NCBI GenBank assembly: GCA_037305845.1
Contig: CP147778.1
Location: 3,040,001-3,104,000 of the forward strand
Length of the DNA stretch: 64,000 nucleotides
Direction: 5' to 3'
DNA from: Candidatus Freyarchaeum deiterrae
GTDB lineage: Archaea; Asgardarchaeota; Jordiarchaeia; Jordiarchaeales; Jordiarchaeaceae
Shown: positions 1 to 64,000 of the stretch, in pieces
Numbering within the stretch: position 1 is the stretch's first letter
How the letters are laid out: every line of letters starts with the position of its first letter
Notes under the pieces: model-generated
Told to the model about the DNA's origin: nothing
What the model saw: the letters and a program-made list of their open reading frames with translations, nothing else
Databases searched by the model: none
Position numbers and translations under genes: made by a program

Positions 1-223
1 ATAATGCACAAAAAATTACAAATATACATACTAACCAAATTACCTGCTCACATTAACAGAAAAGTAAGAGGGCGAAGGAAAAGATGGAAGAGAAAGAATA
101 CGAAGCTCAAGAATCTCTTCAGCTATAAGTTTCAAGACCCGAAAACAGAAGAAAAAGCGTTCACAAAACCCATGGTTAAAACTCTAAAAAATAAACAATA
201 GTGGCAAAAAATAATGGGAGCGA

Positions 224-3175
224 ATGAACACAATGGGCAAAATAAAAGTCGGCGACCTCATAGGAGGACGATTTGAAGTACGCCGCATCCTCGGCGGCGA
301 AGGAAAAAGCGGAATGGGGACAGTCTACGCCTGCATAGACCACAAATCTGGAGCAGTTGTAGCCCTGAAAACCTTCCAAGACATTTACCTCAAAGACAAG
401 GAGATGAAGGATAGCTTCAAATTCGAAGCACTAGCTTGGACACAACTCGAAAGGCACCCAAACATAGTACAGGCAATGGGTTTTGAAGAGTTCGATTACC
501 GACCGTTCATCATCCTTGAATTTATCGCCCCCGACGAGGAAGGAAGGACTACCCTAACCCAACACCTCCAAAAACCCATCCCCCTCCAACAGACGCTGGA
601 GTGGGCCATACAGTTCTGCCGCGGGATGGAACACGCTGCAACCCACGGCGTGACACCCCACAGAGACATAAATCCGGGCAACATAATGATCACTAAAGAC
701 GGAACCCTGAAGATTACAGACTTCGGACTAGCAAAACTATGGGAGCAGAAGAAACCCAAAGCAGGCCAGAAGATTCAGGTAGATGAAGGACAACCCGGGC
801 TTACCTTCCTCAAGGTCTCCGATGAATATGTGGTGGCTGGCACGCCACCCTGGATGGCTCCTGAGCAATTCGAAGGCATAGCCGACACCAGAAGCGACAT
901 CTACAACTTCGGAATAGTGCTCTTCCAGATGGTCAACAAAGGCAAACTACCGTTCCAAGCCCAGACAGACGCAGAATACCACCAAGCCCACAAGACAAGG
1001 CCAGTACCCCAACTCAAAAGCAAACTGTTCCCGATAATCGAAAAGTGCCTGCAGAAAAACCCAAAGGACCGCTACCAAAACTTCCAAGAACTGAGAAAAG
1101 ACCTAGAAAAAATGTACCAAAAGGAAACCGGAAAAACCCCACCAAAACCACCAGAAAAAACAGAACTGGAAGCATGGGAACATAACAACCAAGGACTATC
1201 ATTCTATAATCTAGGACTGCTTAACGAAGCAACAAAAGAATACAAGGAGGCCATAAAAATAAACCCTGCTGATGCTGACGCTCACAGCAACTTGGGTAAC
1301 GCTCTAAAAGACAAGGGTCTGTTGGATGAGGCTATATGGGAATACACAGAAGCTCTGCGGATAAACCCCTCTGATGCTGACGCTCACAGCAACCTAGGTG
1401 TCGCCCTCAGAGGTAAGGGTCTACTGGACGAGGCAATACAGGAATACAGAAAAGCTCTGCGGATAAACCCCTCTGATGCTGACGCTCACAGCAACTTGGG
1501 TAACGCTCTAAAGGATAAAGGTCTGCTGGACGAGGCGATAGCGGAATACACAGAAGCGCTAAGAATAGAGCCTGGCCTCGCCCAAACTCACAGCAACCTA
1601 GGTAACGCTCTTAGTGATAAGGGACTGCTTGATGAAGCGATAGAGGAGTACAGAGAGGCTCTGCGGATAAATCCCTCTGATGCTGACGTTCACAGCAACC
1701 TAGGTGTCGCCCTCAGAGGTAAGGGTGGCCTCGATAAGGCGATAAAAGAATACAGAGAAGCGCTGAGGTTAAAGCCCGACCTCGCTGAAGCCCACAGCAA
1801 TCTGGGTAACGCTCTTAGTGATAAGGGTTTACACGAAGAAGCGATAAAAGAATGGAGGGAGGCTATAAGGTTAAAGCCCGACCTCGCCGACGCCCACCAC
1901 AACTTGGGGGTCGCCTTTAGTGATAAGGGTCTACTCGACGAAGCGATAAAGGAATACAGAGAAGCCATAACAATAAACCCTTACCATACTGACGCCCACT
2001 ATAACTTGGGTAACGCTCTTATTAACACCGGTCTACTTGATAAGGCAATACGGGAATACAGAGAAGCGCTGAGGTTAAAGCCCGACTTCGCTGAAGCTCA
2101 CAGCAACTTGGGTAACGCTCTTAGTGATAACGGTCTGCTGGATGAAGCGATAAAAGAATGGAAGGAGGCTATAAGGTTAAAGCCCGACCTCGCCGACGCC
2201 CACAGCAATCTGGGTAACGCTCTTAGTGATAAGGGTCTACCCGACGAAGCGATAAAGGAATACCAAGAAGCGCTGAGGTTAAAGCCCGACTTCGCCCAAG
2301 CTCACTACAACTTGGGTGTCGCCCTCAGGGGTAAGGGTCTAGTTGACGAGGCGATGAGAGAGTGGAGGGAGGCTCTGAGAATAAAGCCTGACTTCGCTGA
2401 AGCTCACAGCAATCTGGGTAACGCCTTTAGAAGTAAGGGTTTGCTTGACAACGCTATAAAAGAATACAGGGAAGCGCTGAGGTTAAAGCCTGACCTTGCT
2501 GAAGTCCACAGCCTCTTGGGTAACACTCTCAGCAGTAAGGGGTTGCTTGATGAGGCTATAAAAGAATACAGGGTGGCCATAAAGATAAAACCTGACTATG
2601 TCGAGGCCCACTATAACTTAGCGATCGCTCTTAGTAATAATGGGTTGCTTGAAGAGGCTATAAAGGAATACAGAGCAACTTTGAGGATAAAGCCTGACCT
2701 CGTCCAAGCTCACAGCAATCTGGGTAACGCTCTTAGTGATAAGGGTCTACTCGATGAGGCTATAAATCAATACAGGGAGGCTATAAAGATAAAGCCTGAC
2801 CTTGCTGAAGCTCACAGCAATCTGGGTAACGCTCTAAAGGATAAGGGCCTGCTGGATGAAGCAATACTGGAATACCGGGAGGCTTTAAAAATAAAACCAG
2901 ACGATGCCACAGCCCACTACAACTTGGGTGTCGCCCTTAGAGATAAAAATCTGTTCGACGAGGCAGTACAGGAATACAGAGAAACACTGAGAATAAACCC
3001 AGACTTAGCCCAGGCCTATTACAACCTTGGGATTGCACTTGAGGCTTTAGGAGACTTTAAGGGAGCCATTGAAGCGTACCAGAATTTCATAAAGCGAGCG
3101 CCGCCGCAGTATGCACAGCATTTTAAGCGGGCACGCCAAGCCATCAATACATTGAAAGGGATAGTAAGAGGATGA
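224..3175 (+). CDS. Hanks-type Ser/Thr protein kinase fused to 19 tandem TPR repeats
   Basis: Kinase motifs GEGKSGMGTVY, VALK, HRDINPGN, DFG, GTPPWMAPE, SDIYNFG. From about aa 318 there are 19 34-aa repeats of consensus A(D/E)AHSNLGNALxDKGLLDEAIxEYREALRxxP. Confidence 0.95.
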   Translation: MNTMGKIKVGDLIGGRFEVRRILGGEGKSGMGTVYACIDHKSGAVVALKTFQDIYLKDKEMKDSFKFEALAWTQLERHPNIVQAMGFEEFDYRPFIILEFIAPDEEGRTTLTQHLQKPIPLQQTLEWAIQFCRGMEHAATHGVTPHRDINPGNIMITKDGTLKITDFGLAKLWEQKKPKAGQKIQVDEGQPGLTFLKVSDEYVVAGTPPWMAPEQFEGIADTRSDIYNFGIVLFQMVNKGKLPFQAQTDAEYHQAHKTRPVPQLKSKLFPIIEKCLQKNPKDRYQNFQELRKDLEKMYQKETGKTPPKPPEKTELEAWEHNNQGLSFYNLGLLNEATKEYKEAIKINPADADAHSNLGNALKDKGLLDEAIWEYTEALRINPSDADAHSNLGVALRGKGLLDEAIQEYRKALRINPSDADAHSNLGNALKDKGLLDEAIAEYTEALRIEPGLAQTHSNLGNALSDKGLLDEAIEEYREALRINPSDADVHSNLGVALRGKGGLDKAIKEYREALRLKPDLAEAHSNLGNALSDKGLHEEAIKEWREAIRLKPDLADAHHNLGVAFSDKGLLDEAIKEYREAITINPYHTDAHYNLGNALINTGLLDKAIREYREALRLKPDFAEAHSNLGNALSDNGLLDEAIKEWKEAIRLKPDLADAHSNLGNALSDKGLPDEAIKEYQEALRLKPDFAQAHYNLGVALRGKGLVDEAMREWREALRIKPDFAEAHSNLGNAFRSKGLLDNAIKEYREALRLKPDLAEVHSLLGNTLSSKGLLDEAIKEYRVAIKIKPDYVEAHYNLAIALSNNGLLEEAIKEYRATLRIKPDLVQAHSNLGNALSDKGLLDEAINQYREAIKIKPDLAEAHSNLGNALKDKGLLDEAILEYREALKIKPDDATAHYNLGVALRDKNLFDEAVQEYRETLRINPDLAQAYYNLGIALEALGDFKGAIEAYQNFIKRAPPQYAQHFKRARQAINTLKGIVRG

Positions 3176-3369
3176 GGAGCTTCAAGTTTATCCTTTCAGT
3201 GTTTGAATTTTGTATTGTTTTTATGAGTTCAAAACCTGTGACACAGTGGACTTACTCATAACCTATAGAATAGTCCCCAGGTGGGTCGTTACTGCAGAAT
3301 GCCTTTATTTTGCCGTAGAAATAGTTACTAACCCAAAAAATTAGGTTACGCTGCTTCGAAGATTGTACT

Positions 3370-3480
3370 AATCTCATCATGTCTCCCTACTCTGGCATAG
3401 CCTCATCAATTGTAACACGATTATAAAATGACAACCTCTTTTTGAAATACTTCTCATTCACTCGGTTTCATCGCTCTCGC
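3370..3480 (-). pseudogene. Degenerate TPR fragment resembling the first TPR of the kinase
   Basis: Minus strand reads KPSE*EVFQK / RLSFYNRVTIDEAMPE*GDMMRL with a frameshift and stops, versus kinase EAWEHNNQGLSFYNLGLLNEATKEY. Confidence 0.4.
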
Positions 3481-3626
3481 AAGTTTCAGCCTTTAATTGT
3501 GGATGGAAGCCGAATATTTTTTCAATTAGATTTAAATATAACTTAGTCTCAAAAATAGTTTTAAGTACCGTAAATTTGCGGTACTTATGTTACAACAAAA
3601 AAATGGAGATTAGAGAGGAGGACACA

Positions 3627-5090
3627 ATGCGTAAAAAAGTAATCGGCGCACTACTCATTATCGTTTTCATTTCAATGTCTTTTTCCTTGATTTCACTGTC
3701 TGCACTGGTTAATGGAAATGCACAAGTTACACAACTTGCACAAGTTGCATCCATTAATAGTTCTGGAATCGGTTCACAATCTAATCAGGTATCCTCCATC
3801 ACGTCGGGGTTCTATGATGGACTCGGTACTATATATACCGTTCAAACCCTAGATGGCGTGAATATAAAAGTGCTGAGATACCATCCAATTGGACAGAACT
3901 TTAACAATGGAAGTCAGCCAATTTTGCTTTTACCGGGAATTGTAGCTAACATAAACGAATTTTTATCGCATACTACTCCAAGAGTCGCGCAGCTTTACCC
4001 CAATATTACACTACCTGCTAATCTTTCATCATGGGCTGTAGGGGATCCCAATATCCAAAAAGATCCGTTGCTCTATTATAGCCCTGCCTATTTCTTATGG
4101 AAACAAGGATACGATGTATGGTTAGCAAACTATAGAGGAACTGGCTTTGGTGATATGAAAAGCGGCATGGGGAATTCAAATACAACTTTAGATGATTGGG
4201 CATTATTAGACGCTAGAGCAGCATTAAACTTTGTTTATAGTATGACACTTCAACATCCAGTTGTCGGCGGTCACAGCACCGGAGGCCTTTCGACCATGAT
4301 GTTATTGCAAGGCGCTTATATCCAATCGAATGGAATGGTCGCTTCCAATGAAACACTCGCTAAAGAACGAAACGGTATTATTCAGGGCCCCGAGACAATT
4401 AAAGCCTATATAGCATTAGAACCAGCAGGTATACCAGTTATTTCATCATCGGAAGAATCTACCCTAGGCTGGTTAATGCTTAGCGCAAATGTTTATCTCG
4501 ATCTTCGGTCAATTATACAAGCTCTAGACGGGACTGGAAACCTTTCATTGATCGCATTAGATAGCAATTTAATGAGTCTATTAGGACAAACCCCCCTAAA
4601 GGACTTGGTAACGAACATTATGAACTTGGATCCGACTGACTTTACCCCCGCATTAGGTTATTACCAAACACTTTATTGTTTGGACAGTACCTATCTCAGC
4701 TGCTTAGCCCAATATTCTGATTTTGCATTTGAGCATACAATTAGAGAGTTCTACAGAGATGGAGCCTCTAACCAATATGTGATTGTACCATCGCAACCGC
4801 ACAATGGTGATGGCTATTACTACTTCGTCGATACACCGTGGAGTACAAATATGAAAAAAATGAGTGTTCCAATGATAACAATTTTTGCATCGATGCAAAA
4901 TAATTACAACGACCTCGTCAATTCCACAGAAATAATCCAGGACTTCATAAACGCAAAAACAGCTACCCCATATGACGCATACTATATCATACCAGGAACA
5001 GCCCACATCGACTGTCCCATAGGAAACCATGCACCTACAGACATTTTCCCAATTCTTTCTTCATGGCTGGCAGTAGTTGCACCTCCATAA
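3627..5090 (+). CDS. Secreted or membrane-anchored alpha/beta-hydrolase (lipase/esterase)
   Basis: Likely start MRKKV after GGAGG. N-terminal hydrophobic segment, GYDVWLANYRG motif, GHSTG nucleophile elbow, and C-terminal Asp (NDLV) and His (AHID). Confidence 0.85.
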   Translation: MRKKVIGALLIIVFISMSFSLISLSALVNGNAQVTQLAQVASINSSGIGSQSNQVSSITSGFYDGLGTIYTVQTLDGVNIKVLRYHPIGQNFNNGSQPILLLPGIVANINEFLSHTTPRVAQLYPNITLPANLSSWAVGDPNIQKDPLLYYSPAYFLWKQGYDVWLANYRGTGFGDMKSGMGNSNTTLDDWALLDARAALNFVYSMTLQHPVVGGHSTGGLSTMMLLQGAYIQSNGMVASNETLAKERNGIIQGPETIKAYIALEPAGIPVISSSEESTLGWLMLSANVYLDLRSIIQALDGTGNLSLIALDSNLMSLLGQTPLKDLVTNIMNLDPTDFTPALGYYQTLYCLDSTYLSCLAQYSDFAFEHTIREFYRDGASNQYVIVPSQPHNGDGYYYFVDTPWSTNMKKMSVPMITIFASMQNNYNDLVNSTEIIQDFINAKTATPYDAYYIIPGTAHIDCPIGNHAPTDIFPILSSWLAVVAPP

Positions 5091-5107
5091 ATTTAGCTTA
5101 ATTCAAA

Positions 5108-5205
5108 TCAGGATACCTAATGAGTAGTGGTAGGTTCATGTTCGAGGGCTTGAACTGCCGTGAACCTGCTTAACTGCCCTGTTGGGTATTCCCTGACTTT
5201 TTTTT
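5108..5205 (+). ncRNA. Long imperfect RNA hairpin followed by a T-tract (structured 3' UTR/terminator or small RNA)
   Basis: Nested pairings TCAGG/CCTGA, ATACCTAA/TTGGGTAT, GTAGT/ACTGC, GGTAGGTTCAT/GTGAACCTGCT and GTTCGAG/CTTGAAC. Non-Watson-Crick pairs within stems are G-U on the + strand. T8 at 5198-5205. Confidence 0.6.
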
Positions 5206-5376
5206 CTGGACAAGAAAATGACCAATATTCTTCAATGGAAATAAAATTATGGAACATGTTTCCGAAATATTAGTCATGTTCCGATTATTGGGCTTGAAAA
5301 TTAGTTTGGTTTAAAATTTTTTTTCGATGCGCTCAGGGATAATAATCTTTTTAACTACTGTACAATTGTTATTTTT

Positions 5377-5964
5377 ATGGAACATGGTTCTTTGGGAGTG
5401 TCTTTAGCTATATTGAGCTCTAGACTTGCTGGGCCTTTTTACAAGAGTTATGTAAAAAATTTAGGCTTAAAGGGGAATGAGAGGGTGCTTGAGCCCGGGT
5501 CTGGCTCGGGTGGCCTTTCGGCTTATATCGCTCCAATTTTGTTAAAGGGAAAAGGAAAATTGACCTGTGTTGATATATCCAAGGCTCAGATGAGAGTGCT
5601 TAGAATCAGAATGAGGAAGTATCCTAATGTGGAGTACAAGCTGGGGGATATATCAAAAATGGATATTGAAGACGGTTCCTTTGATGCTGCTATTATTCAT
5701 TTCATGTTGCACGAAGTTGAACAACCTTCAAGACAAAACTTTGTAAAGACGATATCACGTAAATTGAAGGCCGGTGGAAAACTCTTTATTAGAGAACCTA
5801 TAAGAGAAAGCCACGGTATGCCTGTGGAAGAAATTCGGCAGTTAATGGCTGAAGGTGGATTAAAAGAAATTGATCACAAATTAACTAGGTCAATTTTTAT
5901 GGGACCAATGTATGTGGGAATATTCGAAAAACGTATAAGAAGCCGACAGGAACACGTAGGATAG
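5377..5964 (+). CDS. Class I SAM-dependent methyltransferase
   Basis: VLEPGSGSG motif I, CVDIS, SFDAA, LHEV and LKAGG motifs. Confidence 0.9.
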   Translation: MEHGSLGVSLAILSSRLAGPFYKSYVKNLGLKGNERVLEPGSGSGGLSAYIAPILLKGKGKLTCVDISKAQMRVLRIRMRKYPNVEYKLGDISKMDIEDGSFDAAIIHFMLHEVEQPSRQNFVKTISRKLKAGGKLFIREPIRESHGMPVEEIRQLMAEGGLKEIDHKLTRSIFMGPMYVGIFEKRIRSRQEHVG

Positions 5965-5991
5965 AATATCAGACCAAAAGTTTTTTCAATT

Positions 5992-6714
5992 TTATTCATC
6001 TGAATGATTTTGAAATGATAGTAAGCCTTCTAGTATACGGAACATGTCTTCGGAAAGCCCTGATTTTACTATGTCCTTCCACAGAGTAACTATTTTGAGC
6101 CCTAGTTTTTTTGACGCTTCAAGAGCCTCGTTTTCATCTTCTTCCTTTAAACGCGTCCTGATTTGGTCGAAGAGCGTTTGGTATGCTTTTTTTAGTTCGC
6201 CGTTCTCGATTGTGTCGAAGTCGGTTGTCTGTGAATCGAAAAGAATTTTGTCTCCGGTTTTGTCAGAAATTAGCGCAAATTTTCCGTATATTTCGGACAG
6301 TGCTTTTGAGTCTTCTAGAATTTTGTTCAATACTGGACTCAGTTTATCTTCTGGATGTTCCTTGTTTTTGAAGTAGGAAATATACTCATTGATTAGCCAC
6401 TCATAGATCACCTTAATCTCACGATTTGTAGTCATTCCTTCCTTCAAACTTGGTAGAGTGTTAACCTGTATGCATTCTAGCGAGATATCGCTGGTCTGAA
6501 TTACGTTTGAATCCTCTGATCCTCTATCCGCAAGATTACTATCAAAATAAGCGAGTACAGCGTGGATTTCTTTATTATCTTTACTATTATGAAGAAATAC
6601 GCCTGAATATATGCCGCCGCTTTTCTGTTCGAGCTGGTTTTTACTAAAGCGGTACGTAAATTTAGTCTTACATTTTTCACAGTAACCTGTAAAGACGAGA
6701 TTGTTATCAGGCAT
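5992..6714 (-). CDS. Hypothetical protein with N-terminal CxxC...H...H putative Zn site and helical C-terminus; GTPase operon partner
   Basis: CEKC and HNSKDNKEIH; start overlaps the GTPase stop (TAATG). Confidence 0.75.
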   Translation of the reverse strand: MPDNNLVFTGYCEKCKTKFTYRFSKNQLEQKSGGIYSGVFLHNSKDNKEIHAVLAYFDSNLADRGSEDSNVIQTSDISLECIQVNTLPSLKEGMTTNREIKVIYEWLINEYISYFKNKEHPEDKLSPVLNKILEDSKALSEIYGKFALISDKTGDKILFDSQTTDFDTIENGELKKAYQTLFDQIRTRLKEEDENEALEASKKLGLKIVTLWKDIVKSGLSEDMFRILEGLLSFQNHSDE

Positions 6715-7259
6715 TATTTCTTCGCCCTCTTATAGAGCAAATTAGTCAGTTGAACAAAAACTTCCTTAACATTTTGACCGGTTTTAGAGCTCGTTTTAAA
6801 GAAGAAGTTGGACGTTAAATTATGCTTCTTCAAAAAATCTGCAATTTGTCCATCATTAACCGACCTAGCACCAAACTTTTCGACCTCATCCGCCTTAGTT
6901 CCTATAACAAAAGTTACCGGATTATTCGTGTTCTTCTTCACTAGATCGAACCATTCTTCCAAGTTCCACAAACTAGAAGGTCTAGTGAGATCAAAAGCCA
7001 ATATCACACCACTAGTTCCCTTACAATAACTAGGTAGAATAAAACGAAACCTTTTTTCCCCCCCAAAATCCCACACCTGAAGCTTTACAGAATCACCATT
7101 TATCCTTTTATCTATGGAATAAAATCCGGCACCAATAGTAATTTTTGTACTCTCAATAAATTTCTGAGTAGTATACCTGTTTATAAAAGTCGTTTTCCCA
7201 ACGCCACCTTCCCCAACAACAATCACCTTGAATAAATAACCCTGACTTACATCACTCAA
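6714..7259 (-). CDS. Rab-like small GTPase (Ras superfamily)
   Basis: G1 GEGGVGKT, G2 TIG, G3 WDFGG, G4 TKAD, G5 TSSK; Rab-like KLQVWD and RFRFI segments; no C-terminal Cys prenylation motif. Confidence 0.93.
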   Translation of the reverse strand: MSDVSQGYLFKVIVVGEGGVGKTTFINRYTTQKFIESTKITIGAGFYSIDKRINGDSVKLQVWDFGGEKRFRFILPSYCKGTSGVILAFDLTRPSSLWNLEEWFDLVKKNTNNPVTFVIGTKADEVEKFGARSVNDGQIADFLKKHNLTSNFFFKTSSKTGQNVKEVFVQLTNLLYKRAKK

Positions 7260-7501
7260 GGATATCCGCCTCCAAAGAGTACATCGCGAACCGCTATTCC
7301 TGAAACTATACGCATCATAGTATTATAAATGCAATACGCTCATAAATTTTTATCAAATATACATTTCATAAACTAGAAAAACTTTACGCATTCATAATAC
7401 CAAATAAAGCAGAAAAGAATAGAAACCCCTCCCTCTCCACTCATTTAGGTGGCTGAACCCAACTGCTTCCTTGGAAAACTTTTGTAAAACTAACTATTTT
7501 T

Positions 7502-8719
7502 TTAAACGCTTTGCCTCGATTTTTGCTGGGCTCGTTCTTCAGGAATACATCGGAGGCCTCCGCTTATTATGCTCATAAAACAGTTATTGCAGGATGTGCA
7601 TGTGACGGCTAAATCTCCAACACCTTTCAACCATTTATTTGGAAGATCTGGTTCCCGGATCAGGGGTCGAGATAGGGAAACGAAATCTGCACTTCCTTCC
7701 ACGAGTATTTTTTCGATCACATCAAGGGATCTGATTCCCCCAACCAGAATTAGTGGAACATCGATGACTTTCTTGATTTCTCTAGCATAAGGCAGAAAGT
7801 AAGCTTCCTTATCTTTCGACGTGATTTTTATTCGAGCCTCTGGAGGAAATGCTGGTTTCCAGCCCAGTTCTTCTTCACTGCGTTTCGTGGTTTCCCACAT
7901 GCCTCCACTGGTTTCAATAGCTGCGAATCCCCTCTTCGAAAGCTTTTTCGCAATCTTCTTGGACTCATCTAGAGTTATTCCCCCTTTCAGAAAATCGTCG
8001 GCATTCATCTTTACCAAGATGGGAAAATCCTTTCCTACTCTTTCCACACTCTGTTTGTATATTTCTTCAAGAATCCTGACACGGTTTTCAGTGCTGCCCC
8101 CATACTTGTCTGTTCTCTTATTCGTGTAGGGGGATAAGAATTCGCTTAAAAGGTATCCGTGCGCTGAGTGAAATTGAACGGCGTCAAATCCCGCATCCCT
8201 AGCCCTCCTTACCGCTTCGGCGAAAGCTTCTATGGTTTCTTCAATTTCTTCAACCGTCATTTCCCGCGGCATTTTATTAATGACCGGCTCAAAAACAGCT
8301 GAAGGAGCAACAGGGGTTTTCGCCGCTAAACTTTGACGACCGCCATGACTCAACTGTGCTGCAACCTTACAACCATCACCATACTCATGAACTGTTTCCG
8401 CGATTCTTCCCAATCCTGGAATAAGTTCATCACTATCTATTCCTGTCCCGTGACCCCCCGCCTCACTTGGTTGCACATACATGAGACCCGTGATTATTAA
8501 TCCGACTCCGCCTTTGGCTAAATTTTTGTATAATTCCACGAGTTTATCTGTAACATGTCCATCTTCAGAAGCTAAACCTTCAAAAGTGGCTGATCTAACC
8601 AGCCTATTCTTGATTACCACTCCACCAATTTCCGCAGACTCGAAAACCTTCAACTTGGATATTTCACCCCTGGGTGATTTCCCATTGGATATTCCTGCAT
8701 CAGATATCTTCCCTTTCAT
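7502..8719 (-). CDS. NADH:flavin oxidoreductase (old yellow enzyme family)
   Basis: KNRLVRSAT, GGVGLIITG, QLSHGGRQ, HSAHGYLLSEFLSP, RTDKYGGS, and C-terminal CxSCNxC. Confidence 0.93.
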   Translation of the reverse strand: MKGKISDAGISNGKSPRGEISKLKVFESAEIGGVVIKNRLVRSATFEGLASEDGHVTDKLVELYKNLAKGGVGLIITGLMYVQPSEAGGHGTGIDSDELIPGLGRIAETVHEYGDGCKVAAQLSHGGRQSLAAKTPVAPSAVFEPVINKMPREMTVEEIEETIEAFAEAVRRARDAGFDAVQFHSAHGYLLSEFLSPYTNKRTDKYGGSTENRVRILEEIYKQSVERVGKDFPILVKMNADDFLKGGITLDESKKIAKKLSKRGFAAIETSGGMWETTKRSEEELGWKPAFPPEARIKITSKDKEAYFLPYAREIKKVIDVPLILVGGIRSLDVIEKILVEGSADFVSLSRPLIREPDLPNKWLKGVGDLAVTCTSCNNCFMSIISGGLRCIPEERAQQKSRQSV

Positions 8720-8876
8720 TCAAAAACCATCCATCAATTTTTTTACTATATTGTTAAGCGACTCACAGAGTTTCAAAATCCCTTCAATCCGCCATAATAA
8801 ATGGAAGTTTCGGTCATATCTTTTACCTCTTACCAAGTTAAATTAACGATTTCTTTTTTTATATATAATTTTGTTG

Positions 8877-8897
8877 AATTTGTAATAGATACACTAA
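8877..8897. promoter_or_regulatory. Candidate NrtR-type operator upstream of the OYE gene
   Basis: AATTTGT-AATAGAT-ACACTAA has the GT-N7-AC core and the same ACACTAA half-site as 11092-11112; it lies next to a TATA-like box at about 8860-8870. Confidence 0.4.
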
Positions 8898-9156
8898 GTT
8901 CCCCTTAGCGAATTTACATGGAAAATAGGGGGATAAGATAAGAAGAAAATTATAGGGGGAAAGATGTGTCGTCACGTCAAAAATGTGAATATGATTTATT
9001 TCACCGACACATAATAGGACCCCTCATTGCACTGAGAGTATGATTCTATGCCCGTTGTTCTCTGCCCGACTTCGCTCACTTGAGAATATGCCCCAGAATG
9101 GGAGAATTTCTATCAGAAAAATTGGAACTAAAAATGATTTTAAGAAATTATATTTT

Positions 9157-9864
9157 TCACATTTTTGTGGTAATTCCTAATTCCAGTCTCGTCCATCTGA
9201 ATCCGGGTATTTTCTTACTTTTTAGGTCTTTTTTGAACATGTAGAGTCTTGCGGGGCGGTGTACACCGAGTTTGTATTTCTCTGTAGGTTCGATTATTCC
9301 CATAGAGAATATTTTCTTTCTGAAATTTCTTTTATCTAGTTTCTCGCCTAGTATAACTTCGTAAACTTTTTGAAGCTCAGTTAGGGTAAAGAGTTCTGGC
9401 AGAAAGTCAAGGGCTATTGCGGTGTATTCCAGCTTGCTTTTTAGTCTCTGATGAGCGTACTTAATTATCTTCTCATGATCAAATGCTACGACAGGGAGTT
9501 CATAAACTGGGTGCCAGTCTACTTTTTCTGAAATTTTAATCTTTTCTGGATCCACCATCGCAAAGTAAGCGATTGTTACTATTCTTATACTAGGGTCTCT
9601 TTCTACTTCTCCATAGGTGTAGAGTTGCTCTAGGTGAAGGTTTTCAAAAATTCCTACTTTTTCCTTCAAAACCCTGATTGACGCTTCTTCGAGGTTTTCA
9701 TCTCTTTTTACGAATGTTCCGGGGAGTGCCCAATATTCCTCGCAGTTCGGGAAGCCTCTTTTTTTTAGTAGAACTTTTAAATCACCATCTTTTATTCCAA
9801 ATATGCACACACCCACTGTGACGTACACTTCTGATGTTTCAAGCTCATTTGTACTAGTAGACAC
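9157..9864 (-). CDS. nrtR: NrtR family Nudix + wHTH transcriptional regulator
   Basis: WALPGTFV Nudix-like box, LEQLYTYG...RDP, AFDH, FTLTELQKVYE, DKRNFRKK, HRPARLY; overlaps pncB. Confidence 0.92.
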   Translation of the reverse strand: MSTSTNELETSEVYVTVGVCIFGIKDGDLKVLLKKRGFPNCEEYWALPGTFVKRDENLEEASIRVLKEKVGIFENLHLEQLYTYGEVERDPSIRIVTIAYFAMVDPEKIKISEKVDWHPVYELPVVAFDHEKIIKYAHQRLKSKLEYTAIALDFLPELFTLTELQKVYEVILGEKLDKRNFRKKIFSMGIIEPTEKYKLGVHRPARLYMFKKDLKSKKIPGFRWTRLELGITTKM

Positions 9865-11023
9865 TTAGATCCACCTTCTCCAGTCTTGGATTGGGCCGAT
9901 AGGGTCTTCCCGTTTTATGTAAAGTTATGAATTCGTCGCCCTCAAAATAACCCATAATGTCAGAGGTTGCCTGAAATCGTTGGTCCGCGAAGCCGGCACC
10001 TATAAAATCGAAAAGTTTCAAATCATACTTTTTTTCGCCTAACACGAACGCTTCAACCTTTTTGGGATCGCTGAATCCGCTTGATAGTGCTATTCCTAAA
10101 TCAGGATATCCTTCATCATTAAATTCTCGTCTTGCAGCGGCTACTGCTTCCACGGTGACTCCTGTTCCCGTCCAGTATTTTCTTCCGTCGAATGGCAGTC
10201 CACCCTCTGCGACGACAGCTCCATTTGTGTCAAATCTCGGCCCCCAGAAATTGTCCCCTAATACCTCAGCAACTCGGAGAGTGTCTGTTATTTCCCTGTT
10301 GAATGTGTCCGCAAGGAAAATTCTAGGAACATCTTTAGGCATGTGTTTGTGGAATGCTTTCATAGTTTCAACAGCCGAATCCTCCTCTCCATACTTCGAA
10401 GCTATAGCTAGAACCAATGCGTGTGGTACTGTACCCACACCCTTCTGTCCAAACGTCGCTGCACCAATATCTGTTGAAGTTGAAGTTGCTCCACCCTCAT
10501 ATGCAGCTCTTGCTATTTTGGCATCCCACTCATATCCAAAATGTCTTGCCCCAAAATAGGATATCGGTCTGGGACCAAATTTACTTTTATTCATTATATT
10601 AACAAGTTCTTTAACATTAGCCTTGATTTTTTTCACATCTGGGTCGGTTTCATTATTCTCCTGGTCTGTTCTGCCCGATAGGATTGAAAGATACATAGTC
10701 TCTAACTCAATTAAATCCTGAACAGGGCCTTCGATAACCATTAGAGTTTCTTCGGGTTGATACTGAACTCCATCATGGAGAGCAAAAATTCTTCCATCAT
10801 GTTCCGCTAGTTTTGGACTGTACTTCATAATTGCAGCTATAGCTTCGTCTATCCCTCCGGTCACGCTGGGGCCTTTCCTAATAAAAACCTGATATCTAAC
10901 GTATGTGTTGATTCCTTCTTTTCTGATTATCTCCCCGCTTCTCAGGAAATACACGTCAGTGTGTGGTTCGTGTCTCGGTGGAAACTCAAAATCAGTTTTT
11001 CTTTCAACCCTCATTACATTCAC
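9854..11023 (-). CDS. pncB: Nicotinate phosphoribosyltransferase
   Basis: TDVYF, ELETMYL, FGARH, GTVPHAL, DTFN, RFDT and SSGF motifs. Confidence 0.88.
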   Translation of the reverse strand: MNVMRVERKTDFEFPPRHEPHTDVYFLRSGEIIRKEGINTYVRYQVFIRKGPSVTGGIDEAIAAIMKYSPKLAEHDGRIFALHDGVQYQPEETLMVIEGPVQDLIELETMYLSILSGRTDQENNETDPDVKKIKANVKELVNIMNKSKFGPRPISYFGARHFGYEWDAKIARAAYEGGATSTSTDIGAATFGQKGVGTVPHALVLAIASKYGEEDSAVETMKAFHKHMPKDVPRIFLADTFNREITDTLRVAEVLGDNFWGPRFDTNGAVVAEGGLPFDGRKYWTGTGVTVEAVAAARREFNDEGYPDLGIALSSGFSDPKKVEAFVLGEKKYDLKLFDFIGAGFADQRFQATSDIMGYFEGDEFITLHKTGRPYRPNPRLEKVDLSVY

Positions 11024-11024
11024 C

Positions 11025-11045
11025 TTAGTGTATTTTTTACACTTA
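11025..11045. promoter_or_regulatory. NrtR operator 1 (21-bp palindrome)
   Basis: TTAGTGT-ATTTTTT-ACACTTA, GT-N7-AC core, immediately upstream of the pncB start. Confidence 0.75.
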
Positions 11046-11091
11046 CAAATCCCTAATAATAAATTGCGCCTACGAATATAAATTCATTTAG

Positions 11092-11112
11092 TTTTTGTAA
11101 ATTGTACACTAA
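11092..11112. promoter_or_regulatory. NrtR operator 2
   Basis: TTTTTGT-AAATTGT-ACACTAA, upstream of the TATA box at about 11076-11083. Confidence 0.6.
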
Positions 11113-11299
11113 GTAAAGGATTATAATACTAACATAATTAAATAATAAAGAGAAACTTTCACAATCCTAATCACAACTATCTTCTAAAAATAGTGCTTTT
11201 CAACGTTTGGCCGGTGTTTATTGCAAATCTGAAGTCTCTAGAGTATGCTACTCTTCTCTCATAAATTGTAATGAAAAATAAAAAGTAGGGAAAATAAAA

Positions 11300-11923
11300 T
11301 TATTTTTCCTTGGTTTTTGGTTCTTTTTTGATTCTTTCTTCTTCTTGGGTGTGGAGTGTCATTAGAATTTTGGATTTGCCATTTCCGAGGATTGTTAGTT
11401 CATAGATGTAGTCTGCTGCTTCTTGTGTTTTTGGTCCTGGTGATATTTCTGTGATCTTCAAGTCGGGTGTCTCTGTTATTACGAGTTTTAAAAATATGTC
11501 GTACCCGTTTTTGTTTTCAATAATGATTTGCCTTTTATAGTCAACCGGCGTTGTACGGATTATTAGTTCGCCTACCTCAACTTCGGTTTTTTTGCCTTTA
11601 ATTCTGTCCTCAAACTTGCTTACGCAGAACACGCTCTTATCGATGATGCTTTGGGTTTCAAATTTTTTTGATTCAAAGCTTCCCTCGGTTTCGGTCGAAA
11701 GAAAGGGCAAGCCGCCCTTTAACATGGTTATGGAGCTCTTAGGAATATTGGTTGCTTCGGATATTTCAAAAACAAACTTTAAGGACGAATCTAATTTTAT
11801 TTCCAACTGTAGTGCTTCGTTTAACCAGTGTTTCAAATATATTTCGTGAATTTTTTTAACTTCAGCACTAACTTTCTGAATCGGCACAACAGCGGGTCGT
11901 CTCTGAGTAACAGTCAATTTCAT
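11300..11923 (-). CDS. Protein resembling the C-terminal half of DUF4139 family proteins
   Basis: Beta-rich; YKRQIIIENKNGYDIFLKLVITE and YIYELTILGNGKSKILMT resemble the DUF4139 C-terminal Ig-like part; GGAGG SD. Confidence 0.55.
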   Translation of the reverse strand: MKLTVTQRRPAVVPIQKVSAEVKKIHEIYLKHWLNEALQLEIKLDSSLKFVFEISEATNIPKSSITMLKGGLPFLSTETEGSFESKKFETQSIIDKSVFCVSKFEDRIKGKKTEVEVGELIIRTTPVDYKRQIIIENKNGYDIFLKLVITETPDLKITEISPGPKTQEAADYIYELTILGNGKSKILMTLHTQEEERIKKEPKTKEK

Positions 11924-11949
11924 TTTTGAACCTCCCTTCTTTCATACGT

Positions 11950-12675
11950 CTATCTCATTACCATTTTCAGGTTTTGCATCTCGTTCATCGCTTGACTCCT
12001 ACGCATAGAAGCCTTCCTTGTCTCAGTTTGTTGACCAGAAGGAGGAGTAGGATTAGGAAGACCTTCAGACATATCTATGGGCATTGGAGGGATTTCAAGT
12101 CCTAGATCGAATTCTGCTAGTGCAATATCTGAGTCGTAGGCAAAATTAGTGTTATTAATAATCGTTGCTGAAACATTAATTACTGCGGCTCCTTCGCCTG
12201 TAAGGTCTATTACCATTCTGGGTTCCCAGTAGATTCGGTTATCAAAAAGTATATATTTGATTTTTAGAGAGCAGGTTTTTTCGGTTTTGGAATCCACCCA
12301 TATTTTTACTTCGGCGAATTCATCCTGATACATACTGTAATAAATTGATTCACAAAGTTCCAAGAGCTGTTGCCTTTTATAAGGCAATCTTCTACTCTTA
12401 TCTATAATATCTCTGGAGACTTCCTGACGCGTCCTTATTTCTTCGTAAACAAATTCTGGCACTGGCTTTTTAATGTCTATTTGCTGCACATAAGCATCAT
12501 CGCAGTTTAATTCAACTTGTATCTGATTAATATCGAAAGAAGCTGGAATATCTTCAATTCTAAAGGTATTCATCCCTTTTACTAATTGCACCATTCCTTC
12601 ACGTTCAATCAAGGCACCGCCTTTATCAAAAATAATAACAGACGACACCTTGGGATTAAATGACTCAATAGACAT
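11950..12675 (-). CDS. Protein resembling the DUF4140/DUF4139 N-terminal half
   Basis: VSSVIIFDKGGALIEREG, IEDIPASFD, LKIKY...IYWEPRMVIDL, ATIINNT. Confidence 0.65.
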   Translation of the reverse strand: MSIESFNPKVSSVIIFDKGGALIEREGMVQLVKGMNTFRIEDIPASFDINQIQVELNCDDAYVQQIDIKKPVPEFVYEEIRTRQEVSRDIIDKSRRLPYKRQQLLELCESIYYSMYQDEFAEVKIWVDSKTEKTCSLKIKYILFDNRIYWEPRMVIDLTGEGAAVINVSATIINNTNFAYDSDIALAEFDLGLEIPPMPIDMSEGLPNPTPPSGQQTETRKASMRRSQAMNEMQNLKMVMR

Positions 12676-12928
12676 GTTTAGTATCCACCTCTATTCAAAA
12701 ACTTTCAATTCGCCGTAAGATAAATGGTCTATCTTACATTAAAACTTAGCCTCAGAAAAATGAACAATAGAAAAATATTGAGAAGAGATACTCCCACATA
12801 AATTTGTCAAGATTTATAAAAAACAAATTTATTATGCCTTTTTTAAACCACCCCTATCCTGCGTCTTGGTTGGTTCTACCCCCGCCCTCTTCCTTGTGGT
12901 TTTTCATCTTCCCCTTTCAGAGGATGTT

Positions 12929-13735
12929 TCACGCCCTACCCGGTTCCAGATCATCATCCATATCCTTAAGAAGCGGGGCACGTTTCCCTGCAAGGTTGGG
13001 GTTTATCTTTATAGCCTCATCGTAGCATTTTATCGCCTCATCGCGCTTTCCGAGATTATCCAATGCTGTGCCCTTGTTATACCATGCATCTGCATAGTTG
13101 GGGTCTATCTTTATCGCCTTATCGTAGCATTTTATCGCTTCATCGCGCTTTCCGAGATTATCCAATGCTGTGCCCTTGTTATACCATGCATCTGCATCTT
13201 TGGGGTTTATCTTTATAGCTTCATCGTAGCATTTTATCGCTTCATCGAATTTTCCGAGATCATACAACAATGCTGTGCCCTTGTTATACCATGCATCTGC
13301 ATCTTTGGGGTTTATCTTTATAGCCTCATCGTAGGATTCTATCGCCTCATTTGGCTTTACGGCACCAATCCTGAATCCAAATAAATCGGCCATCGTCTCT
13401 CCGAGCTTTTCGGCTTCAGGCCTAAACAATTCTGCGACCTTTTCTGCGACCCTTTGGTTCACCTCTTCGCGCTTTTTGGGGCCACCCTGTGGAATGGCCT
13501 TGTTAATCCTTGCATCTGTATGGTTGGGGTTTATCTTTAGAGCCTCATCGTAGCATTTTATCGCTTCATCGCGCTTTCCGAGACCATCCAATGCGTCGCC
13601 CTTGTTATACCATGCATCTGCATCTTTGGGGTTTATCTTTAGAGCCTCATCGTAGCATTTTATCGCCTCATCGTACTTTCCGAGCCTAGCCAACCCAATG
13701 CCCTTTTCAATCAATTCCTTTGCCGTTTTAGACAT
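12929..13735 (-). CDS. TPR-only protein, copy 1 (5 intact TPRs plus 1 interrupted by an insert)
   Basis: Repeats ADAWYNKGxALxxLGKxDEAIKCYDEAIKINP; start at ATG after AGGTGA SD (the ORF-track start at 13789 is an unlikely extension). Confidence 0.92.
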   Translation of the reverse strand: MSKTAKELIEKGIGLARLGKYDEAIKCYDEALKINPKDADAWYNKGDALDGLGKRDEAIKCYDEALKINPNHTDARINKAIPQGGPKKREEVNQRVAEKVAELFRPEAEKLGETMADLFGFRIGAVKPNEAIESYDEAIKINPKDADAWYNKGTALLYDLGKFDEAIKCYDEAIKINPKDADAWYNKGTALDNLGKRDEAIKCYDKAIKIDPNYADAWYNKGTALDNLGKRDEAIKCYDEAIKINPNLAGKRAPLLKDMDDDLEPGRA

Positions 13736-14293
13736 TTTCTTCACCTTTAACTCGTTATTAAAGAAAAATTTGCTGAACCAAACACACATACGTGTACGAA
13801 ATTCATATTCCCTCCTATTTCGGAGTTGTTAAGTAAGCGAGCTTTATTTTACTTTTATTCGCAATTTCAGCGATACACCTTAACTTAATATTTATCGCCG
13901 CCACCTCTCAACATCAAATAAATGATTTTTTCTTAAATCTTATATATAGATATATAACTCATTCTTATTTCTTTCGCAATTTTTTAGCTTCCTCTGCACT
14001 TGAAACGAAACCAACCATTTTTAATTTCGATTCAAGTTTCAAACACGCTTACAGAAAGATGATTCGCAAGAAAGCCCAAGTCCCCTTTAGGAGGGTGGAA
14101 GAATTGCGAGAGGCTCAAATACCGAGAAAAGAGGAAAGCGAATAATAGGGCTGGTTCACCCGACGAAGAAGAAAAGGGTGTGGAAGCCGTTAATCGGGCG
14201 GTGGCACACGCCCCACACTTCTTGAACAACAGAAGTGTAGAACCCCCAACCTTTCCCTTTTCAGAGGGTGTTTCACGCTCTACCGGTTCCAGA
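13736..14293. repeat. Conserved non-coding spacer, copy A (promoter/leader of TPR1 plus 3' region of TPR2)
   Basis: Near-identical to 15257-15810 by eye; the first ~310 bp also match 17587-17904; the end matches about 12905-12985. Confidence 0.95.
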
Positions 14294-15256
14294 TCATCCA
14301 CCCTTAAGAAGCTGGGCACGTTTCTCTGCGAGTTTGGGGTTTATCTTTATAGCCTCATCGTAGCATGCTATCGCCTCATCACGCTTCCCTAGATCAAACA
14401 ATGCTATGCCCTTGTATAACCATGCATCTGCGAGTTTGGGGTTTATCTTTATAGCCTCATCGTAGCATGCTATCGCCTCATCATACTTTCCGAGAAGAAG
14501 CAATGCATGGCCCTTGACAAACCATGTCCTTGCATCTTTGGGGTTTAGCTTTAGAGCCTCATCGAAGCATTCTATCGCCTCATTGAGCTTTCCGAAACCA
14601 TCCAATGCTGCGCCCTTGCCCAACCATGCATCTGCGAGTTTGGGGTTTATCTTTAGAGCCTTATCGTAGCATGCTATCGCCTCATCGAGTTTTCCGAGAT
14701 GAAACAATGCAACGCCCTTGTTATTCCATGCTGCTGCATCTTTGGGGTTTAGCTCTAGAACCTCATCGAAGCATTCTATCGCCTCATCATGCTTTCCGAG
14801 ACCATCCAATGCTGCGCCCTTGCCCAACCATGCATCTGCATATTTGGGGTTTATCTTTAGAGCCTTATCGTAGCATGCTATCGCCTCATCGAGTTTTCTG
14901 AGACCAAGCAATGCATTGCCCTTGTTAACCCATTGCTCATCGGGCTTTTCGAGACCAAACAATGCTGCGCCCATGTCTCTCGCCTTATCGGGATTTCCTA
15001 TACCAAACACTGCAATGAACTTGTTATCATTTGCCTCTTTATATTTGGGTTTTATCTTTATAGCCTCATCGAAGCATTCTATCGCCTCATCATGCTTTCC
15101 GAGATCAAGCAATGCAACGCCCTTGTTATTCCATGCCTCTGCATCTTTGGGTTTTATCTTTATAGCCTCATCGAAGCATTCTATCGCCTCATCATGCTTT
15201 CCGAGACCAAGCAATGCAACGCCCTTTTTAAGCCATTCCTCTGCCTTTTTAACCAT
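14294..15256 (-). CDS. TPR-only protein, copy 2 (8 intact TPRs plus 1 degenerate)
   Basis: Same repeat family; ends AEKRAQLLKGG. Confidence 0.92.
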   Translation of the reverse strand: MVKKAEEWLKKGVALLGLGKHDEAIECFDEAIKIKPKDAEAWNNKGVALLDLGKHDEAIECFDEAIKIKPKYKEANDNKFIAVFGIGNPDKARDMGAALFGLEKPDEQWVNKGNALLGLRKLDEAIACYDKALKINPKYADAWLGKGAALDGLGKHDEAIECFDEVLELNPKDAAAWNNKGVALFHLGKLDEAIACYDKALKINPKLADAWLGKGAALDGFGKLNEAIECFDEALKLNPKDARTWFVKGHALLLLGKYDEAIACYDEAIKINPKLADAWLYKGIALFDLGKRDEAIACYDEAIKINPKLAEKRAQLLKGG

Positions 15257-15810
15257 TTTCATCACCTATAACTCGTTATTGAAGAAAAATTTGCTGAACC
15301 AAACACACATACGTGTACGAAATTCATATTCCCTCCTATTTCGGAGTTGTTAAGTAAGCGGGCTTTATTTTACTTTTATTCTCAATTTCAGCGATGCACC
15401 TTAACTTGATATTTATCTCCGCTACCTCTCAGCGTCAAATAAATGATTTTTTTTCTTGAAGCTTATATAGCTTTATAACTTGTTCTTATTTCTTTCGAAA
15501 TTTTTTTGCTTCCTCTGCACTCGAAACGAAACCAACCATTTTTAATTTCGTCAAGTTTCAAACACGCTTACAGAAAGATGATTAGCAAGAAAGCCCAAGT
15601 CCCCTTTAGGACGGGGGAAGAATTGCGAGAAGTTCAAATATCAAGAAAAGAGGAAAGCGAATAATAGGGCTTGCTCACCCGACGAAGAAGAAAAGGGTGC
15701 GGAAGCCGTTAATCGGGCGGTGGCACACGCCCCACACTTCTAACAACAGAAGTGTAGAACCCCCAACCTTTCCCCTTTCAGAGGATGTTTCACGCTCTAC
15801 CGGTTCCAGA
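15257..15810. repeat. Conserved non-coding spacer, copy B
   Basis: Aligns with 13736-14293 with scattered substitutions and small indels. Confidence 0.95.
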
Positions 15811-17586
15811 TCATCCACCCTTAAGAAGCTGGGCACGTTTCTCTGCGAGTTTGGGGTTTATCTTTATAGCATTATCAATGCATTTTATCGCCTCATCGCG
15901 CTTTCCGAGACCAAGCAATGCATCGCCCTTGTTAACCCATGCACCTGCATGGTTGGGGTTTATCTTTATCGCCTCATCGTAGCATGCTACCGCCTCATCG
16001 CGCTTTCCGAGACCACTCAATGCTACGCCCTTGCTATACCAAGCCTCTTCATATTTGGGGTTTATCTTTATCGCCTCATCGTAGCATTTTATCGCCTCAT
16101 TGCGCTTTCCGAGACCACTCAATGCTACGCCCTTGCTATACCATGCCCATGCATATTCGGGTTCTATCTTTATCGCCTCATCGTAGCATTCTACCGCCTC
16201 ATCGCCCTTTCCGAGACCACGCAATGCGTTGCCCTTGTCAACCCATGGACCTGCATTTTTGGGGTTTATCTTTATCGCCTCCTCGTAGCATTTTATCGCC
16301 TCATCGCCCTTTCCGAGATCAAGCAATGCAGCGCCCTTTTTAGTCCATGCATCTGCATGGTTGGGGTTTATCTTTATCGCCTCCTCGTAGCATTTTATCG
16401 CCTCATCATGCTTTCCGAGACAATTCAATGCATTGCCCTTGTTATACCATGCCTCTGCATCGTTGGGGTTTATCTTTATAGCCTTATCAAAGCGTTCTAT
16501 TGCCTCCTCGGGATTTGAGAAATAACCCAAGGATTCACTGAACTTTACTGCAGCGTCTTTAAAGGCCTTGTCAAAAATGCCCTTTTCAAGGGCCTTGTCA
16601 AAAGTGCCATTGAGTCCAAGAACCTCCTCCAAAATGTCTGTGAATTCCTCCTCATCACCGAACTCTTCGAGACCACCCAATGCAATGCCCTTGTCTATTG
16701 CCTCCTCGGGTTTTCCGAGACCACGCAATGCAATGTCCTTGTTATTCCTTGCATTTGCATAGTTGGGGTCTATCTTTATCGCCTCATCGTAGTATTTTAT
16801 CGCCTCCTCGGGCTTTCCGAGATCACCCAATGCTACGCCCTTGTTATTCCATGCATTTGCATTGTTGGGGTTTATCTTTATCGCCTCATCGTAGCATTCT
16901 ATCGCCTCCTCGGGCTTTCCGAGACCATAAAATGCTACGCCCTTGTTATTCCATGCCTCTGCATTTTTGGGGTTTATCTTTATAGCCTCATCGTAGCATT
17001 TTATCGCCTCATCATGCTTTCCGAGATCACCCAATGCTACGCCCTTGTTATACCATGCACCTGCATGGTTGGGGTTTATCTTTATCGCCTCATCGTAGCA
17101 TTCTATCGCCTCATTGCGCTTTCCGAGATCACTCAATGCATTGCCCTTGTTATACCATGGCTCTTCATGGTTGGGGTTTATCTTTATAACTTTATCATAG
17201 CATTCTATTGCCTCCTCGCGCTTTCCGAGATCATAAAATGCATTGCCCTTGTTATACCATGCTTCTTCAGAGTTGGGGAATATATTTGTATACTCATCGT
17301 AGCATTTTATTGCCTCCTCGGGCTTTCCGAGATCAAGCAATAAATCGCCCTTGATATGCCATGTCCCTGCATCTTTGGGGTTTATCCTTGTAACCTCGTC
17401 GTAGCATTTTATCTGCTCCTCGGGCTTTCCGAGACCAGTCAATGCAATGCCCTTGTATAACCATGCCTCTGCATAGTTGGGGTCTATCTCTATAACCTTA
17501 TCAAAGCATTTTATTGCCTCATCGTACTTTCTGTGCAGATACAAACCATAGCCCTTTTTATACAATTCCTTTGCCTTTTTATCCAT
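15811..17586 (-). CDS. TPR-only protein, copy 3 (14 intact TPRs plus 1 interrupted by an acidic insert)
   Basis: Same repeat family; insert EEFGDEEEFTDILEEVLG...; ends AEKRAQLLKGG. Confidence 0.92.
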   Translation of the reverse strand: MDKKAKELYKKGYGLYLHRKYDEAIKCFDKVIEIDPNYAEAWLYKGIALTGLGKPEEQIKCYDEVTRINPKDAGTWHIKGDLLLDLGKPEEAIKCYDEYTNIFPNSEEAWYNKGNAFYDLGKREEAIECYDKVIKINPNHEEPWYNKGNALSDLGKRNEAIECYDEAIKINPNHAGAWYNKGVALGDLGKHDEAIKCYDEAIKINPKNAEAWNNKGVAFYGLGKPEEAIECYDEAIKINPNNANAWNNKGVALGDLGKPEEAIKYYDEAIKIDPNYANARNNKDIALRGLGKPEEAIDKGIALGGLEEFGDEEEFTDILEEVLGLNGTFDKALEKGIFDKAFKDAAVKFSESLGYFSNPEEAIERFDKAIKINPNDAEAWYNKGNALNCLGKHDEAIKCYEEAIKINPNHADAWTKKGAALLDLGKGDEAIKCYEEAIKINPKNAGPWVDKGNALRGLGKGDEAVECYDEAIKIEPEYAWAWYSKGVALSGLGKRNEAIKCYDEAIKINPKYEEAWYSKGVALSGLGKRDEAVACYDEAIKINPNHAGAWVNKGDALLGLGKRDEAIKCIDNAIKINPKLAEKRAQLLKGG

Positions 17587-17904
17587 TTTCTTCACCTATA
17601 ACTCGTTATTAAAGAGAAATTTGCTGAACCAAACACACATATGTGTGTATGAGATTCACATTCTCTCCTATTTCGGAGTTGTTAAGTAAGCGAGCTTTAT
17701 TTTACTTTTATTCGCAATTTCAGCGATACACCTTAAGTTAATATTTATCTCCGCTATCTCTCAACATCAAATAAATGATTTTTTTCTTAAAAATTAAATA
17801 TAGAGAGATATGTAACTTATTCTTATTTCTTTCGCAATTTTTTAGCTTCCTCTGCACTTGAAACGAAACCAACTATTTTTAATTTCGGTTCAAGCTTCAA
17901 ACAC
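17587..17904. repeat. Conserved non-coding spacer, copy C (promoter/leader only)
   Basis: Matches 13736-14046 up to CAAG(T/C)TTCAAACAC. Confidence 0.92.
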
Positions 17905-18084
17905 TTTTACTATTAAACACTACTCCAAAAAATCACTCTGAACTCTTTACCCGACCATCATTAGAAGTGATTCTCCTTGAGTCCAAGAAATAGAGGTGGC
18001 AATTCAAAAGTAGAAAAGCTTCACACCAAAACAGTTTCAACCCTGAATCTAGAACCTAAGAAATAGCTTAAACACCCCCGCTTT

Positions 18085-18216
18085 CATCCCTCTTAACACT
18101 CTATTTAGAGACACTACTACCCTTGCGTCCCCCAAATCTCTCCAAGAGCCTGCGCTGCACGCTCTCGAAAATACCAAGTTTCGTCCTTTAGCCCTGTATT
18201 AGTGGTTCTAAGGGCA
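18085..18216 (-). pseudogene. HEAT (PBS-lyase-like) repeat relic
   Basis: With two frameshifts it reads LEPLIQ/LKDETWYFRERAAQALGEI/GDARVVVSLNRVL, matching the HEAT_2/PBS consensus. Confidence 0.75.
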
Positions 18217-18303
18217 GCTCAGTCAGTGAGGGTTTCGTCAAGAGAGAAGGGGGCGAGGTGTGGCGAAGGGGAAGAAAAAACTAGGAATAGTTGAACCCTT
18301 AGT

Positions 18304-18738
18304 TTACAATTTTCCAATGTCCTCGTTCCATAGTTGAGGGTTGCCCTGTATGAACTTATTCATTAATTGCTTACATTCGTCAAGGTTCAGGTCGATTACT
18401 TCAACTCCATGTGATTCCATAAATTCTCTTGCGCCAGCGAAGGTTTCAGATTCGCCGACAATCATTTTCTTAATTCCGAACTGAACGACCGCTCCGGCGC
18501 AAAGGAAACAGGGCATTAACGTGGAATAAAGAATGGTATCGCTATATTTGCCGATTCTTCCCGCGTTTCGTAGGCAATCAATTTCTGCGTGCATAATTGG
18601 GTCATTCTCTTGTACACGTTTATTATGTCCTCTCCCTACAATTTTTCTGCCCTTCACTAGGGCTGAACCAATCGGAATCCCGCCTTCACTTAGTCCCTGT
18701 TTCGCTTCTTCAATAGCAGCTCTCATGAATGGGTCCAT
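18304..18738 (-). CDS. Zn-dependent cytosine/nucleoside deaminase (yeast Fcy1-like)
   Basis: EGGIPIG, HAE, PCFLC, and C-terminal WNEDIG. Confidence 0.9.
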   Translation of the reverse strand: MDPFMRAAIEEAKQGLSEGGIPIGSALVKGRKIVGRGHNKRVQENDPIMHAEIDCLRNAGRIGKYSDTILYSTLMPCFLCAGAVVQFGIKKMIVGESETFAGAREFMESHGVEVIDLNLDECKQLMNKFIQGNPQLWNEDIGKL

Positions 18739-18767
18739 AGTTTTACCTCCACCAATTTAGTTAAGGT

Positions 18768-19421
18768 TTAGATTTCGAATACTTTTGTCTTGCAGTTTGG
18801 AGGGTTGTAGTTTTCAACTTTGATGTCGAAGCTTCTTTTTAAAATTGTTTCAGCTATTCCGGCGAAAATTAGAGTTCTAACGCAGGCGATGTTCCCAAAG
18901 ATGTCATAAACCCCCTCATTGCTAAGAGCTTGACACGCATCCATGAAGGAACATTTTCCACAAAGTTGCACATCAACATCCCCACTATCATGGTTTGTGA
19001 GAATCATCTCTTCGTCTTTCACGAAACCTATCTGAACTAGCAGAGCCTTGTATTTGGATAGGACATCGTAGAGACTTTTTGAACCTTTTAAGTACTCCGT
19101 CAGCCCTAATTTATCGACAAGAGCTTTCGGGCCTCCCTTCGCCAAACGTCTGGAAATCACTCCCGTGGAACCAATGGTTGTACTCTCCGCCTTTCCTATA
19201 CCGTAAATAAGAGCATTTTCAACCGGATACTCATCAACAATTCCAACAAGTTGATTCTCAAGGTCGTCTATCGTGTCGAAGTGTAATATGACATTGAAGT
19301 TATTCTGAACGTATTTTGAGGTTTGGTCTAGAACAATTTTCAGAACATCATCCATAATAATGGGCTCTTTCCTAATACCCTCTGCTATTGCTCTTAAAAT
19401 TTGCTCATTTCCTGCTGGCAT
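18768..19421 (-). CDS. V4R-like Cys-containing protein, paralog of 50279-50980
   Basis: CSFMDAC...ACVR...NCK; shares YP..NAL.YG..K.E....GSTGV with 50279. Confidence 0.6.
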   Translation of the reverse strand: MPAGNEQILRAIAEGIRKEPIIMDDVLKIVLDQTSKYVQNNFNVILHFDTIDDLENQLVGIVDEYPVENALIYGIGKAESTTIGSTGVISRRLAKGGPKALVDKLGLTEYLKGSKSLYDVLSKYKALLVQIGFVKDEEMILTNHDSGDVDVQLCGKCSFMDACQALSNEGVYDIFGNIACVRTLIFAGIAETILKRSFDIKVENYNPPNCKTKVFEI

Positions 19422-19814
19422 AAAATCATCTCTGTTTGTTCACTAATAACTTTCTAATTAAAGATAAACCACACAAATATATATTCATGACCTCTTTTAT
19501 TGAATGGCTTGATAAGACCACAGATGGAGCAATTCGATTAGATTCAAAAACTTCAGGTCTCATAGGACTTGAGGCTATCCTCCACTCGGACGTGATTTAA
19601 GGTGTTAAGACTAAAAATAATGTAGAGATTAATATTTTCTTAAACTTCTGTCAGGAGTGGTAGTTTTAACTCTCAGAATTGCCTAAGAAGAGCTTTTAAA
19701 ATTGCCCCTTTTAATTCCTATCCGTGAAATAATACGGCTAATATCTGTGCTGTTTGTTGAAAAAACTTGGATAAGCAATTTTAATAAAAAAAGAATTGAA
19801 GAAGAAATTATATT

Positions 19815-20363
19815 CTAATATCTTCTTCTACTATTTCTACTATCGCCTCTATCTCTACCGCCGCCGCCGCCTCTATCTCTACCGCCGCCGCCACCGCGAT
19901 AACCGCCGCCGCCACCGCGATAACCGCCGCCGCCGAATCCACCGGATCGGCTGTCACCGTATCTTGGACGGAAGGTTCGCTCCTGTTCATAGACTTTGTC
20001 GGAGAGATTATTGTCCAGTTTAACCTCGGCGGGAGCGTTTTCGTCGCTTTCTTCCATGCTTCCATATTTTCCTAGGTTCAGTCTCAAGGAGCCTTTGAAA
20101 ACAGTGGTGTACGCATTGGTTAGCTTGTAAACTTTATCAGTTTGCATTTTATCAATGTCGTCATTCCACAGGGTTAACAGTATGCTCCCCGTTTCGTCCC
20201 CTACTACAGCTTCGGTAACTCTCAAATTCTCGCCGGTTTTTTTCGAAACAATATCTCTTATCTCATTCTTTGAGTTGCATCTAACTTTTAGGTTGATGCT
20301 TCTGAGACCAGGTTTCAGCTCATCTACAATTTTAAATTCTTCGGATTTAGACATTTCACTCAT
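19815..20363 (-). CDS. Single OB-fold ssDNA-binding protein (SSB/RPA-like) with RGG/YRG tail
   Basis: VGDETGSILLTLW, NAYT.VFKG.LRLNLGKYG; C-terminal Gly/Arg repeats. Confidence 0.9.
   Translation of the reverse strand: MSEMSKSEEFKIVDELKPGLRSINLKVRCNSKNEIRDIVSKKTGENLRVTEAVVGDETGSILLTLWNDDIDKMQTDKVYKLTNAYTTVFKGSLRLNLGKYGSMEESDENAPAEVKLDNNLSDKVYEQERTFRPRYGDSRSGGFGGGGYRGGGGGYRGGGGGRDRGGGGGRDRGDSRNSRRRY
19845..19935. repeat. 21-bp tandem repeats encoding the RGG tail
   Basis: Units ccgccgccgcctctatctcta and ccgccgccgccaccgcgataa. Confidence 0.85.
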
Positions 20364-20579
20364 CTTTGCACAAACTTTCAGGAAAAGTAGAAAAAGGCTA
20401 TTCTAGAGCATATCTCCGCTTCGCGCATTTTTCTATTTTTCAAGCTAAGAGTATATTTAACCTTTTATAAACTTTACTAAACATCTGATTACGATGCTAA
20501 AAAACACAATTGTACTTTTAATTTATTGAAGCATAGAAGTAGCCTATGGGAACTGTTACATAGATGTCGTAATCTGGTT

Positions 20580-22226
20580 TTAACTTCCCTGAACCACTCT
20601 TTTTTCATTGTCTATATTGTAGAATAACCCTATGTTTTGTTCTCTCCCGATTGAAGCCTCCACTATTAGTCGGGCTACCAAGATTACGTTTCGTAGTTCT
20701 ATGAGGTCTTCGTTTAGTATGTAGTTCCAATAGTAGTGGCTTATGTCTTCATCAAGCAGGTTTAGGCGGCGTATAGCCCTTTGCAGCCTCAGGTCACTTC
20801 TAACTATTCCCACGTAGTTCCACATGAGGCGTCTAATTTCATCGAAATCGTGAGTTAGCAAGACTTTCTCATCTATAGGCTTATACTTGGAAGCGTCCCA
20901 GAGAGGCATCTCCTCCAATGGGATTTCAACCGGATTCTCCAGATATTTTAGGGAATCCAGATAGCTTCTATGTGCAAAGACTACAGACTCCAGCAGTGAA
21001 TTACTAGCAAGCCTATTTGCACCATGCAGCCCGGTGCAGGCAACCTCTCCAATAGCGTATAGACGATTAATAACCCGATTGGTATTATCCCTTCGAATAA
21101 CCTGCCCATTAATGTTAACGGCTACCCCTCCTACCATATAGTGCGCCGCTGGCACTACTGGAATCGGTTGTTTTGTTATGTCTATACCATACTTCAGGCA
21201 GGTATTGTAAATATGGGGAAAACGCTCCTTGACGTGTTCTTTGTCCAGGTGAAGTAGGTAGAGGTATACGTATCTGTCTCCGCTTCTTTTTAATTCTCTG
21301 TCTATGGCACGGGCGACTATGTCTCGTGTTGCGAGGCTTCCTCTTTCATCATATTCTTTCATGAAGGAGAATTTCTCAGGGTCTTCCTCTCCGGATTTTG
21401 AAAACTTTTCGTAATCACTGATGGTCATTAGTATTCCGCCTTCCCCTCTAACCGACTCTGATATGAGAAACGCGACTCTCTCCTGATCATAAAGGGTTGT
21501 GGGGTGGAACTGAACGAATTCAAGATCCTTAACCTTGGCTCCTACTCTATAGGCCATGGCTATTCCATCACCCGTGGAGATGCTGGGATTTGTGGTGTAT
21601 AAGTAAATCTGACCACAGCCCCCAGTAGCCAGAACCGTAACGTTAGCTAGATAGGTGCTTATCTCACCTGACTTCTTGTCGAATATGTAGGCTCCTAAGC
21701 ATTCGTCCTCCTTTCGGCTTAGCCCAAGTTTGCGAGTGGTAATCAGGTCAATGGACATCGCGTTTTCAATAGTCGTAACATTGGGGTGCTTCTCGCAGGC
21801 ATCGACCAGAGCCCTTTCAATAGCTGCCCCGGTAAGATCTGCCACATGGAGTATCCTCCTTTGGTGGTGTCCTCCCTCCATTGCCAAGTCAAATGAACCA
21901 TTCCCCGTTTTCTCAAATTTTACTCCGATATCAATTAACTCCTTCACTCTATCCGGAGCTTCTCTTACAACAGTGTCCACAACATCTAAATCGTTCAAAT
22001 AAGCCCCCGCTTCCAGGGTGTCCTTTATATGAGATTCGTAACTGTCTTGCTCCAAATCCATCACGGTGGCTATTCCACCCTGAGCATAATTAGTACTACC
22101 CTCTACACTCGACTTCTTAGTAACCACAGTAACCTTTCCATGGTTTCCAGCCTTGAGCGCGAGACTCAAACCCGCGATTCCCGACCCAATAATCAGAAAA
22201 TCTGTCCGCTGCCTCAAATTAGCCAC
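20580..22226 (-). CDS. nadB: L-aspartate oxidase
   Basis: GSGIAG, STNYAQGGIA, EGGH..RRILH, QFHPT, ISESVRGEG, LATRDIVAR, AAHY, GLHGANRLASNSLLE. Confidence 0.95.
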   Translation of the reverse strand: MANLRQRTDFLIIGSGIAGLSLALKAGNHGKVTVVTKKSSVEGSTNYAQGGIATVMDLEQDSYESHIKDTLEAGAYLNDLDVVDTVVREAPDRVKELIDIGVKFEKTGNGSFDLAMEGGHHQRRILHVADLTGAAIERALVDACEKHPNVTTIENAMSIDLITTRKLGLSRKEDECLGAYIFDKKSGEISTYLANVTVLATGGCGQIYLYTTNPSISTGDGIAMAYRVGAKVKDLEFVQFHPTTLYDQERVAFLISESVRGEGGILMTISDYEKFSKSGEEDPEKFSFMKEYDERGSLATRDIVARAIDRELKRSGDRYVYLYLLHLDKEHVKERFPHIYNTCLKYGIDITKQPIPVVPAAHYMVGGVAVNINGQVIRRDNTNRVINRLYAIGEVACTGLHGANRLASNSLLESVVFAHRSYLDSLKYLENPVEIPLEEMPLWDASKYKPIDEKVLLTHDFDEIRRLMWNYVGIVRSDLRLQRAIRRLNLLDEDISHYYWNYILNEDLIELRNVILVARLIVEASIGREQNIGLFYNIDNEKRVVQGS

Positions 22227-22356
22227 CCTCCAAAGCGGAAGTCTCTCATAGAATTTTCATATCCTAAGTTTGAATAAAAGTTAAATTACCATTAAAGAGG
22301 AAATATATAAATGAAATGGTCTAACTAAGTATTGCCAGAGTTGGAGGGCAGAACTC

Positions 22357-23178
22357 TTGGAACTTAAGCAATTCGATTTGGAAGACATAAAGAGTCTCAG
22401 AGAAGCAAGAATGAAGGAGCTGAGAATACCTTTAGTTGTTGATTTATTAGAGCAAGCAGTAAAAAAGGGTACTTGCTGGGGTCTCAATCGGAGGGATGAG
22501 ACAATATGTTACTGGATTAACTTGGAAGAGGCCTTTGCTCCGTTGTACGAAAATAGCATCATAGAGCTTTACGTTAAAATGGGATACCGGACGCTAATTG
22601 ACGAGATTTTCCATCTAATAACCAAGCAGTCCAAAACTAATAGAATATATCTGCGTACCGACGAAACCTTCTTGATATCCTTTCTTCTAGAAAAAGGCTA
22701 TAATTTTGAGGTGGTGGGCCCCCTTCTATTGAGGGAGAAAAAAGTAGACGCGGAGCATCAAGAAAATTTGGAGTTCAAGCCAATATCTGAGAAGACACTT
22801 GATGAGGCATTCAAAATACTTCTCAATGAAGAGCCAGATAACGCGGGAGTAAAAGAAGACGATTACCCCCGCATAAAATCAGAGATCGGCAAGGACTCTT
22901 ACTGGACTTTAATTCGGGAAGGCATTGTAACAGGGGTAGCATTCTGGACAAAACAAAAGAACAGTAATTATACAACAATATTCCCTGTAGTACATAGAAA
23001 ATATAGGAAGCAGGATTACGGCTTCTACATGATATCAAAATTAGCCGATTACCTAGAGAGCAAAGGGTACCAACCCGTCTCGTATATGAACCAATTTAAC
23101 ATACCAGCGAGAAAAGCTTTCGAAAAATCGGGTTTCTATGTAGCAGCGCTCCACACCCTACTTCGTCTCACTCCATGA
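22357..23178 (+). CDS. Tandem GNAT-fold acetyltransferase
   Basis: VHRKYRKQDYG and NIPARKAFEKSGF acetyl-CoA motifs in the C-terminal domain. Confidence 0.75.
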   Translation: MELKQFDLEDIKSLREARMKELRIPLVVDLLEQAVKKGTCWGLNRRDETICYWINLEEAFAPLYENSIIELYVKMGYRTLIDEIFHLITKQSKTNRIYLRTDETFLISFLLEKGYNFEVVGPLLLREKKVDAEHQENLEFKPISEKTLDEAFKILLNEEPDNAGVKEDDYPRIKSEIGKDSYWTLIREGIVTGVAFWTKQKNSNYTTIFPVVHRKYRKQDYGFYMISKLADYLESKGYQPVSYMNQFNIPARKAFEKSGFYVAALHTLLRLTP

Positions 23179-23499
23179 CAAAGCCAAAAAACACATACCC
23201 CGGACCATAAGTTAGGAACGCATTATTACATGCAGAGAATCCCCGCAAAGGCTCCCAAAGCTTTTATCCCCTCTCAATTCTTAGTTCTCATAGTTAATTT
23301 TATTACGCTTGATTCTAATTTAAGTTTGAAACTATCCTTGTCTGCTTTCCTCTCTTAGTAGGTCCGCGATAACTTTCTAAAAAGGGAAGGTTTGCAGAAC
23401 TGGTTGTAAGACTGGGGGAATATTAATTTATATTAAAACGTAACCAATATAAATATATAAATTATTTTAAAGTTATATCTCGTAAAGGAGAGTGACTTT

Positions 23500-25890
23500 G
23501 TGGCGGAGACGGTCACATTCCTTGTGATGGGGATACCTTCCGAGAAGCTTGTTGAACTTATAGAGCCCAATCTTGATTGGTGGAATAAGAAGAGATTTGG
23601 TGTATTTCTTGAACTTTTTAAGAAAGAGTTGAAAAATGTCGACGAGGGCACCCAAAGAATTATTCTCGGCAAGCTTAACGAGAACACTTTATCTGAAGTT
23701 TTTGGGTTAGCGGTGAACATTTTCCCAATTCAGGATGCTTTACTGCCTACAGGGGAAGTTGATCTTCTAGAATTAAACAGAGTGGTTCCAGAAACCTTAA
23801 CTCACAGCCTCCTGAATGTTTTGTCCCTTTATGGAGATTTGGGTGATCTTAAGGTTGTTGGTGAGGCTTTCAGGATTTCGATTAAAAACTTTAGAGAAAA
23901 ACTCTTCGGTTCGCTGAGCAGCCCGGGATTATCGAAAATTATGGAGGAGCTCGTTAACATAGACCCGGAAAATTACGTTATTTTTTCATCGAGTTTTGAA
24001 AAAGCACAGGCTGGTGGGGTTCATGTGGAAGGGCTTGGAAAGAGGAGCGGGAGCGTACCTGAATTCACCCCCAGTGTGGTGAAACCTGAATCGGAGATTA
24101 GGAAACTTTTTAAATTGCCTAATAATGTCATTAGAATTCCGGGAATAGGCGAAAGCAACCAAATTAAGGATGAGCGTGTTCTCAATATTTCGGAGTTTCC
24201 TTGCTTTTTTGAAGGAAAAGAGTCAAAAGATTTGAGAGCAGAAAATCTGAAGAGCAGTTTCTGCAAAATACTTCTTCCACTAAATCCCAGTATTACTGAC
24301 GTGTTAGACGATGCTGATTTTCGCGAAAGCTTGTTAGAGATAGAAAAGATACATCTAAATCAGCTTACCAGCCAGATGGTTTACGATCCAGACCCTTTCC
24401 GATTTATGGAGAAAGAAGAAAAATTAAGAGTGCTAGTTTTCTTAGAGCACTTGAAGAGAGATATCATCAATCCCCTTAGCACAGAAAATAAGAACGCGTT
24501 ATTAACCCTCCTCTCTATTATTGAGGGGAGAATAATTCCCTGCGAACGCACTTTAAACGAACTGTTAACAATTAAACCGGTCAGGAATAAACCACTACAA
24601 TTCGAGTACTACTCCCAACTGGGACATCACTTCCTACTGAACGGGGATCTAGAAAAATCTGAGGAGAGCATTAGGGAGGCTCATTCACACGCGGAAGATG
24701 GGGATCAGGCTATTTTTCTACAAATTCTAGAGGCATTGATAAAAATTAGGAAGGAAGAATTTGTTGAGGCTGTCGAACAGTTACGTAAATGCTACAGGAA
24801 TACTGATACGCCTAAACTAAAAGGAGTCTCATTATACTATACCGGGATGGTATATTATACTCTAGAGGGTTTTCAAGAGGCTTACCAATTTTTCGAAGAT
24901 GCGCAGAGTTTGCTAAAAGCTGATTATGATATTGCTGCTATTCAGGGTAAAAGCGGAGCCTGTGCAATAAATCTCAAAATGTACGAGGAAGCCTTTCAAG
25001 AATTTAAGAAACTTGAGTACCTTCTTAAAAATATGAACCATAAAGAGTTCTCAGCCGCCGCCTATGAGGCACTTGGAAGCGTGCTCTCAATCACGGAGAA
25101 TTTTGATGAAGCCCTGAAGTATTATGGAATGGCTTTAGTAATAGACCAAGAACTAAAAGATGACAAATCCATTTCGGAGGACTACAGCAATATTGGAACA
25201 TTCTATTACAAGAAGAGGAGGCTTGATGACGCCTTAAAGTACTACGCGAGGGCACTAGAAATTAAAAAGAAAATGAACGACAAACGAAAAACAGCCATGG
25301 AATACAATAATATGGGGGTCGCTCTAAAAGCGAAAGGCAACTTAAGCGGAGCCCTACAGCACTTCGAGCAGGCCCTAAAACTGAATGAAGAGATAGGAAG
25401 CACACAAGCCGTGGCAACTAATTGTAGTAACATCGCCTTGGTTTTGAGGGAATCAGGTAAGGGAAAGGAAGCTTTCACTTATCTTGAAAGAGCATCTAGT
25501 TTAAACGAAGAACTAGGAAACCTCGAAATGGAGGCGGAGAACTACACCGAAATGGGCAAAATTAGGGCTGATGAAAAAGATTTAGATTCATCCCTAGAAT
25601 TTTTCGAGAAAGCTCTCAAGATTAACAAAGACCTCGGAAACAAGGAGGAGATAATAGAAGACTATTCTAACATGGGATTAATTCTAATGGCTAAGGGCGA
25701 AATCCATAGCGCGGTCGCCTACTTCGAACTCTGTCTCAAACTCTCAGAAGAAATAAATTACCTTAAGTGGTCGGAATCAGCACTCCCCACAATATTCAAA
25801 TCTTATAGCTTTCTAAAGAAAAAGGAACCCGGAAAAACCTTCTATCTCAGAATACTCGAAAAATTCCCACAACTAGCCAAACAATTATAA
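23500..25890 (+). CDS. Large protein: unrecognised N-terminal region plus C-terminal ~40-aa TPR repeats
   Basis: YSNIG/YNNMG/CSNIA/YSNMG repeats with ALxIxxELG spacing. Confidence 0.85.
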   Translation: MAETVTFLVMGIPSEKLVELIEPNLDWWNKKRFGVFLELFKKELKNVDEGTQRIILGKLNENTLSEVFGLAVNIFPIQDALLPTGEVDLLELNRVVPETLTHSLLNVLSLYGDLGDLKVVGEAFRISIKNFREKLFGSLSSPGLSKIMEELVNIDPENYVIFSSSFEKAQAGGVHVEGLGKRSGSVPEFTPSVVKPESEIRKLFKLPNNVIRIPGIGESNQIKDERVLNISEFPCFFEGKESKDLRAENLKSSFCKILLPLNPSITDVLDDADFRESLLEIEKIHLNQLTSQMVYDPDPFRFMEKEEKLRVLVFLEHLKRDIINPLSTENKNALLTLLSIIEGRIIPCERTLNELLTIKPVRNKPLQFEYYSQLGHHFLLNGDLEKSEESIREAHSHAEDGDQAIFLQILEALIKIRKEEFVEAVEQLRKCYRNTDTPKLKGVSLYYTGMVYYTLEGFQEAYQFFEDAQSLLKADYDIAAIQGKSGACAINLKMYEEAFQEFKKLEYLLKNMNHKEFSAAAYEALGSVLSITENFDEALKYYGMALVIDQELKDDKSISEDYSNIGTFYYKKRRLDDALKYYARALEIKKKMNDKRKTAMEYNNMGVALKAKGNLSGALQHFEQALKLNEEIGSTQAVATNCSNIALVLRESGKGKEAFTYLERASSLNEELGNLEMEAENYTEMGKIRADEKDLDSSLEFFEKALKINKDLGNKEEIIEDYSNMGLILMAKGEIHSAVAYFELCLKLSEEINYLKWSESALPTIFKSYSFLKKKEPGKTFYLRILEKFPQLAKQL

Positions 25891-26136
25891 TTAACGCCTA
25901 AAATACCTAAAATTCGAACAATTTTTGACAAAACCTTTTCAGTTAGTAATATAATTACAAATAATTTTAGATTAAATTAGCTAAGAAATTAACATATTGC
26001 CCTCTTTTTTTCAAAATTTTAATTTTGAGGAATACTTTTTTGTGTTGTTGCCATTTAAAGAAATCTTAAATATTGTAAAATTAACGTATTATATCAGAAG
26101 TATAATCACGTTATAGCTTGTTCTGGTGACCGTGGA

Positions 26137-26514
26137 TTGGACTTAACACTTTCAGAGCTACAAAAGCGTCTAGATACTGCACATTTTAGGCTCCATTGCA
26201 AGGTAATAGACATCAGCGAACTATCTGAAATAGTCACCAGTTTTACTGCTAAGGAACTGATGGAGATATTCATAAAGGCGGTTACATCAGAAGATGAAGA
26301 TATTACTAACCAATTATTGTGTAAGTTGCTCGCTGCTATGTGGGTTTTTCACGATTTAGGAATGATCAAATTCGAAAAGAGAACCGATGGATTGGCAATC
26401 ACATTACAGGAAATGATTCTAAACAACCAAAAAAAACTCGCAGCCAGACTAATACCAATCCTGGAACACATAACCGAATACTTGAGTGAAGAGACGATTT
26501 CAATTATCAAATAA
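26137..26514 (+). CDS. Hypothetical helical protein
   Basis: 125-aa ORF with GGTGA SD and upstream TATA; no recognised motif. Confidence 0.65.
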   Translation: MDLTLSELQKRLDTAHFRLHCKVIDISELSEIVTSFTAKELMEIFIKAVTSEDEDITNQLLCKLLAAMWVFHDLGMIKFEKRTDGLAITLQEMILNNQKKLAARLIPILEHITEYLSEETISIIK

Positions 26515-26666
26515 ATATGTGAAACGGCACTTTTTTCACAACAATACTAATAAAAAACTCTTTTTACACCTTCTATGTTATTTTCCCTTCTGGTAATACT
26601 ATCGCAACACCAGTCATCTGTTAAAATCAACTTCCGCTATTATACTTGAAGAGTGTTATTTCTTTA

Positions 26667-27608
26667 CTATTCTTTCTTTCCTTTCCTCCTTTTTCTTCTC
26701 TCCTCCCTCTTCTCCTTTCTTCTCTTCATTTTTTCTTCACTCTTTTCTCTTTTTCTTGGAATTTCTTCTTCACAGGGTACGGCTGTTTGACATAACCCGC
26801 AGGCGTAGATATTGATACCGTATTTTTCTTTAATCATCGGAAGCTGTTTGAACACGAACTCTTGGCATTTATTCTTGTCATGTCCTTCTTCGGTAATTGC
26901 CCCAGCGGGGCATCTTTTTGCACACCTTTTACAACTTCCCCTTTGGAAAAAGATGCAATCTCGATGAATATCAGTAGTTCTCTCCGGAGAATCTAACGGT
27001 TGGTTCACAACGACACTGCCGACTCGGTGTGCCTTCCCCTTCTCGGTGATTAACCCATCTGAAAGGCCGAAGGTGCCCAAATTCGCGGCGAAGGCTACAT
27101 GACGTTGAGACCAGGGGGAAGCCCATCCGACCTTTTCGTCCTTCAGCATTCGAAAAATGCTTGGTTCGAGTTCGGGTGCTACAGCGAAATATCCTTTTTC
27201 TTCGAGAACGGAAACCATATGAGCTTCAAGCTTTCGGTTAAACTCTTCACCGAAAAGGCGAGTGTGTGCCCAACGCTTAGAGGGCTTATCCTTCATGCTG
27301 GCATTCTCTTTTCTCGTCTTCTTGGAGATGGGAAGTATGTACGAGATGACGCCAATATCGTTTTCAGAAGGAATAGGTACACCTCTCTCCTTGGCTATTT
27401 TTGCCATAGCCTCGTATGGAGTAAGGTGGAACTCCCCAATAACCTCTTTAAGTTTGCGGAATAGGGGGTCATTCCCCGCTACAAATCCGACCAAAGGTTC
27501 CTCAAAAATTGGAGAACCATCCAACTGTTTCAGCCGATTTCCGGGGTCTTCACTCACAAATTTTTTTATTTCTTCAGTTATCCAATTTTTGAATTCTTCC
27601 ACGTCCAT
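26667..27608 (-). CDS. QueG/reductive-dehalogenase-like 4Fe-4S protein with basic C-terminal tail
   Basis: WSQRHVAFAANLGTFG, CxxCxxxCP, CGLCQTAVPC; Lys/Arg-rich tail. Confidence 0.85.
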   Translation of the reverse strand: MDVEEFKNWITEEIKKFVSEDPGNRLKQLDGSPIFEEPLVGFVAGNDPLFRKLKEVIGEFHLTPYEAMAKIAKERGVPIPSENDIGVISYILPISKKTRKENASMKDKPSKRWAHTRLFGEEFNRKLEAHMVSVLEEKGYFAVAPELEPSIFRMLKDEKVGWASPWSQRHVAFAANLGTFGLSDGLITEKGKAHRVGSVVVNQPLDSPERTTDIHRDCIFFQRGSCKRCAKRCPAGAITEEGHDKNKCQEFVFKQLPMIKEKYGINIYACGLCQTAVPCEEEIPRKREKSEEKMKRRKEKREERRKRRKGKKE

Positions 27609-27758
27609 TACAGTTTCCTCATTCTGAATATTTAATTTCGTTTTTTCCTAGTTGTTTTCTTTCCTTTCTAAGTTGCGCAAGTTTTTTATGATTATGCTAT
27701 GGGTCTAGTTTAAGAGAGTTGTGACATCATAACATATTAAAGGGTTTAATAATGCTTT

Positions 27759-28559
27759 TTGGAGGTTGTTTGTTTGGGTTATGAAACAATATTGTATGAG
27801 AAGATTGACGGAGTGGGTAAGATAACCCTGAATAGACCGGACAAGATGAACGCCATGAATTTTCAGATGGTTGATGAACTGGTTGACGTTCTGGACGAAA
27901 TCGATCTCGACGATGAGGTGAGAGCTGTTATAATTACCGGAACCGGCAAATCCTTCTGTTCCGGCGCTGAACTGACAGAGCTCGGAGCCCGCCCCAATCC
28001 GTTCGACTCAATAACCTTCATGCGTTCCTTTGTGCAAAGACTGATAATTGCACTAAGGAGCTTAGAAAAACCGGTTATAGCCGCTGTTAACGGTTACGCT
28101 CTGGGTATCGGCTGCGGTCTGTCACTAGCTTGCGATATCAGGATAGCCTCTGAGGACGCCAAGTTTAGTGAAAGATTTGTGAGAATAGGCATACTCCCCG
28201 GAGATGGAGATATTTACATTTTACCCTTGCTAGTAGGTTTGGGAAGAGCCAGTGAACTTTTGTTCACGGGTGACGACATTGATGGTAAAGAAGCGGAGAG
28301 GATAGGACTAGTTAATCGATGTGTTCCATCCAAAAAACTCGAAGAAGAATCAGGAGCCCTAGCTCAGAAACTGGCGAGTGGAGCCACGAGAGCCATTGCT
28401 GCAACCAAAGCCGCACTAAACAGAAGAATCCTACCTCAGCTCAAAGAAGAATTAGAGTACGTCGCCCTGCAGCAAACTCTGTTGTTCCAGACCGAAGACC
28501 ATAGCGAAGCCCTAAAAGCAATAGAGGAAAAGAGAAAACCCGTATTCAAAGGAAAATAA
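27759..28559 (+). CDS. Enoyl-CoA hydratase/isomerase family protein
   Basis: ITLNRPDKMNA, FCSGAEL, KPVIAAVNG.ALG.G, ACDIRIA. Confidence 0.93.
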   Translation: MEVVCLGYETILYEKIDGVGKITLNRPDKMNAMNFQMVDELVDVLDEIDLDDEVRAVIITGTGKSFCSGAELTELGARPNPFDSITFMRSFVQRLIIALRSLEKPVIAAVNGYALGIGCGLSLACDIRIASEDAKFSERFVRIGILPGDGDIYILPLLVGLGRASELLFTGDDIDGKEAERIGLVNRCVPSKKLEEESGALAQKLASGATRAIAATKAALNRRILPQLKEELEYVALQQTLLFQTEDHSEALKAIEEKRKPVFKGK

Positions 28560-28766
28560 CCACCACAAAATATTAAAAGAAGTTAGCACCAAAAAAACCT
28601 GAATTATAGCAATTGCTACTGAATTAATTTCATCCAGTCTACTTTATTTAGTGGATAAAAAAGAATTAACGACTCGAGTTCCCATATTAGGTATATTTAA
28701 ATAATGGAAGCACGCCAAAATACTTTTCTTAAGTAGAGACTGTACAAATCTGCAACTAAAGGAGAA

Positions 28767-29018
28767 GTGATTACTCTGCCTTATTTCTGTAGGGTTTGTG
28801 GCAAACGCATTAAAGGAATCGGCAGCGAAGCCAAACACATATCCGAATGGGCGATGGCCTTCACTAAGGGGAAGACCCACTGGAGATACAAAAAGCATTA
28901 TGATTTTCTGGTGAGAAACCACAGTTCATTTGATTACGAGGAAGTAAAAAAATTAATCGAAGAAATGGATTCCAAAACCCTGACAGATAAGAACCAAGCA
29001 CGAACTCCAAAGAAATGA
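28767..29018 (+). CDS. Small putative Zn-finger protein
   Basis: CRVC...H...H; AAGGAG SD. Confidence 0.55.
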   Translation: MITLPYFCRVCGKRIKGIGSEAKHISEWAMAFTKGKTHWRYKKHYDFLVRNHSSFDYEEVKKLIEEMDSKTLTDKNQARTPKK

Positions 29019-29041
29019 ATGAAAATAGGAACTGAAGTTAA

Positions 29042-29983
29042 TTGAAGAGAATAATTATAGACACGGATGTCGGCTTGGATGTTGATGACGCGTACGCTAT
29101 TTCTCTAGCCGCAAAATCTCCTGAGCTTACCGTAGAGGGCATAACTACTGTTTATGGCGACACACTACTCAGAGCCAGAATCGCCCTGAAACTGCTCAAA
29201 TTAGCTGGTAGAAGCGATATCCCCGTCATAGTGGGTGAGGGGGAACCAATAACGGAGAACAAGCAATCACGGATGCTGGGCTTCGAGGGAGAAGGCATAC
29301 TAAAGCCCAAAGACAAAGAACTACAAATTCCATCTATAAACGCGGTTGACTTTATTACATCTAAGGCTCTAACCTCCAAGAAAGACCTGACCATAGTCAC
29401 AATCGGGGCACTCACAAACATCGCCCTAGCCCTAAAAAAACAACCAGACATTAAAAGAGGAATAAAAGAACTAGTAATAATGGGCGGAATAATCTACCCC
29501 CCAGAAATAAACGGAGAAAAAATACCGTATGACTCGGAGTACAATTTCAACTGCGATCCCGAGGCCGCAAAAATAGTATTTGAATGCGAAATCCCGAAAA
29601 CCCTAGTCCCAATGGACATAACCATGAAACCCGATAACTACCTAACCGAAATAGAGCTCACAAAACTACAGGAAGCCAACACACCCCTAACAGCAACTCT
29701 TCTCGAAATGACCAAAATCTGGCTAGAATACAGAAAAGAATCAGCATCCACCATTGGAATATCACCAGAAATAGTAAAACCATGGATGCACGACCCACTC
29801 GCAGTAACAGTAGCCCTGAAAAAAGAAATCTTCAAAACCGAAAATTACAATCTCCGAATGGATATACTGGAAGGAAAGGCGAGAATAATCCCTGACGCGG
29901 AAGTAGCTGAGATGAAAGTCTGCACAAACGCTGACTTCAACCAATTTAAGAAGCTTCTGATTGAACGACTAACAAAAAAATAA
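29042..29983 (+). CDS. Nucleoside hydrolase (IU-NH family)
   Basis: IIDTDVGLDVDD, GALTNIA, EYNFNCDPEAA, MHDP. Confidence 0.93.
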   Translation: MKRIIIDTDVGLDVDDAYAISLAAKSPELTVEGITTVYGDTLLRARIALKLLKLAGRSDIPVIVGEGEPITENKQSRMLGFEGEGILKPKDKELQIPSINAVDFITSKALTSKKDLTIVTIGALTNIALALKKQPDIKRGIKELVIMGGIIYPPEINGEKIPYDSEYNFNCDPEAAKIVFECEIPKTLVPMDITMKPDNYLTEIELTKLQEANTPLTATLLEMTKIWLEYRKESASTIGISPEIVKPWMHDPLAVTVALKKEIFKTENYNLRMDILEGKARIIPDAEVAEMKVCTNADFNQFKKLLIERLTKK

Positions 29984-30061
29984 ATATACTTTACAGCCAT
30001 AAAGCCATTTTATTATGTAAGTTAAAATTAAAAAATTAGAATAGGCTAATTGCTTAGCCAT

Positions 30062-31030
30062 TTAGTTTTTTGTCATGTTGAGGTGGAAATATTTGGGATC
30101 TATTCCATATATTTTCGATGATGTTTGGAGTTTTTTAATAGTACCTCGGATGGTTTCCCCGTTTTCATGGCCTTTAATCTTCTTAGCAGCATCTAGGGCG
30201 TCCTCAAAATACTTGATCGCATTCATATAGTTTTTCAGCTTAGCATATGTTTCCCCAATTTTTCTAAGAACATCCTCTTCCTGTGTCCGGTTCCCTAATT
30301 CTTGATAGATGTCTAGTGCTTTCTCATAACACATTAGTGCGTCTTCATTATCTTCGAACTCGCTGTACATGTTTCCAATGCCTTGGAGGGCTGCCGCTTC
30401 ACCTTTACGGTTTCCTATCTCTTTCATGACTCTTAACGCTTCAAGGAAAGTTATTAGGGCAGCTGAGTATTTTTCAAGTTTCACATATGCTTTCGCAGCC
30501 CGTAAGAGCATATCCCCCTCAGCTTCAAATTTTCCTAAAGCATGGTTGATTCTCGCTGTTTCTCGGAAGCATCTGAGAGCAGAGGAGTATTTCCCGAATG
30601 TCTCGTATACGGTTCCAATACCGAGGAAAGCTATTTTCTCGTCCTCAAAATCCCCAATATCATGAGCTAGACTTGAAACCCTTTTAAGGCATTTTAGGAC
30701 TGAAGGATAATTGCGCAGTATAAGGTGTATATGACTTATACCCATGAGTGTTTCTATTTCTTCACTAATGTTTCCGGTTTCACTTACTATTTCCAGCTTC
30801 TCTTCGAAGTCCTTCAACGCAGCTTGATAGTCCCCAATCTCATAATGCATCTGACCCATTTCAGTTAACACGTTCCGAACCAAATCGATATTGTTCACCT
30901 GCTTTAAAAGGGGCACAGCTTCGTTTAACAGACAAACTGCTTTACTAATCTCTGAATTACCGTAAGCTTTGAGCCCCTCCTCAACCAATTTTTGGGCCCT
31001 AAGCTCCAGTGAATTGCCTTCTCCTACCAT
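30062..31030 (-). CDS. TPR protein (~40-aa repeats)
   Basis: Repeats such as EAAALQGIGNMY...ALMCYEKALDIYQELGN. Confidence 0.85.
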   Translation of the reverse strand: MVGEGNSLELRAQKLVEEGLKAYGNSEISKAVCLLNEAVPLLKQVNNIDLVRNVLTEMGQMHYEIGDYQAALKDFEEKLEIVSETGNISEEIETLMGISHIHLILRNYPSVLKCLKRVSSLAHDIGDFEDEKIAFLGIGTVYETFGKYSSALRCFRETARINHALGKFEAEGDMLLRAAKAYVKLEKYSAALITFLEALRVMKEIGNRKGEAAALQGIGNMYSEFEDNEDALMCYEKALDIYQELGNRTQEEDVLRKIGETYAKLKNYMNAIKYFEDALDAAKKIKGHENGETIRGTIKKLQTSSKIYGIDPKYFHLNMTKN

Positions 31031-31052
31031 AATTTATCTCCTCATTTCCCAT

Positions 31053-31072
31053 AAGTGGGAATTTTCCCACTT
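31053..31072. promoter_or_regulatory. Palindromic operator at the predicted transcription start of the 30062-31030 gene
   Basis: AAGTGGGAA-TT-TTCCCACTT, perfect 9-bp arms, about 20 nt downstream of a minus-strand TTTATAAA box. Confidence 0.55.
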
Positions 31073-31117
31073 TTACACATTTACCCACAAATTTATAAAT
31101 TTTTGCATACTTCTTAC

Positions 31118-31449
31118 GCCTTGTTGCATAATTATTTCTTCTTTCTTTTGGCTGGCTTACCGCCTCTGCCCTGCTGGGGTTCTCCGAGAATGGTTTAGCA
31201 GAGCCTGTTGTAAACCGCGACCTTTAAGCCTACTTCCAGGCTGGGCGGCGGGAAGGATTCGAGCCGCCACTGGCTCTCACCCGCTTTGAGAAGCAGGATC
31301 AGCTCCCCGCCTTAACCAGCCGGTCACCAACAATTAACATTAAACTCCACTCAAGGGAAAGAAATATTATAGGAGGAAGGAGGAAAACAAGATTTACGAC
31401 CCTTTCGAGGCGGAAGCAAAGGTAAACAGAGCAAATCATGCAACAAGGC
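31118..31449. mobile_element. MITE-like element with 16-bp inverted repeats (IS5/IS903-like) carrying a structured RNA
   Basis: GCCTTGTTGCATAATT (31118-31133) and AATCATGCAACAAGGC (31434-31449) are 15/16 complementary; no flanking target duplication is visible. Confidence 0.65.
31150..31322 (-). ncRNA. Unrecognised ~175-nt multi-stem structured RNA
   Basis: GC-rich island with closing stem GGCTGG/CCAGCC, CCTGCT/AGCAGG, and hairpins TCTCA/TGAGA, GGCGGC/GCCGCC, AGCCT/AGGCT, GGTTTA/TAAACC. TATAATAT about 40 nt upstream on the minus strand. Strand is inferred. Confidence 0.55.
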
Positions 31450-31662
31450 AAAGTAAGAGAAAAATTTATATACCTGATAGAAGATAAAAATGGACGCTTC
31501 ACAGTTATCTTGGAAATCGGAAACACGGGGTTTCGGGAGAATAAGTGAGGGGAACCAGACCGCCACGAGCAGCAGCACGCAGAGAGAATCAACCTCTCGT
31601 CAGTATCCGCGGGAGCGCCGAATAACGGCGCAGTGAAAAAGTAAAGTACTTCAAAAAAACTG

Positions 31663-34600
31663 GTGAGTTTGGAGAAATTGAGCCTAAAAAACCGCTTCCA
31701 TAAACAAAAACGAGCATGGCTCTCATTGATGGCGATCTCAATTTTCATGGTGTCACTATACACACCAGTATACCTGTACTCCCAATCCGTTAACAGTTAC
31801 CTTCAATCCCTCCCCCTAAACGGCTACCTGACTCCTAAAAGCAATACGTCGGAAGGGCAGGTGAAAATCGGAACATTATTAATCCTGCTGGACAATCCCG
31901 GAAAGATAGTGACCTGGAACCAGTCAGCAACCATCTCAGCAATATTAATCAACAACCAGACTCTAGAACCAATCCCTCACGAAAACCTAGAACTTTATGT
32001 CAATCTTCAAAATGAGAGCTGGACGTTGCTAAGCACCGGATCCACAAACGAATCTGGAATAGCGCAACTCACATTTTTTGTAGACATGAAAAACGGTGAT
32101 TGCCAATATAAAATAAGCTACACAGGTAGCTCAAATTACTTACCTATAAAAAAGCAATCATACTTTACAGTAATCGGAGACCCCGACCCCAGTTATACAC
32201 TTAATGTTGTGGAGGTCACAGACAAACGTATAAAGTTTGATTATACTTTTACGAGTAACATACCTACCGACAACTTCTTTGGCATTCCTCTTTATCATGG
32301 AGGTCTTAACTATGTTGAAGTTCAAGTCTTTGCAGATAGTTCCAATGACGTCGGTTGGTTTAAGTATAGATATACCGAAGATCTAAATGATCTTTCATCT
32401 TATTCAAACTCTTGTGAGCTTACTTATTTACAAGCTGTCGGTGTTCCAGGTTACAGCTATGAACAGCTGGTGAACGTTGGGGAGATTCTAGATAAGAATT
32501 ACACCAAAGTTTCAATCATGGTTTTTGCGTCACAGGAATGGTATAATATTATTAATCTGAGAGTTGGTTGGTCATCTGGCGGCACCACCAAGTATGAAAC
32601 GCTTAAAGATGATGATATTTATGCGCCATCAGGTTCGGTTAAACCTGATTCACCTATAACTTTTCAATTTCCATATGATTATAATTTTACCTTTAATAAT
32701 ATTCAGGATGACTCGGGTTGGACCGCCTATATTCAATATTACTTTACTAACCAGTCATATAATAGCACTATTTATGGGCCATATCCGGTATGGAGTACCG
32801 ATTCACCCGATGCCATAACTTTTACTTATCATATTAACAGGACTACCTGGAGCTTATATCTAAATACGACAATTGAATACAATTATAAATTGATTGATCA
32901 TGACTTTGATTGGGGAAGAGAAAATGATAGAGCTTTCAAAGAGTCTGGTTGGTTGCCCGGTGGGAGAATTTGTACTGAAATTGGTGCTCAAATAGATAGA
33001 ATTGATACTTATGCTTGGTATGGAGGTGATTGGCATCCAATTACGATTTCGCCGCCTGATTACAGTGATTTGTATGTCAATGATAATAATTATATTTACA
33101 TAACTATCGCTAATCCCACAGATAACGATATTAAAATTAACAATGCAGTATTAGGATTTTCATGTAACAAGTTTAAAACTGGAATTAATATTAATACAAG
33201 TATTGCTTCTCCAGATGACACGGGAACTTGGATACCAATTAAAGCATATTTAACTAAAACGATAATGGTAACAAAAAACTTTGATAGTAGTTACTTTAGT
33301 AGTTTAGAAGATTTAGATAATGAAGAAATAAAGATGGAATTTTCATTTACCTACATTAATTCCTCCTCAGAGCCCTCAGAGCCTGGAGCAATTCCCTCAT
33401 CCAATATTCAAGTTGTAGAGATTACAAATAAACATATAGAGTTTACTTATAATTTTGAAAGTAACATACCTCCTGACATCATATTCGGTGTACCTCTTAA
33501 TCTTTATTGGGGTGGTCTTACAAATGTTCAGGTTTCTATCAAGGCATCTGGTCCTTCAGATGGTCTTCACGACGGGTGGTTTGAGTATATCTATCAACAA
33601 AATCTAGACAAATTTCCTTCTTGGGGAGGCACAGTTGATATTGATTCTTTACAAGCTATTAACGTTTCAGGTTACAACGATAATCAGCAGGTTCAACTTG
33701 GAGAGATCATAGATAAGGGTTATACCAACGTTAGTATCACGCTGTATGCGTTACAGGAATGGTATTTTACATGGTTTAAAGCAGGTGAGTCAAGTAGCAA
33801 CCGTAGCTACTACTTTAATGTTGTAGACAATAATAATGCCTCGCTTTACGAAATTTTAGTGGGGGGCACCTCTTCAACATCTTCCTCAAATATTACTTAT
33901 TGTTCAAAATCTTATAATATCACCAGGCCGCCCCCACCAACGGTCAGTTTTATTGGATATGAAGGACACGGCCTAGGTGAATTCACATATAAATATAATG
34001 GAAAGAGTTCAGAAATATTCGCGGTGTTTCAAGTTAATGACACGGCTCGTATTCCCATACAAATCTCTCAAAATTTGGCAATTACTGAAGAAAAATCGGG
34101 AGAATTGATCTCTTTTGCATCTGATACACCGAATATTGGTATTGAAACAAATAAAGAAAGTACTTTATATCCGAACAATGTAACTAAAATCTATTTCAAA
34201 ATAACCCCTTCAACAAAATTTTTCTGGGATGAGAATCTTCTATTGAAAGCCATAGGGAAATGGGTTAATGCTCCCCAACTTCCTAAGGCGATTAGCGACA
34301 TAATGACCTTTATACGTTATTCTTTTGATTTGGCGAATTTTGCAGTGGAATACATGAAGGCACCACCTATAGTTATCGATACGGCTCTGGGTATTATATC
34401 AGTCATTTGGGACGGAGTGGTTCTTTTTGTTGCACCATTAACTCTTGATCCTCAAAGGGAATGTACTTTTACTTCGGATATGACTTGGAAATATATTCAA
34501 AGTCCGGATGGGTCCCTTACCGATTATACTACTTTTAGCTATACTCCACTTGAAATAAATACAACAAAATTGCAATTAAGTGCCTCCTCTGACCAACAAA

Positions 34601-36864
34601 ATAATTTTAACAGTGGTTTAGCAGCAAAAGCACTTTCAATTCCGTTAGAGATTCTTTCGTTAGCTGCACCATTCCCGGCTGATGTGGGCTTTGCAGTAGG
34701 AGCTTTTCTAGCAAACTCCCTTTGCGGATCGTTATGGGATCAGGCGAATGATGATTTGCCTTCAGACCAAAATTATACTGCAATATACCAGCCTCAATAT
34801 CCTTCGTTTAATCTTACCGTTTACGAGCCGAAAAACGAATTTGAGGCATTGCTTTTGCAATACATAAATGCCAGTGCACAATACTTAGGCGATTACCAAG
34901 CCTTCAATATAACGAGCTCGAGAAGGGGGGCCGCTATGGCTGCGGGAGATTATGAGGCGGTTATAAACCAAGATTCCGCCCTAGTTAATTACACTAATAA
35001 CGTGATAGCGGATTCCGTAGCTTTAAAAAATGATATGGAACTCCTGAACTACCATATCTCGGAAAACGTTTCATACTACGTAAACGAATCCTACGCTCTT
35101 GAATCTAACATCTCACAGAACGGCTTATCCGAGCAAAGCATACTCGTATTAGAATCTTTCGGCTACAATCAAACAGAGATAAGCCAGTTGAACCAAACAA
35201 TCATCAGCCTGGCGGGAGAACACATAATTTCGCAGAACATCACAAGTACACTCTCCCTCTTAGACGAGTCCCTGAAAAATTCAACCGAACTACTAAATAC
35301 CCAAATAAAAAGCTATGAGGATTTCGTGACAGAACTAAACAACGAGACCATAAATACCAAAACGCAGTTCTTAAACGAGTCCATAACCACGGCGAGCAAC
35401 GAAACAATCCAGGAACTCGAACAACTCAAAAACGATACAATTACACTTTATAATAACGGGGAATGGAACGCAGTCATAGAGAAAGCCAACCAACTAATCG
35501 AACTAGCTCAGAACACCGCCCTGGAAACAAACAACAACACATACCTCGAATACATAAGTTCCGCACAGGACTATAAGAAAAACGCGGAACAATACCTGAA
35601 AATATACCTCTACCACCTAGAAGAGTTAGAGGTCACCGAAACCGACACCAAAAACGTAACAGTCATAGCACAAAGCGGCGGCGCCCCCACGGCGGACTAC
35701 TTCCTAGAAACGAACGTTTCCTGGGTCACCTCCACACAGCAAACCATCTCCATAACACAGTACCAAAGAACAACGGTAGAACTCACTATTTCTACTCAAG
35801 ACCAGTCACCCGGAACCTACCCTGTAAACCTCAAACTATACCTACCCCAAACCCACACCATCATTGACTCCATACTAACGGTAAAAGTCGTCGACAAAAG
35901 CCCCCCTACAACCACAATCAGTTTAAATGGCACCCCGGGGCTTAATGGCTGGTACACCTCAAACGTGACCGTCACCCTAACGGCCACGGATCCCACCTCA
36001 CCCACTGACGTGAACAAAACGGAATATAGCCTCGACGGAACCAACTGGTTCACCTACTCTGTGCCGTTCACCATAACAACCGAAGGAGTGGTAACCGTAT
36101 ACTTTAACTCAACCGACCAAGCAGGCAACGTGGAAACAACCAAGTCTCAAACAATATGGATCGACCAGACGCCTCCCGCAACCCAGTTAATTATCGGAAT
36201 CCACTACACCGACGGGAAGGGCAACATCTATGTTACCTCCAGCACATGGTTCACTCTAACAGCCACCGACTCTGCTCCTGGCTCAGGAGTCGCAAACACC
36301 TACTACCGCATAAACGGCGGCAACTGGACTGAGTATGTTGGAGCCTTCAACATTACTGGTCCCATAGGAACCTATACCATAGACTACTACAGCGTTGACG
36401 GCGCAGGGAACCAAGAAACGCCGAAAACAGCCACAGTCATCATGGAACAGGCTTACCATGGCTGGGGCAGCCTAGTAATCGGCAAGCAATGGTTCAGAGG
36501 GAACGCCACCCTGTTCCTCTCAGAGCACATGATCCGAATACAGGTAGACAACCAAACAGCCACCTGGAACATCACAAAACAATGCAGAATGGATCACACC
36601 GAATTCTACTACGGCAAGGGCGAACTCGGAAAAATCCTCCTAATGATTCACAGTGGAAAAACATCAACACACGCACTCGCTATAGGCGGCAGAGCTTTCT
36701 TCTGCAGCTGCCCAAAACACTGTGAGCATCATCCCGGCCGAGGCGAATGCGGCAAGCTTCTTACCGTTCCTCACCCCCACCTTGAGGCAGAGCATTCTCC
36801 TCAGCGGAGAACTCCTAACCTTTTTTTTTGGTGGCATGGGTCACCTGAATCATTATACGCCTAA
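31663..36864 (+). CDS. Giant secreted/surface glycoprotein with an internal duplicated domain and C-terminal Ig-like (OmpL47-type) repeats
   Basis: Signal/TM segment; duplicated ~125-aa unit (VVEVTDKRIKFDYTF...QEWY and VVEITNKHIEFTYNF...QEWY); many NxS/T sequons; D..PP.T....TLTATD repeats. The last ~47 codons read through into the antisense of the IS110 relic. Confidence 0.85.
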   Translation: MSLEKLSLKNRFHKQKRAWLSLMAISIFMVSLYTPVYLYSQSVNSYLQSLPLNGYLTPKSNTSEGQVKIGTLLILLDNPGKIVTWNQSATISAILINNQTLEPIPHENLELYVNLQNESWTLLSTGSTNESGIAQLTFFVDMKNGDCQYKISYTGSSNYLPIKKQSYFTVIGDPDPSYTLNVVEVTDKRIKFDYTFTSNIPTDNFFGIPLYHGGLNYVEVQVFADSSNDVGWFKYRYTEDLNDLSSYSNSCELTYLQAVGVPGYSYEQLVNVGEILDKNYTKVSIMVFASQEWYNIINLRVGWSSGGTTKYETLKDDDIYAPSGSVKPDSPITFQFPYDYNFTFNNIQDDSGWTAYIQYYFTNQSYNSTIYGPYPVWSTDSPDAITFTYHINRTTWSLYLNTTIEYNYKLIDHDFDWGRENDRAFKESGWLPGGRICTEIGAQIDRIDTYAWYGGDWHPITISPPDYSDLYVNDNNYIYITIANPTDNDIKINNAVLGFSCNKFKTGININTSIASPDDTGTWIPIKAYLTKTIMVTKNFDSSYFSSLEDLDNEEIKMEFSFTYINSSSEPSEPGAIPSSNIQVVEITNKHIEFTYNFESNIPPDIIFGVPLNLYWGGLTNVQVSIKASGPSDGLHDGWFEYIYQQNLDKFPSWGGTVDIDSLQAINVSGYNDNQQVQLGEIIDKGYTNVSITLYALQEWYFTWFKAGESSSNRSYYFNVVDNNNASLYEILVGGTSSTSSSNITYCSKSYNITRPPPPTVSFIGYEGHGLGEFTYKYNGKSSEIFAVFQVNDTARIPIQISQNLAITEEKSGELISFASDTPNIGIETNKESTLYPNNVTKIYFKITPSTKFFWDENLLLKAIGKWVNAPQLPKAISDIMTFIRYSFDLANFAVEYMKAPPIVIDTALGIISVIWDGVVLFVAPLTLDPQRECTFTSDMTWKYIQSPDGSLTDYTTFSYTPLEINTTKLQLSASSDQQNNFNSGLAAKALSIPLEILSLAAPFPADVGFAVGAFLANSLCGSLWDQANDDLPSDQNYTAIYQPQYPSFNLTVYEPKNEFEALLLQYINASAQYLGDYQAFNITSSRRGAAMAAGDYEAVINQDSALVNYTNNVIADSVALKNDMELLNYHISENVSYYVNESYALESNISQNGLSEQSILVLESFGYNQTEISQLNQTIISLAGEHIISQNITSTLSLLDESLKNSTELLNTQIKSYEDFVTELNNETINTKTQFLNESITTASNETIQELEQLKNDTITLYNNGEWNAVIEKANQLIELAQNTALETNNNTYLEYISSAQDYKKNAEQYLKIYLYHLEELEVTETDTKNVTVIAQSGGAPTADYFLETNVSWVTSTQQTISITQYQRTTVELTISTQDQSPGTYPVNLKLYLPQTHTIIDSILTVKVVDKSPPTTTISLNGTPGLNGWYTSNVTVTLTATDPTSPTDVNKTEYSLDGTNWFTYSVPFTITTEGVVTVYFNSTDQAGNVETTKSQTIWIDQTPPATQLIIGIHYTDGKGNIYVTSSTWFTLTATDSAPGSGVANTYYRINGGNWTEYVGAFNITGPIGTYTIDYYSVDGAGNQETPKTATVIMEQAYHGWGSLVIGKQWFRGNATLFLSEHMIRIQVDNQTATWNITKQCRMDHTEFYYGKGELGKILLMIHSGKTSTHALAIGGRAFFCSCPKHCEHHPGRGECGKLLTVPHPHLEAEHSPQRRTPNLFFWWHGSPESLYA

Positions 36865-37025
36865 AGCCACTGGGAGCCCCCCATGTTCATACTCCTAGTG
36901 AGGCTCTTTCCTGCCGATTGGTATACTGAGGGAGCCAAAATCTCTTACTCAGGAAGCCAGATTCTCGTTGTTCTCAGCTGGAATTGCGGAAGCCGACATC
37001 TCACCCACGACCAGAATCGTAATTA
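36718..37025 (-). pseudogene. IS110-family transposase relic (C-terminal Transposase_20 region)
   Basis: With frameshifts: ITILVVG...LAS*.../LAPSVYQSAGKSLTRSMNMGGSQWL/RRIMIQVTHAT/VRSSPLRR...GKKLAAFASAGMMLT, matching the IS110 GL.P..xQSG, G...LR and A..A.ARK motifs. Confidence 0.78.
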
Positions 37026-37039
37026 ACCGCTTCATATCA

Positions 37040-37129
37040 TCCTTGTTGGGGAGGAAGGAAAATAAGTTTTAAGCCCTTTTTGATGCGAATGTAAAGTTAA
37101 ACAGAGCCAATTAAATTATGAAACAAGAC
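37040..37129. repeat. Degenerate second copy of the MITE right end (direct repeat of 31371-31449)
   Basis: GGAGGAAGGA...AAG.TTTA.G.CC.TTT.GA.GCG...AAAG.TAAACAGAGC...AATTATGAAACAAGAC, preceded by a partial left IR CCTTGTTG at 37041-37048. Confidence 0.7.
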
Positions 37130-37432
37130 ACATACTTGAAACACTCCACTAAAAAAATTTCAATTACAGAAAAAAGAGGAATTATTCCTTATTTTTTAAA
37201 AAGAAAATTAATGATCCTTTTTTTCTAGATATCGAATAAAAACAAATCTCTTCCCCTAAAACTACCAAAAACAAGCTGAAGCATCACAAAACTTGTAAAA
37301 AAAATTATTGCTAATTATTTTTAAATGGCTAGTGAAAATCTGAATAATTGGCGGCTTATTTGCCGAAAATATATAAATAATCCTAGGAATGTGTTTCTTA
37401 TTAATAAATGGAAAAAAGGGGATGTAAATTAC

Positions 37433-37978
37433 ATGGTTAGGGAAATGACTGAAACTAATCTTCGCAGTGCATATGCTGGTGAAAGCCAGGCCCATATGAG
37501 GTACATGATTTTTGCAGATAGAGCAAAGCAGAAGTTTCCGAATGTGGCACGTTTGTTCACTGCCATAGCTTTCGCTGAACAAGTTCATGCAACTAATCAT
37601 TTTAGAAATATAGCGAGTAAAGGAGGCTTTACCGTAGTCTCAGCTGCGCCCTTCGGGGCTAAGAATACCTCTGAAGACCTTCAGGCAGGCATTGATGGGG
37701 AGACCTTCGAAATTAACGAGATGTACCCCGCCTATCTGGAAGAAGCTAAATTTCAGGGAGAAAAGGGCGCTGAAACCAGTTTTAGATATGCATGGGAAGC
37801 CGAGAAAATCCACAAAACTATGTACGAAAAAGCAAAAAAAACAGTGGACACGGGTAAAGATATCAAATTAGGGCCAGTGCAGATATGCAGCGTGTGCGGT
37901 CATACTCTTGAAGGTGATGCTCCAGACAAGTGCCCCATATGCGGGTCTCCTAAAAGTTCATTCAAAGCTTTCCCGTAA
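37433..37978 (+). CDS. Rubrerythrin
   Basis: AYAGESQA..RY, EQVHA, EINEMYP, EKIH, CSVCG...CPICG; start set at MVREM. Confidence 0.95.
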   Translation: MVREMTETNLRSAYAGESQAHMRYMIFADRAKQKFPNVARLFTAIAFAEQVHATNHFRNIASKGGFTVVSAAPFGAKNTSEDLQAGIDGETFEINEMYPAYLEEAKFQGEKGAETSFRYAWEAEKIHKTMYEKAKKTVDTGKDIKLGPVQICSVCGHTLEGDAPDKCPICGSPKSSFKAFP

Positions 37979-38351
37979 ATTAACCTACATAAGCTTCGCT
38001 TCTTAGACAAAACATAAAAAAAGTTTTTCAAAGCAAATAGAAAGATACGACTGAAAAACGAAGTTAAATAAACAATTAGCTAAATCCAAAAATTATCTTC
38101 TCTTTTTCTTTTAGAATGATAAATCTCAAAAAATAGAAGTGACCATTAAGGAATAATTTTTATTTCTCCTGTTAGAGGGTTCTGATAACTTATTGTTGGA
38201 AAGTATCATTATTTGAAAAACAATTTTAAAGTTTAAAGCAAATTTGCAATTTTTTCTTTAATTATTATAGGGGGATTTTCCTTAAAGTAGGATGGAATCG
38301 CATGATCGATAAGTCGAATTTATAATCCCTCGCCCTATTATAAGATACAAT

Positions 38352-38921
38352 ATGAAAAAAATAGTTGTCTTTAATTATGTTTCCGTTGATGGATTCTTCG
38401 CTGGGCCAAACGGTGAGATAGATTGGTTCAAGGTAATCAAAAAAGATGATGAGTGGGATGCCTATACCCATAGGCAGGCGCAACCAGGCGGTACGTTGAT
38501 TTTCGGCCATACAACCTACGAAATGATGAAAAGTTATTGGCCCACGCCGGACGCGATCAAGAGCGACCCCGGTATGGCCAAAGCCGTGAATGAAAGCCCA
38601 AAGATCGTTTTTTCAAAGACGCTCAAGAGCGTAGAAGAGGGGCTTCATTGGAAAAATATTAGACTTTTTCATGAGATAAAGCCTGAAGACATACGCAAAC
38701 TGAAAGAGAAGCAAGACATGACGATATTAGGGAGCGGTACCCTCGTGCAGCAGTTTGCAAATCTTGGTCTCATCGACGAATACTGGCTGGTGGTAGTCCC
38801 CATCGTTTTGGGCGCTGGCAAGCCCCTATTCAAAGATGTGAAAACGATGAACCTGAAGCTCCTTGAGGCGAAGAGGTTTAAGAATGGAATTGTCTTGCTT
38901 CGCTATCAACCGGAAAAATAA
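38352..38921 (+). CDS. Dihydrofolate reductase-like (RibD C-terminal) protein
   Basis: SVDGFFAG, TYE, GSGTLV, LIDEY, PIVLGAGKPLF. Confidence 0.9.
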   Translation: MKKIVVFNYVSVDGFFAGPNGEIDWFKVIKKDDEWDAYTHRQAQPGGTLIFGHTTYEMMKSYWPTPDAIKSDPGMAKAVNESPKIVFSKTLKSVEEGLHWKNIRLFHEIKPEDIRKLKEKQDMTILGSGTLVQQFANLGLIDEYWLVVVPIVLGAGKPLFKDVKTMNLKLLEAKRFKNGIVLLRYQPEK

Positions 38922-39051
38922 TCTGCACAATATTTAGAAGAAAAAACTTGTAAGAATGAAATCTGCTTTTTCAAGATTCTTCAAGAGTAGAGATACTCTT
39001 GCAAAGTAAAACCGAGTTTAACTTGGCTCTGAAAAATAGAGGAGCCTCTAT

Positions 39052-40002
39052 TCAAAGCTTCAATATCTTTTTTGCGTTTTTTCCCATTATTTTTTCCTTG
39101 TCTTCTATGCTTATGTCGAGGTTCAGTATGTTGTTTAGGTTTTCTACCATGCCCGTTTTTCTATCACAGTAGGCTAGAACTACTGGAAAGTCGCTTCCGT
39201 ACAATATTTTGTCAGCTCCTATCCTCTCTATCGCTCTTCTCGTCAGCTCCGGGTCAACAGCCGAGGTATCTGTGTAAACGTTATCATGCTCCGAAGCTAC
39301 TTTCATCATCTCCTCAAACCATATCCCCGGGTTCTCGGCGCTGTAACTTCCCAGATGAGCTCCCACTATTTTCAAACGCGGGAATTTCTCCGCAACTTCA
39401 CCCAAAAAGTTTGGTTGTGCATCCTTGCAAAAATCAGGATACTCCCATATTTCTGGATCACATCCAGTATGACACAATATCACTAATTCCTCTTTCTGAG
39501 CATACTCATATATCGGATCTAAACGTTCGTCTGTGGGGTTGACGAACTGGAAGGTGGGTATCAGTTTGATTCCCTTAAAACCAAACTTTTTTATTTTCCC
39601 CAGTTTTTCTTCAATCTCTTCCTCCGGCCTCTTCGGGTTAATGGAGCCAAATCCAATAATTCTTTTAGGGTCTTTTTTAACGTACTCGTATATGTCCTCT
39701 TCGGTTCTGTAAACATGATCGAACCAGGACATAATCCCGATAAGGATGCTTCCAAAATTTCCTCCCCCCAAGTTTCTTATGTATCTTACCGGTCTATAGA
39801 ATAAATCCTGATTCGCTGCAACATCGTTTTTTTCAACGTCGAAAGCGAGAAGAACCGCCTCATCAACACCTGCTTCATCCATTCTGCCAATAAGCTCTCC
39901 CTCCACAGAATCAAAACCAGGCGGAACAGGATCCATGAGTGTATCCGGAGGGTGTACATGAATATCTATAACTTCAATCTTTCTGCCCTCAATAGTTATC
40001 AT
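39052..40002 (-). CDS. Amidohydrolase family 2 protein
   Basis: IDIHVH, GIKL, HTG, AHLG, DTS, ILYGSDFP; start set at MITIEG. Confidence 0.9.
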   Translation of the reverse strand: MITIEGRKIEVIDIHVHPPDTLMDPVPPGFDSVEGELIGRMDEAGVDEAVLLAFDVEKNDVAANQDLFYRPVRYIRNLGGGNFGSILIGIMSWFDHVYRTEEDIYEYVKKDPKRIIGFGSINPKRPEEEIEEKLGKIKKFGFKGIKLIPTFQFVNPTDERLDPIYEYAQKEELVILCHTGCDPEIWEYPDFCKDAQPNFLGEVAEKFPRLKIVGAHLGSYSAENPGIWFEEMMKVASEHDNVYTDTSAVDPELTRRAIERIGADKILYGSDFPVVLAYCDRKTGMVENLNNILNLDISIEDKEKIMGKNAKKILKL

Positions 40003-40225
40003 AGAACTCAACCCTACTAGATTTGCTATAAAGCACCCTGAGCAACTATAATACACTTATTACTAAGAGCCTATACGGTCTGGCACTTTTAAACTTTAAG
40101 TAGATTTTGATTTTTCCTAACAAAAAAAGGAAATTTAATAAATTATATTTCAAAACTTCTTTTCTCGATTAATAAGAACAAGTTACGTACGATTTAAATT
40201 TGCAATCTATCCAGATGCAATAACT

Positions 40226-40744
40226 TTAGCCACTGCTCTGAGACTCCTTAACTCGGACTCGACTCAATACTTTTGGTGCGTCCTTCTCACTGTTCCCTTC
40301 TTTTTGCTTTACCCAAACATCGTAGATTTGATATATCAACTTGAGGGCGTCTTCTCCAGGATGTATGACGATTTCGCCGTAACGTTTAGCTCGGGGGTGA
40401 TTTGGATCTAATTTCTTCGCAAGATCGTTTTCGTAACTTAATTTTCTGAAGCCATTCTTACTTAACGATTCAGGAGCTAATTCCACTTCTCCACTTACCC
40501 GGGGCTTAAATGAATTAATAGGACATCCACCATGTTCCTTTATTATGGCTGATAAAAACAGCCCACCCCTACAGGAGTAAATATAATTTAATTGGGCTCT
40601 GCCAAATTCATCCGTATCATGCTGTATAGATACTCCTATAAGATTCTCACAGCCTCTGCAGGGTCTTTCCGCTCCTTCTACCACTTTTTTCTCAAAGTTT
40701 TGTATAGATTCTGCTTCTTCCCTTTTCCTCACTGTTTCGTGCAT
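40226..40744 (-). CDS. Hypothetical protein with four Cys (CxxC...C...CP)
   Basis: GGAGG SD before MHETV; PCRGC, YSCRG, GCP. Confidence 0.65.
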   Translation of the reverse strand: MHETVRKREEAESIQNFEKKVVEGAERPCRGCENLIGVSIQHDTDEFGRAQLNYIYSCRGGLFLSAIIKEHGGCPINSFKPRVSGEVELAPESLSKNGFRKLSYENDLAKKLDPNHPRAKRYGEIVIHPGEDALKLIYQIYDVWVKQKEGNSEKDAPKVLSRVRVKESQSSG

Positions 40745-41097
40745 CTGCCTTCCTCCAAGAATAAACGCCTTTGAATCTCTCCAATTATAGCCTTTGTAAT
40801 AGTTGTATATATAAAACTTATCATAAATATCTGCGACTTTCATAAAAGAATATGCAATGTATACGCTGGGGGTGCTGTGAGAAAAGCTCCAAGAAGATAA
40901 AGAGTAAGAAAAACCAAGGACTGAGAGTTCATAAATTTGAGGACTGAAAATTGAATGAAACGTTAAGGAATGGGGGCTTGAATAGTTTGTTGGTTTCGGT
41001 GTTGGTTTTTATATTTTATCGGGGTATACTAAAAACTTAAATAGGATGAATTGCATGATAAATATGAATAATATGAAAAATTATATTGGTGTGAATT

Positions 41098-41382
41098 ATG
41101 GCAAAAATTGGTAAAGGCAAATTCATCTTCGGAACCGTAAAAGTCGGTGAAAGAGGACAAATAGTGATACCAAAAGAGGCTCGAGAACTATTCAAAATCA
41201 ACCCCGGAGACACTCTACTAGTTGCAGGTGACCTAAACAAGGGACTCGCAATCGCCAAGGTTGAGGGAATTAAGGGATACATATTGAAAATTCTTTCGGC
41301 ACCTGAAGATAAGCCCTCAGACATCCAAGAAGTTCCTAAAGCATCGGAAGAAGATGAATCCGAAGAAGAATCAGATAAATGA
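41098..41382 (+). CDS. AbrB/MazE/SpoVT family DNA-binding protein
   Basis: KVGERGQIVIPKEARELFKINPGD. Confidence 0.92.
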   Translation: MAKIGKGKFIFGTVKVGERGQIVIPKEARELFKINPGDTLLVAGDLNKGLAIAKVEGIKGYILKILSAPEDKPSDIQEVPKASEEDESEEESDK

Positions 41383-41453
41383 AAATTTGTAAATCGGAGG
41401 GTTTGAAGAAATATCGATAAATTAAGAAAGAATAATAGGAGCGTAATAAAAAA

Positions 41454-41981
41454 ATGGGTGAATCAACACCAAATCTTGGTTTTAAATTAATGGCTCTCAT
41501 GTTCAAGGTTCGCGATTCCATCGCGCCCCGCAAGAATATTCTAAAAGAGGTGGGAATTAAACCAGGTTTTCATTTGCTCGATTATGGTTGCGGTCCTGGG
41601 GGTTATATAACCACCGCAGCAGATTTAGTGGGAAAATCAGGGAAAATTTATGCTCTGGATATTAACCCGCTTGCAATTCGGAGTGTTCAGAATATTGCTT
41701 CGAAAAAGAAGCTGACGAATGTGGAAACTATTCTTTCAGATCGCAAAACTGGATTGCCCAATAACAGTCTGGATGTAATACTATTGTACGATGCTTTTCA
41801 CGGTTTGAGTGACCAGAATGGGGTATTAAAAGAGTTGCATCGCGTCTTGACACCAAGAGGAATTCTATCCTTCAGTGACCATCATATGAAAGAAAATGAA
41901 ATAGTGTCCAAGATAACCAAAAACGAATTGTTCAAACTATCAAAAAAAGGCGAAAAAACTTACAGTTTTCAAAAAAAGTAA
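41454..41981 (+). CDS. Class I SAM-dependent methyltransferase
   Basis: LLDYGCGPG, YALDI, ELHRVL. Confidence 0.9.
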   Translation: MGESTPNLGFKLMALMFKVRDSIAPRKNILKEVGIKPGFHLLDYGCGPGGYITTAADLVGKSGKIYALDINPLAIRSVQNIASKKKLTNVETILSDRKTGLPNNSLDVILLYDAFHGLSDQNGVLKELHRVLTPRGILSFSDHHMKENEIVSKITKNELFKLSKKGEKTYSFQKK

Positions 41982-42013
41982 AAGTCAGGAAAATTATTAG
42001 AAGATGAAATATT

Positions 42014-42859
42014 ATGAGTGGGAAAGCGGTTTTAAACCCTAAAAAAGGGACGGAACCTTCTAAGAAGGTAAAAGTAAAGAATGGTAAAAAGCCCAATTAC
42101 GGATACGTTGCTCTCAAACCTTTTCTAGGAATTACTATTGTAGGTATAATTGGGTTAATTGTGGCTTTGGCAGGTCTTGCAGGTCTTTTCATCAATTGGT
42201 CACTAAGCTGGGTTTTACTACTAGTTGGTATTCCAATAGCCTTTGTAGGATTGTATATCGGAGCTTCATATGTACCAATGCATTATTTGCTACTCAGACC
42301 TCGATACATTACCAATATGTGGAAACAGGTTGCGGAAAACGAGGATGTTAAGGGCAACGAATATCTTCTGGATGCAGGTTGCGGTACAGGATCATTAGCT
42401 ATTAATTGGGCTAAGATTTTGAATAAAGGAAAAGTAGTTGGCATTGACATTTACGGTGGTATGAGCGGTAATTCACCCGACCAGGCTTACAGGAACGCAG
42501 AACTAGAGGGTGTTATCAAAAGAGTAGAATTCAAAAATGGAAACATTTTAGAGATTCCTTACCCCGATAATACATTTGACATAGTTACTGCAGGTTCCGT
42601 GCTTCACGAGTTACACGAAGAAGAGGATAAAATCAAAGCCCTAAAAGAAATAAAGCGGGTTTTGAAGCCCGGAGGCAAATTCATGACCGTTGAACTTCTA
42701 AGAAATGCCAGAATGTCTCTCGCCATGCTATTCTTCGCACTTGTTTGGAAGCCTAAACAGTATTGGATTAACCTTCTGAAAAAAACAGGTTTTAGAAATT
42801 TGAAAATTGAAGAGGGTAAGCGGTATATAAATTACGCCATATACATTGTCCAGAAGTAG
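42014..42859 (+). CDS. Membrane-anchored class I SAM-dependent methyltransferase
   Basis: Two N-terminal TM segments; LDAGCGTG, FDIV, RVLKPGG. Confidence 0.9.
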   Translation: MSGKAVLNPKKGTEPSKKVKVKNGKKPNYGYVALKPFLGITIVGIIGLIVALAGLAGLFINWSLSWVLLLVGIPIAFVGLYIGASYVPMHYLLLRPRYITNMWKQVAENEDVKGNEYLLDAGCGTGSLAINWAKILNKGKVVGIDIYGGMSGNSPDQAYRNAELEGVIKRVEFKNGNILEIPYPDNTFDIVTAGSVLHELHEEEDKIKALKEIKRVLKPGGKFMTVELLRNARMSLAMLFFALVWKPKQYWINLLKKTGFRNLKIEEGKRYINYAIYIVQK

Positions 42860-43192
42860 AAAGGAAGATACTAACACATTCTTCCTTAAAATCTGGTTTT
42901 TCTTTTTTCAAAGAATGCTATGGCCACTTCTATGTGGCATCGGATGAGTATAGTCGAGCTTAGTAGCGGATCTCCTGTTTTAGCATTTCACGGAAGAGTT
43001 CACCATATCCTTCATATATGTGTCTTTTCCAGCATTAGTTATTTTATCGTTCAACAAACAAAGTGTGTTTGCATTTTTCATATTTATTTTACTGTGCGGT
43101 TTTGGGGGGATAAATTTATTATCTTTTTTATGGAGATTTCAACGAAAGTTAAGTTAATTATTTAAAATTGATTCTATTGAGGAGGAAGAGTT

Positions 43193-43771
43193 GTGGTAAG
43201 ACTTTCTAAAGAAGCAGAAAAGCTGATAAAAAGGTTTCAGAAAACCGAGAAACAGAAAGAGTTTCAATACGATTTTTTTGTGGATCAATCCAAATACGAG
43301 AAATGGGAAGATGTGAAGATAGGAACTGAGGGATTCGGAGAAAGAGAGTTTAAGGTTAAGAGAGAGGACATTGACGCTTATATGGAGTGCACTCAAGACG
43401 AGAACCCAGTTTTTAATGATGAAGAATTCGCAAAGGAAACCGCTTGGGGTGGTTTGATTGCGCCTCCAATGTTTATTACCCCTGTAAACTTCTGGATTGC
43501 TGGTACCAGTTCTGGCAGCTGGATTAGAACCCCCGGCGCAATTAATCCGGGACAAAAAATAGAATTCTACGAACCTATCCGAGAAGGCGATGTACTAAAA
43601 ATCAAATCGCAAGCTTATGACAAATACATCAAGAGAGGAAAACGCTACCTCACATATTACTCGGAAATCATAAACCAGAAAGATGAACTTGTCGCTATAT
43701 GGTGGGGAACACTAATACTCCCGTTTTCAAAAGGCGAGGAGGAGCACAAGATAGAAGGAGCGAAAAAGTAA
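43193..43771 (+). CDS. MaoC-like hotdog dehydratase subunit
   Basis: DENPVF.DEEFA, GLIAPP, EFYEPIREGD. Confidence 0.85.
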   Translation: MVRLSKEAEKLIKRFQKTEKQKEFQYDFFVDQSKYEKWEDVKIGTEGFGEREFKVKREDIDAYMECTQDENPVFNDEEFAKETAWGGLIAPPMFITPVNFWIAGTSSGSWIRTPGAINPGQKIEFYEPIREGDVLKIKSQAYDKYIKRGKRYLTYYSEIINQKDELVAIWWGTLILPFSKGEEEHKIEGAKK

Positions 43772-43799
43772 TTGCATAAAAAGGAAAGTGGTGAAATAA

Positions 43800-44237
43800 T
43801 TGTCTCAAAAAGTGAAATTTGAAGATGTAGAATTGGATTACGAATTACCTCCCGTGGAAATGCTCGTCACTCAGGAATTAATTTCAAGATTCGCTTGCGG
43901 TTCACTTGATTTCAATCCGATCCACGTGGATCCAGTTTGGGCCAAAGAAGTGAACCTTTTTGGCATTGGAAGCACTATTGCTCATGGACAGTGGACCATC
44001 GCTTTGATGACTCAAGTAATCACAAACTGGTGCTATGCTGATGGGGGCAGGTTGAAATCCATAGATATAAAACTCATCAAACCGGTTATACCAGGAGATA
44101 CTGTCAAGTTTTACGGAAAAGTAGTTGCGAAACATCCAAGAACGAAGGAAATGAGCTTCGTAGACTTGGAGCTCTATGCAGACAACCAGAACGGCGACAA
44201 GGTGGCTGTAGGCAAAGCTCAGGCATATTTACCTTAA
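43800..44237 (+). CDS. MaoC family dehydratase (catalytic subunit)
   Basis: SLDFNPIHVD, IAHG, PVIPGD. Confidence 0.9.
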   Translation: MSQKVKFEDVELDYELPPVEMLVTQELISRFACGSLDFNPIHVDPVWAKEVNLFGIGSTIAHGQWTIALMTQVITNWCYADGGRLKSIDIKLIKPVIPGDTVKFYGKVVAKHPRTKEMSFVDLELYADNQNGDKVAVGKAQAYLP

Positions 44238-44256
44238 CCCAAAAACTATGAAAAAT

Positions 44257-45699
44257 TCATCCTAACTCTTCCCTCTTGGTTTTATCAAGGAATTCTCTAT
44301 ATTTAAACAGGGACAGTAGTGTTTTTGCTGCGTCTTGTTCGGTTGGGTGTATTGAAATTCCTGATTCGTAGAGTCTTTTTAGTATATTAGGCATTTCTTC
44401 TGCATCTATACCTTTGAAGCGTGCACTGAGTTCTTTGTCTTGTATTTGGTCGATGTTAGTTACAACCGCAGTGGTTTTTTTTATTTTTTCTTTGAATTGA
44501 ACTAATGCTTCTGCAAAGTTTTTATCCATCCTGAAGTTGTAAACTAATATCATGTCAACATTCTCATCCTGGCCAACTATTGTTGCACTACGCATGTAAA
44601 GTGTATTATCAGTAGCCACAGTGAATCCCAAGTCTATGGGGTTTGAGTTGCTTGTTCCAAGATTTGGGATTATTTCTGAAAGTTTGTTTTTGGTATCTTC
44701 TGACAGCTCAGCTAGTTTCAGCCCTTTTTGTTCACATACATCCGCGGCGGAAACCGCAGGGCCTCCGGGTGCAGATACAATTGCCACTCGATTGCTTTTT
44801 GGTAGTTGGGGATTAATTAAAGCGGTAATACTTCCGAACAATTCGTACACGTTTTCCACATTTATTAAGCCCGCCTGTTTGTACACCGCATCCCATATTT
44901 CTCTTTTTCCGCAAAGTGAGCCCGTATGTGAGCCTGCCGCCTTAGCACCACCCGTTGTCCTCCCAACCTTCCATAATATAACTGGTTTTTTCTTTGAGAT
45001 TTGTTTTGCTAATCCGAGAAACCTTCGTCCATCTTCCACACCCTCCAAATAACAGGCAATGATCCCGGTTTGGGGGTCATTTCCCAGATACTCCAAAAAA
45101 TCGTTAGCATCTAAATCACAAGCGTTTCCTAGACTAATAACCTTACTAAATGTTACCCCACGAATCTTCCCCGCCATGGCAATGTACATAGCTAAAGATC
45201 CTGACTGGGAGATAAAAGAAACAGGCCCACTTTCTTTAGATAGTCCTGGGATGAAAGACAGTTTTGTGGAGGGGCAGTAAAGACCCATACAGTTTGGTCC
45301 AATTATTCTTAGGTTGCCCTTTCTGGCAATACTGACTAGTTCCTGCTCTCTCTTCTTTCCCTCCACTCCTTGCTCTCGGTAACCCGAAGCAAAAATTACG
45401 GCTCCCTTAACATTTTTCTCGACGGCTTCTTCAATTACTTGAGGCACTTTATCCGGATGCAATGAAACCACTAGAAGGTCTACCGGATCTTCTATGTCTT
45501 TAAGGCTGGGATAGCTCTTCAATCCCATCACTTTTTCCTCCTCAGGATTAATGGGATAGAGTTTCCCTTCGAAGCCAATATCTATGAAGTTATAGAGAAG
45601 CATATTTCCAAGTCTAGCTCTCTTATCACTAGCACCGGTTATCGCGATGGATCTCGGCTTGAAAATTACATCTATTTGAGAAATCAAATCCTCTTTCAA
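44257..45699 (-). CDS. NDP-forming acyl-CoA synthetase alpha-subunit-like (CoA-binding) protein
   Basis: FKPRSIAITGAS, GPNCMG, SQSG, SHTGSL phospho-His motif, NPID. Confidence 0.9.
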   Translation of the reverse strand: MKEDLISQIDVIFKPRSIAITGASDKRARLGNMLLYNFIDIGFEGKLYPINPEEEKVMGLKSYPSLKDIEDPVDLLVVSLHPDKVPQVIEEAVEKNVKGAVIFASGYREQGVEGKKREQELVSIARKGNLRIIGPNCMGLYCPSTKLSFIPGLSKESGPVSFISQSGSLAMYIAMAGKIRGVTFSKVISLGNACDLDANDFLEYLGNDPQTGIIACYLEGVEDGRRFLGLAKQISKKKPVILWKVGRTTGGAKAAGSHTGSLCGKREIWDAVYKQAGLINVENVYELFGSITALINPQLPKSNRVAIVSAPGGPAVSAADVCEQKGLKLAELSEDTKNKLSEIIPNLGTSNSNPIDLGFTVATDNTLYMRSATIVGQDENVDMILVYNFRMDKNFAEALVQFKEKIKKTTAVVTNIDQIQDKELSARFKGIDAEEMPNILKRLYESGISIHPTEQDAAKTLLSLFKYREFLDKTKREELG

Positions 45700-45942
45700 G
45701 ATAAAACCTCAAAACTATTAAACACAAAAACTACAGTTTACCGCCAACGATATAAAACTAACGAAAAGAAGTTATGCGTAACCAATAGAAACAAGTTTGA
45801 AAAAGTATAAATATGTACACTCATTTTCTTTATACTTGAGGCATGCTGAGAGGCTATAACTTTTATAAATACCTTTACAGCTCAAAATAAGAAAGTGAAA
45901 TTAGTTATTAATTGTCCATGCAGAATTTTTTAGGAAAATATT

Positions 45943-46605
45943 TTGCCTGGGGTGAGACAGTTGTTTAAGGATCGGGTTGATGCAGGAGTTAAGCTGGCTG
46001 AGGAATTGTTGAAGTATAAAAAAGATAATCCAGTAGTCTTAGCTATTCCTAGGGGAGGAGTTGTGGTGGGTTATGAGGTAGCCAAAGAACTTGGTGCTCC
46101 ACTCGACATAGTTGTTCCGCGTAAAATTCCCGCGCCCTCTAACCCCGAACTGGGTATAGGGGCGGTAACACAGGATGGAACTGTGATAATTGACGAACAG
46201 ATAAGAGGTTACTTGTTTGTTTCAGATGATTACATTAAGGAAGAGACAGAGAGACAAATCAAGGAAATTAAAAGAAGAATGAAAGCTTACCTCGGCGATA
46301 AAAAACCTATCTCTCTCAATGACCGGGTCGTAATTCTTGTTGATGACGGAATAGCAACAGGGGCAACTATGATAGCAGCCATCCGCTCGATAAGAAAACA
46401 GCAGCCTCAAAAAATTGTGGCAGCCGTACCAGTGGGGCCTCCAAGCACAATCCATAGAGTTAAGGAGGAGGCTGATGAGGTTGTTTGTCTAAAAACGGAT
46501 GAACTATTCGAGGCAGTAGGACAATTCTACATTGATTTCAGACAAACAAGTGATGACGAAGTTATAGCTCTCCTTAAAAAAGCAAAAACAGATTTCAAAG
46601 ATTAG
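45943..46605 (+). CDS. Type I phosphoribosyltransferase
   Basis: FKDRVDAG, IPRGG, ILVDDGIATGAT, AVGQFY.DF. Confidence 0.9.
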   Translation: MPGVRQLFKDRVDAGVKLAEELLKYKKDNPVVLAIPRGGVVVGYEVAKELGAPLDIVVPRKIPAPSNPELGIGAVTQDGTVIIDEQIRGYLFVSDDYIKEETERQIKEIKRRMKAYLGDKKPISLNDRVVILVDDGIATGATMIAAIRSIRKQQPQKIVAAVPVGPPSTIHRVKEEADEVVCLKTDELFEAVGQFYIDFRQTSDDEVIALLKKAKTDFKD

Positions 46606-47211
46606 CAACGCTTTCCCATTTTAAATGAATGATTGGTTTGTATTTTGCAGACTGAATTTTTTGAGTCTTATCCGCAATATTTTATCGAGAAGGTGGATTT
46701 CATTATTCGTATTGGGCTGATAATTTTTAATGACTGTTTTTCTATCACGCATTCATCATTTAGACTTCGGTTTCTAAATTCTTTTTTACAAAAACAAACA
46801 CTTTGATGCATAAAAATTAGGAGAAAGGGTAGGACACTTCTTAGAATACTAATCTGACCAATATTTATTAAAAAATTCACAAAATGAACACTTTATAATA
46901 CAACTTTTTTACATTTTTAATTGAATTTTTCGCAATACAGAGAATAAAATTTATTTAAGACGAAATCGAATAAGTCTGTTATACGTACTATATCGAATTA
47001 TTAGAGCTTCCTGATGCAGACCGAGTAATATAGATTATTAGCATAATAGAAACACACCAAATAATTCGATTTCAGTACTTTTTTGGAAATAGCCATTTCA
47101 AATTCAAAACTCGTAACGAATAAATTATACAGCAAGATGAGCGGGGAAAGAAAAACCGAGTTTAATACCTCTAATCGTGAATGTTGAAAACATCTAACCG
47201 GAGGATCATTA

Positions 47212-48708
47212 ATGGTATCCCATTTATTGAGCTCGAAAGACATTCTTGTGGAATTGAGGAATGTTGTGGGTGAAGGTTTTGTTTCCAACACACAGGAAGA
47301 CCTTATCCCATACCTGAGGGATTCGTTTTCATCCCTTGGTGAGAAGTTCTTTGGTAAACCCGCCATGCCCGGCGTTGTGGTTTTTCCTGCTAACGCTGAA
47401 GAAGTTCAAAAGGTGGTTAAGATTGCTAACAAGTATAAAATTGCCATAATGCCTGTTGCTTTTGGAACAAACATGGCGGGTATCACCGTGCCATCAGTGG
47501 AAGGCTCAATGATAATTGACCTGAAGAGGTTAAATAGAGTAATCGAAATCGATGATGATTCCATGACTGCTACTATCGAACCAGCTGTTTCGTATGGTAA
47601 ACTTGACTCGGAGGCTAGGAAACATGGGCTTAAAACAGTTAGTAAAATAGGAGGATACACTGGAGGGCTTGTAGGGAATTTCGTAAGTGCGAATATGCGT
47701 CCATATAATTCCCGGTACGGTTGGACAGATCCTGTCGTTTCACTTGAGGTGGTTCTACCAAACGGCGACCTGCTCAGAACAGGGTCACAAGCCGTCCCCG
47801 GTTTTGAGAAGATAAACCCCTATGCAAGGTACTGTTTTGGACCGGACTTTGTTGGTTTGTTTAGAGGGAGCCTAGGCTCGTATGGTATCGTAACCAAAAT
47901 GGTAGTTCGCCTATACCCTGTTGGTGAGAAGAATGAGTTTCTATGGTATGAGTTCAGTGGCTTGGAGGATTTGCTTAAAGCCGTCAGAGAAACCCAGAGA
48001 AATGATATTGGAAACTCCGTTATGGCATACAATGCTAGCGGCATACTCTCGATTATAACGGACTACGGGGACAAATCAAACCCTGAGACAAACAAACGAA
48101 TTAAATCTATGTTTCCAGAATCTAAATGGTACCTTTTCATTGAACTCGAAGGAGCCGCCGTGAAGGTTAAAGTTGAAAAAAAGATAACAGATGAGATCTG
48201 CATTAAAGAAAACAAGGGAAAAGTGGTTCAATTACCCACGGAGAAGATGACGAAATACTTACAGGACTACACAACTCACAGGGGGGAAGCGGTAATGCAT
48301 CAGTGCAATGGAGGCCTTTTCGCGTTCTGGTGCAGCATGCCTCTAAAAAGAATAAAACCCTTCATAGATGATGCTAACCCTCAATTCGAAAAATTGGGAC
48401 TGAAGGATTTTATTTGTCCAACTGAGCCAGCACCCATCAGATGGGTTGTCATTCCCTTTGACAGAGGAACAACAATGATCTGTGGAATCAGCATCGAGTA
48501 CGACCCTCTAGACAAAGAACAGGTGGAAAAGCTTAGCGAAATGATCCAACCTCTCGTAATTACAATGCTAAAACACGGGGGAACACTTCCACTGACAATG
48601 CAGCAACTAACAAATATGCTACTAATGCCAAGCTACGCAAATCTATTACGTACCATCAAAAAGCTCCTCGACCCAGAGAACATACTTGTCCCAGGCAAAT
48701 TGTGTTAA
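47212..48708 (+). CDS. FAD-binding oxidoreductase (GlcD/VAO-PCMH family)
   Basis: VVFPANAEEV, GTN, IDLKRLN, SLEVVLPNG, GSLGSYGIVTK, DPENILVPGK. Confidence 0.9.
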   Translation: MVSHLLSSKDILVELRNVVGEGFVSNTQEDLIPYLRDSFSSLGEKFFGKPAMPGVVVFPANAEEVQKVVKIANKYKIAIMPVAFGTNMAGITVPSVEGSMIIDLKRLNRVIEIDDDSMTATIEPAVSYGKLDSEARKHGLKTVSKIGGYTGGLVGNFVSANMRPYNSRYGWTDPVVSLEVVLPNGDLLRTGSQAVPGFEKINPYARYCFGPDFVGLFRGSLGSYGIVTKMVVRLYPVGEKNEFLWYEFSGLEDLLKAVRETQRNDIGNSVMAYNASGILSIITDYGDKSNPETNKRIKSMFPESKWYLFIELEGAAVKVKVEKKITDEICIKENKGKVVQLPTEKMTKYLQDYTTHRGEAVMHQCNGGLFAFWCSMPLKRIKPFIDDANPQFEKLGLKDFICPTEPAPIRWVVIPFDRGTTMICGISIEYDPLDKEQVEKLSEMIQPLVITMLKHGGTLPLTMQQLTNMLLMPSYANLLRTIKKLLDPENILVPGKLC

Positions 48709-48810
48709 TGAGATAACTCACGTAAACTATTCTAAAAATACCTACTGTTTTAAAGAACCTCGAAAAGTCTCCTTTTCGCAGAAGAAGAATAGGATAAGTG
48801 AAATAATGGA

Positions 48811-50052
48811 GTGTATAAGCAAATGAATAATTTTCTAAAGATTAAGAATGATTGTGACTTGGTGAATTTTATTGAAAGATGTGCCAAGTGCTCTTACTGC
48901 TTAGAGGATAAGAATTCTCACCTGCCTATCTGTCCTTCAACCGAGTACTTCCACTTAGCCTCACACCGCCCCCCGGGGAGACTTGAGTTAGCAAGAGCAT
49001 TGATAGGCTTGTATGATAACATTGAGTTAGATTTGAACATGGATGAAATTGTGAAGAAATTCTACTCCTGCATGTTATGCGGCGCATGCGATTATAAATG
49101 CAGAGAGTTAACCGGTAAAAGTCCCCTTAGCGTCTTTATGGAAGTACGAAAAGAACTTTTCAATAACAATATTGGTCCACCTGCTGCCCATAGAATTCTA
49201 TTTGAAAACGTGTTAAAACACGGTAACCCACAGGGTATGCCAAGGGAGAAGAGGCCTGAACGTATACTACCTCTCATCAGTAACTCTCACTACATAAACA
49301 GAAATGCCCCTTTATTGTATTTTGTGGGTTGCGTTTCATCCTATTCCGACAACCTGCCATCACACGCCGCTAACATGGTAAGAGTCCTGATGAAAGCCGA
49401 AACTGAATTTAGGATTCTCCCAGATGAACCCTGCTGCTCACACGTGTTAATTAAGACCGGACAGGAAAACCTAATCCTTGACTACATGAAAGAAGCATTT
49501 GATAAAGTCAACTCCACTGGAGTGAAACAAGTACTCTTCTCATGTCCCGCTTGCTATAGAGCATTCAAATATGAGTATCCAAAGCTGCTCGGCGTGGAAC
49601 CGAACTTTGAATGCATCACATCATCAGAATTCATATACAACCTATTAAATGAAGGAAAATTACAGCCGAATGGAAAAGGGAACTCGGAAGAGGAAGTCGT
49701 AGTGACTTATCACGACCCCTGCCATCTTGGACGACAGAGCGGCATCTACGATCCCCCTCGAAAAATCTTGGAATCCATTAAAGGATTGAAGCTTGTTGAG
49801 ATGCCAAGGAATAGAGAGAACTCTTGGTGCTGCGGCGTAGGTGGAGGCGTAAAAACAGCGTTCCCGGAATTCTCCCAAAAAACATCGGAAGAAAGAATAA
49901 ACGAAGCTAAATCAGTAGGTGCAACCATCCTAGTAACAGCATGCCCTGCATGTGAGAGCGGATTCAAAGACGCCTTAAAAGCACATAAGGATGATAACAA
50001 TCTGAAAGTACTAAATGTCGTTGATATTATTGCTAATCACCTAGGAATCTAA
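48811..50052 (+). CDS. Fe-S/CCG-domain oxidoreductase (GlcF/HdrD-like)
   Basis: CxxC ferredoxin motifs, YFVGC, CC, CPAC, YHDPCHLGR, CCGVGG. Confidence 0.9.
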   Translation: MYKQMNNFLKIKNDCDLVNFIERCAKCSYCLEDKNSHLPICPSTEYFHLASHRPPGRLELARALIGLYDNIELDLNMDEIVKKFYSCMLCGACDYKCRELTGKSPLSVFMEVRKELFNNNIGPPAAHRILFENVLKHGNPQGMPREKRPERILPLISNSHYINRNAPLLYFVGCVSSYSDNLPSHAANMVRVLMKAETEFRILPDEPCCSHVLIKTGQENLILDYMKEAFDKVNSTGVKQVLFSCPACYRAFKYEYPKLLGVEPNFECITSSEFIYNLLNEGKLQPNGKGNSEEEVVVTYHDPCHLGRQSGIYDPPRKILESIKGLKLVEMPRNRENSWCCGVGGGVKTAFPEFSQKTSEERINEAKSVGATILVTACPACESGFKDALKAHKDDNNLKVLNVVDIIANHLGI

Positions 50053-50278
50053 CTACAAAGATCCTTAATACCCCTTGAATAATTTCTTACATTCATTCTT
50101 TAAGATTCATCCATTAAAATAAAATCTCTCTAAATTATTCATTAGTCGAAGAAGATGTGTCTAAGAAGTATGTTGAGATTTTCGCAATATAAAAAAGGAA
50201 ACTTTTATTTGAGAAAAAAATACATTATAATATAGTTATAATTATACCTTATTTTTAGACGATGCAGGTGATAAATGA

Positions 50279-50980
50279 ATGGAGAGCATTAAAGCACCAT
50301 ATGATAAAATTGATTTCGATACTCTCATGGAGACAAGTATTTCATTTGCGACACTTGTAGATACTAAACTATACGGTCCAGTTTTCACCCGCCTATCAAG
50401 AATATATGCGCTTCGGTTTTTTGCAAATAGAATAGATGAAAAACCTCCCGAGGGCTCAGACGAATGGAATTGGACTCGAGTAAAAGAGTACTTCGCGAAA
50501 AATAAGGACTCTTATCCCTATGGTTTTAATGCTCTAATGTACGGCATGGCCAAAACAGAGGCTCTTTTACAGGGTTCAACTGGAGTTGCCAATCGCCTCT
50601 CAATAAACATGATGGCTAAAAATATGGCTAAACAACAGGGCGATAAACAAATTGAATTCTCGGACCTCGTAAGTGCTTTTAAACAAACAGCAGACATGTT
50701 TGTGGCATTGAGAATAATGCCCCCAAAAGCAAGTTACATGGTGGAGAACGGAAAAGTTAGGTTTACGGTCGACAATTGTAGCTACAAAGACACCTGTGAA
50801 GCGTTCCGTAAAGAAAAAATCATAAAATATGATTTGACAGCCGTCTGCTGTATATCACGAATACTGTGCACTTACATTGAACTAAAACTAAGTCCAGATT
50901 ACGATTACTCAGTAAAAGAATTCGCAAACCCCCACTGTAAAATAGACTTTTTAAAAAAGGAACCGAAACCCTTTAAATAA
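50279..50980 (+). CDS. V4R-like Cys-containing protein, paralog of 18768-19421
   Basis: NCSYKDTC...CC...HCK; YPYGFNALMYGMAKTE...GSTGV. Confidence 0.6.
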   Translation: MESIKAPYDKIDFDTLMETSISFATLVDTKLYGPVFTRLSRIYALRFFANRIDEKPPEGSDEWNWTRVKEYFAKNKDSYPYGFNALMYGMAKTEALLQGSTGVANRLSINMMAKNMAKQQGDKQIEFSDLVSAFKQTADMFVALRIMPPKASYMVENGKVRFTVDNCSYKDTCEAFRKEKIIKYDLTAVCCISRILCTYIELKLSPDYDYSVKEFANPHCKIDFLKKEPKPFK

Positions 50981-51036
50981 GAGACCTTTTTTTCTCCAAA
51001 CGGTCTTTAAGAACAAGTCTCCTTTCACATAACGAC

Positions 51037-51540
51037 TTATTTTTGTAGCCCTTGAGCCATCTCTTTGAGAAGAGGAGTAATTCCACCCTTCTCCAAAACC
51101 TCGAGCATGTCTGGAGACAGGGGTTTCCCTTCTAATGTGCTGTTTCTGTCCAAGTTTTCAACCCTAGCTTTCCGTAGGTCCAATTCTAGGGTGTCTCCTT
51201 GTTCAAATGCTTCAGAGACTTTAGGGCACTCTAGTATAGGTAGACCGACGGCTATGGAGTTTCTGAAGAATATTCTCGCAAAGGACTCTGCAATAACGGC
51301 TGCTACCCCCAGCCTCTTTATCAGTTCGGGGGCTGTTTCTCTACTTGAGCCGCAGCCAAAGTTTCTTCCCCCAACTATGATATCTCCCAACTTCACTTCA
51401 TTGGGAAATTTTGGATTAATATTCTCTAAGACATGTTTTACTTGTTCCTCTATTGGAGTTTCTATATATTTGGAGGGAGATATTACATCGGTGTCCACGT
51501 TGTCTCCAAACTTCCAAACCTTCCCTTTTATTACATTCAT
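51037..51540 (-). CDS. leuD: 3-isopropylmalate/homoaconitate dehydratase small subunit
   Basis: GDNVDTDVI, NFGCGSSRE, SFARIFFRN. Confidence 0.85.
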   Translation of the reverse strand: MNVIKGKVWKFGDNVDTDVISPSKYIETPIEEQVKHVLENINPKFPNEVKLGDIIVGGRNFGCGSSRETAPELIKRLGVAAVIAESFARIFFRNSIAVGLPILECPKVSEAFEQGDTLELDLRKARVENLDRNSTLEGKPLSPDMLEVLEKGGITPLLKEMAQGLQK

Positions 51541-51553
51541 TTTTTCAACTTCT

Positions 51554-52807
51554 TTAATATTTTCTCGGATCCGCTATCTTTCCCTCAATGGCTGATGCGG
51601 CAACTGTTGCAGGCGATGCCAAGTATACTTTTGACTCGCTGTCACCCATCCTTCCTTTGAAGTTCCTGTTTATGGAGGCGATGCAAACTTCACCCGCGGC
51701 AAGCAATCCCATATGAGTTCCGAAGCAGGCTCCACAGCCGGGGTTGCATATTATTCCGTCAGCATCGATAATTGTTTCAAGAATCCCCTCTTTCAGGGCT
51801 TCTCTATAAACATCTGTGGATGCGGGTATTACAATCAATCGAGTATCTGGATGAACCTTTTTGCCATCAAGAATTTCTGCAGCGACCCGCAGATCCTCCA
51901 CTCTACCGTTTGTACAAGATCCAAGAAGGGCTTGATTGACGAGTATACCCTCAACCTCAGTGACTGGTTTTACATTATCCACCGTGTACGGTTCTGCTAC
52001 CTGTGGCTCAAGTTCATTTACATCTTCCTCGTAGATTTTCTCATATTCGGCGTCTTCATCCGCCTTCAGTTTTTGGATCGGTTCCCTCGTCCTGTTCCTG
52101 AGGTAGTCAACTGTTTTCTTATCTGTCTCAAAGAAACCGAACTTTGCACCCATCTCCAGCGCCATGTTGCTCATAGTCATTCTACTGGAGATGCTCAGCT
52201 CTTTGGAGAGGCTTCCGGTAAACTCGACGGACTTATACTGAGCCGCCTCTGCGGAGTATTTACCCAACAGTTTTAGGATTACGTCCTTGGACATAACATT
52301 ATAGGGTAATTTTCCGCTGATTTCGAATTTTATGGTTTCAGGAACACGGAACCAGAGTTTCCCTGTAGCCAATACATAAGCCATCTCCGAGAAACCAATC
52401 CCGGTGCCGGCAGCGGTTAACGCACCATAGGTAGTAGTGTGAGAATCCGTTCCCACAATCAGCATGCCTGGAAGAACATGCCCTCTTTCCGAGAGAACCT
52501 GGTGACAGACCCCAGCCTTCTCATCGTAAAAATTCTTTATCCCCAGATTTCTTACCGCCTCTCGAATCATCTTATGCACACCCGCGTACCTCACATTAGG
52601 AGCAGGTGTTGCATGATCCAAGAGAACCACAATTTTGTCCGGATTCCATACCCTTTCGATTCCGGCACCAAGCAATACCAAGTAAGCTGCACCGAAGTCC
52701 TCATGAGCCATAGCTAAATCGATATCCGCGGTAACATACTCCCCGGGCTTCACGTACTCTTTTCCCGAAGCCCTCGCCAGAATCTTATCCGCTAACGTCA
52801 TACCCAT
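51554..52807 (-). CDS. leuC: 3-isopropylmalate/homoaconitate dehydratase large subunit
   Basis: DH, GVCHQ, DSHTTTYGA, GSCTNGR, CGACFG, NRNFKGRMG, LASP. Confidence 0.85.
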   Translation of the reverse strand: MGMTLADKILARASGKEYVKPGEYVTADIDLAMAHEDFGAAYLVLLGAGIERVWNPDKIVVLLDHATPAPNVRYAGVHKMIREAVRNLGIKNFYDEKAGVCHQVLSERGHVLPGMLIVGTDSHTTTYGALTAAGTGIGFSEMAYVLATGKLWFRVPETIKFEISGKLPYNVMSKDVILKLLGKYSAEAAQYKSVEFTGSLSKELSISSRMTMSNMALEMGAKFGFFETDKKTVDYLRNRTREPIQKLKADEDAEYEKIYEEDVNELEPQVAEPYTVDNVKPVTEVEGILVNQALLGSCTNGRVEDLRVAAEILDGKKVHPDTRLIVIPASTDVYREALKEGILETIIDADGIICNPGCGACFGTHMGLLAAGEVCIASINRNFKGRMGDSESKVYLASPATVAASAIEGKIADPRKY

Positions 52808-52835
52808 TCAAGCACCACTCACAGAATTTAATCAA

Positions 52836-53906
52836 TTATCCCAATTTCTGAATTATAGTCTGAGTCACTTCCCTAGTTTTTGACTTACCACCCATATCCG
52901 GGGTCAACACTTTTCTCTCTCGGTAAAGCTCCCCCACAGCGTTTTCCAGCTCCTGAGCTTCATCACTCATACCGAGATACTCAAGCATCATAACTGAGGA
53001 TAGAATAGTTGCGGTGGGGTTAGCGATACCCTTTCCCGCTATGTCCGGTGCGGATCCGTGTACTGGCTCGAAGTAAGCGTATCTATCGCCTATGCATCCA
53101 CTGGGAGACATACCCAATCCGCCCATGAGTTCAGAGGCGAGATCGGACAGTATATCCCCAAACATGTTAGAAGTCACAATAACGTCCTGGTCTTTTGGGA
53201 ACCTGATGATCCTTCTCGCCATATCGTCAACATAGAAATGTTCGTATTTGAGTTCAGGGTAGCCCTTAATCACTTCCTCGCAGGTTTTCTGAAAAAGTCC
53301 GCAACTCTGTATCAAAACATTTGATTTAGTGACGCAGGTCACTTTTCCTGGAAATCCTCTCTTTTTCCTCTCTATCGCTTTTTCGCAAGCAACCTTGGAA
53401 ATCCTTTTACACCCTTTTTCAGTGATAATCCTTATCGCGAACTTTCCTTTTCCGAAATCGGCAAAGGTTTTTCCCGTTAGGTCTTTATAGTCGGGCAGTC
53501 TCTCCGCCAGTAGAGAGATGTCTCCCTCTCTTCCGGGGTACAAGCCTTCCGAGTTCTCCCTAACTATGAGAAAGTCTATTTCTTCAGGATCCTTTATTGG
53601 TGTTGAAACGCCCTCATAATACTTAATCGGTCTTAGATTGGCGTAGGTGTCAAGTGTCCATCTCAGATAAGTTAGAATGATAACACTAGCTCGCTCGGTT
53701 GCGCCGAAGAGTATAGCGTCGGACTGATTCGTTAAATCTATAGCTTCCTTGGGAAAAGGGGTTCCAAACTTTTTAATCGCAGCTTCTCCAACCAATGGTT
53801 TAGTTATCTCTAAATCTAAACCCATACTTTCCAAAACTTGTATTGCGGCGTCAACCACTTCTGGTCCGATTCCGTCTCCGCCGAGTGCTACAATCTTCTT
53901 AGTCAA
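52836..53906 (-). CDS. Isocitrate/isopropylmalate dehydrogenase family protein
   Basis: [49 protein letters not shown]. Confidence 0.9.
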
Positions 53907-54133
53907 ATCTCACACCTTCAATTCTAGTGATTCTTGTGCGAATTAATAATTTTCTGTATAACCGAGTTATATTTATATTCTCTAAACGGGTTTCTTTAAA
54001 CTATAAAAACCAACAATGACCAAATAAGGTAATAACTTATTACAACTGGAAAAAAAAGGGTTAAGTTCAATGAGTGAAGCTAAAAAAGATTACTGTTTCA
54101 GTTTGCAAATTATACATATTCGGGTATACTGAA

Positions 54134-56584
54134 CTAAGTCTTGGGTAGTTGCACTTTAAACTTCTTTTCCGCGTCTCTTAGGGCTTTTATGAAAGCCTCA
54201 ATCATGTCCAGCATCATTGGTGCTATTTTGAGGGCGTCCTCTGTTGAAGGCTCTATTTTGGATATGTCCTCCCGTAAAACTTTCGGGTAATCATGATTTC
54301 TGTCTGTGAGGGCTCGGTAGCGGTTCTCAAAGTCTTTGTAAGTTATAATGGTTTTTCCAGTATCTTTATCTGATTCAAAATCGAATTTCAAAGTGCCGTC
54401 TTGGTCGAAAGAATAGTTTAATCTCTCTAAGGGCATACTCGGAGCTTTCTCCGTGAAGCTCGTTCCAACAAGACCCGCTTCTGTGAATCTTTGCCTAATG
54501 GGTTTAAGATGTTCTGACCAGCGCTCAAGGATAAATCGATATACTAGGGGTGGAATATCACCCGCTTTTGAGATTTTCTTTCCCATCAATCGTAAATCCA
54601 TTATTATGGTCCCGTTCTCTGTAGGCGTGTTTTTAGCTTCCATGTTGCTATTATTGATTGACGTCACGGGTATACTCTGCTTGTTTGCGGTTTCAACTAT
54701 TGTTTCGACCTCTTTTTCAGTTATAGGTAGAACGAGTATTCCAGTCGAAGCCACAGATTCTAGGAATGTTTCGGCATCTGGTGTGTAGAAATATTTACTA
54801 TATGGTTTGAGATCCACGGGATCCGTTGAAAGGCGTTCTTCCCTTATAACATCTGCAAGCTCAGTGTAAACCATGTCAAGCTTATCTAAAACTGCATCAG
54901 AATCCCTTTCTTCAGCAGCTCCCTTTACAACAACTCTATCGATTACTACCTTTTCAACTCTCTCTTCTAAAACTCCCTTATCTGATAAGGAAAGTGCCAG
55001 TGTCTTGATTTCTGCGCTATGTGTTTTTCCGATTTTGGTTAAAGGCATTTTATCAACGAATTTTATAATGCGAGGTTTCTTGTAAGAAGCGATATTATCT
55101 CTACAGAATTCTTTTACTTCTTCTGCGGTCATTTCTTCTCCGGGTTTGAGTTCAATAAATGCGGTTACTATTTCTCCCCAGACTTTATCAGGTACTCCGG
55201 TTACCGCTACTTCCTCTATTTTTGGGTGTGATTTTAAATAGTCTTCAACCTCGATTGGATAAATTTTTTCACCGCCGGAAGTGATCATTTCATTAATTCT
55301 GCCTACGTAGTAGATATTTTCATCTTTATCCATCCAACAAAGGTCACCCGAATGCAGCCAACCGTTCTCATCAATAGCCTTCTTGGTTTTCAATGAGTCT
55401 TTGTAGTATCCTTTCATTACATTTTTACCTTTGAATATCATTTCTCCGACTTCACCAATTGGTACATCTTTCATGTTCTTATCAACAACCCGCATTTCCA
55501 TACCGGTTACAAGTTGGCCTATGTAGCCTTGTTTGATTTTTGGTAAATCTTCGTAGGTCATGAACGCGATTGTTGATGTACCTACCGTTTCTGTTTGGCC
55601 ATAGCCATCCACTAGAGCGATTTTTGGAAATCTTTCTAAAATTTCAATTTTCATTTCACGGGGCATTTTTGCTCCGCCAGAACCCATCAATGTCAATGAA
55701 CTAAGGTCAAATTCGTCCAAATCTGGATAATCTAGCCATAATCGATACATCGTTGGTACCATGAATATGGTAGTAATTTTATCATCTTGAATTATTTGAC
55801 AGATCTCTTCGGGATTAAAACTTGAACTAACCGGGAAAACGATTAAAGTTCCCAACCCAATCTGTGTTATAATTGACAGTATCCCAGATATGTGAAAAAT
55901 CGGAGTAGGAATTAAAAATTTCATTCTCATTCCAGAAGGTGGTATTAATGTGGTTTCGGGAATTCTTTTTTCGGCAATTAATTTCGCGCCATGTCCTGGA
56001 GTCAAGTAAGTGGCGCTGTATAAATTAGAATGGGTGTATATTACACCTTTAGGAGAGCCTGTTGTGCCACCCGTGTAAAGTATAAACGCAGCCTCGTCGT
56101 CATTTACTTGGACTTCGGGATCGGTTACTTCTTTATTCTTGATAAAATTCTCATAATTAATCATATCACTATACTCTTGATAAGGAAATGTATCTACGAC
56201 GAATATGTGACTGATGTTGTTGATTTTTTTGGTTTTCAAAAAATCGCGGGTTTTTTTAACAAATTTTTTTTCAATAAATAGTCCAGTAATGTCTGAATTT
56301 TCGTGTATATACTCTAATTCAGTAAACCCATATCTAATGTTAATCGGAACTGGTACAGCGCCGATTTTTTGAAGCCCGAACATTATTTCCAAAAATTCAG
56401 GTGAGTTGTAGAGCAATGTTCCGAATTTTTCACCTTTCTTAACACCGGCGTCTAGTAAAGCCCGCGCTACTTGGTTCGCTCGATTATTCAATTTATTATA
56501 GGTGTATATCTTATCATCTTGTTTGACAGCTTCAACATTACCCAGATTTTTAGCCAAGTTTTTTAACAAGTCTGCGTAGCCCAC
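54134..56584 (-). CDS. AMP-forming acyl-CoA synthetase with a ~285-aa C-terminal extension containing an FAD-oxidase N-terminal fragment
   Basis: YTGGTTGSPKG, GYGQTE, GWLHSGD, SGGEKIYP.EVE, P.TKIGK; the extension aligns with the N-terminus of 47212. Confidence 0.9.
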   Translation of the reverse strand: MGYADLLKNLAKNLGNVEAVKQDDKIYTYNKLNNRANQVARALLDAGVKKGEKFGTLLYNSPEFLEIMFGLQKIGAVPVPINIRYGFTELEYIHENSDITGLFIEKKFVKKTRDFLKTKKINNISHIFVVDTFPYQEYSDMINYENFIKNKEVTDPEVQVNDDEAAFILYTGGTTGSPKGVIYTHSNLYSATYLTPGHGAKLIAEKRIPETTLIPPSGMRMKFLIPTPIFHISGILSIITQIGLGTLIVFPVSSSFNPEEICQIIQDDKITTIFMVPTMYRLWLDYPDLDEFDLSSLTLMGSGGAKMPREMKIEILERFPKIALVDGYGQTETVGTSTIAFMTYEDLPKIKQGYIGQLVTGMEMRVVDKNMKDVPIGEVGEMIFKGKNVMKGYYKDSLKTKKAIDENGWLHSGDLCWMDKDENIYYVGRINEMITSGGEKIYPIEVEDYLKSHPKIEEVAVTGVPDKVWGEIVTAFIELKPGEEMTAEEVKEFCRDNIASYKKPRIIKFVDKMPLTKIGKTHSAEIKTLALSLSDKGVLEERVEKVVIDRVVVKGAAEERDSDAVLDKLDMVYTELADVIREERLSTDPVDLKPYSKYFYTPDAETFLESVASTGILVLPITEKEVETIVETANKQSIPVTSINNSNMEAKNTPTENGTIIMDLRLMGKKISKAGDIPPLVYRFILERWSEHLKPIRQRFTEAGLVGTSFTEKAPSMPLERLNYSFDQDGTLKFDFESDKDTGKTIITYKDFENRYRALTDRNHDYPKVLREDISKIEPSTEDALKIAPMMLDMIEAFIKALRDAEKKFKVQLPKT

Positions 56585-56595
56585 TCTATCTCTTC

Positions 56596-57396
56596 CTATT
56601 TCCCTTTGTATTTAGGCTCTCTTTTTTCCATAAAACTCAGGAGGGATTCTTTGAAATCCTCGGAGCCGAATGTTTTGATTAGATTTTCTTCCTCGTTATC
56701 GAGGGCATTAATAATTTTGTCCATTAATAAACTATGTATAGCTTTTTTAGCCAGCCCGATTGCAAGGGTCGGACCCTTTGATAATCGCTCGGCTAGCTTT
56801 TTAACTTTCGAAATGAAAATATCGTCAGGAAAAACGTCATTTATTAAGCCAATATTTTTGGCTTCTTGAGCACTAATTTTGTCTCCGAAAAATATGAGTT
56901 CCTTTGCCTTTTGCATTCCCACGATTCGGGGCAATAAGTATGTTGATGCCATTTCGGGTGTAATAGCCCTCCTGATGAAGAATGTGCTGAACTCTGCTTT
57001 GTCGGAGGCGTAAATTAAATCACAATTTAATGCTAAATTCATTCCTGCACCCAGTGCCATTCCATTCACAGCTGCAATGAATGGTTTATTTACGTTTATC
57101 AGTTTTAATACTAGTTCTTTTTGTGATAAATCAATTTTTTTACCTGCTTGACTACTGTCAAATGCGAAATCCCCGCCTGATGAAAAGGCTTTTCCTGCGC
57201 CAGTTATGATAACAGCTCTTATTTCATCGTCGGCATTAATTCTATCTAAAGCATCTTTTATCTCTTCGAACATTTTACCGTTCATCGCATTCAAGCGTTC
57301 AGGCCTATTTAGAGTTATTATACAAACGTTATCCTCCTTCTCAAAAATGATTGTTTCAGGGTTCAATTTGTCCCTCCTTAAATTATTAACTAACAA
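56596..57396 (-). CDS. Enoyl-CoA hydratase/isomerase family protein
   Basis: ITLNRPERLNA, FSSGGD, KPFIAAVNG. Confidence 0.92.
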   Translation of the reverse strand: MLVNNLRRDKLNPETIIFEKEDNVCIITLNRPERLNAMNGKMFEEIKDALDRINADDEIRAVIITGAGKAFSSGGDFAFDSSQAGKKIDLSQKELVLKLINVNKPFIAAVNGMALGAGMNLALNCDLIYASDKAEFSTFFIRRAITPEMASTYLLPRIVGMQKAKELIFFGDKISAQEAKNIGLINDVFPDDIFISKVKKLAERLSKGPTLAIGLAKKAIHSLLMDKIINALDNEEENLIKTFGSEDFKESLLSFMEKREPKYKGK

Positions 57397-57452
57397 ATTA
57401 TTGATTTTTTGAACCGCTAGTACGAAGAGGAAAATGGAGCGATAGAAATTTA

Positions 57453-57788
57453 TTATTTCATTAACATTTGAATTTTCAGTAGGTCCTTCATATCGCCCTT
57501 TGCTTTTAACTTGCCACTCATGAAGGCTTTAGTTGGACTAACTTCACCATTACATATTCCAAGAATGACATCGCTATTAGTCTCTATGAGCAGATCAGGT
57601 TTCGCGACCGAGCCCTCTTTGACTGTACATGTCTCATCCTTGAACTCCATCAAGAGAGAAAAGCCCGTATCCTTGAAGTTAAATTGCAACACCTTGTTAA
57701 AACCCTGAAAGCGCTCCTTGTAACTGGGGTCATCTAATTTACTAGCCCATGCTCCTAGTGCTTCTAGTAATTCCTCTTTATAACCCAT
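57453..57788 (-). CDS. SCP2 sterol/lipid-binding domain protein
   Basis: AFMSGKLKAKGD motif. Confidence 0.9.
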   Translation of the reverse strand: MGYKEELLEALGAWASKLDDPSYKERFQGFNKVLQFNFKDTGFSLLMEFKDETCTVKEGSVAKPDLLIETNSDVILGICNGEVSPTKAFMSGKLKAKGDMKDLLKIQMLMK

Positions 57789-58085
57789 TTTTTATCACTA
57801 TTTTTAAAACTTTTAGATTTATGTTTATATTTATTTCGCTTTATTGTCTACTTATTTATATTTACTTAATTATTTTATTTTTATTGTGCCTCTCTCTAAC
57901 TCTTAGTCAATAATAGAAGAAGCAAAGTAAAATCCGTTTTTAAAAAGTCTTAATAATTAACTCAATTATAAATCCGAGAATCCGTTCCCCATTTGGGATA
58001 TAATACGGATTCCATAAAAAATATACTTGTATTCAAAAAATTGAAGAATTGAAAAAAAGATGGGCTCTAATGAATTTCTCTAATC

Positions 58086-58550
58086 TTATTTTTTATCGAT
58101 TTTTAGTTTGAGGATGCAGACGTTATCGTTGTTCTCTGCCTCAAATCTATTAACTTCGCCCAAGCCTAGGGCATATATAGCACCCATAATAGTTACCGCT
58201 ATTCCGCACAAAGGACAGGCTTTGCATCCAAGGGTTTTCGCATATTTAGCCATTTCTCGCCATATGCAGTTGGTTATTTTCTCCTTGTGCATGTTTTCGT
58301 TGGGATCCTCTTCAACTTCTATTTGGTATAAGCCGGTATCCTTCCCCACTTTTACTATGGTTTTTATGAACTCTTCAATATTTTTTGGCGAAGTGTTACC
58401 TGCAATCTGTTTGAAAAGAGGGTCTAACACAGGAGCTAACACTTTGGATGCTTGGCGTCCGAGTAAAATGGGAGTTACACCCATCTTATCTGCCGCAAGG
58501 AATACATTACAATAAACTATGGCATTAAAAAAATCCTTCATCTCAGACAT
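58086..58550 (-). CDS. V4R-like Cys-containing protein
   Basis: NCIW...CPLC...VCILKL pattern. Confidence 0.55.
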   Translation of the reverse strand: MSEMKDFFNAIVYCNVFLAADKMGVTPILLGRQASKVLAPVLDPLFKQIAGNTSPKNIEEFIKTIVKVGKDTGLYQIEVEEDPNENMHKEKITNCIWREMAKYAKTLGCKACPLCGIAVTIMGAIYALGLGEVNRFEAENNDNVCILKLKIDKK

Positions 58551-58607
58551 TTTCTCTCACTCTTACTATACTCTTTTAGATTTCAAACTCCTATAAGAGG
58601 CTATAAG

Positions 58608-58625
58608 AAGCCATTGGAATGGCTT
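58608..58625. promoter_or_regulatory. Palindrome upstream of the V4R-like gene
   Basis: AAGCCATT-GG-AATGGCTT, next to a CTATAAGA direct repeat. Confidence 0.35.
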
Positions 58626-59047
58626 TATTTAATTCAAGTACAATTTGTTTTTTTTCCCTTAAAAACTCACTCGCTGATATGTATAATAGTTAATTTGAAT
58701 TGACTAATATACTTTTTGTGTATCCTTGGTACTCTAAGCGACCTAAGTCGGTAGATTTTCGGAGGGACTGAAACCATTGACGGATTTGTTATAACCATTT
58801 ATAGCTCGACCAAATTGGTTCTGGGAATATCGGATTCGTTATGTTTGCTACTGTTAGCATCAGCATTTATTGCTTTAAGCCGTTCAACCCTTTTATAATC
58901 CCTAATGCTAAGCCCCAAAATGTCGGAAACCCTTTTCTTCCAAGGAAAAAGATATAGAAGGCGTAGAAAGAGATAAGATTCGCCTTCATCAGAAGGGTAC
59001 AATCAGAAAATACTCCTAATTGTGCACAATAAGCCAATTTGTTTCAC

Positions 59048-59830
59048 TTATTTTCCTTTCCATTTTGGTTCCCGATTACCCTCTAGGAAAGCAGTGAAAC
59101 CCTCAACAACATCTTCACTACGGAAGAGATCATAGAACGGCTCCCAGAGTAACCCGATACACTTGTGGGGATTTAAATGCCTGCTCTCAGCGAACCACTT
59201 TCTTGTCCATTTATGACTTATGGGTGCAACTTTTTTCATTTCATTGGCTAAATCCATAACCTCATCGTGTAATTTCTCGTGAGGGACAACTTTGTTTACG
59301 AGTCCCATTCGGTAGGCTTCCTGTGCATCAATAATTTTACCGGTTAGCAGTAATTCTTTTGCGTGTCTCATTCCTACTATATCAGCCAACATGAGAAAAG
59401 CTGTGCCGCTAACCAAACCTCGACGATTTTCCCAGAATCCCATTTCAGCACGTTCGCTAGCAATAGCACAATCACAGAATAGTGTCAATTCCAGCCCACC
59501 TGCATAGGCGAGTCCATTAATTGCAGCAATCAACGGCTTTGGATACCTAATCAGGAGTTCATGGGGGTCAAGCAAGTCCGCCAGGAATTCACCTAATCCT
59601 TTAAACCCAACTGTGGCGAGTTCTTTTATGTCCAGACCTGATGAGAAAGCGGGATCCTTTCCTGTTATTACAAGTACCCGTACGTCAGTGCCTTCCTCAG
59701 TTTTCGCTAACACATCCATTATTTCATGCCAGACTTGTTTCCTTAGTGGATTTTTCTTTCTGGGGTTATTGATGGTTATCCAGCCAACCTGATCCTCAAC
59801 TTCGTACAATATGCTCTCGTATTCCGACAT
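59048..59830 (-). CDS. Enoyl-CoA hydratase/isomerase family protein
   Basis: FSSGLD, KPLIAAING.AYAGGLEL. Confidence 0.92.
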   Translation of the reverse strand: MSEYESILYEVEDQVGWITINNPRKKNPLRKQVWHEIMDVLAKTEEGTDVRVLVITGKDPAFSSGLDIKELATVGFKGLGEFLADLLDPHELLIRYPKPLIAAINGLAYAGGLELTLFCDCAIASERAEMGFWENRRGLVSGTAFLMLADIVGMRHAKELLLTGKIIDAQEAYRMGLVNKVVPHEKLHDEVMDLANEMKKVAPISHKWTRKWFAESRHLNPHKCIGLLWEPFYDLFRSEDVVEGFTAFLEGNREPKWKGK

Positions 59831-59996
59831 CTTTTAATTCCTCCTTTTTTACTCTGTTTGCTCCTTCATAGATAATAATTTTGTGTATAGTGGTCCATTT
59901 GCTAGTGCTATCTTCCAGGCAGAGAAGCTCTTTTCAGCTCAGCAGTAGTAATTTGAAAAGTTAAAAAAAGTATAAGAAAATCAGCAATAATAATTT

Positions 59997-61256
59997 TTAA
60001 GAGTCATTTAGATTTTCAATCTCCTCTTTGGTCACACCTCTCAATGCTCGTGGTAATAGCCTTTCATCAATATCTTTAATGAACTCATTCCGTCCAATAA
60101 ATATCTTTAAAACATCATTAGATCCTCCCGCAATCTGCATTAACATCGCGTTTTCCAAGATACTGTAAATTCCGAATTCGTGTGTATATCCATCGCCTGC
60201 ACAAATATACGCTGCGTGCTGAGCGATTTCATTAAGAGATTGAGTGCAATAAATTTTTGCAGCAGCAGATTTTACGCCGAATTCAAACATATCCGCCTCT
60301 CCCTTATCTAATAGATTAGCGAGGTAGTATATGGTGGCACGAGCAGTCTCAAGACGCATTGTTATTTCCGCCATCCGTAATTGTATATTTTGATAACGTG
60401 AAATTGGCATTCCAAATTGAACCCTTCTCTTGGCGTATGCACGCGCTATTTCCTTAAGAATTCTGCCCTGACCAATTACACCCGCTAGGCCAAGTCTCTC
60501 AATATTCAGAGCACTCGTCATCACCATCCAACCATCACCCGGTTCTAGTATCATGCAATTTTTTGGCACTCTGACGTCTCTGAATCGTATAACCGAATTC
60601 GCCATCTCCACCTCGCCCTTCAAGCGGTTAACCTTCTCTATAGTGATGCCTTCACTACGCCTAGGCACAATAAAGGCCGTAAGATGCCTATGCATCTGTT
60701 CCATTGAGGGATCCGAATTAGCGTAGAGCATAAGGTAATCCGATAATGGGGCGAGAGTGATGAATCGTTTCCAACCATTCAGAATCCACTCGTCACCCTC
60801 CGCTTCGGCGTGTAACTGTATACCTGCGACATCGTTACCCGCGTCCGGCTCGGTTACTGTTACTGATGCCCACTTTTCACCCTTGACCATGGGAACTAGA
60901 AACTCCTCTTTCTGGGCATCAGTTCCAAACAAAAGGACCGGTCCAGCACCAAACACGCTGGTAAGAAGTGGATTAATATTCAACAAACATCTTCCAGTTT
61001 CCTCATTTAGAACAGTATAACCCGTGTAGCCTTGCCCACTCCCTCCATACTTCTCTTCGGTTAGAACCATTAGGGGATGAAATCCGTGTTCGATACATTT
61101 CTTGCTGGCTTGCCATTGGATAGCCATTGGATCCTTGTTTTCTTCTTCTTGTTTCATAGCTATTGGAACTAGCTCAGAATCTACAAATGCCTCCATTTCA
61201 TCGGCAAATTTTCTGTTCCTATCACTCCACCATGGCATATAATCCATTTCTTTCAC
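59997..61256 (-). CDS. Acyl-CoA dehydrogenase
   Basis: VTEPDAGND, LNGWKRFIT, RVQFG, GDGY, IAGGSND. Confidence 0.92.
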   Translation of the reverse strand: MKEMDYMPWWSDRNRKFADEMEAFVDSELVPIAMKQEEENKDPMAIQWQASKKCIEHGFHPLMVLTEEKYGGSGQGYTGYTVLNEETGRCLLNINPLLTSVFGAGPVLLFGTDAQKEEFLVPMVKGEKWASVTVTEPDAGNDVAGIQLHAEAEGDEWILNGWKRFITLAPLSDYLMLYANSDPSMEQMHRHLTAFIVPRRSEGITIEKVNRLKGEVEMANSVIRFRDVRVPKNCMILEPGDGWMVMTSALNIERLGLAGVIGQGRILKEIARAYAKRRVQFGMPISRYQNIQLRMAEITMRLETARATIYYLANLLDKGEADMFEFGVKSAAAKIYCTQSLNEIAQHAAYICAGDGYTHEFGIYSILENAMLMQIAGGSNDVLKIFIGRNEFIKDIDERLLPRALRGVTKEEIENLNDS

Positions 61257-61570
61257 AACTCCATTTTATAATTTTTATAATAGTCTTTACCTAGACCGTA
61301 TTTCAATGAGACTTCGCCAATCTCGTTAAGCCCTCTCCAGGTTATCTTTGCAAGCTTTATTTTATCCTTCTCTTTGTACAAGTTTACGAGTTTTTGATTC
61401 TCCAGCGATTCCAATATTGCACTCAACTCTTTTTTTAGCCCCAATAATTTTTGCAATTTTGTAACTTCAACGTGTAATCCTTGGGTATATTCAAATTCCT
61501 TAGCTAGAATTTGTAAGACTTTGAATTCCAAATCATCTAACAAAAAGAAGCCTCCAATTCTCCTTTTCAA
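61253..61570 (-). CDS. Small winged-helix-like protein
   Basis: LESLENQKLV...KITWRG pattern; overlaps the acyl-CoA dehydrogenase start (GTGA). Confidence 0.6.
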   Translation of the reverse strand: MKRRIGGFFLLDDLEFKVLQILAKEFEYTQGLHVEVTKLQKLLGLKKELSAILESLENQKLVNLYKEKDKIKLAKITWRGLNEIGEVSLKYGLGKDYYKNYKMEL

Positions 61571-61700
61571 TCTTTAAACGAATGTTTTACTTACTTGTAT
61601 GCAATTAGCTCTTGCTTTTTATTTCTGTTTTATGGAAGAACAAATCCAAATTGCAATACACTAAAATAAAGATTTTATCCATAAAATTTGCCGCCGAAAA

Positions 61701-61737
61701 CCCCGCCCCCTTCCCCTTAGACTCCAACCCCCACCCC
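61701..61737 (-). other. Potential G-quadruplex
   Basis: Minus strand GGGG-T-GGGGG-N11-GGGG-AA-GGGGG-C-GGGG in an AT-rich intergenic region. Confidence 0.5.
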
Positions 61738-61956
61738 TATATAGTGTTGGTGCTGCGTGTGCTTTTGTTAAGCTACTGAAAGGAGTCTTTTCACTAGTTG
61801 GCCTGTTCTGCTTGACTATTTTTTCGCTTTGAATAGTGTTTTGGTTTATTATTCTCTTAATGGTGTCTCTAGTGTTTGGACTGATGTGGGGGATTAAAAC
61901 TAGATTTTCTAACTTGAGTGTATTATTGGTGAAACTTTTTGCTGTGGCAGGCTTCT

Positions 61957-62970
61957 CTAGACTATGAGACTGCTAATTCCTTTTAGCACTTTTTCCGCTT
62001 CACTAGTTATTCTCTCAATGATTTCTTTTACGGTGGGTATATCTTTTACGCCGCCACAGGACTCACCGCATAGAACTGGTCCCTTTATGACATCTCCTTG
62101 ATATACAAGCTCGTATTTCTTCTGGTCCTCTATTAATTTCTGAAAGTCAATAGATTGCTCCAAGGATATTTTTTCATCTTTAGTCATGATTGTGTTATGC
62201 TCTTCGGTGTACTCGTTTTTCAAAAGCCTGATGGGACCTAACATGCCTTGGGTGACAACGGTATCGGCATCCTTTGAACGCACAACAAAGTTCTTATAGT
62301 TCTCGTGGAAATCGCACTCTTTCGTCGCAATGAAACGTGTGCCCATCTGAATGCCCGCTGCTCCCATAGCTAGCGCACCAGCTAATCCCCGACCGTTGAA
62401 GAATCCTCCACAAGCGATGACAGGCTTCTTACAGAGGTTGGTCGCCTCTGGAATCAAAACAGAAGAATTGACCCCTTCGTAACTTTGATGTCCGCCTCCT
62501 TCGAAGCCTGTGCATATTATGCCATCGCATAGTTCGTCTACTTTCATGGCGTGGTATAATGTGGGGGCCACGTGGAAGTGTATTAGGGTTGGATCTTCTT
62601 TTTTGAATTGAGTGGCGGGGGGTTTAGGGTTGCCGGCTGATGTGATTACGACTTTTAAGCGTTCTTTAAGTTCTGGGTCTTCCTTTCTTAATCTTATAAT
62701 AAGCTTTTGTAATTCAGGGGCGTCTATTTGAAGTCTTGCGACTCTTATGTTTACTCCGAATGGGCCTTTAGAGTTTTGTTTTACCCACTTGATGTTCTCT
62801 TCCATTTCCTTTACTGAGTCTTTGTTGAATAGGTTGGTGTGAGAGATTATTCCTAACCCTCCGGCGTTGGTTACCGCTGCGGCTAGTTTTGTAGTGTAGA
62901 ATGGCCCCATGGGAGCCTGTATTATGGGGTATTTTATTCCTAGCATTTCTGTGAGTTTTGTTTTTATTAT
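61957..62970 (-). CDS. Nitronate monooxygenase/FabK-like flavoprotein
   Basis: GIKYPIIQAPMG, EGGGH, MGTRF; the conserved N-terminus extends upstream of ATG 62946 to an ATA at 62970. Confidence 0.88.
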   Translation of the reverse strand: MIKTKLTEMLGIKYPIIQAPMGPFYTTKLAAAVTNAGGLGIISHTNLFNKDSVKEMEENIKWVKQNSKGPFGVNIRVARLQIDAPELQKLIIRLRKEDPELKERLKVVITSAGNPKPPATQFKKEDPTLIHFHVAPTLYHAMKVDELCDGIICTGFEGGGHQSYEGVNSSVLIPEATNLCKKPVIACGGFFNGRGLAGALAMGAAGIQMGTRFIATKECDFHENYKNFVVRSKDADTVVTQGMLGPIRLLKNEYTEEHNTIMTKDEKISLEQSIDFQKLIEDQKKYELVYQGDVIKGPVLCGESCGGVKDIPTVKEIIERITSEAEKVLKGISSLIV

Positions 62971-63083
62971 TTTAATCCCTCCATTTTACGAGTATTGGAG
63001 TTTTTTATTATGAAAAGATTTTTTGGTAAAATCTTAAAACCGTTTTGGATCAGGTTTTGATTTAACAGTTTTTATTGTGAAAG

Positions 63084-64000
63084 TTAAGCTAATTCCCAGT
63101 GTTCTTGATTTTTAAAAATTTTCACTCTTTTCAGTCTTTTCAGTTCCTTTAAATAGTTCCGGTTCGTCATCAGTTCAGAGGCTTCTGCAACCAGCACCGA
63201 ATCTTTGGTGTTATCATCAATTAAATCAATAAAATTACTCAAAAACTCCTTTAAGGTTTCCGAGGTGATTTCGTCGAGAGTCATTTTTTCTTTTTGAGCA
63301 AGTACTGCTAGGATTTTTTCTTGTTTAATCTCAAATCCATCACAAAAACTTTTGAGACTAGCTTCTAAATCAGAAAATACTGGATTCCAGTGCCCGGGAA
63401 AGAGGTATTTGATTTTATGGTTGCGAACAATTCTAATTAATTTGTTAATGGATTTCTTGTAATCATTAATATTTGCGTAATTACCAGACACAACTGGAGT
63501 CCGCCTATTAAAATCAACATCTGCACTAAAAATTATTGAATGATTCGGATAAAACAACGCACAGTGACCTGGCGTATGCCCTGGTATATGAATTACCTTG
63601 AGGTCGCCGGGTAAGGAATCGTTATCGTTAAATTCGTGGTCAGATTTTATGCTGTAAATGTTCCAATTGTCAAAAACACTCTTGATAGTCGGGTTTAAAT
63701 CCAAATCTCGGGAGTCCTCGTTTTTCTCCCGATTTGAAAAATATTCAAGGATCCGATAAAAATCCTTGAACTTTATGCGTGATTTAAAGAATGACATATC
63801 AAACAAGGAATTAATGTTTTTACTCACGTCCTCCAAGAATTCACTATCTGAATGGTGAATATAAACTTCGGATTGTGCCTTTTCTTTCAAATAATTGACC
63901 AATACATAGTGATCGGAATGTGAATGCGTCAGGATAATACTTTTGATGTCTTTAATTTCAACCCTTATCTCTTTTAGAGTTTGTATTAAATTATCTCGGG
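63084..64000 (-). CDS. MBL-fold metallo-hydrolase, 5' end outside the window
   Basis: THSHSDH at about 63910-63930, PGHTPGH, PGH. Confidence 0.88.
   Translation of the reverse strand, partial: RDNLIQTLKEIRVEIKDIKSIILTHSHSDHYVLVNYLKEKAQSEVYIHHSDSEFLEDVSKNINSLFDMSFFKSRIKFKDFYRILEYFSNREKNEDSRDLDLNPTIKSVFDNWNIYSIKSDHEFNDNDSLPGDLKVIHIPGHTPGHCALFYPNHSIIFSADVDFNRRTPVVSGNYANINDYKKSINKLIRIVRNHKIKYLFPGHWNPVFSDLEASLKSFCDGFEIKQEKILAVLAQKEKMTLDEITSETLKEFLSNFIDLIDDNTKDSVLVAEASELMTNRNYLKELKRLKRVKIFKNQEHWELA

What the first reader, a model, noticed from the sequence alone, without database searches (positions are those of the whole stretch)
12905..17904. Tandem TPR cassette array: conserved non-coding spacers around shuffled, hypervariable TPR genes (candidate diversifying receptor locus)
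Seen: three TPR-only genes with 5, 8 and 14 intact repeats sit between ~555-bp non-coding spacers that are nearly identical, so the non-coding DNA is better conserved than the coding DNA. Within the 102-bp repeats, scaffold codons (aag ggc, gca, ctc gga aag, gag gcg ata, ata aac ccc) are nearly invariant even at wobble positions. A few helix-A codons vary heavily at positions 1-2 with a mostly fixed third base. After ttg: agt/ggt/cgt/ctt/aat/act/gat/ttt. Next codon: gat/ggt/tgt/aat/cat/ctt. Before aag: aac/gac/agc/atc/tac/ggc/gtc. Established: helix-A residues line the TPR ligand groove, and fungal NLR repeat domains show concerted evolution plus diversified ligand positions. Inference: an archaeal repeat-shuffling system generating binding repertoires, possibly for non-self or virus sensing.
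Basis: partly seen in the sequence, partly recalled or inferred. Interest (0 to 1): 0.85.

Follow-up and report, generated by a model that had tools for sequence, protein, structure and literature searches.

The report
Positively selected Asgard TPR gene array
An Asgard archaeon carries three tandem genes, plus a fourth copy elsewhere, made only of near-identical protein-binding (TPR) repeats whose ligand-gripping positions evolve about five times faster than neutral, the pattern known from fungal immune receptors but here without any signalling domain.

Summary
Real. Three minus-strand TPR-only genes (5, 8, 14 repeats) lie in a complete 3.58-Mb Asgard genome, by size Freyarchaeum deiterrae; a fourth paralogue shares the upstream region. 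Positive selection holds: M2a vs M1a LRT 94, omega 5.4 at TPR positions 2,5,6,9,12,13,17,22,34 (six are the known ligand-contact positions); tree-free test p=6e-5; recombination-null simulations reach at most 12; four other TPR genes of the genome show none. Repeats recombine (PHI-like p=5e-4), and their number changed since the triplication. Corrections: the spacers are not specially conserved (5-10% diverged). Each is a ~315-bp upstream region plus a ~200-bp IS605/TnpB-derived miniature element with a broken right end; the third has only the upstream part. No reverse transcriptase, and silent adenines are invariant, so no DGR. Contigs of four runs show essentially no variants, so ongoing shuffling is not shown. 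Weaker versions occur in two other Asgard genomes. It works like fungal/bacterial NLR repeats with high internal conservation but is not an NLR; ligand and immune role are inferred. The scan noted the paralogue and a bacterial NLR case before.

The parts
12929..13735 (-). TPR-only gene g1, 268 aa: 5 repeats (one 35 aa), broken-repeat insert 13301-13519, C-cap read on about 10 codons further than in g2/g3
13736..14052 (-). Upstream (promoter/5'UTR-like) region P1, with SD-like AGGTGA before the ATG; ends at the TTAC target site 14049-14052
   Evidence: promoter function inferred
14053..14255 (+). IS200/IS605-family (tnpB/IS1341-type) miniature element, copy 1; right-end hairpin cut off at the junction with the gene tail
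14256..14293 (-). Short 3' tail of g2, shared by all three units
14294..15256 (-). TPR-only gene g2, 320 aa: 8 repeats, insert 14942-15040 made of two truncated helix-A pieces; AlphaFold model is a canonical TPR superhelix
15257..15571 (-). Upstream region P2 ending at TTAC 15568-15571
15572..15772 (+). Miniature IS605-type element, copy 2, right end truncated at the same point
15773..15810 (-). Short 3' tail of g3
15811..17586 (-). TPR-only gene g3, 591 aa: 8 repeats, insert 16459-16758, 6 repeats, C-cap identical to g2 over 60 nt
17587..17994 (-). Upstream region P3 with an empty TTAC site at 17907-17910; this ~400 bp is 75% identical to the upstream region of the fourth paralogue (G000:C1:456161-456877, 6 repeats)

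Best explanation
A young, lineage-specific family of four soluble TPR-only binding proteins. One gene with its upstream region was triplicated in tandem; the junction runs through a selfish IS605-type miniature element. The 102-bp repeats are kept alike and reassorted by ordinary recombination (unequal crossing-over, slippage, gene conversion), with no dedicated enzyme. Selection keeps the frames open and the TPR core fixed while favouring amino-acid change at the groove positions, so each gene presents a different string of binding residues. Shown: anatomy, positive selection at groove positions, recombination signal, intact frames. Inferred: expression, protein binding through the groove, and the driver. 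I think the most likely driver is a changing foreign ligand (virus, plasmid or competitor proteins) that these effector-less proteins bind and sequester, or hand to a partner in trans (about 0.45-0.5 for this last step).
For: M2a vs M1a LRT 94.1, omega 5.4, sites 2,5,6,9,12,13,17,22,34; independently significant in g2 (31.5), g3 (32.1) and the distant paralogue (14.3); LRT 0-1.4 in four other TPR genes of the genome. 19 null simulations with strong recombination gave LRT at most 12.3. Tree-free count with positions fixed beforehand from PMC1261162 (2,5,6,9,12,13 contact ligand in HOP): ratio 2.5, p=6e-5. Positional counterparts (first, second and last repeats) differ at 6-9.5 of ~14.6 groove non-synonymous sites but only 2-5 of ~20.5 silent sites. 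24 distinct groove codes in 26 repeats; no stop where ~6 are expected (P~0.002, rough). PHI-like p=5e-4; identical tracts of 40-61 nt within and between genes. Model pLDDT 88.9, best matches consensus TPR superhelices. No hydrophobic segment. Similar, weaker signatures in two other Asgard genomes.
Against: No ligand, effector domain, NOD domain or defence neighbours. Non-groove sites change fast too (ratio 0.6-0.9; about half of sites in the omega=1 class), which points to some relaxation; positions 17 and 22 lie outside the groove. No variants in contigs of four runs. The control TPR genes are older and partly saturated, so they have less power to show selection.
Confidence: 0.7

Rival explanations
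1. Recent amplification from a single repeat followed by divergence and decay under relaxed constraint (the amplification-differentiation cycle described for beta-propellers); the groove looks variable only because it is the least constrained face.
For: Low silent divergence fits recent amplification (PMC9218822); broken-repeat inserts, an altered C-cap and an extra codon in g1; high non-groove dN/dS; not found in five congeners.
Against: Relaxation gives omega up to 1, not 5; null simulations gave pS 0.31-0.42 and LRT at most 12 against the observed 0.16 and 94; no stops and all inserts in frame; the same sites recur in the unlinked paralogue.
Confidence: 0.15
2. Positive selection is real but serves a host function: paralogues tuned to different endogenous partners (adaptors of the kinase-TPR and GTPase signalling proteins of this genome), not foreign ligands.
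For: The genome has 15 multi-TPR genes, among them kinase-TPR and longin-wHTH-TPR genes 10-17 kb away; TPR grooves commonly bind host peptides (PMC1261162).
Against: Host partners change slowly; the TPRs fused to kinases show no positive selection; the family was not found in congeners that share the housekeeping TPR genes.
Confidence: 0.2
3. A diversity-generating retroelement or other targeted mutator writes the NNT/NNC codons.
For: Fixed third bases at positions 6, 12, 13 resemble AAY-derived DGR codons; a beta-helix gene of the same genome shows an NNC position too.
Against: No RT (PF00078, TIGR04416) or Avd (PF22296) in a complete genome; silent third-position adenines are invariant in 85 of 87 codons, which adenine-specific mutagenesis would not leave; no template copy; constant third bases are expected from the low silent rate.
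Confidence: 0.03
4. Assembly artefact of a repetitive region.
For: No contig spans the whole array.
Against: The units differ by 5-10% in spacers and carry unique inserts; unique pieces of every unit are found without differences, at flank-like depth, in four runs of two studies; the Freyarchaeia genome was curated and checked with long reads (PMC11291895).
Confidence: 0.02

Closest known systems
[quoted passage not shown] 2014, PMC4986451
   Same: Near-identical repeats, repeat-number change, concerted evolution, positive selection on the concave helical face.
   Different: No NB-ARC/NACHT or effector domain; the strict criterion (85% amino-acid identity over 100 aa) is not met (77-81%); allelic polymorphism not seen; whole-gene tandem triplication; archaeal.
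Bacterial and archaeal NLR-like proteins with 80-90% identical TPR/WD repeats (bioRxiv 10.1101/2020.01.06.895854); WRAP and other recently amplified beta-propellers (PMC9218822)
   Same: Prokaryotic repeats of about 89% DNA identity, rapid turnover, proposed role in immunity.
   Different: There the regime was proposed by analogy and the repeats are fused to STAND ATPases; here site-level selection is measured and the repeats stand alone.
Brown-algal NB-ARC-TPR and ROCO-LRR genes (PMC3341825)
   Same: Repeat-wise shuffling, birth and death of paralogues, diversifying selection on the binding face.
   Different: One exon per repeat and signalling domains there; no introns or signalling domains here.
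Vertebrate IFIT cluster (from memory, not tested here)
   Same: TPR-only proteins in a tandem cluster that act by binding, without a catalytic domain.
   Different: IFIT repeats are divergent and bind viral RNA in a basic pocket; the groove here is rich in Asp/Gly/Tyr/Leu/Asn; no homology claimed.
IS200/IS605 (IS1341-type, tnpB-only) elements and their miniature derivatives
   Same: The spacer element joins the two ends of two full tnpB elements of this genome; all 13 copies start after TTAC; subterminal hairpins.
   Different: The two array copies lack the right-end hairpin; no Y1 transposase (PF01797) found in the genome.

Membership tests
TPR superhelix proteins | 34-residue helix-turn-helix repeats with the TPR consensus, stacked into a superhelix | tested here: met
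   Pfam TPR_1; AlphaFold model and Foldseek matches to CTPR and OGT
NLR / STAND receptors with conserved repeats | Central NB-ARC or NACHT domain | tested here: not met
   None in the genes or the window; only weak STAND-like hits more than 0.25 Mb away
NLR / STAND receptors with conserved repeats | N-terminal effector domain or amyloid signalling motif | tested here: not met
   Proteins begin with the first TPR 4-5 residues after the Met; no convincing ORF in the upstream region
NLR / STAND receptors with conserved repeats | High internal conservation, 85% amino-acid identity over 100 aa | tested here: not met
   Best 81% (g2), 77% (g3), 56% (g1); 89% at DNA level over 300 nt
NLR / STAND receptors with conserved repeats | Positive selection at concave-face positions | tested here: met
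   positions assigned by TPR numbering from PMC1261162, not by measuring surfaces on the model
NLR / STAND receptors with conserved repeats | Exchange between repeats (concerted evolution) | tested here: met
   PHI-like p=5e-4, shared tracts, repeats of different genes mixed in the tree; recent amplification can explain part of the homogeneity
NLR / STAND receptors with conserved repeats | Repeat-number polymorphism between strains | tested here: inconclusive
   Number differs between paralogues; no variant joints in short-read contigs of four runs, probably one wetland, and contigs drop rare forms
NLR / STAND receptors with conserved repeats | Non-self recognition or cell-death output | not testable with these tools
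   needs experiments
Diversity-generating retroelement target | Reverse transcriptase and Avd in the genome | tested here: not met
Diversity-generating retroelement target | Template repeat and adenine-specific variation | tested here: not met
   silent A invariant 85/87; no non-coding copy of the repeat
IS200/IS605 miniature element (spacer part) | Ends shared with a full tnpB element, fixed target tetranucleotide on the left, dispersed copies | tested here: met
   two full tnpB parents, nine further copies, TTAC before all 13
IS200/IS605 miniature element (spacer part) | Intact right-end hairpin and a TnpA in trans | tested here: not met
   hairpin present in a dispersed copy (z -3.45), lost in the array copy; PF01797 not found

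The most novel reading that the evidence does not exclude
Asgard archaea repeatedly build effector-less, antibody-like TPR binder repertoires under an arms race with their viruses or mobile elements, using the repeat-homogenisation-plus-groove-selection regime known from eukaryotic innate receptors; this locus and the G007 tandem are independent instances, and the binders act by sequestering foreign proteins or by feeding a kinase or STAND partner in trans.
Probability: 0.3. Interest if true: 0.85.

Novelty: new variant of a known kind. Interest (0 to 1): 0.6.

Why it matters
It gives site-level evidence that the evolutionary regime of fungal, algal and plant immune-receptor repeats also acts in an Asgard archaeon, the group closest to eukaryotes, and on genes that have no signalling domain. 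My searches of the open library found no paper that describes this locus or positive selection on archaeal TPR repeats. The four small soluble proteins, with 24 different groove codes on one scaffold, are easy to express, so the question 'what do Asgard variable repeats recognise?' becomes testable. The limits are that the regime itself is known and that ligand and function remain unknown.

Tried and rejected
DGR: rejected. Spacer as a structured RNA or recombination cassette: no Rfam match above chance; it resolves into upstream region plus MITE. MITE as a source of TnpB guide RNA against the TPR genes: considered because its right end abuts the gene tail, but the end hairpin is cut off and nothing supports it. 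First null simulation discarded: the optimiser had not converged; real data and simulations were redone. Orthologues: array, upstream region and both flanking genes not found with these queries in five congeneric draft genomes; no exact scaffold pattern in JGI metagenomes, no relative in viral contigs; best protein hits are unrelated TPR proteins of at most about 55% identity. The best bacterial hit shows no selection signature. No RNA holder listed, so expression is untested. The sigma-70 promoter scan is uninformative for archaea. PADLOC hits are generic TPR matches. Paper supplements held no locus data. No complex prediction was run, since no partner is defined.
Full report
Source. The window lies at 3,040,001-3,104,000 of a single-contig genome of 3,576,204 bases. 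Size, completeness and the wetland origin of the runs that hold it match the complete 3.58-Mbp genome of Freyarchaeum deiterrae (Asgard; PMC11291895), which was curated by hand and checked with long reads. The identification is my inference. The paper on its mobile elements and defence systems does not mention TPR genes (PMC11529989).

Anatomy. Three minus-strand ORFs consist only of TPRs: g1 (268 aa, 5 repeats), g2 (320 aa, 8) and g3 (591 aa, 14). Each starts just behind an SD-like AGGTGA, has no hydrophobic segment, and ends in a shared cap (60 identical nt in g2 and g3). Each is interrupted once by a broken repeat that has lost Trp4 and Gly8, followed by an in-frame insert of about 73, 33 or 100 residues built from repeat fragments and short local duplications; the searches showed no outside source for them. 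The AlphaFold model of g2 (pLDDT 88.9) is a regular TPR superhelix with low confidence only in the insert; its best structural matches are consensus TPR proteins and OGT. A fourth paralogue with 6 repeats lies at 456,161-456,877 and shares about 400 bp of upstream DNA at 75% identity.

The spacers. They are composite. The gene-proximal ~315 bp occurs before all three genes (6.5-9.7% divergence) and before the paralogue. The next ~200 bp occurs only in the two internal spacers (4.9% divergence) but also at nine other places in the genome, and it is the joined left and right end of two full tnpB-bearing elements at 2.43 and 3.25 Mb. All 13 copies begin after TTAC, as expected for the IS200/IS605 family (established knowledge). 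In the array both copies lose the right-end hairpin at the same base and run, over a 3-base microhomology, into the gene tail; before g3 the TTAC site is empty. So the duplication junction lies inside the element. Either a unit with the element was duplicated and the intact outer copy later excised, or the element inserted after a first duplication and a deletion removed its end; unequal crossing-over then gave the third unit (inference). No Y1 transposase was found. The spacers therefore date the triplication; they are not shown to be a functional frame.

Selection. Among 26 exact 102-bp repeats, silent diversity is 0.13 at scaffold codons, while non-synonymous diversity at the six positions that contact ligand in HOP co-crystals (2,5,6,9,12,13; PMC1261162) is 0.52. 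Because recombination can fake such results I ran two checks. Null data simulated without positive selection and with a new tree every 1 or 6 codons gave LRT of at most 12.3 in 19 runs. A tree-free count of the minimum number of changes per codon column, with the groove positions fixed in advance, gave a ratio of 2.5 (p=6e-5), again significant in g2, g3 and the paralogue and in none of seven control genes. Silent sites are not suppressed: between the array and the paralogue pS is 0.22 and the upstream region differs by 23%. The frames are kept open: no stop where about six would be expected. Caveats: controls are older and partly saturated; non-groove sites are also fast (ratio 0.6-0.9); positions 17 and 22 are not groove positions.

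Shuffling. A PHI-like test gives p=5e-4; exact tracts of 40-61 nt are shared between non-adjacent repeats and between genes; g2 contains a duplicated two-repeat block; repeats of different genes mix in the tree. Repeat number went to 5, 8 and 14 while the spacers diverged by under 10%. This is what generic unequal crossing-over and conversion produce. A DGR is excluded: no RT or Avd in the complete genome, and silent adenines are invariant in 85 of 87 codons. Contigs of four runs from two studies cover all 30 bins, reproduce the unique pieces of each unit without differences, and show one possible substitution in the coding part and no credible repeat-to-repeat joints. That rules against an artefact and gives no sign of present-day variation, but short-read contigs from probably one site are a weak test.

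Distribution. The family and both flanking genes were not found in five congeneric drafts. Of 57 TPR genes fetched from Asgard and other genomes, three have silent diversity below 0.3. Two are Asgard: a tandem of TPR genes in G007 (same order, other family; LRT 18.6, positions 12 and 13) and a TPR-plus-unknown-domain gene in G146 (LRT 11.5, within the null range). They were picked as the extremes, so they are leads, but they suggest that the regime recurs independently and is uncommon.

How it most likely works. Shown: soluble TPR solenoids whose groove residues are driven to differ (24 codes in 26 repeats), on a scaffold kept uniform by recombination. Inferred: each protein binds extended peptides along the groove, as TPRs do; lacking any output domain it acts by sequestration or as an adaptor. 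Sustained omega near 5, lineage-restricted birth and copy-number change are typical of conflict genes, so I favour foreign ligands, at roughly even odds against host-partner tuning or decay taken together.

Comparison and verdict. It works like the highly conserved TPR/ANK/WD repeats of fungal NLRs (PMC4986451) and their prokaryotic counterparts (bioRxiv 2020.01.06.895854; PMC9218822), but it is not an NLR: no NOD, no effector, and it falls just short of the published 85% identity rule. New variant of a known kind: stand-alone, archaeal, with measured site-level selection. Interest 0.6.

Noticed in passing
window 224-3175 (+), and G000:C1:3036445-3039717 just before the window: Ser/Thr kinase with about 19 TPRs, a second kinase-TPR gene and a longin-wHTH-TPR gene; their repeats are of another type (HxNLG), silent sites near saturation (pS 0.65), no positive selection in the two kinase genes.
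   Followed up: partly
G000:C1:456161-456877: Fourth paralogue with the same upstream region and the same selection signature; a frameshifted HEPN-like gene remnant (judged by eye) lies just upstream and a tnpB gene 1.7 kb downstream.
   Followed up: yes
G000:C1 about 3552300-3555200 and 364600-368700: Surface beta-helix (NosD/PbH1-like) proteins with 66-72-bp repeats, conserved scaffold codons and one NNC position with pS 0 and pN 0.47; overall pS 0.24, so a weaker version of the same pattern.
   Followed up: partly
G000:C1:2434938-2436326, 3247898-3249294 and nine ~200-bp copies (three within 274891-277685): A tnpB-only IS605-type family with many miniature derivatives and about ten tnpB genes in all, but no Y1 transposase found in the complete genome.
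   Followed up: partly
L115:7918-10108 (G007:C23): Tandem of three TPR genes (zinc ribbon plus one TPR; 11 TPRs; at least 5 TPRs) in another family of the same order, with near-identical repeats and selection at positions 12 and 13.
   Followed up: partly
L116:5462-8023 (G146:C3): 853-aa Asgard protein: nine near-identical TPRs (pS 0.10) fused to about 500 residues without a Pfam family; candidate sensor-effector.
   Followed up: partly
window 9157-11023 (-): NrtR (Nudix-wHTH) regulator next to a nicotinate phosphoribosyltransferase-like gene: NAD salvage pair.
   Followed up: no
window 11300-12675 (-) and 18304-19421 (-): Flanks of the array: a DUF4140-like gene with an unknown partner downstream; a cytosine-deaminase-family gene and an unknown ORF upstream. 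The two tested were not found in five congeners, so the array may sit in a lineage-specific patch.
   Followed up: partly
window 19796-20065: GC-rich 21-24-bp tandem repeats at the 3' end of an OB-fold (SSB-like) gene, coding an RGG-rich tail.
   Followed up: no
window 31663-36864 (+): 1733-aa ORF with internal repeats about 1.2 kb apart (73-74% identical pieces); not examined.
   Followed up: no
window 23500-25890 (+): 796-aa protein with a divergent C-terminal TPR/SNAP-like array, unrelated to the young family.
   Followed up: no

Follow-up and report, generated by a model that had tools for sequence, protein, structure and literature searches.

The locus analysed here raises the question whether a giant secreted-protein gene, lying with pieces of insertion sequences (IS) on either side, forms part of a mobile unit of ~6 kb. 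It is found within a window of 64,000 nt, by which we mean the whole stretch of DNA that was analysed; the host belongs to the class Jordarchaeia (Freyarchaeia) of the Asgard archaea. Asgard archaea are close relatives of eukaryotes and, to our knowledge, little is known of their mobile DNA. A sequence-only reading of the locus had proposed a composite unit of inverted repeats (IRs), a structured RNA, the giant gene and an IS110 relic, in which MITE ends mobilised a surface-protein cargo and/or IS110 repeatedly inserted into the MITE family. We argue, with a probability of roughly 70%, that these ~6 kb are a patchwork, in which dead pieces of mobile elements surround a lineage-specific gene, and not a working mobile unit. 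Its features are collected in Table 1.

Table 1. Features of the locus, with positions counted from the first letter of the window.
Feature	Positions	Strand	Basis or remark
TPR-repeat gene, left neighbour	30062-31030	-	Pfam TPR_12, 9e-31; inverted relative to four congeneric genomes
TPR promoter and 5' UTR, native	31031-31116	-	TATA box ~31092-31099; palindrome GTGGGAAAATTCCCAC
CATACTT heptamer	31106-31112	+	4 nt off the expected place of a target duplication
Internally deleted IS5-family element (MITE-like), 334 bp	31117-31450	+	left to right end; blastn against L091
Left terminal inverted repeat GCCTTGTTGCATAATT	31118-31133	+	identical to the end of L091 and of L089, both autonomous
Transposase C-terminus relic (..LEVGLKVAVYNRLC)	31198-31269	-	stop codon 31195-31197; matches ..LEVGLKVAVYNQLC* of the 287-aa transposase
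Transposase N-terminus relic (..RRGELILLLKAG)	31276-31335	-	matches MVGDRLVKRGELILLLKAG.. of L091; start codon gone
Right terminal inverted repeat	31434-31450	+	inverted match to the left repeat
Giant-gene family promoter (AAGAGAAAAATTTATATA)	31451-31498	+	TATA box 31475-31482; conserved in IS-free paralogs and G002 genes
Conserved 5' leader, probably structured, 145 nt	31499-31644	+	covariance model R1, 141 bits
Giant secreted or surface protein, 1,728-1,733 aa	31678-36864	+	signal-anchor, N-X-S/T sites, C-terminal module
Internal IS110-family transposase gene fragment (~aa 239-352 of 405)	36722-37043	-	frameshifted, no element ends
Lone IS5-family right end (~IS positions 975-1055)	37048-37130	+	terminus directed away from the gene; nhmmer, blastn
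CATACTT heptamer, second	37131-37137	+	immediately after the right terminus
Rubrerythrin gene, right neighbour	37433-37978	+	Pfam, 3e-27; adjacent to TPR in relatives

The repeats could be assigned by means of an autonomous relative, L091, a 1,053-bp element in a metagenome contig. Its 287-aa IS5 transposase (NF033579, 223 bits against a cut-off of 140; PF01609, 4.5e-25; PF13737, 7e-16) shows ~33% identity, along 98% of its length, to transposases of the IS5-like ISEc35 type. The live form has TGCC..GGCA termini. Live copies break contigs in the congeneric MAG G005, where three perfect 8-bp target duplications (GATTGGTT, GCAATCAC and ATACCTCA) flank them and their interior is unassembled, and a search of the MAGs for a full-length IS returned ends and relics only. 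Judging by near-identical copies in a MAG and the one intact copy in a metagenome contig, the element appears to be active in Jordarchaeia. When the full IS was compared with the present genome (tblastn and blastn) we found fragments only and no intact IS5 transposase; the 3.6 Mb hold ~13 fragments, all of them dead.

Just upstream of the giant gene's promoter lies a 334-bp element which corresponds to IS positions 2-151 joined to 882-1055 of L091 (blastn; 80% and 84% identity, E 5e-33 and 6e-51). The IR pair seen earlier at its ends was confirmed (31118-31133 and 31434-31449, 15/16 matching, with arms reaching 33 nt at 76%), and so was its attribution to the IS5 family, as the 16-mer is identical to the L091 terminus and the transposase of this autonomous relative matches IS5 profiles. 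At up to 2 mismatches such 16-mers occur seven times in the genome, against ~2 by our own uniform-composition estimate. Comparison of the flanks (left ACTTCTTA, right AAGTAAGA; 3/8 matching) with those of the three live copies revealed no target duplication in the live-copy geometry. A second complete copy of the element was not found in this genome, and look-alikes of 357-358 bp in a metagenome contig have their deletion junction at 206/901 instead of 151/882; the element thus probably stems from a single deletion event and does not represent a MITE family that has propagated.

Of the transposase, ~20 first and ~24 last codons are all that the alignment to L091 recovers within this element, and by that alignment the GC-rich core (31150-31322) is what is left of both ends of the IS5 transposase gene. 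The same core had been taken for a structured RNA. High GC content, several stems that can be drawn and the 5' non-coding RNA which IS110 elements employ (the NCBIfam model NF033542 is itself titled 'IS110 family RNA-guided transposase') would speak for a functional non-coding RNA, such as a guide or bridge RNA for the IS110 element, but we consider this barely credible: the core matches both ends of the IS5 transposase reading frame in a base-for-base alignment, its folding is no better than that of shuffled sequences (z-scores -0.43 and -1.09), and it lies 5.4 kb from the IS110 relic. Moreover, an Rfam search of positions 29000-39000 and of the IS and IS110 loci returned no matches, for the core or otherwise, and the core showed, by eye, no likeness to the conserved 200-nt 5' region of the IS110 copies of the genus. 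The supposed RNA is therefore explained as transposase gene remains unrelated to IS110, which clears the annotation of the locus.

Downstream of the gene, the diverged second copy of the right end which had been claimed is indeed present (37048-37130), with an nhmmer E-value of 2.4e-15 against the family profile, 74-77% identity over 62-81 nt and, by blastn, 76% identity to L091 positions 981-1043. The partial left IR reported at its start fared less well; the 8 nt CCTTGTTG do stand there (37041-37048), but the IS110 homology already takes in 3 of them, at the start, which leaves no more than a putative left IR. CATACTT likewise occurs beyond both outer ends (31106-31112 and 37131-37137), as the sequence-only reading had it, and a 7-mer is shared in 1.9% of cases when AT-rich stretches of 15 nt from this genome are paired at random.

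The IS110 relic which adjoins this right end is also genuine, being 73% identical over 253 nt (blastn E 9e-37) to L078, an intact 405-aa transposase gene of a congeneric MAG which scores 291 bits with NF033542; by tblastn the identity is 72% over 25 aa. Searches with Pfam, covering the entire genome and six short frames, gave no IS110 match, owing to the short and frameshifted nature of the pieces. The relic covers the Transposase_20 region only and lacks the DEDD half, whereas the intact relative has both domains, and no part of the conserved IS110 5' region is present at the relic. Repeated insertion of IS110 into the MITE family finds no place here, since the relic is the sole IS110 match in this genome, with no intact IS110 transposase, and its junction with the IS5 fragment runs interior to interior; five IS110 loci in relatives do not lie beside IS5 ends, and at least three of these sit inside a different, REP-like repeat. 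Where the relic touches the IS5 fragment, what is seen is the scar of a deletion and no targeted insertion.

The giant protein carries an N-terminal signal-anchor, 50 N-X-S/T sites and a ~280-aa C-terminal module common to paralogs, while the last ~46 codons of its gene run antisense through the IS110 relic, which overwrites the stop codon; the odd C-terminus of the protein is thus explained as an IS110 scar. A T9 run, at which transcription may end, stands ahead of the present stop codon (36822-36830). The features common to the family are the promoter, the 145-nt leader and the signal-anchor, with the C-terminal module found in three paralogs. The leader is conserved and probably structured, and stands before 12 giant secreted-protein genes in the genus (covariance model R1). 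A coding role was rejected for the leader, as conservation does not extend to the start codon at 31491 and an open frame across the leader of paralog A is spurious. As a candidate RNA regulator of the cell-surface repertoire, the leader is the part of this locus worth pursuing.

We regard the promoter of the giant gene as native, as it is conserved in paralogs and G002 genes which have no IS end. The same holds for the TPR promoter on the other side, whose upstream region is conserved in G001, G002, G003 and G005, three of these four having no IS end there. The 16-bp motif lies 15-18 nt upstream of outward-facing TATA boxes beside both of its inner copies, and its terminus faces an outward-reading gene start in 12 of the 13 copies in this genome, from which one might argue, as the sequence-only reading allowed, for a transcription-factor site co-regulating the divergent TPR and giant genes. 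This is extremely improbable, since these 16 bp are exactly the end of a transposable element, with target duplications on its flanks and unrelated DNA directly beyond, and most promoters of the giant family lack them; the TPR promoters of G001, G002 and G005 rely on the same TATA box with no motif. The motif is an IS terminus, and the IS-free promoters are conserved.

Synteny was followed by tblastx and protein search in four congeneric genomes. In all four, 0.2-2.3 kb separate the TPR gene from the rubrerythrin gene and the interval holds no giant gene, so that the unit is absent from the same site. The exact empty site is unreadable in these relatives, as the TPR gene of the window is inverted relative to theirs and the non-coding DNA no longer aligns; an exact-match scan of metagenomes for the TPR-side flank gave no match. 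Independent rearrangements of the site are the inversion of TPR and the absence here of an MFS transporter gene which sits between TPR and rubrerythrin in relatives. Positions 36865-37049 were tested as a remnant of that gene, with a negative result. IS-mediated recombination was also considered as a possible cause of the TPR inversion; by eye, no IS fragment is recognisable at the other junction (29984-30061).

These observations bear on the main rival of the patchwork reading, namely that two direct-orientation IS5-family copies bracketing the giant gene once formed a composite transposon or mobile insertion cassette. Served by a transposase in trans and using the outermost termini, it would have moved as a whole at least once, yielding the units of the window and of paralog A, both since decayed. 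Paralog A (genome positions 159,517-171,908) does carry such a bracket, with a short element running from left to right end on its upstream side and a single right end on its downstream side, both oriented as in the window. The outer termini of the cargo in the window are correctly inverted (left 31117, right 37130), the four relatives lack the unit at the syntenic site, CATACTT starts exactly where a right-hand duplication is expected to start, AGAAGA is common to the flanks of paralog A, and the lone right end is nearer to the copy at paralog A (81.5%) than to the right end of the nearby element (74%). Three further points count against the patchwork reading: the placement of the fragments is non-random, 4 of the ~13 in the genome lying beside two paralogs; the outer termini of both brackets have 6-7-nt direct repeats nearby, with a chance of 2-6% each; and homology with relatives ends within ~10 nt of the left terminus.

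Against such a transposon, the 8-bp duplication in the geometry of the three live copies is absent from both units. At the 6-kb bracket the flanks (ACTTCTTA and, at the outer right, CATACTTG) hold no duplication, the shared heptamer being 4 nt out of register, and the outer ends are only ~75% alike. A 22-nt difference separates the window gene from paralog A at the join of inner right terminus and promoter, pointing to separate insertions. Beyond leader, signal peptide and C-terminal module, the two cargo genes show no relationship, and the 3' end of paralog A, where gene conversion is evident, is closest to the IS-free paralog B. Within the ~±1.5 kb examined around ten other leader or C-terminal family loci we found no IS5 fragments, hence no bracket, and the independent rearrangements of the site have been described above. 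We therefore hold a former composite unit to be unlikely; with no transposase source in the genome, the proposal that MITE ends mobilised the surface-protein cargo is not borne out. It is very doubtful that the giant secreted-protein genes of this Jordarchaeia genus are cassettes, each with a common promoter and a structured leader that controls expression, and that at least some spread as passengers between IS5-family ends; if true, an Asgard archaeon would possess a system of mobile cassettes for surface proteins.

Under the patchwork reading, we infer that the fragments arrived separately and in the following order. An IS5-family insertion sequence would have inserted just upstream of the giant gene's promoter and then, through loss of the 730 bp in its middle, shrunk to the 334-bp element (31117-31450). 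A second copy would have entered downstream of the gene, of which the last ~82 bp remain (37048-37130). An IS110-family element may then have inserted between the end of the giant gene and this fragment, and deletions would have cut it to a 322-bp internal piece, taking with them the last codons, stop codon and terminator of the giant gene; with the stop codon deleted, the reading frame runs on antisense through the relic.

Composite transposons such as Tn9 and Tn903, and mobile insertion cassettes such as MIC231 of Bacillus cereus, have inverted IS-type termini around a passenger and no transposase inside, as does the 6-kb bracket, which differs from them in lacking a flanking duplication, any sign of movement and a transposase in the genome, and in its ~75% alike ends. 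With MITEs that arise by internal deletion of an IS, the 334-bp element shares its short length, both terminal repeats, the missing transposase and an intergenic promoter site, but it is without a target duplication. IS621-type IS110 elements are RNA-guided, while IS4321 and IS5075 target transposon ends. The relic shares homology with the Transposase_20 half of transposases of this family, and its intact relatives in the genus keep 200 nt of conserved non-coding sequence on the 5' side and are sited in a short palindromic repeat; the relic itself, however, is an internal 322-bp piece without ends or 5' RNA region. L091, at ~1.05 kb with one DDE transposase carrying PF13737 and PF01609, shares the organisation of the IS5 family (IS903-like or ISH1-like), including terminal IRs of ~17 bp, and differs from known members in its Asgard host, the copies in this genome all being dead fragments. 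For Jordarchaeia this documents an element of the IS5 family whose termini and target duplication are defined. We take its terminal IRs to resemble IS903 ends; IS903 duplicates 9 bp, and the 8-bp duplications of the live copies presumably fit the archaeal ISH1 subgroup (ISfinder).

The 16-bp inverted repeats noticed in the sequence-only reading were indeed present, being 15/16 identical with similarity extending to 33 nt, as were the diverged right-end copy (E 2.4e-15 against the family profile) and CATACTT at both outer sides of the 6-kb bracket formed by the repeats, the giant secreted-protein gene and an IS110 relic. In DNA searches of five congeneric MAGs the same ends were found at contig breaks in G005, where unrelated flanks start exactly at the terminus and match up in pairs as target duplications. 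A metagenome scan recovered full-length copies, namely L091, a 1,053-bp contig running from terminus to terminus, and a 1,064-bp copy located within contig L089. In L091 the minus strand codes for a 287-aa transposase (NF033579, IS5 family, 223 bits; PF01609, 4.5e-25; PF13737, 7e-16) and, with the termini read as TGCC...GGCA, perfect 8-bp duplications were observed at three independent copies (GATTGGTT, GCAATCAC and ATACCTCA). Since only IS positions 2-151 (80%) and 882-1055 (84%) align with the window element, it is a copy without the central 730 bp; in the geometry of the three live copies it has no target duplication (ACTTCTTA vs AAGTAAGA). Two deletion derivatives of this IS, of 357-358 bp and 1.3 kb apart on metagenome contig L088 (Ga0315314_1001534), are also without target duplication. 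The GC-rich core, taken earlier for a structured RNA, proved to be two pieces of transposase gene on the minus strand, namely the last ~24 codons (..LEVGLKVAVYNRLC) with the stop and the first ~20 (..RRGELILLLKAG); its folding lay within the dinucleotide-shuffle range (z -0.43 and -1.09) and an Rfam search of it gave no match. The host genome (G000) of this Asgard archaeon, a single contig of 3,576,204 bp in which the window spans 3,040,001-3,104,000, carries ~13 IS fragments of 60-84% identity; full IS and transposase queries found only fragments, and an intact transposase is absent from it for both the IS5 and IS110 families.

Promoters in this host are of the archaeal TATA type. The 16-bp motif could be read as a regulator site, since all but one of its 13 copies have the terminus directed at a gene start. 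However, the promoter of the neighbouring TPR gene is conserved without the motif in G001, G002 and G005, as is the giant-gene promoter in most family members, and we rejected this reading, the motif being a transposon terminus. The bias towards gene starts could reflect insertions surviving best in promoter-upstream DNA, or fragments copied along with gene families. Four paralogous genes of 236-237 aa (2.85 and 3.17 Mb), three of them in a tandem paralog array, each have a left-end fragment 84-99 nt upstream, which was evidently copied together with the gene.

The IS110 relic adjoining the second right-end copy was also verified. It is 73% identical over 253 nt (E 9e-37; DNA search of relatives) to an intact 405-aa IS110 transposase gene of G001:C9 (NF033542, 291 bits), spans only ~aa 239-352 with readable peptides including LAPSVYQSAGKSLT, and is the only IS110 remnant that the host genome contains, undetected by HMM searches of genome and locus. 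Its contact with the IS5 fragment is interior to interior (IS110 codon ~239 against IS position ~975), and the junction is a deletion scar. Compared with giant-gene paralogs A and B, the relic stands in for the gene's last ~4 codons and stop codon, for the T-rich terminator and for the first part of the right-end fragment; this replacement of the gene end accounts for the aberrant protein tail (..CPKHCEHHPGRGECGKLL..) and the T9 run inside the reading frame. The family stop codon is lost, the giant ORF now crosses this terminator-like run, and the mRNA may for that reason end upstream of the present stop codon. None of five IS110 loci in relatives adjoins IS5 ends, and at least three of these loci break up a REP-like palindrome (ACATAAGCTT..CTTAGACAAA..ATGAAAAA/TTTTTCAT), one unit of which lies just 3' of the rubrerythrin gene. 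In G001, G004 and G005 the IS110 copies sit mid-unit; they have in common 200 nt of conserved non-coding sequence at the 5' side, which is a candidate guide RNA.

That the bracket was mobilised as a unit in the past we consider unlikely. In favour of such movement, the outermost termini stand in correct inverted orientation, four relatives lack the entire segment at the same site (TPR-rubrerythrin spacing 0.2-2.3 kb), paralog A shows the same arrangement and orientation (159.5-171.9 kb), and both loci have short direct repeats close to their outer ends (chance 1.9% for the 7-mer, 6.4% for the 6-mer). Yet in the geometry of the live copies the outer flanks read ACTTCTTA vs CATACTTG, the heptamer being 4 nt out of register, and the inner element equally lacks a duplication. 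The two loci differ by 22 nt at the right terminus-promoter junction and their upstream elements are differently deleted (129 bp vs 334 bp in the window); the two cargo genes share only leader, signal peptide and a ~280-aa C-terminal module. At its 3' end paralog A most resembles paralog B, a gene without IS fragments, and no IS5 fragment was found in the flanking DNA examined at ten other family loci (G000, G002, G004). The A and B C-terminal modules are 85% identical, and some 100-nt windows at 95-98% point to recent gene conversion between these distant loci.

The site is, furthermore, a rearrangement hot spot. The TPR gene with its promoter is inverted relative to G001, G002, G003 and G005, and the MFS transporter gene that G001, G003 and G005 have in the TPR-rubrerythrin interval is missing here, with no close homolog anywhere in the host genome. 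G003 has its own 135-bp IS5-family mini-element a few bases from the window insertion spot, in opposite orientation, which suggests an insertion hot spot. Close by in G003, the position that holds a nucleoside hydrolase gene in G000, G001 and G005 is occupied by a serine recombinase gene of IS607 type together with a TnpB-like fragment; G002 also lacks the hydrolase gene. The palindrome GTGGGAAAATTCCCAC in the TPR 5' UTR, kept in all five genomes having the gene, is a possible operator.

Coordinates of the features at the locus and of related copies
Feature	Sequence	Position	Remark
16-bp repeats	window	31118-31133, 31434-31449	
Right-end copy	window	37048-37130	
Core transposase stop	window	31195-31197	minus
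IS110 relic	window	36722-37043	minus
Giant-gene end	window	36720-36864	T9 36822-36830
TPR gene and promoter	window	29984-31116	
TPR palindrome	window	31053-31072	
REP-like unit	window	37983-38049	
REP-like, other	L078 (G001 IS110 locus)	~450-690, ~1900-1960	
REP-like, other	L080		
TATA box, giant gene	window	31475-31482	
Leader	window	31499-31644	
Leader	G000	171573-171720, 505185-505332, 1005401-1005545	
Leader	G002		seven loci
Left-end fragments	G000	2853574-2853670, 3170232-3170311, 3172704-3172782, 3174964-3175049	
137-bp IS mini-element	G000	2,683,301-2,683,437	
IS relic	G000	1,285,302-1,285,695	first third of transposase gene
C-terminal module, A	G000	159745-160575	
C-terminal module, B	G000	1002830-1003665	
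135-bp mini-element	L033 (G003:C177)	~10380-10514	12 nt upstream of TPR TATA region; TGCACAT repeats flanking
IS607-type recombinase, TnpB-like	L033	11672-13076	
Deletion derivatives	L088	8014-8370, 9282-9639	

The N-terminus of the giant protein is basic and leads into a hydrophobic signal-anchor; the protein also shows 50 N-X-S/T sites and weak Ig-like matches. A search of the five congeneric genomes with this query gave no match to the first ~1,400 residues. Between TATA box and start codon lies a conserved 145-nt leader, absent from Rfam, which a covariance model finds 12 times (4 in G000, 7 in G002, 1 weak in G004), in front of giant secreted-protein genes; every copy is followed after 8-46 nt by a long ORF with signal-anchor. 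Five helices are predicted. In the model-fitted alignment pairing holds for 86% of cells (shuffles 78%), 12 pairs have changes on both sides, and covariation scores 0.319 against 0.21 (0/500 shuffles reach 0.319), slid controls reaching at most 0.164. All these figures are inflated by fit to the model, and we therefore grade the leader only as probably structured.

The observation of the sequence-only reading was confirmed, its interpretation in part. What lies at the locus is ordinary debris of two known transposon families, in an unusual host, with the leader RNA as a side lead and past cassette movement as an unlikely possibility. The L091 transposase itself shares ~33% identity, across 98% of its length, with elements from enterobacterial plasmids that bear the annotation IS5-like ISEc35 family.
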